A DNA stretch of 32,000 nucleotides from Candidatus Iainarchaeum sp. (lineage in GTDB: Archaea > Iainarchaeota > Iainarchaeia > Iainarchaeales > DTGL01): positions 1-32,000 of the forward strand of contig JAVYME010000007.1 in NCBI GenBank assembly GCA_038736825.1, given 5' to 3'. Shown here piece by piece: positions 1 to 32,000 of the stretch (position 1 is the first letter of the stretch; each line of letters begins with the position of its first letter). A model generated the notes under the pieces. That model had not been told where the DNA came from. It ran no database searches and saw only the letters and a list, made by a program, of their open reading frames with translations. A program made the translations under genes and the position numbers.

Positions 1-59
1 TTGTTTGCTTTGTTTTGGAATGAAAAGGCTTTCAGGGAACTGGTGGTAACAGGAGAAAA
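1..59 (+). repeat. 59-nt perfect direct repeat, copy 1 (identical to 4115-4173)
   Basis: Base-by-base comparison gives identity from window position 1 to 59. Divergence starts at position 60 (a versus g at 4174). The repeat may extend upstream of the window. Confidence 0.95.
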
Positions 60-2094
60 AGGCGAATTTTTTGAAGCAACATACACAATTCAAAAAACCC
101 CCACACTTTGCACTTTACAGCCAGGCGATGTTTCCTCAATGACAAGCAAGGCTTTTTCAGAGGAAGGGCCAAGGCTTTATTTTTGCATGAACAAACAGCA
201 ATGCAAAACAGAAGGCGGTTTTACCTTTTACTCTAAAACCTATAATGGAAAACCCTTGGATCCATGCCCTGCACTTGAAGAATTTTGCTGTTACAAGCCA
301 AGAAGCCAGACACTAAAAGACGAAGTAGCTGCCTGCATTGCAAACCCAGACTTTGACCTTTTCCTTAAAGATGAGACTCCAAGCCCAGAATTCATTGAAA
401 GCATTTTGCGGGCATGGCCTTCAAAGCCGAGCCCTGCACTTGAAGAGCAAGGCATTGGAAGTGCATTTGTAAAATATAGTGCGAGTGCTTGGAATGCCAA
501 GCTAGGCGATGGCTCCACGTTTTATAAAAAGGAAAAATTTGATCCATTAGTATTACTGGCTTTTTTCAGTTATGAATCACAAATGGGCACTGACCCAAAA
601 TTCAATCCTGCAAGAAAATCGGTTGGAAACATCAAAAAAGCACTTGATTCAACTGAAGCCCTAAAACAATCAGTTTTCTGCAATAATGTCAAGCCTGAAT
701 TCGGAGAATTTTGCGGTTACCTGAAATGGGAGGATTCCATAAAACACTGGGCTTATTTGATGGAAGCAAACTACATTCAAGGACAGGGATTGAAGTCTTT
801 GAGGCAAATCCTTTACAAGTATGCTCCGCCAACAGAAAACGACACAGAGAAATACATTGATTCAGTGAAAAGGCGTGCTTGCGAGTGGCGTGCTCTCTGG
901 AAAGAGCAAAAGGAAAAAGAACAGCCGAAGGTAATGGCATTAATTGATGTTTCAGGTTTTCTTCAAAGGAACTCCAAGCAGATTTTGTCAGCGCTTGACA
1001 CAATCCTTTTCTGGAACGCTGACACAGACAAAGACGGCGTAATAGACTTAAAGGACAAGTGCCCGCACGAAAAGGAAACCTACAACCGGTACAAGGACAC
1101 AGACGGTTGCCCAGATGAAAGCGAAAAAAGAGAGCTTGAAAGGCAGGGCAAGCTCAAGCCAAGCGAGCGCTCCAAAAAAATTTACACTTCCCCTTCAAGC
1201 ATAAGCGGAAAAAAAGCAATCCTTTTTGTCCCAATAGATTTTGACTATTCTTCAGATGAAAAATTCAAGAAAAGCGCAAAACAATCCTTTGACAAGTTTT
1301 TAGAGGAAGCCGGGCTTTCAAGCAAAAAAACAGTGCTTGTTGCAGACAGCGTTTTAGAATATGAAAAAATAGAGGAATGCAAAAAACTCAGGACTTCAAG
1401 GTACAGGTACACCTTGTTCAACGAGCGCTCTATAGACAAGCTTGGCACTTTTTGGAGAAGCCTTGACGCCTGCGGAGCAAACTTTTTAAGAGCAAAATAC
1501 GGAATGCTGCCAAAAACCACAACCTATTCCTCTGACTACCGGGTTGTAGGGCTAATCAACACAGAACACGCAGTGTTTTACGATTTAGGGCAAGCCAAAG
1601 GCTTTGCAATGTTTGAAAAATCAAAGCCAAGGAATTCCATTATTGCAGTCAATTCAAGCCAGGCAGTAGGACACGAGCTAGGGCACACTTTTGGCTTGGC
1701 AGAACAATACAGCAAAAAAGCCTTTTTGGAAAGCTACAAAAAATACCCCTACATAAAAAACTTTTACCCTGGGCCATTACAAAAATACTTCAATCTGGAT
1801 GCAGAAAAAGCAAGCTCGCTTTACCAAAAAGGCTACACTCGCGGAACAGAAGACTTTCCAGAATGCCCTTACTCCAAGGACGAGCTTTACACTAAATGCC
1901 CTGACTGGCCTGAATGGTTAAGCTTTGGAGCAGTTGACTGTTATGGAAGAAAAATGCCGAAAACCGGCACACTCAAAAAAAGAAGCTTTATGGGGCCTTC
2001 AAGCATTATTGATGTGGGGGTTGCAGGAATAGAAACAACAGATCACGGATTTGACTGTTTTGAACAGCCAGCAATCCAAAAACAATGGGGTTAA
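1..2094 (+). CDS. Secreted modular HExxH zinc-metallopeptidase-like protein, paralog A1 (5' end lies outside the window)
   Basis: The frame is open from base 1 to TAA at 2092-2094. Bases 1-59 are identical to 4115-4173 inside paralog A2 (LFALFWNEKAFRELVVTGEK). It carries a TSP3-like Ca-binding motif (DTDKDGVIDLKDKCPHEKETYNRYKDTDGCPDE) and a zincin motif HELGHTFGLAEQY (HExxHxxGxxE, reminiscent of the M64-type HExxH...DEY). The Cys-rich C-terminus ends in FDCFEQPAIQKQWG, as in A2. Confidence 0.8.
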   Translation: MFALFWNEKAFRELVVTGEKGEFFEATYTIQKTPTLCTLQPGDVSSMTSKAFSEEGPRLYFCMNKQQCKTEGGFTFYSKTYNGKPLDPCPALEEFCCYKPRSQTLKDEVAACIANPDFDLFLKDETPSPEFIESILRAWPSKPSPALEEQGIGSAFVKYSASAWNAKLGDGSTFYKKEKFDPLVLLAFFSYESQMGTDPKFNPARKSVGNIKKALDSTEALKQSVFCNNVKPEFGEFCGYLKWEDSIKHWAYLMEANYIQGQGLKSLRQILYKYAPPTENDTEKYIDSVKRRACEWRALWKEQKEKEQPKVMALIDVSGFLQRNSKQILSALDTILFWNADTDKDGVIDLKDKCPHEKETYNRYKDTDGCPDESEKRELERQGKLKPSERSKKIYTSPSSISGKKAILFVPIDFDYSSDEKFKKSAKQSFDKFLEEAGLSSKKTVLVADSVLEYEKIEECKKLRTSRYRYTLFNERSIDKLGTFWRSLDACGANFLRAKYGMLPKTTTYSSDYRVVGLINTEHAVFYDLGQAKGFAMFEKSKPRNSIIAVNSSQAVGHELGHTFGLAEQYSKKAFLESYKKYPYIKNFYPGPLQKYFNLDAEKASSLYQKGYTRGTEDFPECPYSKDELYTKCPDWPEWLSFGAVDCYGRKMPKTGTLKKRSFMGPSSIIDVGVAGIETTDHGFDCFEQPAIQKQWG

Positions 2095-2098
2095 AAAA

Positions 2099-2830
2099 AT
2101 GAAAAAGGCATTGCTTTTTGCAATTTTCCTGCTTTTCTTTGCACAGGTTTTTTCCCTTGAGAATGCTGCTTCAAGTGATTCAGAGGAGGAAACCCTTGTT
2201 TTTGAGGCAAGAATTGCCATAGAGGAAAACGCAGTCGTGGTTGACAGCGTGCAAGTGGTTTATGGCACTCCAATGGAAATCGATTCTGATGCAAACTATG
2301 TTGCCAAAATTCTTGACGAACAACTTTCAGTTTTATACCAGGCAGGATTTGATTTTGAAGAATTCACAGTCACTTTGCCTCCAGAGGCTTCAGAAGAAGA
2401 AATAGAAAAACATTATGCTGGGCCTCCTTCAGCGGTTGAAAAAGTATTGTTTTTGCCTTATTTTGAGGAAGCGGCTGTGCTTGCAATAGGTTCCAGGAAA
2501 GGCGAACTGATTGCCTTGATTGATTTGCAGGAAAGGGTTTGCAATAAGGATGGCAAGTGCGGTGAAAACGAAAACTTTTTATCCTGTCCTGCGGATTGCC
2601 CGCTGGAAAAAAAAGACAATTATTGTTTGCCGGAAAAAGACAATGTTTGCGATTCCGATTGTGTTGAAGGCTTGGATTCTGATTGTGAAAAGGGCGGCAA
2701 AGAAGGCGTGAAAGCGGAAACGTTTTCCATTGAACAAACCTATTTTATTGCAGTGGTGGTTTTAGCCTTTGTTTTGATTTTTGCATACAATGTTTTAAGG
2801 AAAAAAAGAAAGCAAAAAGGCAAAGCTTGA
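2099..2830 (+). CDS. Small membrane-anchored secreted protein with 8-Cys module, paralog B1 (partner of A1)
   Basis: ATG at 2099 lies 4 nt after the A1 stop. The signal peptide is MKKALLFAIFLLFFAQVFS. The Cys module reads CGENENFLSCPADCPLEKKDNYCLPEKDNVCDSDCVEGLDSDC. A C-terminal TM helix (YFIAVVVLAFVLIFAY) is followed by a basic tail. It is a paralog of 5789-6493. The ORF-track start at 2051 overlaps A1 and precedes the signal peptide, so 2099 is preferred. Confidence 0.8.
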   Translation: MKKALLFAIFLLFFAQVFSLENAASSDSEEETLVFEARIAIEENAVVVDSVQVVYGTPMEIDSDANYVAKILDEQLSVLYQAGFDFEEFTVTLPPEASEEEIEKHYAGPPSAVEKVLFLPYFEEAAVLAIGSRKGELIALIDLQERVCNKDGKCGENENFLSCPADCPLEKKDNYCLPEKDNVCDSDCVEGLDSDCEKGGKEGVKAETFSIEQTYFIAVVVLAFVLIFAYNVLRKKRKQKGKA

Positions 2831-2836
2831 GGTTGA

Positions 2837-5785
2837 ATGCAATGCTTGGTTTTTTTTTGCGCAAAGGCTTTTTTTTGTTTTTTTTCTTTTGCTTTTTTTC
2901 CTGTAATCGCTCAATCTACTGTTGATTCTGGGGTTGTTGTTGCGCAAAGGTTTGGTTTGGACAGGGTTTTGCTGGAATGGGATGTGAATGCGATAACTCC
3001 CACTATGTGTGATCCTTTGTTTGTTGTGGGAGAGAGTGGTTTTTTTTGTGATGCAACCCAGTTTTCTATAATGCTTTCCAAGCGTCTTGTGTTGGAGCCT
3101 GACTTGAATGAGTTTGAGGTTTTGCTGTTGGCGGATAATTATGGGGGTTCTTTTAGGGAGGCTTTTTCTGGTTTTTATTCTGGGCGTCTTTTTTTGGGTG
3201 GCAGGGTTGATGTTTCCAAGTGGTTTTTTTTGAATAGTCCTGGGCGGGCTGGCTTGTACAGGGTTTTTTTGGATTCTAATGAGGGTGGTTTTTTTGTTAG
3301 GTTTGTTTTGGTGGAGGACTTGAATGGCTTGGATTCCAGGTTGGGCACTCGTTTTTCTGAGAATCCGTTTTTTGGTTTGGCTTTTGATGCTTTTCCTTTT
3401 GATGGTGAAAGGGATTTTGGTTTGACTGGAAAGGGTGAGGTTTTTTATTTGAATGATGTTTCACGGCTTCCTGTTGCGGTGAATGATTCTTCTGGGCTTG
3501 AGGTTGAGTCTGGAAAGACTTTTGCGGATACTGCTTCTGGTTTGGTTTTGGGTTTTGATTTGAAGTCAAGGGTTTTGAGGTTTAATCGTTCTGTTCCGTC
3601 TGTTGTTTCTTTGCATTTGCGTGAGAGTGGTTCTTTTACTGGTTTTTATTCTTTGGCTGATTTGTCTGGCAGGGTTTTTTCTCGCGATTTTTTTGGGGAT
3701 AGGGTTTTTTTGTTGGATTGGAGTGGTTCTGATGGGGTTTTTAGGGATGTTTTTTTGGATAGGGTTGCTTCTGGTTTGAGGTGTGATGGTTGGAGTGAGA
3801 GTTTGCCTTCTGGCAAGCTGGTTGTTTCTCCCGGGGTTTCTGATTCTTTGTCTTTTCATTCTGTTGTTTTTTTGCCTGAAGGGGTTGTTTTGAGGTGGTT
3901 GTGTGTTTCTGGTGATGCGTTTGTGGAGTTGCGTTCTTTTGCTGGTGGTGTTAGTGGTTTTTATTCTGGTGTGAGGAATGGTTTTGTTTCTTCTGGGCGT
4001 TTGTTGTCTGTTTCTTTGCCGGCTGGTTCTTTTGAGGGGGTTTTTTCTTTGAGGGCTGTTTTGGGGGAGGTTGTTGCTGGAAGAGTGAGGGTTTTGTCTG
4101 AACCGGAAAAGGGTTTGTTTGCTTTGTTTTGGAATGAAAAGGCTTTCAGGGAACTGGTGGTAACAGGAGAAAAGCCGGAAGATGAACCGGTTGCAGAGGA
4201 AATAAGCAGTTATGCTGCACTTCCAGCAGGTGGAGCGAATGCACCCTATGTTTTCAAGGTTTACTTGCAACCATTGTCTCCAACCGGCAGGGAGGACATT
4301 TATTGTTTTGCTTCAGGAATAGATCCAAACAATTCACCCTTAAATTTTATTTTCACTTGGAGGCTTAACGGAATTGAAGTTCAAAAATACCAAATTAATG
4401 GCGCTTTGAGTGGCGCTGAACGCACTCAATCAAGCATGCTTTCCAAGCAAAAACTGGCTGAAAGAAGAGCGAGCACTGGAACAGTGATTGAATGCGAGGT
4501 TATAGTCAACAATGGCAGAACCCAAAGCCATCCGGTTACAGCCAAAGCAACCATTGGACAGGAAAACCCAGTCGGGCAAAGCTCTGGCGCTCTCCCTGAT
4601 TCTGATGGTGATGGAATTCCAGATGCAAGCGATAGATGCCCTTATGAAAAAGGCACTTTAGCCAACCAAGGCTGCCCTTCAAGCACTCCATCACTGCCAG
4701 CTTCTCCGTTGACGCCATCACAGTTGACACCATCACAAAACACTGTTTCCTTTTATTTCCTTCCAATTGACTGGGAAGGCTCTCAGCAATCCTTTGAAAC
4801 CGAAGTGAACGGGCAACTCGCTTTTTTGCTGGAAAAATCCGGCATTAAAAGCGATCCAGCCTGTTCAGGGTTTTCCTTTCAAAAAACAATCCTTCCAATG
4901 ACTCTAGCAGAACAATGCGGTTTGAGCTTGAAAACCACAATCAATTACAATGACTTTTTGTCAAAAGTTTATAGTTGCCTTCAAAGACAGGGAATTCCCT
5001 TAAACAATAAAAAAACCATTTTTGCAGGTTTAAGCAATTCAACCTCCAGCAGCTTAGTTGTTTGCTCTTACACGGCTTCAGGCTCTCAGTGCTTTAACTG
5101 GTTTGGTTTTCACGATCGCCTTGGAGGTTCAGGGTTTGGCACAAGCGTTTTGATTGCACTGGCTTCAACAGTTGGAAGCCCAAAACTTGGCTTTGACCTG
5201 TTCTCTCACGAAGTAGGGCACAGCCTGGGCTTTTGCGAGCAATACTCTTATTCTAAAAATGTGGCTCAACAGAGTGCCAGGCAGTTCAGCAGTTTTGGTG
5301 GTTGCACAAACAAGTATCCCGGGAGTGGGGAAACACTGTATGCCTTGCTTTTTTCCCAGTCCTATGAAAAATGCCCTGGTGAAACAATTCCAACCAATTG
5401 CCCTGAATTTGTGCAAATAAGCTATGTGAGTGCATACGATTTGGGTTTAACCACCACTCCAACCGAGGACAGCACTAAAGCCAAGGTTTTGTCATCAGAG
5501 TTAAGGGAAAAAATAAGATTGCATTGCTCTAAATTTGCTTCCCCAGACAAATGCATTTCAGATTATGTTTCAAGGCAGAACTGGTCTCTGCCTGATGTGG
5601 ACTGCCTTGGCAGAAGGTTTTTTGTCGCCGGAAAGGAAAACAGGGACATTATGGGGGTAGTGTCCAAAATCCAACAGGAAATGGCAATGGTTTTTACAAG
5701 AGCAGGCTATTCTTCAAACCCAGAGCGTTCCTTTGACTGTTTTGAAAAAGAACAATTCAAAAAACAGTGGTGTTTGGGGGGCTGA
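2837..5785 (+). CDS. Secreted modular HExxH zinc-metallopeptidase-like protein, paralog A2 (982 aa)
   Basis: ATG at 2837 is preceded by GAGGT, and the N-terminus is hydrophobic and signal-like. The first ~430 codons are extremely G+T-rich. An Ig-like module follows (IYCFASGIDPNN..FTWRLNGIEV..IECEVIVNNG), then a TSP3-like motif (DSDGDGIPDASDRCPYE), a P/S/T linker, the zincin motif HEVGHSLGFCEQY and the C-terminus FDCFEKEQFKKQW. Other + frames in the skewed part are closed by TGA. Confidence 0.8.
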   Translation: MQCLVFFCAKAFFCFFSFAFFPVIAQSTVDSGVVVAQRFGLDRVLLEWDVNAITPTMCDPLFVVGESGFFCDATQFSIMLSKRLVLEPDLNEFEVLLLADNYGGSFREAFSGFYSGRLFLGGRVDVSKWFFLNSPGRAGLYRVFLDSNEGGFFVRFVLVEDLNGLDSRLGTRFSENPFFGLAFDAFPFDGERDFGLTGKGEVFYLNDVSRLPVAVNDSSGLEVESGKTFADTASGLVLGFDLKSRVLRFNRSVPSVVSLHLRESGSFTGFYSLADLSGRVFSRDFFGDRVFLLDWSGSDGVFRDVFLDRVASGLRCDGWSESLPSGKLVVSPGVSDSLSFHSVVFLPEGVVLRWLCVSGDAFVELRSFAGGVSGFYSGVRNGFVSSGRLLSVSLPAGSFEGVFSLRAVLGEVVAGRVRVLSEPEKGLFALFWNEKAFRELVVTGEKPEDEPVAEEISSYAALPAGGANAPYVFKVYLQPLSPTGREDIYCFASGIDPNNSPLNFIFTWRLNGIEVQKYQINGALSGAERTQSSMLSKQKLAERRASTGTVIECEVIVNNGRTQSHPVTAKATIGQENPVGQSSGALPDSDGDGIPDASDRCPYEKGTLANQGCPSSTPSLPASPLTPSQLTPSQNTVSFYFLPIDWEGSQQSFETEVNGQLAFLLEKSGIKSDPACSGFSFQKTILPMTLAEQCGLSLKTTINYNDFLSKVYSCLQRQGIPLNNKKTIFAGLSNSTSSSLVVCSYTASGSQCFNWFGFHDRLGGSGFGTSVLIALASTVGSPKLGFDLFSHEVGHSLGFCEQYSYSKNVAQQSARQFSSFGGCTNKYPGSGETLYALLFSQSYEKCPGETIPTNCPEFVQISYVSAYDLGLTTTPTEDSTKAKVLSSELREKIRLHCSKFASPDKCISDYVSRQNWSLPDVDCLGRRFFVAGKENRDIMGVVSKIQQEMAMVFTRAGYSSNPERSFDCFEKEQFKKQWCLGG
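4115..4173 (+). repeat. 59-nt perfect direct repeat, copy 2 (identical to 1-59)
   Basis: See copy 1. This copy sits on the transition from G+T-skewed to ordinary composition inside A2. Confidence 0.95.
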
Positions 5786-5788
5786 AAA

Positions 5789-6493
5789 ATGCGCAAAACG
5801 TTTTTGGTTTTTGCTTTTTTTCTTTTTTCAGTCCAAGTTTTTGCAGTAAATCCGGAAAAATGCCTTTTTTTCAGGGTTTTTTGGGAGAAAGGCGATTACC
5901 AGATAGACAGCTTGCGAATTGTAATGGATTTTCCGCTGGAAGTAGACCCTGAAGGCGATTACTTGGTAAAATTGCTTGATTCAAAGGGCACTGCATTATA
6001 CCAGCACAAAACAAAAAAGGCCAGCACTGTTTTAGAGCAATCCATCGAACCATTGAACGGTGAAACCACTGACCAAAACATTGTAATAGATTTTGACACA
6101 ATTGCTGGAACCCAGAGAGGGCAAATGTTTTTCCTCTTGCCTTATACTGAAAACGCGAAAAAAATTTCCTTTGAGCATGGCACTGCGGTTTTGGCTGAAG
6201 CGGATTTAAGCGTTTTATGCCAAGCAAATGGAAAGTGTGAAAGCCAGGAAAACTTTTTGTCTTGCCCGCAAGACTGTCCCTTGAGCGAAAAGGACAATTA
6301 TTGTTATGCTTTCACAGACGGAACCTGTGATCCGGACTGCATTGAAGGCTTTGATTCTGATTGCACTAAAAGCAATGGAGTGAAAAAAGAACAGTTTTCC
6401 CTTGAACAAGTTTATTTTATTGGAGTGGTGGTTTTAGCCTTTGCTTTAATGGTTTCATACAATGTTTTAAGGAAAAGAACCGGAAAAAAATAA
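5789..6493 (+). CDS. Small membrane-anchored secreted protein with 8-Cys module, paralog B2 (partner of A2)
   Basis: ATG lies 3 nt after the A2 stop. The signal peptide is MRKTFLVFAFFLFSVQVFA. The Cys module reads CESQENFLSCPQDCPLSEKDNYCYAFTDGTCDPDCIEGFDSDC. The TM helix is YFIGVVVLAFALMVSY followed by a basic tail. Nucleotide stretches agtggtggttttagcctttg and catacaatgttttaaggaaaa are identical to B1. Confidence 0.85.
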   Translation: MRKTFLVFAFFLFSVQVFAVNPEKCLFFRVFWEKGDYQIDSLRIVMDFPLEVDPEGDYLVKLLDSKGTALYQHKTKKASTVLEQSIEPLNGETTDQNIVIDFDTIAGTQRGQMFFLLPYTENAKKISFEHGTAVLAEADLSVLCQANGKCESQENFLSCPQDCPLSEKDNYCYAFTDGTCDPDCIEGFDSDCTKSNGVKKEQFSLEQVYFIGVVVLAFALMVSYNVLRKRTGKK

Positions 6494-7303
6494 CTAGAGT
6501 GAAATTTCTTCCAGTGCTTTCAATACGTGCTCTTCCCTTACAAGCCTGCTTGCATCTTGCTCTGCCTTCAAGCCAGCTAGTTTTAAGAGGTTGACTGCAA
6601 GGCGAGCGTCGCCTTTAAGGGAAGCCTTTTCTGCAATCAATTCAAGCGCTCTTTTTTCCCAAGTGTCCTCATAAAAAGCGTATTTTTTTCTTTCCCTTAC
6701 AATGCCCTGGATTTCAAGGCGAGAATAAGGCCTGAAAAGGATTTCTTTCGGCAAAAGCCTGGATTTTATGCGTTCATCGAGTTCTGCAAGGAAACCGCTG
6801 TTGTTTGAGATAAGGATTGCTGATTTGGTTTTGAATCTTTCCAGGAACGCGTACAGAAAGCCTTGCTCTTTTGCCCGGTCTATTTCGTCAAAGCAAGCGG
6901 CAACCGGCGTGCTGCCGGTTCTTTCAATTATTTTTTCCAGCAAGAGTGATTCTTCCGCGCTTGCTGGCGCCAAAATCTTTAATTGCGAGCACATTTCCCG
7001 GAATATTTCTTTTCCAGTGGGGTGAGTCCAGCAGTTCACGTAAAAAACAAAGGCATTGCTTTCCTCTGCGAATTCTTCCAGCACTTTTTTGACTGCATGG
7101 GTTTTTCCTATTCCGGCTTTTCCTGTTATTAACAGGTTGCGCCCGCTTTTTCCTTCAAGCAAGGGCGAAATTGAGGCTGCAATTTCCCTGGTTTCGTTTT
7201 CCCTGAACGGCATTATTGGCGGAATGAAGTCTGGTTCAAGCGATTCAGGGTTCGAGAAAAGGGATTCTTCTTCTCCAAGCGGGGAAAGCTTTTCAGGGTT
7301 CAT
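6494..7303 (-). CDS. cdc6: Orc1/Cdc6-type AAA+ ATPase, short form without C-terminal winged-helix domain
   Basis: Walker A is present (LLITGKAGIGKTHAV), Walker B is CFDEIDRA, and the lid region reads ILFRPYSRLEIQGIVRER...GDARLAVNLL. The layout PFRENETREI...LLEGKSGRNLLITG is typical of Orc1/Cdc6. The start is preferred at the ATG 7303-7301, which forms an ATGA overlap with the stop of the upstream MBL gene. The ORF-track start is 7339. Confidence 0.75.
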   Translation of the reverse strand: MNPEKLSPLGEEESLFSNPESLEPDFIPPIMPFRENETREIAASISPLLEGKSGRNLLITGKAGIGKTHAVKKVLEEFAEESNAFVFYVNCWTHPTGKEIFREMCSQLKILAPASAEESLLLEKIIERTGSTPVAACFDEIDRAKEQGFLYAFLERFKTKSAILISNNSGFLAELDERIKSRLLPKEILFRPYSRLEIQGIVRERKKYAFYEDTWEKRALELIAEKASLKGDARLAVNLLKLAGLKAEQDASRLVREEHVLKALEEISL

Positions 7304-7935
7304 TGGTTTTTCTCCAGCAATACTGCTTTTTTTCCGCACAATTTTGCGAAAAGCTTTGCGTTTTCAATTGTTCCGTTTCCAGCATCTCCACCGTAATGCA
7401 TTGGTATTGCGATTTCTGGATTGATTGCTTGAACTGCTTTGACTGCGTCCTCTGCGCTCATAGTGTAAGTGCCATCCACTGGCAGGAATGCAACATCCAC
7501 TTTTCCCTTCAAGGAATTCATTTCTGGAATGAAATCAGTGTCGCCTGCAATGTAAAAGCGCACTTTTCCTGTTTCGAAAACAAAGCCTGTTCCGATTCCT
7601 TTTGGATGGAATGGTTTTGAAACATTGTAAGAGGGCACTGCAAAAATTTTGACTTCTTTTGCTTCAAAAGACTGTCCTGCTTTTAAGGGAACGGTTTTCC
7701 ATTTTGAAAGCTTTTGCGCTGCAAGTGAATTGCAAACTATTATTGTTTCAGGCGAGGCAATTTTTGCAATGTCTTCTGGCGAGCAATGGTCAAAGTGTTC
7801 ATGGGTTACCAGCACAATGGATGCCTTTTCGTTTTCTTTTATGTTGAATGGGTCTGTGTAAATCGTGTTATTGCCTGTTTTTATTTTGAAGCAGGCATGG
7901 CAAAGCCATTCTATTATAGTGCCCTTGAATTCCAT
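7300..7935 (-). CDS. Metallo-beta-lactamase-fold metal-dependent hydrolase (UPF0173-like)
   Basis: It has the HxHxDH motif in IVLVTHEHFDHCSPEDI, a later GDTDF motif, and a ~210 aa size typical of stand-alone MBL-fold hydrolases. Confidence 0.75.
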   Translation of the reverse strand: MEFKGTIIEWLCHACFKIKTGNNTIYTDPFNIKENEKASIVLVTHEHFDHCSPEDIAKIASPETIIVCNSLAAQKLSKWKTVPLKAGQSFEAKEVKIFAVPSYNVSKPFHPKGIGTGFVFETGKVRFYIAGDTDFIPEMNSLKGKVDVAFLPVDGTYTMSAEDAVKAVQAINPEIAIPMHYGGDAGNGTIENAKLFAKLCGKKAVLLEKNQ

Positions 7936-8041
7936 TAAAGCCCTTAAAAATTGGTGTTTAAATTCTTAAAAAAGTTTCTGGATGCATTGAAAAAGAGTGA
8001 ATTGCGTGCAAAAAACATTTTATCAGCAAAAAAACAGGCTT

Positions 8042-9409
8042 TTAAGCAGATTCTTTTTTCTTTGCTATTGATTTGTGGAGTTTTTCAAGTTTTTCCAGGG
8101 CTTTCTCGCGCTCTTCCTTTTTTTTATCCGCCTCTTTCTCTTCAGGTTTTTTTTCCTCTTCTTTTTTTGGTTCTTTTGCTGGTTCCATTGATTGTGGTGC
8201 TGGGGCTTCTTCTTTTTTCAATTCCTCTTTTTTTGTTTTTTTTGCCTTTTTTTTGCCTTTTTTGCCCTCTTCTTTGAGTTTCTTTTCTTTTTCCAATCCA
8301 ATTATTTCATCCACTGCTTTCAAGAACAAGCCAGCTGTCCAAGCAAAAGGGCTTTCGCTTTTCAACAAAAAAGAATCAATCGGCCTTTTATGCTTGTCAA
8401 AGATTTCATTGGTAACACAATAATTGTTTATTTGCCATGCAAGCCTGTCCAATTCCATTAGTGCTTGTTCTTTTAAGCCGATTTTGTTGAGAGCAATTGC
8501 GTTCATGCAACCAATCCAAGGCCAAGAGAACCCGTTATGGTAATAATAGGCTTTTGTTGGCAGTATTAATAGTGAGGGCACTACCTTCCAAAAAGGATAG
8601 GGCGGATAATTGGTTTTCATGGGCACTTGGTTTAAGCCGTGTTTTTCAATGAATTCCTCTATTTTTAGCGCTCTATCGCTTGTGGCAATGCCCCATGCGA
8701 CTGCAAGCACGTTTCCATCGCTTGAAAAATAATTGTGTTTTGTTAATCCAATCCAGTCAGTGTAATAATAGTTTTCCCAAAACTTTATGTTTAGGGCAAG
8801 CCTTGTTGTTTCAGCCCTTTTCTCGTATTCTGTTGAAATCATTTTCACTCCAAGCCAGTCTGCGAGAAAGGCGAATTCTTTGAGTGCATAATAATAACAG
8901 CAGTTGGAGTAAAGCACTTTGCCGTGCTTTAATATGGTGTCAGCCCAGTTCGAGAAAAAGCCCTCTTCTATTAAGCCGTCCTTGTCGCGATCCATTTTGC
9001 AAAGCCATTCCATTGAAAGCGAAACCTTTTTGAAATTGGATTCTATGAAGACTTTGTCATCGCTTTTCCTTGCATAGTCTGCAAGTGCGATTACAAAGAG
9101 TGCATTTGAGTCCACTGGTGGTGGAAAAAAAGCAAAGGGCTTGTATTTTGGCTTTAATTTTAGGGAAATTATTGCTGGAAGAAGCCCTTTTTTGTCCTGC
9201 AAGTCCAAAAACAATTGCAGGTTGTTTTTTGATTGCTTGAAATCGCCTATAGCGTTTGCCCCAAGAGAGGCAAAAAACGAATCCCTTGCCCAGTATTGCT
9301 GGAAATGCCCTCTTCCAGCCAAAATGCCGGATTCAGTATAGCATTCCCGCAAGTCTCTTTTAGCGATTTCTATTGCGTCAGCAATGGCTTTCTCCAAGCA
9401 AAAAACCAT
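8042..9409 (-). CDS. Six-hairpin (alpha/alpha)6 glycoside hydrolase, glycogen-debranching-enzyme (GDE_C)/GH63-like, with K/E-rich C-terminal tail
   Basis: The motif GRGHFQQYWARDSFFASLGA and W/Y-rich helical repeats are typical of amylo-alpha-1,6-glucosidase-like barrels. The last ~85 aa are low-complexity K/E/P sequence. Confidence 0.6.
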   Translation of the reverse strand: MVFCLEKAIADAIEIAKRDLRECYTESGILAGRGHFQQYWARDSFFASLGANAIGDFKQSKNNLQLFLDLQDKKGLLPAIISLKLKPKYKPFAFFPPPVDSNALFVIALADYARKSDDKVFIESNFKKVSLSMEWLCKMDRDKDGLIEEGFFSNWADTILKHGKVLYSNCCYYYALKEFAFLADWLGVKMISTEYEKRAETTRLALNIKFWENYYYTDWIGLTKHNYFSSDGNVLAVAWGIATSDRALKIEEFIEKHGLNQVPMKTNYPPYPFWKVVPSLLILPTKAYYYHNGFSWPWIGCMNAIALNKIGLKEQALMELDRLAWQINNYCVTNEIFDKHKRPIDSFLLKSESPFAWTAGLFLKAVDEIIGLEKEKKLKEEGKKGKKKAKKTKKEELKKEEAPAPQSMEPAKEPKKEEEKKPEEKEADKKKEEREKALEKLEKLHKSIAKKKESA

Positions 9410-9476
9410 CCATCAGTATTTTTTTTTAATACAATTAATAACTGTTTCTGCCTTTAAAAGGTTATCGGGTGAAATT

Positions 9477-10277
9477 GTGAAAGCAGTGATTGTTTCCGCT
9501 AAAAGCGTTAAATCGCTTTGCAAGCGCAATCCTTGCTCGCACAAGGGCGAAAACGGCGTTTTACTTGTTATTGCTGGTTCTAAAAAATTTCATGGAGCGG
9601 AAATCCTTGCAGCAAAGGCAGCCTCGCTTTTCACAGACCTTGTTTTTGTTTTAACCGAAAAGGAAAACCTTTCATATGCAAAGCATGCAACACCGCTCAT
9701 AATTGCCAGCGAGTTCTCAAAAAAAAACCTGATTGAATTCGGAAAAAAAGCGGATTGCATTCTCATTGGGCCGGGTTTGAGTGAAAACAACAAAAACAGG
9801 AAATTGATTTGCTTTGCATTGAAAAAATTTTCCGGAAAAAATTTTGTTTTGGATGCTGCTGCCTTAAGGCTGGCTGACAAAAGGCTTTTAAACAAAAAAT
9901 GCATTCTCACCCCGCATGCAGGCGAATTCATGGCGGTTTTTGGAAAAAAGGCTTCCCCAAAAGAGGCAATAGTGCAAGCAAAAAAATGGAATTGCATTGT
10001 TGTGCTCAAAGGAAAAACCGATTTTGTAAGCAATGGAGTGCGCCTTTACGAAAACAGGACTGGAAATGCCTTAATGACTGCTGGCGGCACAGGCGATGTC
10101 TTGGCTGGAATCATTGCAGCGTTTGCCTGCAAAAACAAGCCACTCAAGGCAGCCCTTGCAGGAATCTATTTGACTGGCTTTGCAGGCGACTTGATTGCAA
10201 GAAAAAATGCTGGGCTTAATGCTGAAATGCTTTTGGAAATGCTGCCAAAAGCAAAAAAAATCTGTGAAAAAAGTTAA
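9477..10277 (+). CDS. nnrD: ADP/ATP-dependent NAD(P)H-hydrate dehydratase (YjeF C-terminal / carbohydrate kinase family)
   Basis: Diagnostic motifs are HKGENGVLLVIAGSKKFHGAEILAAKAA, TPHAGEF, LKGKTDFV and GGTGDVLAGIIAAF. The ORF-track ATG at 9384 overlaps the divergent gene start at 9409, so the in-frame GTG at 9477 is proposed. The start remains uncertain. Confidence 0.75.
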   Translation: MKAVIVSAKSVKSLCKRNPCSHKGENGVLLVIAGSKKFHGAEILAAKAASLFTDLVFVLTEKENLSYAKHATPLIIASEFSKKNLIEFGKKADCILIGPGLSENNKNRKLICFALKKFSGKNFVLDAAALRLADKRLLNKKCILTPHAGEFMAVFGKKASPKEAIVQAKKWNCIVVLKGKTDFVSNGVRLYENRTGNALMTAGGTGDVLAGIIAAFACKNKPLKAALAGIYLTGFAGDLIARKNAGLNAEMLLEMLPKAKKICEKS

Positions 10278-11365
10278 GCTTGTTTTTGGGTTTTGTTTTC
10301 CACAAACTCTTCCACAAGCTTTTTCGCTTGATAGTCAGAAAACTGTTTTGGAGGGTGCTTGAAAAAATAAGCGCTTGGGCCAACAATTGCTCCAGCTAGT
10401 TTCCTGTCAAGCGCTATTTTAGCGCACCTTATTGCGTCAATCATTACGCCGGCAGAATTCGGTGAATCCTCCACTTCAAGCCGTATGTCCAAGTGCATTG
10501 GCACGTTTCCAAACTTTCTGCCCTCCATTCTTATAAAACCAATTTTTTTGTCTTTCAAAAAGGGAATGTAATCGCTTGGACCAATGTGAATGTCTTCAGC
10601 GGATAATTCTTTTTCAAGCTGGCTTTGAACTGCACTGGTTTTAGAGATTTTTTTGGATTTAAGCCTTGCTCTGCTGTCAATCATGTTCAAAAAATCAGTG
10701 TTGCCGCCCACATTCAACTGGTAAGTGTGCTCTAATTGAACACCCCTGTCTTCAAAGAGTTTTGCCAGAACGCGGTGGATTATTGTGGAACCTATTTGGG
10801 ATTTTATGTCATCGCCTAAAACCGGCAAGCCAGCGTTTTCAAACAATTTGGCGTTTTTTTCATCTGATGCCACAAAAACAGGGATTGCGTTTATGAATGC
10901 AACTCTTGCTTCAAGGCAAGCGTCAACATATGCTTTAGTGGCTTTTTCAGAGCCAACAGGCAAATAGTTTATCATTATTTCTGCACCGCTTTCCCTTATC
11001 TCTTTCACTAAATCGCATTCTTTTTGCTTTTCATCCACTAAAAACATTTCTCTAGTGGTTTCAGTTATGCCGTCCAATATCGGGCCTTTTTTCACTATGA
11101 CTCCTGTTTTGTTGATGTTTGAAAACTTGATTGTGCAATTGGGTGGAGAGAAAGCGGCTTCACTCAAGTCTTTTCCCACTTTGCGCTTGTCAATGTCAAA
11201 AGCCACTACTGGTTTTATGTCACTGATTTTGTATCCGCCTAAAACGTTGTGCATTATTCCAGGCACTTTTGGGGATTTTGGGCCAACATCTTTGTAGAAT
11301 TCTAGTCCTTGCAATAGCGAGCTCGCGCAATTGCCTACTCCGATAATGCCGATTTTTATGGGCAT
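10274..11365 (-). CDS. ino1: myo-Inositol-1-phosphate synthase, archaeal type
   Basis: The N-terminal Rossmann motif is MPIKIGIIGVGNCASSLLQGLEFYK, and GDDIKSQIGSTIIHRVLAKLF is also present. Start is preferred at Met16 (ATG 11365-11363) directly before the Rossmann motif. Confidence 0.8.
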   Translation of the reverse strand: MPIKIGIIGVGNCASSLLQGLEFYKDVGPKSPKVPGIMHNVLGGYKISDIKPVVAFDIDKRKVGKDLSEAAFSPPNCTIKFSNINKTGVIVKKGPILDGITETTREMFLVDEKQKECDLVKEIRESGAEIMINYLPVGSEKATKAYVDACLEARVAFINAIPVFVASDEKNAKLFENAGLPVLGDDIKSQIGSTIIHRVLAKLFEDRGVQLEHTYQLNVGGNTDFLNMIDSRARLKSKKISKTSAVQSQLEKELSAEDIHIGPSDYIPFLKDKKIGFIRMEGRKFGNVPMHLDIRLEVEDSPNSAGVMIDAIRCAKIALDRKLAGAIVGPSAYFFKHPPKQFSDYQAKKLVEEFVENKTQKQA

Positions 11366-11384
11366 AACAAAAACCTTCAAAAAA

Positions 11385-11399
11385 GCATTATAGTAATGC
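11385..11399 (-). terminator. Hairpin plus T-run downstream of guaA
   Basis: On the - strand the palindrome GCATTACTATAATGC is immediately followed by TTTTTTG, about 20 nt after the guaA stop. Confidence 0.4.
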
Positions 11400-11419
11400 C
11401 TTGAATACAATTAAAAGAA

Positions 11420-13228
11420 TTACTCCCATTCGATTGTTGCCGGCGGCTTGTTGGTGATATCGTATAAAATTGCTCCAATGCCGCTTGTTTTCATTATGCT
11501 TGAAGCCATTTCTTTTAGGATTTGTGGCTCCATTTTGTAGAATTCTGCAGTCATTGCCTCTTTGCTTTGAACCGGTCTTAAAACCACTGCCTCTCCTTTT
11601 CCGTTTACCTGGATTGGAAGCAATACCACTGGAAACTGCCATATTTCTGCTTGGATTCCTTTTTCCAGTGCAATCTTGTTTGCTATTGCGTCGGCTTTCC
11701 TGCACAATTCTGTTCTTTTTTTGTCCACAAACGCTTTTTTTGCCTTGATTTTTTTCACGTTTTCTGGAATGACAAGGAAAACCACTCTATTGATTTCCTG
11801 CAAGGAATTGGTTAGTTCAATTGAGGCTTTTTCGAGTTTTTCCCAGTCCAGTGCTCCTGAAAGCAATACTGGGTGCTTGTAAGTGCGCAGGTCTCCTGCA
11901 ACTCCCACGCTTTTAACTGGCAGAATGGCTGCCTTAAAACCGTGCTTTTCAGCGATTTCTCTTGCTTTTTTTTCTTGTTCAAGGACTTTTTTTTCCAGTG
12001 CTTTTCCTTCAGAGCACAAAACCCTTATGCCCAAGCCTGGCCCTGGAAAGGGATGCCTCCATACAAGGTCATCGCTTAAGCCAACAAGTTTGCCTAATTC
12101 CCTTACTTCGTCTTTGTATAATTCGCTTAATGGTTCTATTATTGCGCCTTTTTCCACCATTTCCGCTATTTCCTCTATTCTGTTGTGATGGGTTTTTATT
12201 CTGTCAGCGTATTTTGTGCGCGCGGTTTCAATTGTGTCAGGATAGATTGTTCCTTGCGCTAAAACCCATTCGTTTTCGTTAAAGCCAAGCTTTTCCACTT
12301 CTTTTTTTGTGATTTCAAGAAAGAGTTTTCCTATTATTTCGCGCTTTTTTTCAGGGTCAAAGGTTTTTTCCAGTGCTTTAAAGAATTCTTTAGAGTAATC
12401 CACTACTTTTAATTGTTTTCCGAGTTCGAGTTCTTGAAGGGCTTTTTCTACTGCACTGGTTTCCCCTTCACGCATTAATCCAGTGTCAACGTGCAATGCG
12501 AAAACCTTTTCTTGGTCTAAAGCCATGCCAAGCAATGCCAGTGTGACTGTTGAGTCAACTCCACCGCTTGCAAGCAATAAAACCTTTTTGTCGCCAGCCT
12601 TTTGCCTTATCTCCGCTATTGCCTTTTCAAGATAGCCTTGCATGGACCACTCTTTTTTGCATTCACAAATGTCCAAAACAAAGCTTGCAAGCATTTCCAT
12701 GCCGAACTCGGTGTGCGCTACTTCGGGATGGAATTGCACTCCATAAATTTTTTCCTTTTCGTTCGCCATTGCTGCAACCCTGCAATTGCCAGTGGAGCCA
12801 ATTATTTCAAATCCCTTGGGTGGTTCCACCACTTCATCGTTGTGGCTCATCCAAACAATGCTTTTTTCTGGCACTCCAATGAACAACGGGCTTTCACCTA
12901 TTGCAATCATTTCGGTTTTGCCGAACTCTTTTTTTTCACACCTGCCGATTTTGCCACCCAGTTCCCTTGCAATCAATTGCATTCCATAGCAAACGCCAAG
13001 CATTGGAATTTTTGAGGAAAAAATTTCTGGATTGAAGGCAGGGCTTTTCTCTTCAACAATGGAGTACGGTGAACCGCTTAAAATCAAGCCTTTTGCCTCT
13101 CTCAATTTTTCAATTGGCGCGTCAGGCAATGCTATTTCTGCAAAAACCCCCATTTCGCGCACTCTGCGCGCTAAAAGGTTAGCGTATTGCCCGCCAAAAT
13201 CCAATACAATGATTTTGTTTTCCGGCAT
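11420..13228 (-). CDS. guaA: GMP synthase (glutamine-hydrolysing), fused long form (602 aa)
   Basis: The GATase part carries VCYGMQLIA and FHPEV.H, the ATP-PPase P-loop is LLASGGVDSTV, and HPFPGPGLGIRVL and the C-terminal NKPPATIEWE are present. There are ~80 extra residues between the PPase domain and the C-terminus. Confidence 0.9.
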   Translation of the reverse strand: MPENKIIVLDFGGQYANLLARRVREMGVFAEIALPDAPIEKLREAKGLILSGSPYSIVEEKSPAFNPEIFSSKIPMLGVCYGMQLIARELGGKIGRCEKKEFGKTEMIAIGESPLFIGVPEKSIVWMSHNDEVVEPPKGFEIIGSTGNCRVAAMANEKEKIYGVQFHPEVAHTEFGMEMLASFVLDICECKKEWSMQGYLEKAIAEIRQKAGDKKVLLLASGGVDSTVTLALLGMALDQEKVFALHVDTGLMREGETSAVEKALQELELGKQLKVVDYSKEFFKALEKTFDPEKKREIIGKLFLEITKKEVEKLGFNENEWVLAQGTIYPDTIETARTKYADRIKTHHNRIEEIAEMVEKGAIIEPLSELYKDEVRELGKLVGLSDDLVWRHPFPGPGLGIRVLCSEGKALEKKVLEQEKKAREIAEKHGFKAAILPVKSVGVAGDLRTYKHPVLLSGALDWEKLEKASIELTNSLQEINRVVFLVIPENVKKIKAKKAFVDKKRTELCRKADAIANKIALEKGIQAEIWQFPVVLLPIQVNGKGEAVVLRPVQSKEAMTAEFYKMEPQILKEMASSIMKTSGIGAILYDITNKPPATIEWE

Positions 13229-13243
13229 TCGAGCACCACTTGC

Positions 13244-13255
13244 ATAATTTTAAAG
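13244..13255 (-). promoter_or_regulatory. Candidate TATA box for guaA (short or absent leader)
   Basis: The - strand reads CTTTAAAATTAT, centred ~22 nt upstream of the guaA ATG at 13228. Confidence 0.3.
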
Positions 13256-13444
13256 AAAAAACTGTTAAAAAGGCATTATATTGCTTTTTTTTCGGGTTTT
13301 AATGAAAGGTTTGGATTTCACACCGGTTAGTTTTTTAAGAACTTCAGTGAAAGAATAATGCAGTGTTGAGAGTCAAGGGGGCAAGTCATACCGCTGAGCG
13401 GATCCCTGGCTTGCTCCTTTAACGCTTTCTGTTTCTTTAAATTT

Positions 13445-14614
13445 TCAGCTTGTTGAAGGAAACCGTGCCTTTTCCAGTATGTTTTTCGGGTATTTGGGCA
13501 AAAACTCTGGTTTTGCCAGCATTGGAATGCCGTCCAGTTCTTGAACATCAGTGGTTGAAATCTTGCCATAATAGAGTTTTTCTATTTCTCCGCCTTTTTG
13601 CAAAAAATCTTGCACTTCCAGTGCGCCTTCGAAATAAAAATAGTCTTTTGGAAAAGCTCCAGGAAGAGAAGTGTCATTCAAGCCGCGTTTTGCGCGCTGG
13701 GCTAAGCGGTAAGCCTGTTCTTGTGGAAAAAAATCGCAAAGAAATTTGAATGTTTCAAAAAAAGAATTCTTTTGAGCGAAATCCACTGCAAGAACTCGCC
13801 CAGCATAGTTTTTCACTTGCTCTCCGTCAAGCAATCCAAACACTGCCTCGTTAACCACGGCAAGGCCTTCCTCTGTTTTAAGCCAGTTCCCTCCAGAGCC
13901 CTCCATAAACAAGCGAAAAGGCTGCCTTAAACCATTCAAATAACGAAAAATGTGGGTTTCAATTTCATGCAATGCCAGTCGTTTCAAATCGCTTTCAGAA
14001 AAGATTGCTCCCTCGCGCACTTTTAAAACCGCGCTTTTTGCCAGCACTACTGCGTTTGGGGAAATGTTTTCATCCAAAACCACATTCCAGCTGATTTTTT
14101 TACTGGAAAGTTCCAGTGCAAGCATTTCCGCTGCCTGCTTGCTTGAAATATTTTTTTCACTTCCATTCACTTTCACTGAATTAATTGTTTCCATTGCAAG
14201 CTTTAAGGTTTCACTGGATGGCAATCCATAAAATTCTGCTGCCTTTTCAGGAAACGCTTCAGAGCCAATGCTTCGCACCAACTCCATTCTTGCAAGCGAA
14301 GCATTTTTTCTTTTGTTCAAAAGCCGTCCAATGCCTGAATCCTCTATTTGTATGCTTTCCAGTTCTTTCCTTATTTGAAGGTATTCTGGTGTCATGGAAA
14401 AATGGCTGAAAACAGGGTTCTTTGGAAGGTAAGCGAACCTTGGATTTATTTCTTTTCCTTTAGCCAGTGCTTCAAAAAACCTTTTCCTTTGCGAAACAGA
14501 ATTGGTTGGCTCAACAAACTTTAAAACATCGGTTTCAAGCCCATCAGTTATTTCAAAAAGCCTTTTCTCGATTTCAAAAAACTCGCTAACAGGCTCAACA
14601 TCCTTTCCATTCAT
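13445..14614 (-). CDS. DUF1704 / MATCAP-like putative metallocarboxypeptidase (QEGLA-motif family)
   Basis: It has the HExxxH-type motif LALHEIETHIFRYLNG followed by WLKTEEGLAVVNE, a counterpart of the QEGLA motif. Confidence 0.6.
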   Translation of the reverse strand: MNGKDVEPVSEFFEIEKRLFEITDGLETDVLKFVEPTNSVSQRKRFFEALAKGKEINPRFAYLPKNPVFSHFSMTPEYLQIRKELESIQIEDSGIGRLLNKRKNASLARMELVRSIGSEAFPEKAAEFYGLPSSETLKLAMETINSVKVNGSEKNISSKQAAEMLALELSSKKISWNVVLDENISPNAVVLAKSAVLKVREGAIFSESDLKRLALHEIETHIFRYLNGLRQPFRLFMEGSGGNWLKTEEGLAVVNEAVFGLLDGEQVKNYAGRVLAVDFAQKNSFFETFKFLCDFFPQEQAYRLAQRAKRGLNDTSLPGAFPKDYFYFEGALEVQDFLQKGGEIEKLYYGKISTTDVQELDGIPMLAKPEFLPKYPKNILEKARFPSTS

Positions 14615-14784
14615 AAATCAATTGCGAAAGCCAATTCTTTTAAAAATAAGGATTTAACCTTATTGCCTTGCAGCCCTCAATAAAACGCGCTCATGGAATG
14701 CCGAGAGCGTTCTAAAATCAAAAAAAAAACACAAAAAAAAGCCATTTTTAAAAAAAAGCAAAATTAATAATAGCCTTCCCTGAC

Positions 14785-14796
14785 AAAATATTAAAA
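14785..14796 (+). promoter_or_regulatory. Candidate TATA box for tRNA-Ser(UGA)
   Basis: AAAATATTAAAA is centred ~21 nt upstream of tRNA position 1. Confidence 0.3.
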
Positions 14797-14810
14797 GAAC
14801 AAAAGGCTTT

Positions 14811-14980
14811 GCCGAGATGGCGGAGTGGCCCAACGCGCCAGCCTTGAGCCCAGCCTTTTTCTTTTAAAAAGAAAAAGCCTAGGTTTGACAAAAAGAAAGA
14901 CTTGATGGCAAAAGAAAATTGTGCGGCAAGCAAGCTGGTATGCCTTTTGGCATGCGGGGGTTCGAATCCCTCTCTCGGCG
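14811..14980 (+). tRNA. tRNA-Ser(UGA), class II, with 84-nt intron at 37/38 (intron 14849-14932)
   Basis: The acceptor stem is GCCGAGA/TCTCGGC with discriminator G. The D stem has 3 bp (GCG/CGC). The anticodon stem is CCAGC/GCTGG, with loop CTTGAG|A and anticodon TGA at 14845-14847. The long variable arm is ATGCC-TTTT-GGCAT and the T arm is GGGGG-TTCGAAT-CCCTC. No CCA is encoded and a T-run follows. The 4-bp helix CTTG/CAAG is flanked by 3-nt bulges AGC and CAA, forming a BHB. Confidence 0.85.
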
Positions 14981-15004
14981 CTTTTTTTTTCACTGGTGGC
15001 ATTA

Positions 15005-15568
15005 ATGGGTTTCACTGGGTTTGCATTGAAATGCTTGGAACTCAAGGATATTGAGCGCACGGGCTGGCTTGTGCGCAAAGTGAAAAAACCGGAAAGCGTT
15101 GCAAGCCATTCCTTTTTTTTGGCTTTATTGTGCTCTCTTTACGCAAAAGAAGAAGGCTTGAATGAATTGAAGTGCGTTAGGCTGGCTCTCGCCCACGACC
15201 TGCATGAAACAATCTGTGGGGACATTTGCTCTAGGGAATTCGAGCACGAACAGGAAATGACAAACGCTGAAAAAAAGAAAACCGAAGCAAAAGCAATAAA
15301 AAAATTTTCAGGCTTTGTTCCAAAAAGCAAGAGAAAAGCGCTTTCATGCCTTGAATTAGAATTCCTTGAACTTCAATCAAAAGAAGCTGTTTTTGTAAAA
15401 GACATGGACATGATTGAAATGTGCTTGCAGGCACTATACTATAAAAAAAATGAAAGAGTGAAAGCCGACATGAGTGATTTTTTCAGGAAAACCGAAAGAG
15501 AACTCAAAACCAGCACTGGCAAAAGGCTTTTCACCCAAATAAAAAAAGAATTTTCAAAATTAAAATAA
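15005..15568 (+). CDS. HD-domain hydrolase, YfbR-like 5'-deoxynucleotidase family
   Basis: Motifs are ESVASHSF (His) and LALAHDLHETICGDI (HD), with a ~190 aa size. The start is moved to Met29 (ATG 15005) because the ORF-track start at 14921 lies inside the tRNA gene. Confidence 0.7.
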   Translation: MGFTGFALKCLELKDIERTGWLVRKVKKPESVASHSFFLALLCSLYAKEEGLNELKCVRLALAHDLHETICGDICSREFEHEQEMTNAEKKKTEAKAIKKFSGFVPKSKRKALSCLELEFLELQSKEAVFVKDMDMIEMCLQALYYKKNERVKADMSDFFRKTERELKTSTGKRLFTQIKKEFSKLK

Positions 15569-15570
15569 AA

Positions 15571-17913
15571 TTATTTTTTCTTTTTCTTTTCAACCAAAAA
15601 CAAAACCATTGCCAAAACAATTAATGCCGAAAAAGGCATTGCATCCGGAATCTTTAATTCGGGTGGTTGCGGCACAGCCCTAAAATAAATTGTTTTGGGA
15701 CAGTTAGCGCAATTGCCGTCCTTTATTGTGGCCCTTGCCTCGTAAATCCCGCTTTTCTCGAAAACAAGGTCTGGTTCAATCCAGGCGCCATTGCAGGGGG
15801 TTTCCTGTTGCTTTAAAAGCTCTCCGTTTTTGTTTCTTATCTCTATTATTGCTGTGAGTGAAGCGCTGGTGCAGGAAACCATTGCCTTTGTTTTTTGTCC
15901 TTCGTTTGTGTCGTTCACTCTAAATGCGGAAATAGAGTTTTGAATTGCAGTGATTCCTGTAATGGGGTCACTCCATTCAGACCATAACGGCTTTGTGGGG
16001 TCGTTGTCTTGGGCTTTGGCTCGCGCGTTGAAAGTGCCAGCAACCGTGTAGGTTTTGGTTGTTGAAGGGCAATTGCATGGCGATGGAGCGTCTGCTATTC
16101 CGTCACCGTCAAAATCCCAAATCCATCCAACAATTTGGTCTCCGTCTGGGTCAACTGCTGTGCCAGTGAATTGCACTATTAGTGGAACAAACCCGCTTGT
16201 GGGAATTGCAGTAATCACTGGCTTGTTTGGCTTTCTGTTTTCAACAATCACTTGAAGGATTGCGCTTGTCGAGGTTGCTCCATCGTTGTCTGTTACGGTT
16301 ACTGTTGCAAAAAAAGTGCCTTTTGCAGTGTATTTGTGGACAACAGTGTTGGTTGTTGTTTCAGTTGTGGTTCCGTCCCCGAAAACCCAAGTGTATTTCA
16401 CTATGGTGCCGTCCGGGTCTGGTGGTTTTGTTGGGTCAGCTGGAAGCGCAGTAAAGGTTGTGTCTTCTTGTGGATGCGTTGTTTGTGGCGAATAGGAGAG
16501 CGTGTGGATTTGCGGTGGAACATTTGGTAAGGTTACAATTGAAAGAGAGTCAGTGCTTTTTGCTCCAAAAGTGTCTGTTACTGTGAGTTTGGCTGAATAA
16601 GTGGTGTTTTTTGCCGAATAAACACAAGAAACAATCGCGGTTTTTGTTGTTGTAGTGAAATCTTTTGTTCCGTCACTAGTGCAATCCCATTCAAAGGATT
16701 TCATGTCTGCATCGCCTTGCGGGTCTGTTGAAAGGGAAGCGTCCATTTGCACTGTCAGTGGAGCAATGCCATTAGTGGCAGTCAAAGCCTTTATTTTTGC
16801 TTTTGGGGGCTGGTTTAAAACTATTTTAACCCATGCATCGTCATAAATTGCAGGGTCATCCTTGAGGGATAACCTGAACTGGAATTTTGCTTCCGGCTGG
16901 GAATAAGTGAGTGGAGGGCAAATTTTCATTAAAAAGGTTGCAGTCTTTCCATCCCTTGGCACGTCCTTTATTTCAGTGCTTTGAACTATTGAAGTGCCCT
17001 GCAATATTCCGCCCCAGTTTTCTCCTGAAACCCTTTCCACTTTGAAAGTGTCAGAGCCAATGATTGAATAGATTGCTTTGAGAATCAAGTCTGGAATCTG
17101 GCTTGAATTCGTGCCATACTTGAAGCGGTTTCCCTTTTTTGCAATGCCAAGTATTGTATCCATGTCATTTATTACGGTTTGCTCATAGCTTCCAGAGCCA
17201 ATTATTCCAAAAAAGTAAGCGTTCTTGTTCAAGAGCGCTTGTCCTGCCTCAGTGCACCTGTAACCAGTGGCTTCACCAGTGCAAGAATCAGCTGGCTCGT
17301 CGGTTATGACAAGGATTGCAGGCACAACATCAGGGCTGTTTCTCCATCCAAAGCTTGAATCATTTATCACGTCTTTGGTAAGCGCGCACCATGGTTCAAG
17401 CCAACCACTGCCGCCGGCTTTAACTTGCCCTAACAGGTTTTTAATCAAGAGACTATTATCACCCAAATGAATTGCTCCAACATCATCAACTGCCCCAGCA
17501 GAATAGCCACAATAAGCTGGTTTTGGTGTAAAACCAGTTCTATTGCTGCCAACTCCTTCAAAAACGTATATTCCAACGCGCATGCATCCAGGACAGTCAC
17601 TATTTATTTTTGCCATTATATCCACAATGCTGTTTTTCACTGCATCAATTTCATCCTGCATGCTTCCGCTTGCATCCAAAATGAAAACCAAGTCTAAGTC
17701 TTTTGTCATTTTTGTGCTTGAAATATTGTTTTGGATTTCGCCTTTCAAGTCATAGCACAACCCTGGAACCCCTTGGAGCACCAATGCTTCCGGTTCAGTG
17801 TCGGCTTCAGAATAGGGTGGAGCTGTTCCAGCTTTCAAGGAAACCTGTTTTGCTGCAATTGTTGTGCTTAAGGCAATGAAAAAGAAAAATGCAACCAATA
17901 AGGTTTTTTTCAT
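15571..17913 (-). CDS. Secreted vWA-domain protein with three PKD repeats and a C-terminal membrane anchor
   Basis: A signal peptide is followed by the MIDAS motif in DLVFILDASGSMQDEID. There are three PKD-like repeats (..MDASLSTDPQGD..FEWDC..., ..YTWVFGDGTT..VTVTDNDGAT.., ..WIWDFDGDGIAD..). The C-terminal TM helix ALIVLAMVLFLV is followed by KKKKK. Its start forms an ATGA overlap with the upstream gene. Confidence 0.85.
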   Translation of the reverse strand: MKKTLLVAFFFFIALSTTIAAKQVSLKAGTAPPYSEADTEPEALVLQGVPGLCYDLKGEIQNNISSTKMTKDLDLVFILDASGSMQDEIDAVKNSIVDIMAKINSDCPGCMRVGIYVFEGVGSNRTGFTPKPAYCGYSAGAVDDVGAIHLGDNSLLIKNLLGQVKAGGSGWLEPWCALTKDVINDSSFGWRNSPDVVPAILVITDEPADSCTGEATGYRCTEAGQALLNKNAYFFGIIGSGSYEQTVINDMDTILGIAKKGNRFKYGTNSSQIPDLILKAIYSIIGSDTFKVERVSGENWGGILQGTSIVQSTEIKDVPRDGKTATFLMKICPPLTYSQPEAKFQFRLSLKDDPAIYDDAWVKIVLNQPPKAKIKALTATNGIAPLTVQMDASLSTDPQGDADMKSFEWDCTSDGTKDFTTTTKTAIVSCVYSAKNTTYSAKLTVTDTFGAKSTDSLSIVTLPNVPPQIHTLSYSPQTTHPQEDTTFTALPADPTKPPDPDGTIVKYTWVFGDGTTTETTTNTVVHKYTAKGTFFATVTVTDNDGATSTSAILQVIVENRKPNKPVITAIPTSGFVPLIVQFTGTAVDPDGDQIVGWIWDFDGDGIADAPSPCNCPSTTKTYTVAGTFNARAKAQDNDPTKPLWSEWSDPITGITAIQNSISAFRVNDTNEGQKTKAMVSCTSASLTAIIEIRNKNGELLKQQETPCNGAWIEPDLVFEKSGIYEARATIKDGNCANCPKTIYFRAVPQPPELKIPDAMPFSALIVLAMVLFLVEKKKKK

Positions 17914-19283
17914 CCAAACTGCCTCCTTTTCCTTACAACGCGCACCACTCCAAGTATTAGTACAAGCAATCCAAGCAACAAGATTAAGACTGCAAGAATG
18001 CCAAAGGTGTTTTCAGGCAATACTGGAATTGGAGCGGTTACCTCTATTGTTTGGGATGCACTGTTAAAACCGTCCTTTACAGCAATTATTTCAATGTTTC
18101 CAGGGCTAAGGCCTTCAAACATTGCAATGCCGTTTGAATTTGTTGTTTTTTCAATTCCGCTCACTGAAATTTTTGCGGCTTCCACTGGCCGGCCTTCGCT
18201 TTTCACTTGCACTTCCAGGGGTTGCCCTGCAACAATTTTTTCAGGTGCAAAGATTTCAAGGTTTTTTGGTTTTATTGCTTCTTTTTTTATTTCAATCAGG
18301 GAGGAAAATGCTTGAAAGTTTGGGGCTGAAACTTTTAGTTCAGCGCTGCCTTCGGCTGGGATTGCAAAAAAGGCTGTTCCGTCTTTTCCGGTTGTTTTAA
18401 TGGTTTCGCCTAATTCTATTCTTGCGTTCTCTATTGGATTGCCTTTTGATGAAACCAGCACTTTAATTATTTCGCCGGGTTTTGCTGTTTTTGGGAATTC
18501 AACTGAAAGCTTTTCCGGTTCTGCCAAAACAATTATTTTTTTCACTGCTTTTTCCAATCCTTCTTTTTCTGCAATTATTTCAAATTCTCCTGCTTGTTTT
18601 GCAAAAAAAACCGTGTCTCCAGCCAAACCAGTGGTTTTTTGTTCGCCCATGAATGAAATTTTTGCGTTTTCTGCTGGCTGGAAATTGTCAAGGGCTTTCA
18701 CTATAAAGCCTTCGCCTGCGTTTACTGTTTCCGGTGCTTCAATTGAAAGGATTTTTCCTGCAATTGCTTTAAAGGTTTTTCCGCTTTCAGTTGTTGCTTT
18801 GACTTCAAAAGAGCGCGAAATTGAAGTGTAGGTTGTGCAATTGCTTTTTTCCAGTGGAAGGATTTTTGTAATGTTGTTGTCGATTATTTCAATTTGCCCT
18901 ATTGGTTTGTCAACGCAGATTGTGAAAGTGTCGCCTGTTCTGAGCATTGAGATTTTTATGGGTGTTTCAAATGAAATTTTTGTTTCACCGCCTCCTTCGC
19001 CTGAAAGAGTGAAAAAGAATGTGCCTTCTTCGGATGGCTGTATTGAGATTTCGCCGTTGGCGCCAGTTCTTGCTTCAATTGTTTTTCCAGAAGGGTAAAC
19101 TATTGTGGCTGTTTTGTCCGCTAGTGCCATTCCATTGCAGGAAACAAGCACTACAATTTTTGCGTTTTCCCCTTCAATGACAATGCTTTTATGAAATTCT
19201 ATTGAATTGCATTCTGTTGAAATTGCGAATTGCAGAATTAGGAGAAAAGCCAAAGCTATTGTTGTTTTCTTTCCAAATTGCAT
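17910..19283 (-). CDS. Secreted protein with ~4 tandem Ig-like/beta-sandwich repeats and a C-terminal membrane anchor
   Basis: The start is placed at Met20 (MQFGKKTTIALAFLLILQFAIS, a signal peptide). There are about four ~78-aa repeats of the pattern A.I...G..KTTG.DG.A.F....G..E, and a C-terminal TM helix with a RKRRQ tail. Confidence 0.75.
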   Translation of the reverse strand: MQFGKKTTIALAFLLILQFAISTECNSIEFHKSIVIEGENAKIVVLVSCNGMALADKTATIVYPSGKTIEARTGANGEISIQPSEEGTFFFTLSGEGGGETKISFETPIKISMLRTGDTFTICVDKPIGQIEIIDNNITKILPLEKSNCTTYTSISRSFEVKATTESGKTFKAIAGKILSIEAPETVNAGEGFIVKALDNFQPAENAKISFMGEQKTTGLAGDTVFFAKQAGEFEIIAEKEGLEKAVKKIIVLAEPEKLSVEFPKTAKPGEIIKVLVSSKGNPIENARIELGETIKTTGKDGTAFFAIPAEGSAELKVSAPNFQAFSSLIEIKKEAIKPKNLEIFAPEKIVAGQPLEVQVKSEGRPVEAAKISVSGIEKTTNSNGIAMFEGLSPGNIEIIAVKDGFNSASQTIEVTAPIPVLPENTFGILAVLILLLGLLVLILGVVRVVRKRRQFG

Positions 19284-19303
19284 GCAATAATAACTCTTCC
19301 CCC

Positions 19304-19316
19304 GTATAAATATTTT
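19304..19316 (-). promoter_or_regulatory. Candidate TATA box for the Ig-repeat/vWA operon
   Basis: The - strand reads AAAATATTTATAC, centred ~27 nt upstream of the ATG at 19283. Confidence 0.35.
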
Positions 19317-19375
19317 TTGTTCTTGAAAAAACCCACCCAAAAGATTTATTAACCTTTTTCCGTTAAATGATTATT

Positions 19376-19441
19376 GCGGGGTTTCAACTGGTTCTTGAGC
19401 CATTCCCAATGGCACCAGCCAAGTTTCCCGGTTAACCCCGC
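19376..19441. other. 66-nt nested-stem element between argH and the Ig-repeat gene (terminator or small structured RNA)
   Basis: There is a perfect 8-bp closing stem GCGGGGTT (19376-19383) / AACCCCGC (19434-19441). Inside it are an inner stem CTGGT (19388-19392) / ACCAG (19414-19418) and a hairpin GCCATT-CCC-AATGGC (19399-19413). Confidence 0.3.
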
Positions 19442-19466
19442 AACCTTTTCTTTTAATGAAGTGCCT

Positions 19467-20645
19467 TCACGCTTTTTGCATTTTGTATGCTTCCCTGAAT
19501 GGCACGCCCTTTTTTGCCATTTCAATTGCCTTTTCAGCTGAAAGCATTTCACCTGTTATGGCGCTTTCGCATTTTTCCGCGTTCACTTTTATTTTCGGGA
19601 GTGCGCGCAAGGCAATTTCAACGCAATCCATTGCGGTTTCAAAGCCTTCCATTAATGGCTTTTTGCCGAGCTGCGCATCGCGGTTGTATCCCGATGGAAG
19701 CGAGTTCTGGTTTGCAAGCGAATGGAAAAGAAAGGATTGCATTTCCGCATTCTTTGCGCGCAACAATTCGAACACGTCCGGATTCTTTTTTTGCGGCATT
19801 ATAGAGGAACCAGTGCAAATTTCTTCAGGCAGTTCAAGGAAACCGTAATGCTCTCCTGAAAACAGCACAATGTCTGTTGCAAGCTTGTTCAAGGAAAGCA
19901 TTAATTCGCAGAGCGCGAAAAGCACTGCACTCTCATACTTGCCGCGGGAATTTATTGCATAAAGAGGGTTTTTTTGTGCTTTTGCAAAACCCAAATCCTT
20001 TGCAATTGCCTCTTTGTCCAATGCAAGGCTTGAACCATAGCCTGCTGCTGCGCCCATTGGGCTTTTGCTTATAAAGTGCTTCACTGATTCCATTAATTCA
20101 ATGTCATCCTTTAAGGATTCTGCAAAGCTTTCCATCCAGAGCCCCACTGTGGAAGGCATTGCCTTTCGCGAGTGAGTGTAGCCAGGCATTTTAATGCTTT
20201 TGTTTTTTTCCGCAAGTTTTTCCAGTTCTTCCTTTAACGCTTTGGTTTTCTCCAGCAATCCTGAAAGTTTTTTTTTCGAATACAATAAAATGTCCGCTGC
20301 AATCTGGTCGTTTCTGGATTTTCCCGCATGGATTTTTTTTCCTGTTGCCCCCAGTTTTTCAGTCAAAAAGTTTTCCACTGCAGTGTGCACGTCCTCTTGC
20401 CCTGAAAGGATTTTGAATTCCCCCTTGGATGCTTTCACTTTGAGCTCTGCAAGCGCTTTCTTTATTTCCCCGAATTCATGCCATGAAATGGTTTTTGCCT
20501 TTGCAAGGGCTTTTGCGTGCGCTTCGTTCACTGCACAATCCTCTTCAACCAATTCCATGTCCAAAAGGAAATCCTTTCCCACTGTAAAGGCTTCAATTTT
20601 TGCATCAAGCGCTTTTCCCGTTTTTTCCCACAATTTTTCCATCAT
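19467..20645 (-). CDS. argH: Argininosuccinate lyase (short, lacking the usual C-terminal ~50-60 aa)
   Basis: It has the fumarate-lyase signature GSSIMPQKKNPD plus HAGKSRNDQ and GYTHSRKAMP. Start is preferred at MMEKLW (ATG 20645/20642), which touches the argG stop (TGATG). The ORF-track start is 20690. Confidence 0.85.
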   Translation of the reverse strand: MMEKLWEKTGKALDAKIEAFTVGKDFLLDMELVEEDCAVNEAHAKALAKAKTISWHEFGEIKKALAELKVKASKGEFKILSGQEDVHTAVENFLTEKLGATGKKIHAGKSRNDQIAADILLYSKKKLSGLLEKTKALKEELEKLAEKNKSIKMPGYTHSRKAMPSTVGLWMESFAESLKDDIELMESVKHFISKSPMGAAAGYGSSLALDKEAIAKDLGFAKAQKNPLYAINSRGKYESAVLFALCELMLSLNKLATDIVLFSGEHYGFLELPEEICTGSSIMPQKKNPDVFELLRAKNAEMQSFLFHSLANQNSLPSGYNRDAQLGKKPLMEGFETAMDCVEIALRALPKIKVNAEKCESAITGEMLSAEKAIEMAKKGVPFREAYKMQKA

Positions 20646-21889
20646 TCCACCTTTTTCAATTGCATTGCTGTTTTGGATTGCAGGCTCCACAATTCAATAA
20701 AGCCTGGCGCCGCACTTTGATTGAACTGCCCTGCATTGTAAGCGGCAAGGCTTTCACTGTAAAGAGAGAAAGGCGATTTCCTTCCCACAACAGCCGCGTG
20801 CCCCTTGAAAAGTTTCACTTTCACTTTTCCGCAAACCCTTTTGTTCTGCATTTCAATGAATGCATTCAATGAATCCATTAACGGCTCAAACCACAAGCCT
20901 TGATAGGCAAGATAAGCCCATTTTTGGTCCACTAATTCCTTGAACTGGTTTTCGTGCACAGTGCTCACCATTTTCTCCAAATCCTTGTGTGCTTCAATGA
21001 TGACTGTTGCTGCAGGGCATTCATATACTTCCCTGCTCTTCAAGCCCACAACCCTGTCCTCAATGTGGTCAATAATGCCAATGCCGTGCTTTCCGGCAAT
21101 ACAATTCAATTCCATTACGAGTTCATGCAAGGGCATTTCCTTTCCGTCAAGCGAAACCGGAATTCCTTCAAAAAAACCCAGTTCTATGGTTTCAGCCTTG
21201 CCTGGAGCCTTTTCCGGCAAACAACAAAAACCAAAAACGTTTTCCGGTGGTTCCGCAAAAGCATCCTCTAAAACGCCGCACTCGCTGCTCTTGCCCCACA
21301 AGTTTTCATCAGTGGAATACGGTTTCTCCACGGTTTCACTCACAGGAATCCCCTTGGCTTTTGCATACTCAATCTCTTTCTCTCTATCCATGCCAAAATC
21401 CCTCACTGGAGCAAGAATTTTCATTCCAGGATTCAATGAAACAATGCCGGCTTCAATCCGCACTTGATCGTTTCCCTTGCCAGTGCAACCATGTGCAATA
21501 GCATCAATGCCCTCTTTTTTTGCAATTTCCACTGCAATTTTTGCAATCAAGGGCCTTCCAATTGCAGTGCTCAAAGGGTATTTGCCCTGGTATAATGCAT
21601 TGGCTTTTATTGCTCTCGCAACAAATTTTTCCGCAAACTCTTTTTTTGCGTCAACCACAAACGCTTTTTTTGCTCCGAGCGCCAAAGCCTTTTTTTTTGC
21701 CTTTTGCAGGCTGGTTTTTTGCCCCAAGTCCACGGTCAAAGTGTACAGTTGTGCCTTGAATTCTTCTTGAATGAATTTAAGCAAGATTGAAGTGTCAAGG
21801 CCTCCAGAGTACAACAGCAAAACCTTTTCCGGGTTTTCCGCTTCATGGGAAGCGCTGTTTTCCTTTTTCTTTTTTTCAAACCAGTGCAT
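20642..21889 (-). CDS. argG: Argininosuccinate synthase
   Basis: Motifs present are LLYSGGLDTS (the ATP-binding motif), AHGCTGKGNDQVR and STDENLWG. Confidence 0.9.
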   Translation of the reverse strand: MHWFEKKKKENSASHEAENPEKVLLLYSGGLDTSILLKFIQEEFKAQLYTLTVDLGQKTSLQKAKKKALALGAKKAFVVDAKKEFAEKFVARAIKANALYQGKYPLSTAIGRPLIAKIAVEIAKKEGIDAIAHGCTGKGNDQVRIEAGIVSLNPGMKILAPVRDFGMDREKEIEYAKAKGIPVSETVEKPYSTDENLWGKSSECGVLEDAFAEPPENVFGFCCLPEKAPGKAETIELGFFEGIPVSLDGKEMPLHELVMELNCIAGKHGIGIIDHIEDRVVGLKSREVYECPAATVIIEAHKDLEKMVSTVHENQFKELVDQKWAYLAYQGLWFEPLMDSLNAFIEMQNKRVCGKVKVKLFKGHAAVVGRKSPFSLYSESLAAYNAGQFNQSAAPGFIELWSLQSKTAMQLKKVE

Positions 21890-22019
21890 TCAAACACCAC
21901 GCTCTTTTTCCAACAACCTGCTCTGCCGGAATATAAAAGCCTTTCGCCCGAAAAAAGACAAATTGAACAAAAGATGTCCAAAATAAAACATTTAATCCTT
22001 TCCATTCATTTTTTTTTGC

Positions 22020-22643
22020 ATGAACGCTTCAAAGGAAGTCCAAAAATTTGTGGAGGAAAGGCCTTTCATAAAGCAGGCTTTGAAGAAGGGGATTGTGAAT
22101 TTTTCCGCTCTGGCGCGCTTGGTGAAAGCTGAATCCGGAAGCAAATCCAGCGAGGAAGCCCTTGTTGTGGCAGCAAGGCGTTATGTGGAAAAAACAAGGT
22201 TTTCCGGTGCAGAGAAAGGGGAAATAATTGCATTGCTCAAAAAAAGCCGTGTTGAGGTGAAGAGCAAGGTGAATGCAGCGGTTTTTTCCCAGCTAGTGCC
22301 ATTGAAAGCGCTCTTGGAGGCACAAAAAGAGGCACAGGATTCAGGAGAGCCCTTCCACTTAATCAAGGGCACTTCAACCTTTACAGTAATCACTTCTGAA
22401 GAATTCTTTTCAGGACTATCCCACTTGAAACCCTTCATTTTGAAAAACCAAAAGGGATTGGTTGAAATAACCCTGAAAAGCCCGAAAGAAATTGAAAGCA
22501 TTCCAGGGGTTGTAGCGTTTCTTTACTCTTTGTTTGCAGAGCGCGGCATCAACATAGTTGAAACCACTTCGTGCTGGACTGACACTCTCTTTGTAATAAG
22601 CTGCAAAGACCTTTCCATGGCGCTAAAAATCCTTTCCTTTTAG
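22020..22643 (+). CDS. ACT-domain protein, putative amino-acid-responsive regulator (COG2150-like)
   Basis: The C-terminal ACT-like segment is IPGVVAFLYSLFAERGINIVETTSCWTDTLFVIS, and the N-terminal part is helical and basic. The gene is divergent from argG-argH. Confidence 0.5.
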   Translation: MNASKEVQKFVEERPFIKQALKKGIVNFSALARLVKAESGSKSSEEALVVAARRYVEKTRFSGAEKGEIIALLKKSRVEVKSKVNAAVFSQLVPLKALLEAQKEAQDSGEPFHLIKGTSTFTVITSEEFFSGLSHLKPFILKNQKGLVEITLKSPKEIESIPGVVAFLYSLFAERGINIVETTSCWTDTLFVISCKDLSMALKILSF

Positions 22644-22696
22644 CCCAAACCCTTTAAAAAATTCTCCCTTTCTATTCTATACGGAAAGCGTTGAAA

Positions 22697-22916
22697 GCCG
22701 AGATGGCGGAGTGGCCCAACGCGCCAGCTTGGAGCCTGCCCTTTCTTTTCTTTTAACAAAAGAAAAGAAAGTGTAAGTTGCCCAAAGAAAAGAAAAACGG
22801 TTTTGGGTTGCGGAAAAGAAAGAAAACTTTTGGTTTCCAAACAAAGCCAGGTGTTTTTGCAGCCAATTAGCTGGTATGCCTTACGGCATGCGGGGGTTCG
22901 AATCCCTCTCTCGGCG
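22697..22916 (+). tRNA. tRNA-Ser(GGA), class II, with 134-nt intron at 37/38 (intron 22735-22868)
   Basis: Exons are identical to the Ser(UGA) gene apart from 2 loop bases and 2 variable-loop bases. The anticodon GGA is at 22731-22733. The BHB is canonical: helix CTGC/GCAG, bulge AGC, helix TTGG/CCAA, bulge TTA, helix CCAGC/GCTGG. Confidence 0.85.
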
Positions 22917-22920
22917 CTGT

Positions 22921-23142
22921 TCATTTTTCTTGGATTAACTGCCCTGCTTTTTCCGTGTCAGCGTAAAACTCCAAATAACCGCAGTCAAGGCACAAGTGGG
23001 CGGTCACCATTGGCAGGTTTAACGCAAACACCGGAGTCTTTTTTTTTGAAGAAAAATATTTTGGCGGCATTACAGTCGGGCTCACATAACCAGAATCAAT
23101 CCTTGTTGAACCGCACTTAGGGCATTTCACCATGGCCATCAA
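22921..23142 (-). CDS. Small zinc-ribbon protein
   Basis: The two Cys pairs are CPKCGS and CLDCGY, about 50 aa apart, in a 73-aa protein. Confidence 0.55.
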   Translation of the reverse strand: MMAMVKCPKCGSTRIDSGYVSPTVMPPKYFSSKKKTPVFALNLPMVTAHLCLDCGYLEFYADTEKAGQLIQEK

Positions 23143-23201
23143 ACCACTTCCTTTTTTTCAAATTTAAAAAAAACTTTGTCCAACATTTTGTGTTTTTTTT
23201 T

Positions 23202-24551
23202 TCACTTCCGGTTTTGCACATTAAGATAGCATGTCTCCTTTTCGTATTCTGCAAGCCAATTGCAATAAGAGGAATCGCCTGTTGCCAAAGCCAAACAATA
23301 GTTTTTCATTTGCTTGTCTGAAATCTTTTCGCACAAAACCGGGTTTTTTTCTATTTGTGCAACACCGCTATAGCATTGCTGGAACCAAACATTGTTATCC
23401 TGCTGGAGCATGTCGCAATACTCTGTCTTTCTCGAATTGATTGCAATGAGGCTAATGCAACTGCTTTTATAGTCCTTGTCCAAAATTTTCTGGCAAAGCC
23501 AGAGGTTTTCCTCTTTTCCTTCCGCCAAAAAATAATAACAGTTTTCCTTGCTTGTAGTGGCAGTATCCTGAATGGAATTGTCGCCCTCAAGGAGTTCGCA
23601 AACAGACGGATTGCTGGTGTTTCTTGCAACAAAACTATAACACTTTCCTTTTTCATAAGCGATTGTGAGTCCAGCGCACTGGTTGACATCTGTGGAGAAA
23701 ACCAGCCTGTTGACAAGGCATCTTTCCCTGCTTGAAACATCATTTGAAATCTGTTCGCAGATTCCGGCTGCAAAAAAGCAAGCGTTTTTGTGCTCTTCAA
23801 GCGAAAGCCTTTTGCATTCCGCAAGCGCCTTTTCCCTTGAAAGCTGTGAAGAATACTCTGCAATGCAGAATTGTGCATCCCTTGCCCTTTCACAGAGTTT
23901 TATGTCGCCTGCCTCAACCGCTTTTTTGTTATAGCACTCGTTTATTGCAATTTGTTTTTGCAATCCAATGCGAAGGGTTTTAGCCTCTTCCATTGTTTCG
24001 CATTCAGGCAATGGCTCTCTTGCCCTTTTTATTGCGTGCTCCAGGCATTGCTCTTTAAGTTTTTCAGACTCTATTTTTTCGCACAATCCAGTGTGTGGCA
24101 GGTCGAAAGAGAGCGACAAATAACAGTTGTCCCTTTCGCTTGCGCTTCCAATCAAAGCACAGGATTCAGGGTTTTTTGAAACCTTTGCAACAGTGAAAAT
24201 ACAACTGTGCCTGTAATTCTCGTTTTCCACCAACAAGCATTCACTTGAATCCAGCGATTTTGTTGCGTTGTCGTAATGCATTGAATCGCTCTGGCTTAAG
24301 CCGGGGTAACTGCGGTAACCCTGTTTTTTGAAATCGCTTTCCGGAACATAATCGCCTGACTGCCCCCAATCCCCTTCATAATATTTTGTCTTATTGAATG
24401 GCATTATTCCTTCACCCAAAACCTCCAAAGGGCTTTTCTCCCAGCCAAAAACCGAGTGCCCGAAAAACAACAAAAAAAGCGAGCCAGCGATTGCAAGCAA
24501 GAGAAAAGCCATTAAACCAAAAACCATTACTGGAGTAAAACTGGATTGCAT
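23202..24551 (-). CDS. Membrane-anchored cysteine-rich repeat protein
   Basis: It has an N-terminal TM helix (VMVFGLMAFLLLAIAGSLFLLFF). It then has more than 12 recurring units of the pattern C(Y/I)x3Ax6-10C(E/Q)x(I/L), for example KCYSFVARNTSNPSVCELL, NCYYFLAEGKEENLWLCQKI and QCYSGVAQIEKNPVLCEKI. Confidence 0.7.
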   Translation of the reverse strand: MQSSFTPVMVFGLMAFLLLAIAGSLFLLFFGHSVFGWEKSPLEVLGEGIMPFNKTKYYEGDWGQSGDYVPESDFKKQGYRSYPGLSQSDSMHYDNATKSLDSSECLLVENENYRHSCIFTVAKVSKNPESCALIGSASERDNCYLSLSFDLPHTGLCEKIESEKLKEQCLEHAIKRAREPLPECETMEEAKTLRIGLQKQIAINECYNKKAVEAGDIKLCERARDAQFCIAEYSSQLSREKALAECKRLSLEEHKNACFFAAGICEQISNDVSSRERCLVNRLVFSTDVNQCAGLTIAYEKGKCYSFVARNTSNPSVCELLEGDNSIQDTATTSKENCYYFLAEGKEENLWLCQKILDKDYKSSCISLIAINSRKTEYCDMLQQDNNVWFQQCYSGVAQIEKNPVLCEKISDKQMKNYCLALATGDSSYCNWLAEYEKETCYLNVQNRK

Positions 24552-24665
24552 GAAAGAATTTCTCTCTTGCAGTATTTAATTGTACCGTTTTGCCTTACCA
24601 GAAAAGAATATTAAGGGGAAACGCTTTGATTTTATTGCCTAAGCGCGCTATTCAGAGGCTTTGAA

Positions 24666-24770
24666 ATGAAAAAGTTTTTTTTCTTATTTTTTGCCCTTGT
24701 TTTTGACAGCAATGGTTTTAGCCCTTCCACTCTTTTCAATGATGAAAAAAAGAGAGTGTTAAAAAAATGA
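24666..24770 (+). CDS. Tentative 34-codon upstream ORF with signal-peptide-like start, ATGA-coupled to the next gene
   Basis: Hand translation gives MKKFFFLFFALVFDSNGFSPSTLFNDEKKRVLKK. Its TGA at 24768-24770 overlaps the ATG at 24767 of the downstream gene. It is below the ORF-track size cut-off. Confidence 0.2.
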   Translation: MKKFFFLFFALVFDSNGFSPSTLFNDEKKRVLKK

Positions 24771-26311
24771 AAAAGGAAATCTTTCAAAAAATTTTTGCAA
24801 TTTTGGTTTTTTTCCTGTTTTTTGCCAGTGTCAAGGCAGACACCTTCAATATCCCGTTAGCTCGCTTCGGCTTAGTGCAAAGCATTGGAGAAAAAAAGGC
24901 AATTTTTGAAAACCAGATTAAGCCGATTGTTGAAACCTTTAGACTTAATGCAGACATTTCAAGCCTTGAAGATTGCGCCAACAAGTCCACCACCATTCAA
25001 GGGCAGGGGCAATGCCAAAACACCATTGAAATAGCCTTTCAGGCTGCATTGCCCTACAATGACATGTATGCCCAGACAAAGTATTCCCTTTTAAGGGACG
25101 GAATTGAATTCCAGCCCGCTTCAAGCATTCCGCCTTCAAAAATTTCACTTGGAGACACAATCCGCATTGAACCCCAAATTGTAACCCAAGAAATTTCACA
25201 CCCCATCCAGGACTGGACAGTACAAGGCGCATCCACAGACACTCCACCAATAGAAATCCTTTCAAGCAGGGAATTCAACACGCTTGCCGAAATGTTAACC
25301 CTAAGACAGCGCGAAAGATATCCTGCCTCAGGGGAATTAATGGATGCGCTTAGAGTTGAAAAATTCAAAACCGAGGTTGTTCCCTGGACTGGCGGCAACA
25401 GTTATGTTGGATTCCAAGGCAAAACCTATCATGTTGTCGAATTGGCTGGAGGCAAAAAAGCAGGAGTGCTAATTGCTTGCGCTGAATCCATATCAGCAAC
25501 CACTTACAGTGGCACTTGCAATTCCGACCCTTTAAGCGACAGTGTTGAATGCCATATAACCAAAATGCCTGAAAACAGAAAAGCTGAAATTGTCATTAAT
25601 CCCTTTTTTAACTGCTTTATTCACTTTGACAGGATTTTCACTGGAAGCATAGCGCTTCAAGCAGACTGGTTTGGCCAAACCTTTGGCAATGTTCCAAAAA
25701 GCCCATTGTCTTTTCAGGTTCTGCCAACCGGCAGAGAAAAACCCCCTATAGCAGAATTCGAGTGCAATATTGACAATTGCACGCCGGATTCAGAGCAACC
25801 AAAATGCCTTTACTGTGATGCTTCCAAGTCAAGCGATGAAGACGGCAGAATAGAATCCTATTTTTGGACAATCGCTGGAAGCTACACTACCGCCATTGGA
25901 GTTAAATCCAAATTCTACCCTCAATCCCTTCCCAAAAGCACAATAAGCATAACCCTAAAAGCAACAGACAACCAAGGCTTTTACAGCGAGAAAACAAAAA
26001 CCTTCAGTGTAAGTGAAGGAACACTAAAAGAAACAGGCATGACAGATAAACTGTCTTTTATTGCAGAATACAATCCCTCCACAAAAAAAGCAGAACTCAC
26101 TCTCTCCAATTGCCCACCCACTGCCATGCAAGCATTCCTTGACATTGACTTGCTTGGCTTTGACGCCAAACCAGTGCTTTCAATTTTAGAAAAACAACCA
26201 ATTGCCTGCGAAAAAACAACAGAGGTTGGCCCGATAACCGCGAAAGGCGTTTACCAAGCAACAGCCAAAATAAACAGCCAAACAATTCAAGCAATATTTT
26301 CAGTTCCATAA
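24767..26311 (+). CDS. Secreted protein with a PKD-like domain
   Basis: The signal peptide is IFAILVFFLFFASVKA. The PKD-like segment reads CDASKSSDEDGRIESYFWTIAG...ITLKATDNQGFYSEKTKTFSV. Confidence 0.7.
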   Translation: MKKEIFQKIFAILVFFLFFASVKADTFNIPLARFGLVQSIGEKKAIFENQIKPIVETFRLNADISSLEDCANKSTTIQGQGQCQNTIEIAFQAALPYNDMYAQTKYSLLRDGIEFQPASSIPPSKISLGDTIRIEPQIVTQEISHPIQDWTVQGASTDTPPIEILSSREFNTLAEMLTLRQRERYPASGELMDALRVEKFKTEVVPWTGGNSYVGFQGKTYHVVELAGGKKAGVLIACAESISATTYSGTCNSDPLSDSVECHITKMPENRKAEIVINPFFNCFIHFDRIFTGSIALQADWFGQTFGNVPKSPLSFQVLPTGREKPPIAEFECNIDNCTPDSEQPKCLYCDASKSSDEDGRIESYFWTIAGSYTTAIGVKSKFYPQSLPKSTISITLKATDNQGFYSEKTKTFSVSEGTLKETGMTDKLSFIAEYNPSTKKAELTLSNCPPTAMQAFLDIDLLGFDAKPVLSILEKQPIACEKTTEVGPITAKGVYQATAKINSQTIQAIFSVP

Positions 26312-26327
26312 AAATAAAAGCCAGAAC

Positions 26328-27023
26328 TCAGTTTTTGCCAGCATTAAACTTTACCCTAATATGCGAGCCATCACAAAACGGCTTGTTCTTTGAAGCACCA
26401 CACCTGCACAAAGTAACACGATTCCTTTCCTCATAATATGTGCCATCTGAAGATTTTATTGGAACAAAGCCCTTAACCCAGATTGGACCAGAGCATTTTG
26501 CCTGCGGGTCCTCCACCAACCCAATAGAAGGCTTGAATTTTGGCTCTATTGCCCTACCGGTTTTTTTATGCCATACCACTAGCCTTCCAGAAGGGCAATT
26601 GCAAGCGGTTTCAATTGCCAGTTTCCTTTTTTTAACATTGCCTGACAGTTCAACCTGCTTCCAAGTGCCACCAGCCCTATGGCAAAACCTTGCAACAGCA
26701 CACAATTTTGGAGCATCAGTCAAATCAATGCCAGGACCAAAAAACCTTTGCGCTTGCGCCAAATACCGTTTCTTCAAGGCAGTTTCCATTCCATTAAACC
26801 CAATTGTTTGGTGCGAGCCATCACAAAAAGGCTTGTTCTTTGAAGCACCGCACCTGCAAAGCGCAAAAGAATCCCTTTTCTCAAACTTTTCACCAGCAAT
26901 CCATTTTTCAGGCTCATTATCCCTGCCAATTCCAATGATTTCCTTCCTTAAAGGCAAGCCGCCAAAAACAAGGTATGGACCGTTCTCTGCAATCACAATT
27001 TCAGCCTTTTTCCCGCCAGCCAT
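26328..27023 (-). CDS. CDGSH-type iron-sulfur domain protein (two CDGSH motifs)
   Basis: CRCGASKNKPFCDGSH occurs twice, with a central C-rich segment (ACNCPSGRL). Confidence 0.85.
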   Translation of the reverse strand: MAGGKKAEIVIAENGPYLVFGGLPLRKEIIGIGRDNEPEKWIAGEKFEKRDSFALCRCGASKNKPFCDGSHQTIGFNGMETALKKRYLAQAQRFFGPGIDLTDAPKLCAVARFCHRAGGTWKQVELSGNVKKRKLAIETACNCPSGRLVVWHKKTGRAIEPKFKPSIGLVEDPQAKCSGPIWVKGFVPIKSSDGTYYEERNRVTLCRCGASKNKPFCDGSHIRVKFNAGKN

Positions 27024-27075
27024 TCAAACCAACCCCAGATTAATCAAAATACAAAACAAAAAAAAGAAAAAGAAA

Positions 27076-27090
27076 GCGGGCAAAGCCCGC
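27076..27090 (-). terminator. Hairpin plus T-run downstream of 27111-28547
   Basis: On the - strand GCGGGCTTTGCCCGC is followed by TTTCTTTTTCTTTTTTTT, about 20 nt after the stop. Confidence 0.5.
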
Positions 27091-27110
27091 AAACAAATTG
27101 ATAAACCCAT

Positions 27111-28547
27111 TTACACGCGGGTTGCAATCCAATCTGTTACTCCGCCAGTGCCAGCTCCACCACTCATATAATTCCAGCTAGGATCAATAGTCCCAGAAAT
27201 GGTTGCAGTATAACTGTTCTCGTATGTGATGGTCATCGTTATTGTATTCCCTGTAACTTGACCAGTCATTGTCCAATTGTAAGGGGAGTTGTAAGGCGGT
27301 CCTGAACCTGCTGGATATCCTCCGGTTCCACTAATTGTTCCATCCGGATTCTGCGTCACAACAATCATGTCGTGAATGTAGGCTCCTGAGTTGACACTAA
27401 GCAACCATGTTCCAGTAACTTTGCCAGCGTTTGGGTTTACCAGTCTAGTGAATTCTTCCACTACGCTTTGGCTGCAACCAAATTTCCTGTGCCCTTCCAT
27501 GTTCCCGTAAAGCGCTGGATTGTACGCCTGCAATAAGTCCAATATCTGAGAACAACTGCAACCATTAGTGCTAGCCAAAGTGAAAGGCGATTGTGCCGCA
27601 TAAAAGGTTGTCTTGCCCTTCACATTCTTTGAAGACAGCGTAGTGAAATAGTCATCCCAGTTATAGGTGTCTGTCCACATTAGCCTGTTCACGCCCAAAT
27701 AGCCCGCAGTCCCTATGAATCTGCCGTCAATCTTCCAAGGATCATTTGCTGTTGTACTGCAATACCAATTGCACACGTGCTGGTCTATTGTGCCATCGCA
27801 ATCGTTATCCAAAGTATCGCAGACCTCGGTTGCATCCGGGTTTACATTTGGGTTGGAGTCATCACAGTCAGAGCTATCTTCGACAAAGCCCTCACCGCAC
27901 TCACCACAGAACTCTTTTGAATTGTTGGGATCTCCAAATCCATCTTCGTCAGAGTCCGCATAGCAAGTGACAGAAGCCACTTCATCATAAGATATCTCTG
28001 CCTTGTAGATTAACCCAGTTGGATTGACTTCAGGATCGGTCGTAGGGTATGCATAGTTCCTGACAATAAACTGCAACTTGTTAGAACCAGCCTGCAATCC
28101 AGTCAAATTGTAACTCAAAATTGTATTCCATTCCTGGTTGTCCACAAATGGTCCTTGGACTTTGCCATCACTGCCAATCAAAGCACCATTCAAGTAAACC
28201 TCTTCAGCATTATCAGAAGTAACACTCACAATGTTCCCTGAAAGATTAGTCACACAAGACGGAAGCACTATCTCGCGCTCAAACAACCTCCAACTATCAT
28301 TCTGTGCATCTTCTGTATAGTAAGCGCTTGAAATCCAATAAGCACCATCAATAGTCGGCCAAAGAGGATGTTTCCATGTCACAACTGCATTGTTTGAAGT
28401 TCCCCAGTCTGTAGAATCTATTTCTGCATAATGGTCTATTGGACCGTAAACCAGTGTGTCTGTATCACTGACAATTGTCATTGTTGCAGCCATAGCAGTA
28501 GCGGTCAGCAAGACAGCTATTGCCATTATTCCCAATATTTTTTTCAT
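27111..28547 (-). CDS. Secreted protein with a MopE-like putative metal-binding Cys/Asp motif
   Basis: GGAGG lies 8 nt upstream of the ATG and the signal peptide is ILGIMAIAVLLTATAMA. The segment CYADSDEDGFGDP...DCDDSNPNVNPDATEVCDTLDNDCDGTIDQ matches the DNDCDG-type putative metal-binding motif. Confidence 0.7.
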   Translation of the reverse strand: MKKILGIMAIAVLLTATAMAATMTIVSDTDTLVYGPIDHYAEIDSTDWGTSNNAVVTWKHPLWPTIDGAYWISSAYYTEDAQNDSWRLFEREIVLPSCVTNLSGNIVSVTSDNAEEVYLNGALIGSDGKVQGPFVDNQEWNTILSYNLTGLQAGSNKLQFIVRNYAYPTTDPEVNPTGLIYKAEISYDEVASVTCYADSDEDGFGDPNNSKEFCGECGEGFVEDSSDCDDSNPNVNPDATEVCDTLDNDCDGTIDQHVCNWYCSTTANDPWKIDGRFIGTAGYLGVNRLMWTDTYNWDDYFTTLSSKNVKGKTTFYAAQSPFTLASTNGCSCSQILDLLQAYNPALYGNMEGHRKFGCSQSVVEEFTRLVNPNAGKVTGTWLLSVNSGAYIHDMIVVTQNPDGTISGTGGYPAGSGPPYNSPYNWTMTGQVTGNTITMTITYENSYTATISGTIDPSWNYMSGGAGTGGVTDWIATRV

Positions 28548-28564
28548 TTTAAAACCTCCTTATA

Positions 28565-28580
28565 GTTTTTTTTTGATTAA
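28565..28580 (-). promoter_or_regulatory. Conserved 16-nt leader/promoter motif TTAATCAAAAAAAAAC followed by AAGGAGG
   Basis: It is identical to 31028-31043 upstream of the next surface-protein gene. In both cases it is followed within 3-5 nt by AAGGAGG and then by the ATG. Confidence 0.4.
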
Positions 28581-28754
28581 CGTGCATTTGGCTGTTGATT
28601 GCAAGGTGAAAGAAAGCTAAAGCCCCCTTAAATTAGGAAAAAAATCCATTTAAAGGAAACTGGTTCCAATGCCCTGCCCTTGCAATGCCTTGCCTGTTTA
28701 CTTTTTAATCTTTCAATTTTTGTTTGGTTGAATTTTGAAAAAAAAAACGAAAGC

Positions 28755-28775
28755 GGGCGAAAAATTTTTTCGCCC
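28755..28775 (-). terminator. Hairpin plus T-run downstream of 28795-31011
   Basis: On the - strand GGGCGAAAAAATTTTTCGCCC is followed by GCTTTCGTTTTTTTTTT, about 20 nt after the stop. Confidence 0.55.
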
Positions 28776-28794
28776 AAACTTGTTGACTGCGTTT

Positions 28795-31011
28795 TTAAGG
28801 ACTCGAGGTCTTGTCTTCGTCGCAATGCCCTGGACCAATATAGCCCTCGTTATAGGAAGCCAACAGCGAGGCAGTGCTAGTGAATTGCTTTCTCAATGAA
28901 TCGTTTGCCTTCAAAGCCCCAATTTGTGCCGGCGTATATGTGCTGAACCAAGTGTCTGCTTTGGCTATTGCCTCACTTACGCTGGCAGGCGCGTCAGCCC
29001 CATTCAAAATGTTAAGCCTTGCAGCCATGAACTGGTGAGCCAATTGATAGTAGACATTGCCCTTTACTGGAGTCCAAAACACTTTATACCAGGTTTGACC
29101 GCTCAAATAGAACGGAGTGCTTGCCCCAGTTGGTGCCAGCAAAGCCCAAGTGTCATCGTATGGTGCTTTTCCGAACTCTGAATGGGTTTTCCAATAGCCT
29201 TGAGTCAAAGTGCAGCCCTGTATGCATTCCACGTTCACCAAAACAGACCAGCTGTCTTCGCCCTTGGTTTCAGTGTCATTTGTAATGAATTCTGCAGTGT
29301 TGTCTATTTTGTGTTCGCCGCACCCTTCAGGGTCAGAGTATGGACCGATTGTCCAAGTGTATTTAAAGGTTTTTGGAGCTTGTCCAGCGCAAACCGAGCC
29401 CAAAGTTCCCTTTAATGTGTCTGTGACTTCAATGCATTCATCTGTTTCTGTTGTCGGGCTGCCAAAGGTTATGTTTGCAGTTCCACTGTAATCTGTTGTT
29501 CCGCTTGGAGTGGGAGAGCCATTGAATGGATGGGAATAGTTTTGTTGTGTTGCTGTGGCAGTGTTTGTTCTAGTAGTGCTGTCTGGAAGTGTTGCGCTAT
29601 AAGTGCAGGTGAGTGTTTGCCCTGCTGGCAGACTGTATGGGAATGTTTCCGGGCAATTTACTGTTGCTGCTCCAACTCCACTAATTGCGTCTGTTACGCT
29701 ATTGATTGTTGCCGGAATTGTGGCTGGATTGCTTACTGTTATGTTGCCTGAAACGCTCCAACCAGAATCTGTATGGGTTTTGTCCACTTTCACTTCATAG
29801 TTTAGAATGTAAGTTTCCCCTGGTGCAAGAGTCAACTCGGTTTTGTCAGCTTTCTTGTCAATAGTCCAATTGTATTTTCTTGTGAACCCTGTACTGGCAG
29901 TTTTTGCAATTGAAAGCTTGTAGCAATCAACTGTAACGCTTGCACTGTCCTGTTGTCTTGTTTGAGTTATTGTTGCAGTGTTGTTGATTGTTTTGCTTCC
30001 ATGATTGTTGGAATAGGTTATTCCACTGCAATCAAAGGTTTTGTTGTAAGTTACACTGCCAGAATTGTTAAACAGCCATGGGCCGCCTTGCGTGTCAGTA
30101 ACTTCTATTGAAGAATTTGAAGGCCGTGGGCTTACCCCGCTAAAATTTATTTCTTTGGAGGCACTGTTTCCGCCAACATCTCCAGTAGTGGTGACTGTGG
30201 CAGTGTTTGTTCTAGTAGTGCTGTCTGGAAGTGTTGCACTGTAAGTGCAGGTGAGTGTTTGCCCTGCTGGCAGACTGTATGGGAATGTTACTGGGCAATT
30301 GACTGTTGCTGCTCCAAATCCACTAATTTCGTCTGTTACATTGGTTATTTGCGCTGAAGCGTATTGTGCTGGATTTGTGATTGTTATTTGTCCAATAACA
30401 GAATAAGTTGTGGATCCAAGGGTTTTTGTCACTGTAATGGTGTACTGTGATTGTCCAGAATCACCGTCAAACAAAACCCAAGCATCAGGTGTAACACTCT
30501 TGTCAATAGTCCAAACATAGTTTTGCTCAATGTGCGGATAAACATTCTTTGAAACCGAAAGGTTTACTTGTTCATAGTTGACAGAAACAGCTTTGTTGCC
30601 ATTTGAGGGACTGTCAAAACCGTCGTTCAGTGTGCCATTCCAAATGACTGTTGCAGTCCATGCCCCTCCAACTAGGTCTGCAGTTGATGCAACATAATCA
30701 GCACTTCCAACAAAGCTTGTTTCTGTTGGATTTGGATAGTTGTTTGGTCCAAAGGTGTGCTCTGTGCCGTCTGGCAATTTTAATGTTAGTGTTCGGTTGG
30801 TTATGTCGCAACCATCGCTTGATGATGGGTTTCCAGCGCTAACTGTAAAGGTTATTGTTTGTCCTGGTTGTGCTGAGGCTGTGCTTCTTGCAATGTTTAC
30901 AACGCTGTTGTCTGCGTTACAGCCTGGCGGTGATGCCGGGTCTGCGGCCATAACGCTTGGTGTTGCCAGCAACAAGGCAATTGCTGCCAGCAATAATATT
31001 TTTTTGTTCAT
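28795..31011 (-). CDS. Large secreted surface protein with DUF11/TIGR01451-like conserved repeat domains
   Basis: GGAGG precedes the ATG and the signal peptide is ILLLAAIALLLATPSVMA. It has two ~214-aa repeat units, each containing GAATVNCP.TFPYSLPAGQTLTCTYSATLPDSTTRTNTAT. The C-terminal domain carries CTLTQGYWKTH. Confidence 0.8.
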   Translation of the reverse strand: MNKKILLLAAIALLLATPSVMAADPASPPGCNADNSVVNIARSTASAQPGQTITFTVSAGNPSSSDGCDITNRTLTLKLPDGTEHTFGPNNYPNPTETSFVGSADYVASTADLVGGAWTATVIWNGTLNDGFDSPSNGNKAVSVNYEQVNLSVSKNVYPHIEQNYVWTIDKSVTPDAWVLFDGDSGQSQYTITVTKTLGSTTYSVIGQITITNPAQYASAQITNVTDEISGFGAATVNCPVTFPYSLPAGQTLTCTYSATLPDSTTRTNTATVTTTGDVGGNSASKEINFSGVSPRPSNSSIEVTDTQGGPWLFNNSGSVTYNKTFDCSGITYSNNHGSKTINNTATITQTRQQDSASVTVDCYKLSIAKTASTGFTRKYNWTIDKKADKTELTLAPGETYILNYEVKVDKTHTDSGWSVSGNITVSNPATIPATINSVTDAISGVGAATVNCPETFPYSLPAGQTLTCTYSATLPDSTTRTNTATATQQNYSHPFNGSPTPSGTTDYSGTANITFGSPTTETDECIEVTDTLKGTLGSVCAGQAPKTFKYTWTIGPYSDPEGCGEHKIDNTAEFITNDTETKGEDSWSVLVNVECIQGCTLTQGYWKTHSEFGKAPYDDTWALLAPTGASTPFYLSGQTWYKVFWTPVKGNVYYQLAHQFMAARLNILNGADAPASVSEAIAKADTWFSTYTPAQIGALKANDSLRKQFTSTASLLASYNEGYIGPGHCDEDKTSSP
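29553..29697 (-). repeat. Intragenic 145-nt repeat, copy 1 (~95% identical to 30195-30339)
   Basis: Hand alignment at a fixed offset of 642 nt gives 7 mismatches in 145 nt. Confidence 0.9.
30195..30339 (-). repeat. Intragenic 145-nt repeat, copy 2
   Basis: See copy 1. Confidence 0.9.
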
Positions 31012-31027
31012 TTTTTTTTCCTCCTTT

Positions 31028-31043
31028 GTTTTTTTTTGATTAA
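31028..31043 (-). promoter_or_regulatory. Conserved 16-nt leader/promoter motif TTAATCAAAAAAAAAC followed by AAGGAGG
   Basis: It is identical to 28565-28580. ATATATT lies immediately upstream on the - strand. Confidence 0.4.
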
Positions 31044-31105
31044 TATATTGTGTTTCTTAAATCACTGAAAAAAGTAATTTAAAGTGATGTATTTCTGGGT
31101 TGTAA

Positions 31106-31196
31106 TTTGTTTGTTTGTTGTTTGTTTATTTTTTGTTTTTTTTGTTGTTTTTTTGTTTATTTTTTGCATTTTTTGTTTTATTTTTTTTCTTTTTTG
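31106..31196. repeat. Low-complexity T/G (- strand A/C) tract, degenerate (GTTT)n
   Basis: tttgtttgtttgttgtttgtttattttttgttttttttt... is almost free of A and C on the + strand. Confidence 0.8.
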
Positions 31197-31223
31197 AAGT
31201 AATTGGCAGTTTAGTTGGTGTTT

Positions 31224-31370
31224 TCAGTTTGTTTTTTTTAGTGCGGTTTTTTCGCTGTATTCTTTTCTTTCTGTGAATTCTTGGGTTTTTCCTATGTTCC
31301 ATTGCTGTACTGGCCTGTAGTAGCCGCATACTCTGGAGTATACTTCTGTTTTGTTTTGGCATTTTTTCAT
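31224..31370 (-). CDS. 48-aa mini-protein resembling the glycyl-radical C-terminus of class III (anaerobic) ribonucleotide reductase NrdD
   Basis: Hand translation of the - strand gives MKKCQNKTEVYSRVCGYYRPVQQWNIGKTQEFTERKEYSEKTALKKTN. It contains the glycyl-radical type motif RVCGY followed by RPV..WN.GK..EF.ERK.Y. Its ATG (31370-31368) forms an ATGA overlap with the stop of the rubrerythrin-like gene. It is not in the ORF track because it is under 60 aa. Confidence 0.55.
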   Translation of the reverse strand: MKKCQNKTEVYSRVCGYYRPVQQWNIGKTQEFTERKEYSEKTALKKTN

Positions 31371-31891
31371 TTTGCTCCCCTTTCCTCTGACAAGTGCAAG
31401 TGGTCGGATTCAACTTCCACGAGTGCTTTGAATATTTGTTTTATGCGTGGGTGGGTTGATTGTTTTGCTGCGGTTTTGTAGAATTCTATTGCTCGGCTTT
31501 CTCTTGCGTGGGATTCGTTCAGGTTTTGCTTGTAGTCTGTGGTGCATTCGGCTGTTCCTTTTGGGGTTTCGTTTAGTTTTAGTATTTTTTTCCAAATGCT
31601 TGCGTGTTCTGTTTCTATTTTTGCGAGTGCTTTGAATAGTTTTTTTGCTTCTGGTTCTGGGGTTTTTTCTGCAGCACAATAGTAGAAGGTGGAATTGCTT
31701 GTTTCGACTTGGAGTGCGTGTTCTGCGTTTGTTTTGTCTTTTTCGTTTAATTCAATGTTGAATTCTGGCTTGGCTTTTTTGAAGGGTTTTATGTGTTTGC
31801 CGTTTGCTCCGCAGAACGGGCAGTTGGTTGGGTTTTTGTATCCTATGTATGGGTCTCCGCAGATTTCGCAAATCCAGAGTTTTGCTTTCAT
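31367..31891 (-). CDS. Rubrerythrin-family diiron protein with N-terminal rubredoxin-like zinc ribbon (reverse rubrerythrin layout)
   Basis: Start is placed at Met14 (MKAKLWICEICG), preceded by AAAGGAGG. The rubredoxin-like part is CEICG...CPFCG. Two E...ExxH pairs are present (QVETSN..IETEH and ARESRAIEFY..VESDH). Confidence 0.75.
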   Translation of the reverse strand: MKAKLWICEICGDPYIGYKNPTNCPFCGANGKHIKPFKKAKPEFNIELNEKDKTNAEHALQVETSNSTFYYCAAEKTPEPEAKKLFKALAKIETEHASIWKKILKLNETPKGTAECTTDYKQNLNESHARESRAIEFYKTAAKQSTHPRIKQIFKALVEVESDHLHLSEERGAK

Positions 31892-32000
31892 TTTTTTTTC
31901 CTCCTTTTTTTTTAATTGCAGTTTTTGCATTTTCCTTCAAAGATTATTTTTACTGTTTCGGGCGTGAAGTTTTTTGAGTCGAATTTTTCTATTAATTGTT

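Follow-up and report, generated by a model that had tools for sequence, protein, structure and literature searches.

Two tandem pairs of genes, each a large gene (A) followed by a small one (B), fill the first 6,493 nt of the window, by which is meant the whole 32,000-nt stretch of Candidatus Iainarchaeum sp. DNA analysed (GCA_038736825.1 JAVYME010000007.1:1-32000), taken from a Ca. Diapherotrites (DPANN) MAG. What kind of system do such pairs encode? A sequence-only reading of this DNA had likened them to a polymorphic toxin/effector-immunity array and, as a fallback, had proposed that B might anchor the peptidase domain of A. According to the analysis described below, each pair probably encodes an extracellular zinc protease made of two chains and tethered to the membrane, with B as the anchor or accessory subunit. 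Because B is fused to the protease in related microbes, the pair looks like one split surface protease, not like a toxin and its antidote.

Organisation of the locus

The locus and its right-hand neighbour comprise the following genes:

1..2094, + strand: A1, truncated by the window start so that only its 3' part is present; orthologues P0008/L005 (50% identity) and L006
2099..2830, + strand: B1, with an ATG start
2837..5785, + strand: A2, a complete gene
5789..6493, + strand: B2, with its stop codon directly against that of the convergent cdc6/orc1 gene
6494..7339, - strand: cdc6/orc1-type AAA+ gene, conserved on the right of the A-B locus in L002, L005, and L006

ORF calls give four co-directional genes in two A-B pairs with spacers of 4, 6, and 3 nt, in agreement with the sequence-only reading. 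G-rich Shine-Dalgarno-like tracts sit within the ends of the preceding genes. Scans for sigma-70 promoters and intrinsic terminators, which are not suited to archaea, stayed at chance level. No extra copies of A or B were found elsewhere in the window. Related genomes carry a single A-B pair at this locus, and orthologues of each C-terminal/B type occur in other Diapherotrites at the same cdc6-linked position. In an independent Iainarchaeum MAG (contig L007), the order is the same: type-1 A, B, and then an N-module gene beginning from the B stop. The tandem pairs of the window, type 1 (A1/B1) and type 2 (A2/B2), are old paralogues beside cdc6. A viral origin was dropped, as no B relatives were found among IMG/VR viral contigs.

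Accessory modules of the A proteins

A1 reads, in order, as the end of the N-module (aa 1-20), the lysozyme-like module M1, a TSP3 repeat, and an M64-like metzincin domain; A2 as a signal peptide, the N-module, the Ig-like module M2, a TSP3 repeat, and an M64-like metzincin domain. The parts upstream of the catalytic domains are:

58..1008, + strand: M1 module of A1 (aa 20-336), a putative glycan hydrolase of lysozyme/glucosaminidase type
1021..1113, + strand: single predicted TSP3/OmpA-type Ca-binding repeat of A1, DTDKDGVIDLKDKCP...GCP
2837..2917, + strand: signal peptide of A2
2930..4177, + strand: N-module of A2 (aa 32-447), common to P0006-P0009, L002, L004, and L006
4232..4573, + strand: M2 module of A2 (aa 466-579), a putative Ig-like domain with a Cys-Trp-Cys pattern
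4598..4678, + strand: single predicted TSP3-type repeat of A2

The first 20 residues of A1 correspond to the N-module end (A8 profile positions 400-418). Searches of PDB and Pfam gave the N-module no relatives except a chance-level CARDB-like stretch, and none were found in JGI metagenomes. The middle modules are unrelated, as had been claimed; they are, however, shuffled domains, since one homologue of 1,663 aa (L002) contains both. M1 has the conserved stretches ..FFSYES.. and ..YKYAPPxENDTExYI.., and weak matches to Pfam Glucosaminidase (E 0.04, two of three members) and, in PDB, to Gp29 (9vvp, E 0.0065) and a phage cell-wall hydrolase (8yxk, E 0.16) are consistent with its earlier label of 'lysozyme-like'. 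M2, previously called 'Ig-like', has the invariant residues C26, W44, and C89 and weakly matches PDB Ig constant domains (E 3.5e-5 to 6e-3) and Pfam Ig_2 and Big_9 (~3-5e-3).

Both A proteins have the DxDxDGxxDxxDxCP...GCP motif that predicts a TSP type-3/OmpA-like Ca-binding repeat, one per protein. The profile matches five repeats of the OmpA-family TSP3 protein 5wtl (E 4e-23), and Pfam TSP_3 is matched by six of six members (best 9.8e-5), each under the single-repeat cut-off. Besides TSP3, Pfam, NCBIfam, and PADLOC searches with A gave no significant match.

The C-terminal domain of A is a probable divergent metzincin

The domain common to both A proteins has the following features:

1198..2091, + strand: A1 catalytic domain (aa 400-697)
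1672..1710, + strand: A1 predicted zinc motif, HELGHTFGLAEQY
1981..1995, + strand: A1 candidate Met-turn, RSFMG
2050..2088, + strand: A1 terminal helix, FDCFE..QW
4730..5776, + strand: A2 catalytic domain (aa 632-980)
5207..5245, + strand: A2 predicted zinc motif, HEVGHSLGFCEQY
5642..5656, + strand: A2 candidate Met-turn, RDIMG
5732..5770, + strand: A2 FDCFE..QW

A1 and A2 share 23% identity across ~350 C-terminal residues (E 1e-10), and both have the HExxH domain ending in FDCFE..QW that had been noticed earlier. Six homologues are invariant at HExGH..G...QYS, N.YPG, C..T.CP, DC.GR, R..MG, and FDC.E..QW. The conserved R-x-x-M-G sits ~100-135 residues downstream of the invariant HExxHxxG. Each A protein ends with the terminal helix of the catalytic domain, and neither has a hydrophobic end segment. 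The best reading of this domain is a divergent metzincin closest to the M64/igalysin IgA-peptidase family. In such an enzyme, both His of HExGH and the Glu of GxxEQY would be the zinc ligands, the Glu of HE would act as general base, and S/D-x-M-G is the candidate Met-turn.

AlphaFold2 models of the catalytic domain and of B were each built on shallow alignments of 5-7 sequences. The upper subdomain of the catalytic domain (residues 1-167) is confident (pLDDT ~75-90), and the lower one has pLDDT <50. Because this subdomain and the Cys module of B are both modelled at low pLDDT, the Met-turn, third zinc ligand, and disulfides are read at the level of sequence. The best Foldseek match in PDB is the T. 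ramosa IgA protease (9ekk/9i4z; prob 0.99, E 5.7e-3), a weak one at TM ~0.33, followed by adamalysins/ADAMTS4 and the M64 proteins BF3526 (4DF9) and BACOVA_00663 (3P1V). The likeness to M64/igalysins includes a probable metzincin-type fold, the opening strand-helix element (95% hhalign probability against bona fide M64 domains linked to B, over only 36 columns), and the pattern HExxH...G..[D/E]-x-Y, in which Tyr lies two residues past the third-ligand position, with a candidate Met-containing turn. An all-beta accessory domain straight after the catalytic domain and C-terminal membrane attachment are further shared features. Several B-linked peptidases of other DPANN and CPR genomes exceed the Pfam M64 threshold (PF09471, gathering threshold 26 bits): L012 at 64.6 bits, where the two are fused, and L026 and L016 at 53.7 and 37.9 bits, where the peptidase lies upstream. 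P0007, an N-module homologue, is annotated as M64.

The window proteins, however, fall under the PF09471 Peptidase_M64 cut-off; neither A1 nor A2 gave a match, and Pfam returned only sub-threshold Reprolysin (E 0.04-0.3). A PDB sequence-profile search with the C-terminal domain retrieved only the TSP3 repeat, and a profile search with the peptidase alignment added only two proteins. In igalysins the zinc motif reads HExxHxxxGxxD, with one more residue ahead of Gly and with Asp for a third ligand (PMC12237041), whereas the window motif is HExxHxxGxxE, lacking that residue and with Glu in place of Asp. The longer form, ending in ...DEY, occurs in L012, L063, and L026, and Asp stands at the third-ligand position in more distant B-linked relatives. 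The structural zinc site of igalysins comprises a family-specific Glu, a Cys at the opening of the Met-turn, and two Cys (CxxC) in the C-terminal helix. By contrast, the candidate Met-turns of A1 and A2 (RSFMG/RDIMG) are without Cys, and their C-terminal helix, FDCFE..QW, has one Cys only; C-V/I-M-S and FCxHC occur in P0083 and P0132, two of the fused homologues. The metzincin signature, HExxHxxG/NxxH/D with a Met-turn after it, has His or Asp at the third-ligand position. Glu there is not known among described variants, and the domain could therefore be an unusual or inactive enzyme. IgA is certainly not the substrate of the window proteases.

The B proteins

B1 and B2 share 40% identity (E 6e-54) and have the same parts, all of which had been recognised by the sequence-only reading: a signal peptide, a beta-rich region, an 8-Cys module, and a transmembrane (TM) anchor. 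Each ends in a basic tail.

2540..2686, + strand: 8-Cys module of B1, preceded by a beta-sandwich (aa ~32-142)
2738..2788, + strand: TM helix of B1
6218..6364, + strand: 8-Cys module of B2, preceded by a beta-sandwich
6410..6460, + strand: TM helix of B2

The Cys spacing is C-x5-C-x8-C-x3-C-x8-C-x7-C-x3-C-x7-C, followed by the C-terminal hydrophobic helix, and the architecture is kept across 18 diverse members. B is an exported type-I membrane protein. Its family has at least 1,458 cluster representatives at E<=1e-3 (clusters at 50% identity), 703 of them at <=1e-10. Pfam, NCBIfam, and PADLOC searches with B returned no match. The AlphaFold2 model shows a beta-sandwich (pLDDT 70-89) and a TM helix, with the Cys module at pLDDT <50; Foldseek matched the model only to generic beta-sandwiches (E >= 0.25), and no likeness to a known protease inhibitor or PPIase was found. 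Many unrelated architectures contain the 8-Cys module by itself: 46 of the best 150 matches are partial, and P0018 and P0080 are multi-repeat proteins.

Linkage of A and B across genomes

A survey for further pairs and their covariation, which the sequence-only reading had suggested, gave 34 informative loci from DPANN archaea and one Patescibacterium, where the pair is widespread as a single copy. In ~32 of them, a full-length B gene follows such a peptidase gene at a distance of -7 to +14 nt. A HExxH...[DE][EQ]Y peptidase is encoded directly upstream in L001, L002, L005-L011, L014, L016, L023-L028, L030, and 16 JGI metagenome loci. L013, L015, and L017-L022 are without a peptidase, but among full-length B-like genes only L013 and L017 lack one upstream. 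Distance matrices of the catalytic domain and of B correlate at r = 0.86, a value that none of 2,000 Mantel permutations reached, and for both window pairs the nearest neighbours of the catalytic domain and of B agree. These results strongly support the claim that A and B are a cognate pair, and the adjacency and co-variation also fit the fallback reading of B as an anchor for the peptidase domain.

At least four proteins (L012, P0031, P0083, and P0132) carry the B part as a fused C-terminal extension of the peptidase, in the order catalytic domain, B beta-sandwich, Cys module(s), TM. Fusion demonstrates functional linkage; an anchor and an intramolecular regulator are not told apart by it. 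Anchoring cannot be all that B does, since several other DPANN lineages have a peptidase with an N-terminal TM or pilin-like segment of its own.

A proposed split, membrane-tethered protease

In the proposed mechanism, A would be exported through its N-terminal signal peptide and carry accessory or targeting modules (the N-module, a lysozyme-like or Ig-like module, and one Ca-binding TSP3 repeat), ending exactly with the M64/igalysin-related catalytic domain, which may be active on an extracellular substrate. B would be translated off the same transcript in a putative operon, exported, and held in the membrane by its C-terminal helix, with the beta-sandwich and 8-Cys stalk displayed outside the cell. 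There it may form a complex with its own A through the catalytic domain, keeping that domain at the cell surface and possibly lending it stability; we infer this because the beta-sandwich/Cys/TM unit is covalently joined to the catalytic C-terminus in related lineages. Such stabilisation has a precedent in the T. ramosa IgAse, which is itself attached to the membrane: a wrapping domain downstream of the catalytic domain encloses it and is required for both folding and function (PMC12237041). In contrast to M64/igalysins, the window proteins have their beta-sandwich and anchor on a second chain, the product of a gene of its own that includes a signal peptide.

ADAM/adamalysin (M12B) membrane sheddases, the second-ranked structural matches of the A catalytic domain, also combine a metzincin, a Cys-rich extracellular stalk, and a single TM helix, as do A and B together (in one chain in the fused homologues). 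However, sequence-level membership is lacking (Reprolysin E 0.04-0.3), the third ligand is not His, and the window pair has no disintegrin or EGF domain and is split into two chains. Lactococcal PrtP is a subtilisin and PrtM a PrsA-type maturation lipoprotein, and their adjacent genes are divergently transcribed. Here too, a very large secreted protease gene stands beside a small gene for a membrane-tethered accessory that the enzyme needs, but neither protein is homologous to A or B, and the divergent orientation differs.

Alternative explanations

B might mainly regulate A, as a membrane-bound latency factor, an inhibitor, or a maturation chaperone for folding after export. PrtM serves lactococcal PrtP in this way, and pro-domains serve other metzincins, keeping the enzyme inactive or helping it fold. 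Conserved adjacency, co-variation, and fusions fit such a role too; the wrapping domain of IgAse is needed for folding, and some partner peptidases with their own N-terminal membrane segment have no need of a B anchor. However, metzincin pro-domains are normally N-terminal, B resembles no known inhibitor or PPIase, and the fused proteins have no C-terminal TM helix other than that of the B unit, which comes after the catalytic domain in the manner of an ordinary stalk. A mainly regulatory B is unlikely, and regulation and anchoring are not mutually exclusive. That A and B are merely co-transcribed and do not interact physically, B being a generic DPANN surface stalk protein in protease operons, would suit the wide occurrence of the 8-Cys module by itself and the loci without a peptidase. 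It is very unlikely given the recurrent fusion, the co-variation, and the near-constant placement of full-length B beside a peptidase in overlapping or abutting frames.

The toxin/effector-immunity interpretation, in which A is a secreted antagonistic effector and B an immunity protein guarding the producer's surface, draws on real likenesses to polymorphic toxin cassettes: a small cognate gene behind one for a large modular exported protein, the pair in tandem, swapped middle modules, an exact 59-nt junction repeat, and in A1 a possible cell-wall glycan hydrolase joined to a peptidase, as in lytic effectors. Yet a polymorphic toxin has a conserved N-terminal delivery region and a hypervariable C-terminal toxin domain, and its dedicated immunity protein is never on the same chain. 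The C-terminus of A is, with B, the conserved and vertically co-inherited part, both types being old lineages with orthologues at the one cdc6-linked locus. The small partner is exported and membrane-bound and in several homologues is joined in cis behind the peptidase, the pair is widespread as a single copy, PADLOC gave no match and no known toxin or immunity domain was found, and orphan-immunity arrays were not seen. This interpretation is highly improbable. Scarcely credible is an assembly artefact in which type 1 and type 2 are strain variants of a single-pair locus joined via the 59-nt repeat. The repeat does start at window base 1, as where a de Bruijn assembler breaks or loops, and related genomes have one pair here, but the sequence where B1 meets A2 (2830-2837) is unique, the two longest exact matches between the units apart from the repeat measure only 21 and 20 nt, and the independent contig L007 repeats the type-1 gene order. 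The split surface protease remains the preferred explanation.

Gene conversion and a G+T-rich segment

The segments concerned are:

1..59, + strand: 59-nt exact repeat, copy 1, at the N-module/middle-module junction and the window start
4115..4173, + strand: 59-nt exact repeat, copy 2
2705..2807, + strand: B1 anchor-region DNA, 83% identical to 6377-6479 of B2; gene-conversion tract
2837..4133, + strand: G+T-rich segment of A2, with 76% G+T on the coding strand and 91% G/T at third codon positions

The identical DNA reported earlier at the N-module end of A1 and A2 measures exactly 59 nt. Since one copy starts at base 1, it probably marks a contig or assembly break. The observation that the B anchor DNA is more conserved than the rest also holds: in the TM region, nucleotide identity is 0.83-0.85 and identical codons encode 93-100% of identical residues, against ~0.5 for each measure in the remainder of B1/B2. 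Gene conversion between the pairs is recent and local, affecting the 59-nt junction and the TM-anchor tract.

The G+T bias of A2 stops abruptly ~18 nt inside the repeat. Codon-preference selection was rejected as its cause because the rubrerythrin gene has the opposite codon set, and so was deamination alone (A>G / C>T), which would not give the frequent Y>F and P>A replacements of transversion type. Unstructured mRNA was also rejected as a common cause, as the A2 N-module RNA folds like other genes (-22.8 kcal/mol per 120 nt) and the rubrerythrin RNA does not (-9.7).

It is quite unlikely that the locus is a recombination-driven cassette system of a DPANN surface protease in which the A2 N-module underwent segment-limited, strand-specific recoding. 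A constant N-module may be joined at the 59-nt repeat to alternative cassettes of middle module, catalytic domain, and B; synonymous sites of the A2 N-module may have been recoded almost wholly to G/T, stopping precisely at the junction; and the same process may mark a second patch ~27 kb off on the same physical strand. If true, this would suggest a targeted mutagenesis or anti-recombination mechanism, so far undescribed, that acts on archaeal surface-protein genes, in addition to a likewise undescribed sheddase, obligately two-chain (peptidase plus B), where symbiont and host meet. With its sharp boundary, the G+T-rich recoding confined to one module is a compositional puzzle that may merit separate study.

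Implications for DPANN surface biology

Almost nothing has been characterised of the surface machinery of DPANN archaea and CPR bacteria, organisms that attach to other cells or depend on them. The linkage described here ties the large, unnamed B family to an enzymatic partner, an M64-like metzincin. It also brings archaea into the range of igalysin-like metzincins, a group known chiefly in gut bacteria, and adds a form whose third-ligand position holds an unusual Glu. The split, membrane-tethered surface protease is a testable model, to which the type-1 form adds a putative cell-wall glycan hydrolase, and the fused and split forms found in nature are a guide for designing co-expression and structure experiments.

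Arrangement of the Two A–B Pairs

The window begins with two co-directional gene pairs, as a sequence-only reading had proposed. Each encodes a large secreted HExxH protein (A) and a small membrane-anchored 8-Cys partner (B); A1/B1 is called type 1 and A2/B2 type 2.

1-2094 (+): A1, ORF, 5' part cut off by the window start
2099-2830 (+): B1, ORF
2837-5785 (+): A2, ORF
5789-6493 (+): B2, ORF

By ORF calls, the A1-B1, B1-A2, and A2-B2 spacers are 4, 6, and 3 nt, respectively. The window belongs to a metagenome-assembled genome of Candidatus Diapherotrites (DPANN); A2 and B2 are identical to the NCBI proteins QXK06_02060 and QXK06_02065, encoded on a contig of 33,348 nt. G-rich tracts (GGGGT, GAGGT, and GGGGGG) precede each downstream start, inside or just past the preceding gene, which suggests that translation of the A–B genes may be coupled; the genes would form an operon. 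Promoter and terminator scans returned chance-level matches only. No further A or B copies were found elsewhere in the window. The genes flanking the array are ordinary archaeal housekeeping genes, and a cdc6/orc1 gene is convergent with B2 with zero spacer.

The first 20 residues of A1 are the final residues of an N-terminal module (N-module) that A2 has complete. The identical DNA noted earlier at this module end is an exact 59-nt repeat (1-59 = 4115-4173). Because the repeat starts at base 1, it is most likely the point of an assembly break. Both types stand in tandem in the window, and one pair occupies the syntenic site in three other loci (L005, L006, and L002). An independent Iainarchaeum contig (L007) has the same order, a type-1 A followed by B and another N-module gene, and the B1-A2 junction is unique sequence; the tandem array is therefore probably real.

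The pairs exchange sequence locally within the genome, by gene conversion, at two tracts, the 59-nt junction and the TM-anchor region of B. The anchor DNA is more conserved than the remainder of the gene, as had been observed: the two copies agree at 0.83-0.85 of nucleotides and share 93-100% of synonymous codons, versus ~0.5 elsewhere. The TM sequences of B orthologues in other genomes are unrelated.

Modular Structure of A

When the window proteins and their homologues are compared all against all by BLAST, A divides into five modules, a single TSP3-type repeat and the following four:

A2 residues 32-447 (~420 aa): N-module
A1 residues 20-336: M1, weakly lysozyme/glucosaminidase-like
A2 residues 466-579: M2, putatively Ig-like, with a Cys-Trp-Cys pattern
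C-terminal domain (C) of A: ~300-350 aa

The N-module has no relatives in Pfam or PDB. The A1 middle, described earlier as lysozyme-like, gives weak matches (Pfam Glucosaminidase, E 0.04; a PDB phage wall hydrolase, E 0.16; Gp29, E 0.0065). The A2 middle, described earlier as Ig-like, gives profile matches to Ig constant domains (E 3.5e-5) and Pfam Ig_2/Big_9 (~3-5e-3). The Ca-binding TSP3 repeat, also recognized earlier, has a profile that fits the five repeats of the OmpA-family protein 5wtl (E 4e-23). In the BLAST comparison, modules are shuffled between genomes. The order is N-M1-C in L005 and L006 and M2-C in L001, while L002 joins N-M1-M2-C within one 1,663-aa protein, and the homologues P0006 and P0007 join the N-module to different C-termini.

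In two other assemblies, a large Peptidase_C1 + PEGA protein adjoins type-2 B genes (L001 12192-15905 (-) and L003 1039-2394 (-)). Residues ~91-211 of the L001 protein correspond to the opening ~100 residues of the N-module, a sub-module that different exported hydrolases therefore have in common.

The C-Terminal Domain as a Putative Divergent Metzincin

The HExxH motif and FDCFE...QW ending reported for the C-terminal domain lie within stretches invariant in six homologues: HExGHxxGxxxQYS, NxYPG, C...TxCP, DCxGR, RxxMG, and FDC[FY]E....QW. An AlphaFold2 model of this domain (seven sequences) has a mean pLDDT of 58; residues 1-167, the upper subdomain to the active-site helix, are confident, and the remainder is poor. 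Both AlphaFold2 models, of the catalytic domain and of B, were built from 5-7 sequences. The top Foldseek match in the PDB is the Thomasclavelia ramosa IgA protease (9ekk, 9i4z; probability 0.99, E 5.7e-3), followed by adamalysins/ADAMTS4 and the Bacteroides M64 proteins BF3526 and BACOVA_00663. TM-scores are low (~0.3) because half of the catalytic-domain model is disordered. Profile-profile comparison of the C-terminal domain with B-linked peptidases that are themselves bona fide M64 gives 95% probability, limited to the first 36 columns.

Igalysins are defined by HExxHxxxGxxD with a Tyr two residues on, a C-I-M-R Met-turn, and a structural zinc site (PMC12237041). Unlike M64 igalysins, the window A proteins have HExxHxxGxxEQY, S/D-x-M-G, and one Cys in the terminal helix. 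These deviations place A1 and A2 outside strict M64, and the C-terminal domain is best called M64-like, a putative divergent metzincin. It is unusual to find Glu where the third ligand is expected; more distant B-linked relatives carry Asp at this position (e.g., HELGHELGLNDEY and HELGHTYGLCDEY). A would be catalytically active, with Glu as a zinc ligand. Since positions correspond, the FDCFE...QW tail is read as the C-terminal helix that would close the metzincin catalytic domain rather than as a separate docking peptide.

The B Family

B1 and B2 are 40% identical. Each has the signal peptide, beta-rich part, 8-Cys module, and C-terminal TM helix previously described, plus a basic tail. The beta-rich part is modeled as a seven-strand beta-sandwich (pLDDT 70-89), and model confidence is low for the 8-Cys module. 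The Cys spacing in B1/B2 is C-x5-C-x8-C-x3-C-x8-C-x7-C-x3-C-x7-C; these residues would form a disulfide pattern, and A and B are predicted to localize as secreted and membrane-anchored proteins.

No B models exist in Pfam, NCBIfam, or PADLOC, and Foldseek with the B model returned generic beta-sandwiches only. A full HMMER profile search with B retrieved 1,458 cluster representatives at E<=1e-3 (703 at <=1e-10), and the architecture is kept in 18 diverse members. Among the best 150 of the 1,458 representatives, 87 are stand-alone (<=300 aa), 14 are full B units within longer proteins, 46 are partial matches, mostly to the Cys module, and three carry a fused HExGH peptidase. B is a member of a large family without a name.

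In locus L004, the gene at 12354-13028 follows that of P0007, an N-module + HELGHLLGLSEE peptidase. Its match to B is confined to the beta-sandwich half (profile 1-137, E 1.6e-17), and its product has a TM helix without the 8-Cys module; this gene is therefore a naturally occurring B variant that lacks the Cys stalk.

Association of A and B Across Genomes

Four independent context samples were surveyed for related pairs: close Diapherotrites homologues, GTDB species genomes, five representatives chosen across the B E-value range, and JGI metagenomes. The GTDB hosts are Iainarchaeum, Aenigmatarchaeota, Altiarchaeota, Nanoarchaeota, Woesearchaeota, and one Patescibacterium. In ~32 of 34 loci that have a full-length B gene and sufficient upstream sequence, the gene directly upstream of B encodes HExxH...[DE][EQ]Y, a count based on our own ORF calling and a motif/HMM criterion for 'peptidase'. 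Only L013 and L017 depart from this pattern. Peptidase-to-B distances range from -7 to +14 nt (15 measured cases). The upstream peptidases of L026 and L016 and the fused protein of L012 pass the Pfam M64 threshold. In L012, P0031, P0083, and P0132, the catalytic domain and then the B unit form one polypeptide whose sole C-terminal TM helix comes from the B unit.

Covariation of A and B, proposed earlier as a check, is also seen. Distance matrices of the catalytic domain and B ectodomain correlate at r = 0.86, a value reached in 0 of 2,000 Mantel permutations, and nearest neighbours agree (L005 for both A1 and B1; L001 for both A2 and B2). No relatives were found in IMG/VR viral contigs.

A ~180-aa protein precedes the peptidase-B pair in L008 (3966-4502), L009 (3942-4475), L026 (3517-4077), and L030 (3032-3589). 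In L009 and L030, the N-terminus of the peptidase itself resembles an archaeal type IV pilin signal (e.g., MRGISGWFWVIGG...), and T4SS-pilin/TraC-like or T2SSF genes lie near the pair in L026 and L030. These features hint that the pair may be linked to a pilus-like surface apparatus in other DPANN lineages.

Keto-Skewed Patches

From the A2 start codon to ~4133 (2837-4133), the coding strand is 76% G+T, and G or T fills 91% of third codon positions (A 0.05, C 0.05, G 0.31, T 0.60). The third-position G+T fraction is 0.47 in the remainder of A2 and 0.33-0.64 in all other window genes except one. The skew stops abruptly ~18 nt into the 59-nt repeat. The skewed N-module has an intact ORF and retains the invariant residues; its orthologues are normally composed, and relative to them it contains less K, I, and Y but more R, V, F, G, and L. 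A second patch lies near the window end:

~31000-32000: plus strand G/T-rich, by composition
31011-31366 (+ strand G/T): G/T-rich intergenic tract, ~110 nt at 31100-31210 almost only G and T
31367-31930 (-): rubrerythrin gene, coding strand 87% A/C at third positions

Because the minus-strand rubrerythrin gene is A/C-rich, both patches are G/T-rich on the same physical (+) strand. Hardly any structure is predicted for the rubrerythrin mRNA (-9.7 versus about -24 kcal/mol per 120 nt). G+T in 600-nt windows across 478 kb of related loci is 0.50 +/- 0.047 (range 0.26-0.67), and the peak in the window's patch is 0.80. None of three candidate causes, codon selection, simple deamination, or selection for unstructured mRNA, accounts for both patches.

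Among related contigs, the only comparable patch is A/C-rich and lies in the DPANN contig L017 (uncultured archaeon LFW-28, CABMCB010000090.1). Third positions are 84-92% A/C (e.g., at 4332-5270: A 0.47, C 0.45, G 0.07, T 0.01) in a gene run at 3450-7300, which includes the B-like gene. Gene-scale keto/amino skew therefore occurs beyond the window genome.

Other Features of the Window

Three further features were observed:

13445-14614 (-): 389-aa protein, Pfam MATCAP match (microtubule-associated tyrosine carboxypeptidase family; E 2e-48), a family whose name is surprising in a DPANN archaeon
14811-14980 (+): Rfam tRNA model match, 42.8 bits, full model 1-71 across 170 nt
15571-19340 (-): second overlapping gene pair for exported proteins, stop/start sharing 4 nt; products of 780 aa (PKD repeats, with a hint of VWA) and 476 aa (CarboxypepD_reg-like domains)

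The tRNA match is consistent with an intron-containing archaeal tRNA and overlaps the called GTG start of an HD-domain ORF (14921-15568). ARAGORN reported no tRNA in the window.

Function of the A–B Pair

The sequence-only reading likened the array to polymorphic toxin/effector-immunity loci and suggested that B could be an inhibitor, chaperone, or anchor. An effector/immunity system is disfavoured because the C-terminal domain of A is conserved rather than polymorphic and types 1 and 2 are old paralogues whose orthologues occupy the same ScpB...cdc6 locus. Moreover, B lies outside the cytoplasm and can be joined to the peptidase in cis, and no defence or toxin domains were detected. B could also act as a regulator or chaperone of A, a less likely role that is compatible with anchoring.

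The conserved adjacency, fusions, and co-variation fit a single functional unit, fused or split, in which a secreted metzincin is paired with a membrane-anchored beta-sandwich/Cys-rich stalk. B would bind its cognate A at the catalytic domain and tether this domain to the membrane, and may also stabilize it. The T. ramosa IgA protease is membrane-bound, and its downstream wrapping domain surrounds the catalytic domain and is required for both folding and function (PMC12237041); this is a precedent for the role proposed for B. The fused peptidase-B layout also resembles that of ADAM sheddases, in which a metzincin, a Cys-rich stalk, and a TM segment follow in order. For type 1, which joins a possible glycan hydrolase to a peptidase, we speculate that its substrate could be a cell wall or envelope that is attacked or remodelled.

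Follow-up and report, generated by a model that had tools for sequence, protein, structure and literature searches.

A free glycyl-radical tail of class III ribonucleotide reductase behind a rubrerythrin-type gene in Candidatus Iainarchaeum: a candidate replacement subunit

Oxygen destroys glycyl radical enzymes by cleaving the polypeptide at the radical glycine. GrcA/YfiD, a small free protein that copies the C-terminal glycyl-radical domain of pyruvate formate-lyase (PFL), is activated by the cognate activase and replaces the oxygen-cleaved domain (PMC8683613, PMC13450708). According to a 2026 review, such spare parts are known for formate lyases only, and the matter is left open for other glycyl radical enzymes. 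The DNA considered here (the window, a 32,000-nucleotide stretch of Candidatus Iainarchaeum sp.) raises the question for NrdD, the class III ribonucleotide reductase (RNR). Close to one end of the window, a 48-codon open reading frame overlaps a rubrerythrin-type gene, and the initial annotation saw in it either a spare part for the anaerobic reductase or the last remnant of a lost nrdD gene. What might such a peptide (the tail, in what follows) be for? The features of the locus are these:

31224..31370, minus strand: tail ORF (NrdD-type glycyl-radical-domain peptide), ATG start, 48 aa plus stop
31323..31325, minus strand: codon of the predicted radical glycine, Gly16 in RVCGY, read from the sequence
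31359..31361, minus strand: codon of Cys4, putative fourth zinc ligand in trans to an NrdD body, its position read from the sequence
31367..31370, minus strand: ATGA overlap of the rubrerythrin-like gene's stop (TGA) and the tail's start (ATG), read from the sequence
31375..31387, minus strand: purine-rich tract GAGGAAAGGGGAG resembling a Shine-Dalgarno site, 5 nt upstream of the tail's ATG
31367..31891, minus strand: reverse-rubrerythrin-type (rbr-like) gene, 174 aa, start MKAKLW, assigned by Pfam and a GGAGG
31912..32000, minus strand: 3' end of a probable Fur/PerR-family regulator gene, a frame in the last 89 bases that is cut by the window end
31012..31223, no strand: non-coding spacer, T-rich on the plus strand, at the position of the peroxiredoxin gene in relatives

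The tail ORF, ATG-initiated and 48 codons long, translates as MKKCQNKTEVYSRVCGYYRPVQQWNIGKTQEFTERKEYSEKTALKKTN, exactly the peptide that was originally quoted. It matches the Pfam NRDD model (PF13597) at E 4.8e-11, with 42.5 bits against a gathering cut-off of 26.2, and residues 3-38 align to profile positions 526-562 of 562, that is, to the last 36 positions at the extreme C-terminus. Three NCBIfam NrdD equivalogs match the tail with their own last ~37 positions (E 6e-10 to 4e-9), at scores that are far below the cut-offs for full-length proteins (for TIGR02487, 36.6 bits versus 326). The homology to NrdD C-termini that was proposed from the letters of the DNA thus holds up in the HMM comparison proposed along with it. 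NrdD models alone match: searches of Pfam and NCBIfam give no Gly_radical (PF01228) or GrcA model at E <= 1. A PDB sequence search yields weak matches, to the C-terminus of the T. maritima NrdD (residues 610-644, E 0.14).

The signature of NrdD is present in the tail, the RxxG(Y/F) radical motif being followed by RPV..WN.GK, and the columns E, V, Y, S, R, G, Y, Y, R and P are invariant across nine free tails. In alignments, Gly16 falls on the G that is invariant in the family and on the RIVGY motif of the T. maritima enzyme (PDB 4COI); Cys15 adjoins this glycine. The ten-stranded alpha/beta barrel with its finger-loop cysteine is absent from these 48 amino acids. The four-ligand zinc ribbon is likewise incomplete: Cys4, which is the single upstream zinc-type cysteine of the initial annotation, is the only ligand in the tail, and the other three ligand positions, C-P-x-H ... 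C-P, are found on NrdD bodies. Profile matches and motif order identify the ORF as encoding a free-standing copy of the class III RNR C-terminal glycyl-radical domain.

The overlap of the tail's start with the stop of its upstream neighbor is real, and an ATGA junction of this kind implies translational coupling of the two genes. The neighbor's product has a rubrerythrin/ferritin-like diiron domain (PF02915, E 2.6e-15) and an N-terminal CxxC...CxxC rubredoxin-like ribbon (PF21349, E 1.4e-4, which is below the cut-off of that model), much as it had first been described; to judge by these matches, ribbon followed by diiron domain is the 'reverse rubrerythrin' layout. Its gene has a GGAGG Shine-Dalgarno sequence at 31900-31904. 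Since the GAGGAAAGGGGAG-like stretch preceding the tail is not kept in the two closest relatives (L016 and L017, below), the ATGA coupling probably matters more than this stretch.

Upstream of the rbr-like gene, a frame in the window's final 89 bases reads ...KIIFEGKCKNCN*, which resembles the C-terminus of the Fur-family regulators that head the same operon in relatives (the PF01475 genes of L016 and L017 end ...CVEGLCKKC...). The tblastn match of KIIFEGKCKNCN to a Fur C-terminus is weak (E 0.13) because the window holds only 28 codons of the gene, which is probably that of a Fur/PerR-type regulator. The operon promoter lies beyond the window end in the source DNA. (A sigma-70 promoter and terminator scan of 30900-32000, of a kind that is ill-suited to archaea, gives nothing above shuffle expectation.) On the other side of the tail, the place of the relatives' peroxiredoxin gene is taken by the T-rich spacer, which includes a tandem low-complexity tract at 31105-31196, and by the gene of a 738-aa secreted protein; no peroxiredoxin remnant was found in the window. 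Further genes of the window are Orc1/Cdc6-like, GMP synthase, and argininosuccinate synthase and lyase; they suggest a DPANN archaeon, and so do the top matches of the rbr-like protein, from Candidatus Iainarchaeum MAGs.

Is the tail a gene at all? A last remnant of a decayed nrdD, or a chance ORF, would be very short, as the tail is, and the 32-kb window is without nrdD or nrdG: tblastn with an NrdD body and NrdG detects neither barrel nor activase gene in it (best E 0.36). The window tail is also outside the body-tail-nrdG arrangement to be described below, in that it has the rbr-like gene upstream and no nrdG after it. What argues against decay is that no frame flanking the tail in the window contains degraded nrdD sequence, that free-tail homologues occur in hundreds of clusters, and that the gene is conserved. 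When one genome per GTDB species was scanned with the rbr-like protein, 62 related loci were found. The best two, L016 (77% identical) and L017 (72%), are from Candidatus Iainarchaeum MAGs (JAWALG01 and JAOAJX01, respectively), and in both the rbr-like gene leads, again through an ATGA overlap, into a 49-50-aa orthologue of the tail. The pairing of rubrerythrin and mini-ORF, for which the initial annotation had proposed a survey of relatives, thus recurs. The operon order in the two MAGs is Fur-family regulator, rbr-like gene, tail, peroxiredoxin (PF01475 at E 1.5e-21 for the Fur gene of L017; PF00578, AhpC/TSA, at E 1e-34 for the peroxiredoxin of L016). The window region and L017 are syntenic, since genes beyond the L017 operon are homologous to the window ORFs 27111-28547 and 26328-27023.

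Among the window tail, its two orthologues and the nearest tail that is linked to an NrdD body, dN is 0.14-0.25 (0.20-0.25 for the window tail against the L016 and L017 orthologues) and synonymous sites are saturated; dN is thus far under dS, the comparison that had been suggested for the mini-ORF. The remnant proposed as an alternative in the initial annotation is refuted by the kept frame, start codon and ATGA coupling, by the low dN and by the clean flanks, and decay or chance is the least probable of the readings weighed here.

A second question is what the natural partner of such a peptide looks like. Searched for by word index among 5.8 billion proteins, the tail peptide had 8 matches, all of 50-81 aa. 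The closest of these (P0001) is 85% identical to the window tail and is located between a tail-less NrdD body and nrdG; it is ATGA-coupled to the NrdD ORF before it, which ends ...CPVHGYLSGKHFTCPVEVGEVRKREVEA*. In a GC-rich relative, found in six samples, a 671-aa NrdD with an ATP-cone ends ...CPEHGYIRGEHFACP... and is followed by 25 nt that include AAGGAGG, a 63-aa tail and nrdG. Among the loci with the body-tail-nrdG layout are L004, L078, L079 and L240. (One example of this layout is that of the NrdD P0011, which belongs to assemblies other than the L016 MAG.) The ATGA junction recurs between body and tail in L078 and L079, and between a Fur gene and a tail in L020.

The closest 27 NrdDs that were fetched comprise 16 tail-less proteins (656-691 aa) and 11 fused ones (706-734 aa), intermixed at 64-88% identity. 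The tail-less proteins stop right after ...CPVHGY..GKH..CP; in the fused ones, the CP is followed by a linker of 8-12 residues and then by CGKxTEVYSRVVGYYRPV.... Because of this pattern of ends, the split can be placed within the linker between the third and fourth zinc-ligand positions, and it has occurred repeatedly or reversibly. Where NrdD is split in this lineage, the tail is often 50-60 aa long. The free tail begins at the fourth ligand position (Cys4 in the window), and the window tail's MKKC start lines up with the MKKC/MTKC starts in L010 and L079. Five tail-less bodies have readable downstream DNA (L004, L010, L078, L079 and L240), and in each case a tail gene comes directly after the body. 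To judge by these genes, the NrdD of Iainarchaeota and other DPANN archaea is often two polypeptides, a body of ~660 aa and a tail of ~50 aa. Since NrdD is commonly split in the lineage, a free tail would be a normal form of the subunit and not just a GrcA-like extra. A four-cysteine zinc site was reportedly described in the T4 NrdD by Logan et al. in 2003; that site and the split pattern together suggest that Cys4 of the tail completes the zinc site in trans. (An AlphaFold2 model of the fused homologue P0012, built on a 27-sequence alignment, has a mean pLDDT of 63, with residues 626-696 below 50, which is too poor for judging linker or docking.)

Other tails share the window's company. Five distinct gene orders tie tails to genes of the Fur, rubrerythrin, peroxiredoxin or desulfoferrodoxin kinds. 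The loci are arranged as follows:

L016 and L017 (Iainarchaeia): Fur, rbr-like, tail, peroxiredoxin
L020 (a Nanoarchaeia MAG): Fur, tail (joined by ATGA), rubrerythrin, rbr-like
L027 (a Woesearchaeota MAG): tail, tail (in tandem), rubrerythrin, rbr-like
L039, L044 and L075 (Undinarchaeota and UBA543): rubrerythrin, rbr-like, desulfoferrodoxin, then a divergent 58-aa tail 1.5-2 kb further on
L208 (a metagenome contig): Fur, Zn-ribbon plus tail, peroxiredoxin, rubrerythrin, desulfoferrodoxin
L224: Fur, Zn-ribbon plus tail, then a ferritin-like gene

All of the stress-context tails that were scanned pass the NRDD threshold, and the window, with its Fur-like 3' end, rbr-like gene and tail, fits the pattern. 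A tail lies within about 2.5 kb in only 7 of the 62 rbr-anchored loci; all 7 are archaeal, and about half of the 62 records have titles that name archaea. The probability that a 150-nt gene would come to lie so close by chance, in a genome of ~1 Mb, is estimated at well under 1% per genome, the loci being phylogenetically non-independent. The regulator is assigned to the Fur family by Pfam only, and it is from its neighbors that it would be a PerR responding to peroxide. (TAATAATCATT-type boxes are candidate sites for Fur-family proteins.) Coupled to a reverse rubrerythrin and placed behind a Fur/PerR-type regulator, the tail would therefore be made alongside peroxide-detoxifying enzymes under oxygen or peroxide.

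The same context could be taken to mean that the tail serves the rubrerythrin itself, as a frameshift fusion or as a partner in oxygen sensing, with no connection to NrdD. Three genomes indeed keep its ATGA coupling to the rbr-like gene. In other lineages, however, the tail comes after Fur or before rubrerythrin, and the same type of peptide is the natural partner of tail-less NrdD bodies, all of which makes service to rubrerythrin very improbable. Frameshifting from the rbr-like frame into the tail was tried as a candidate and rejected, there being no slippery sequence common to the junctions (GCAAAATGA, GCAAAATGA, GCAATATGA).

Does a genome that already has a radical domain for its NrdD carry another one? 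Such a free duplicate is found in relatives. In JANQNE010000004.1 (Nanoarchaeia), all on one strand, nrdR is followed by a 691-aa tail-less NrdD and an ATGA-coupled tail of 59 aa (tail 1); nrdG is located about 8 kb past tail 1, and a Fur gene with a second, 43-aa tail (tail 2) about 6 kb beyond nrdG. The two tails are 70% identical (dN 0.19, dS 1.36, omega 0.14) and resemble each other more than they resemble the tails of other lineages. In the metagenome contigs L193 and L227, a full-length NrdD is followed by a 92-aa protein, composed of a CxxC...CxxC ribbon and a tail, and then by nrdG. The radical domain of this extra tail is identical in protein sequence to that of the resident NrdD. Between the two coding stretches, L193 shows a single difference in 93 nt, and L227 shows 9 in 72 nt, all of them synonymous (dN 0, dS 1.28). 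A comparison of these stretches indicates that the free domain is kept a perfect copy of the resident one by selection or gene conversion; a perfect copy is what a replacement part needs to be.

These genomes bear on two further readings. In the first, which is the main rival, the window tail is the sole tail of its genome, an obligatory subunit of a split NrdD whose gene has been relocated to a stress operon. Split NrdDs are common in the clade, and the window tail shares 85% identity with the body-linked P0001 against 74-77% with its rbr-linked counterparts in L016 and L017. The relocated sole subunit is nevertheless disfavored because each tail-less body that was examined (the five listed above) keeps an adjacent tail; moreover, the one genome in which both regions are readable has two tails. 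We regard this reading as unlikely.

In the second, the tail is a protective cap or decoy: under oxidative stress, surplus tails without a radical would push activated ones aside or titrate NrdG, switching the enzyme off and so preventing its oxygen-dependent self-destruction. Co-expression with peroxide-detoxifying genes would suit shut-down as well as repair, and a radical domain identical to NrdD's own is also to be expected of a competitor for the same socket. On the other hand, the stress-linked tails strictly conserve the radical glycine together with the entire motif for activase recognition, and a pure blocker needs neither; GrcA, the sole known precedent, is activated and competent in catalysis (PMC8683613). 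A cap or decoy is accordingly improbable, and more so than a relocated sole subunit.

The preferred reading is that the window tail is a trans-acting, stress-induced replacement for the glycyl-radical subunit, the NrdD counterpart of GrcA/YfiD; we put its probability at roughly 0.6. The spare-part idea of the initial annotation gains strong comparative support in this way, from the stress operon, from two tails in one genome and from the identical extra domains, the function being read from context. Split NrdD, the upstream regulator with its wider operon, and abundance in phages are additions to that annotation.

How replacement might work can be drawn from the known chemistry of NrdD, NrdG and GrcA; we infer docking, activation, control by PerR and rescue by the tail. 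The tail would dock into the barrel of the body, clamped by a shared zinc site that Cys4 completes. NrdG and S-adenosylmethionine would then abstract a hydrogen, placing the radical on Gly16, from where it would pass to the active-site cysteine of the finger loop, and nucleotides would be reduced. Oxygen would break the chain at Gly16, and with a detachable tail the loss would be confined to a 48-aa peptide. Peroxide would relieve repression by the Fur/PerR-type regulator, and rubrerythrin (with peroxiredoxin, in relatives) and new tail would be co-produced by way of the ATGA junction. When anoxia returns, NrdG would arm fresh tails on surviving bodies. Where NrdD is fused, a free tail could act only by displacing the leftover stub, as GrcA does on cleaved PFL (PMC8683613, PMC13450708).

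Free tails extend well beyond the archaea of this lineage. A profile of the nine tails, run against 1.84 billion cluster representatives, has 4855 matches at E <= 1e-3, of which 2154 reach E <= 1e-10; both counts include ordinary NrdDs. The best 150 of the 4855 matches are all 48-234 aa long, most of them 50-100 aa, and in most the match begins within the first 20 residues. The best 80 metagenome loci consist of roughly half ordinary fused NrdDs, about 17 body-tail splits and about 22 body-free contigs. In IMG/VR there are 373 matching stretches; at 73 of the best 80 loci an NrdD body is absent within 6 kb, and nrdG is present at only 4. GenBank phage records contribute just two matches; the viral signal is that of IMG/VR metagenomic contigs. 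Examples of the viral type are found in a Mu-like prophage, beside DNA ligase, and in replication modules of phage-like metagenome contigs. PHROGs and NCBIfam contain no free-tail model, and JGI's automatic names for free tails are 'ribonucleoside-triphosphate reductase' or 'hypothetical protein', some being left unnamed.

A more general proposal would be that class III RNR has widespread autonomous glycyl-radical cofactors, tails of 45-100 aa that act in trans on tail-less or oxygen-cleaved NrdD, that are Fur/PerR-induced in DPANN archaea alongside rubrerythrin and peroxiredoxin, and that are widely carried by phages to sustain dNTP synthesis in the host. We give this an even chance.

In large phylogenetic studies of RNR, the radical domain of class III appears only as the C-terminal part of NrdD (PMC9531940, PMC9669993). 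No description of free or split NrdD radical domains was found in the full-text literature, in a search whose coverage excludes most subscription journals. The family of free NrdD-tail genes, large and found in DPANN archaea and phages, is thus apparently undescribed. If the more general proposal is true, pyruvate formate-lyase would no longer be the only glycyl radical enzyme with a spare-part system, and RNR would have a natural two-piece form whose radical subunit can be exchanged. The tails would be concrete candidates for repair parts of the enzyme that makes DNA precursors in anaerobes, and the peptide is small enough for synthesis; a tail-less body, a tail and NrdG make a ready experimental design, and the link to peroxide stress is testable. 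Confirmation would explain how anaerobes with tiny genomes, apparently reliant on a single oxygen-sensitive RNR, could survive transient oxygen, and why many phages carry a 50-aa fragment of NrdD. It would also flag a systematic annotation gap for free-tail ORFs.

Several known systems bear comparison. PerR-controlled reverse rubrerythrin operons occur in strict anaerobes such as Clostridium acetobutylicum, with a Fur-family regulator, a rubrerythrin with rubredoxin-like N-terminus, and genes for detoxification of peroxide and superoxide; we know of no glycyl-radical peptide described in them. In the class II RNR of Pseudomonas aeruginosa, NrdJa/NrdJb, a C-terminal module that includes a zinc finger is likewise on a separate, adjacent gene (PMC9669993). 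That enzyme is cobalamin-dependent, and its split-off part serves re-reduction and is not a radical cofactor. To our knowledge, NrdJa/NrdJb has no stress-operon paralogue.

In full-length NrdD (phage T4; T. maritima, PDB 4COI/4U3E), the C-terminal domain is homologous to the tail, with RV(C/V)GY followed by RPV..WN.GK..EF..R. The tail differs in being a separate polypeptide with its own start codon and in having only the last of the four zinc ligands. The Y06I protein of bacteriophage T4, a spare part for PFL, is a phage-borne free radical domain without an enzyme body, like the tails at 73 of the 80 best IMG/VR loci; Y06I is PFL-type and validated, whereas the viral NrdD-type tails are known here from sequence alone and have no PHROGs family.

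The closest parallel in logic is GrcA/YfiD, the PFL spare part of E. coli. The tail belongs to another sequence family (NRDD, PF13597, and not Gly_radical) and is much smaller, 48 aa against 127, without the disordered N-terminal half of GrcA. Its proposed role is read from sequence and context. The tail and its partner are predicted to share a zinc site, the cognate enzyme is in many cases split to begin with, and the tail gene is in a Fur/PerR-type operon. Yet both are small, free-standing copies of a radical domain, and the logic proposed for the tail is the same as that of GrcA.

The radical motif also occurs in free-standing tails of a second architecture, 85-100 aa long, in which a complete CxxC...CxxC ribbon of the protein's own lies N-terminal to it. 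Phages carry tails of this kind, and others belong to Fur operons or separate full-length nrdD from nrdG. The members are:

L145, L149, L157 and L159: viral sequences
L193, L208, L222, L224 and L227: metagenome contigs
L027 (Woesearchaeota MAG), 8565-8852

In two other viral loci, the IMG/VR contigs L109 (6058-6060) and L110, the tail ORF is interrupted by an in-frame TAA that exactly replaces the conserved Gln of RPVQQWN (...RPV*QWNKGK); the cause is a nonsense mutation or, alternatively, recoding of the stop codon by those phages. An 81-aa NrdD-type tail also lies within a Mu-like prophage with genes for a DDE transposase, Mu Gam and GemA on L001, a 57.5-kb Logan contig from SRR30949876; the protein encoded after this tail has a DNA polymerase beta thumb domain. 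The integration site of this prophage adjoins yidC, jag and rpmH.

Inverted repeats resembling Fur/Per boxes (TAATAATCATTTGCA, TGATAATCGTTTTCA, TAGTAATCATTATCA and similar sequences) are located 5-60 nt ahead of the Fur-family genes that head tail-containing operons, as follows:

L016 (Iainarchaeum MAG), ~9569-9583
L017 (Iainarchaeum MAG), ~9574-9588
L020 (Nanoarchaeia MAG), ~8504-8518
L208 and L224, upstream of fur

They differ from TTATAATNATTATAA at 2-4 positions, in an AT-rich background, and so are only tentative candidates for Fur/Per-boxes.

The window region downstream of the 48-aa tail holds the following features:

31105-31196: T-rich low-complexity tandem tract with periods of 11, 20 and 31
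28795-31011, reverse strand: 738-aa secreted protein with an internal duplication
26328-27023, reverse strand: protein carrying the CDGSH-type iron-sulfur motif CRCGASKNKPFCDGSH in two copies

The T-rich tract separates the tail stop from the next gene, at the spot that is occupied by a peroxiredoxin gene in L016 and L017; no peroxiredoxin remnant was detected in the window. The place downstream of the tail is taken by the secreted protein gene in the window and by other genes in relatives. Its duplication is evident from VNCP(V/E)TFPYSLPAGQTLTCTYSATLPDSTTRTNTAT, which is present twice. Synteny with L017 is conserved for the CDGSH-type gene, a few kilobases beyond the stress operon on its downstream side.

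At its start, the window carries a tandemly duplicated two-gene cassette (1-2830 and 2837-6493), each copy of which encodes:

gene 1: a large secreted HExxH protein (...GLFALFWNEKAFRELVVTGEK common to both copies)
gene 2: a ~235-260-aa membrane-anchored protein with the motif NFLSCPxDCPLxEKDNYC

The HExxH site reads HELGHTFGL in one copy and HEVGHSLGF in the other.

One further locus may bear on the reductant:

L078 (JANQNE010000004.1), 4600-7609: split nrdD with nrdR ahead of it

After the tail of this nrdD comes a glutaredoxin/NrdH-like gene of 80 aa (weak PF00462 match), a hint that the reductant at this locus is thiol-based rather than formate.
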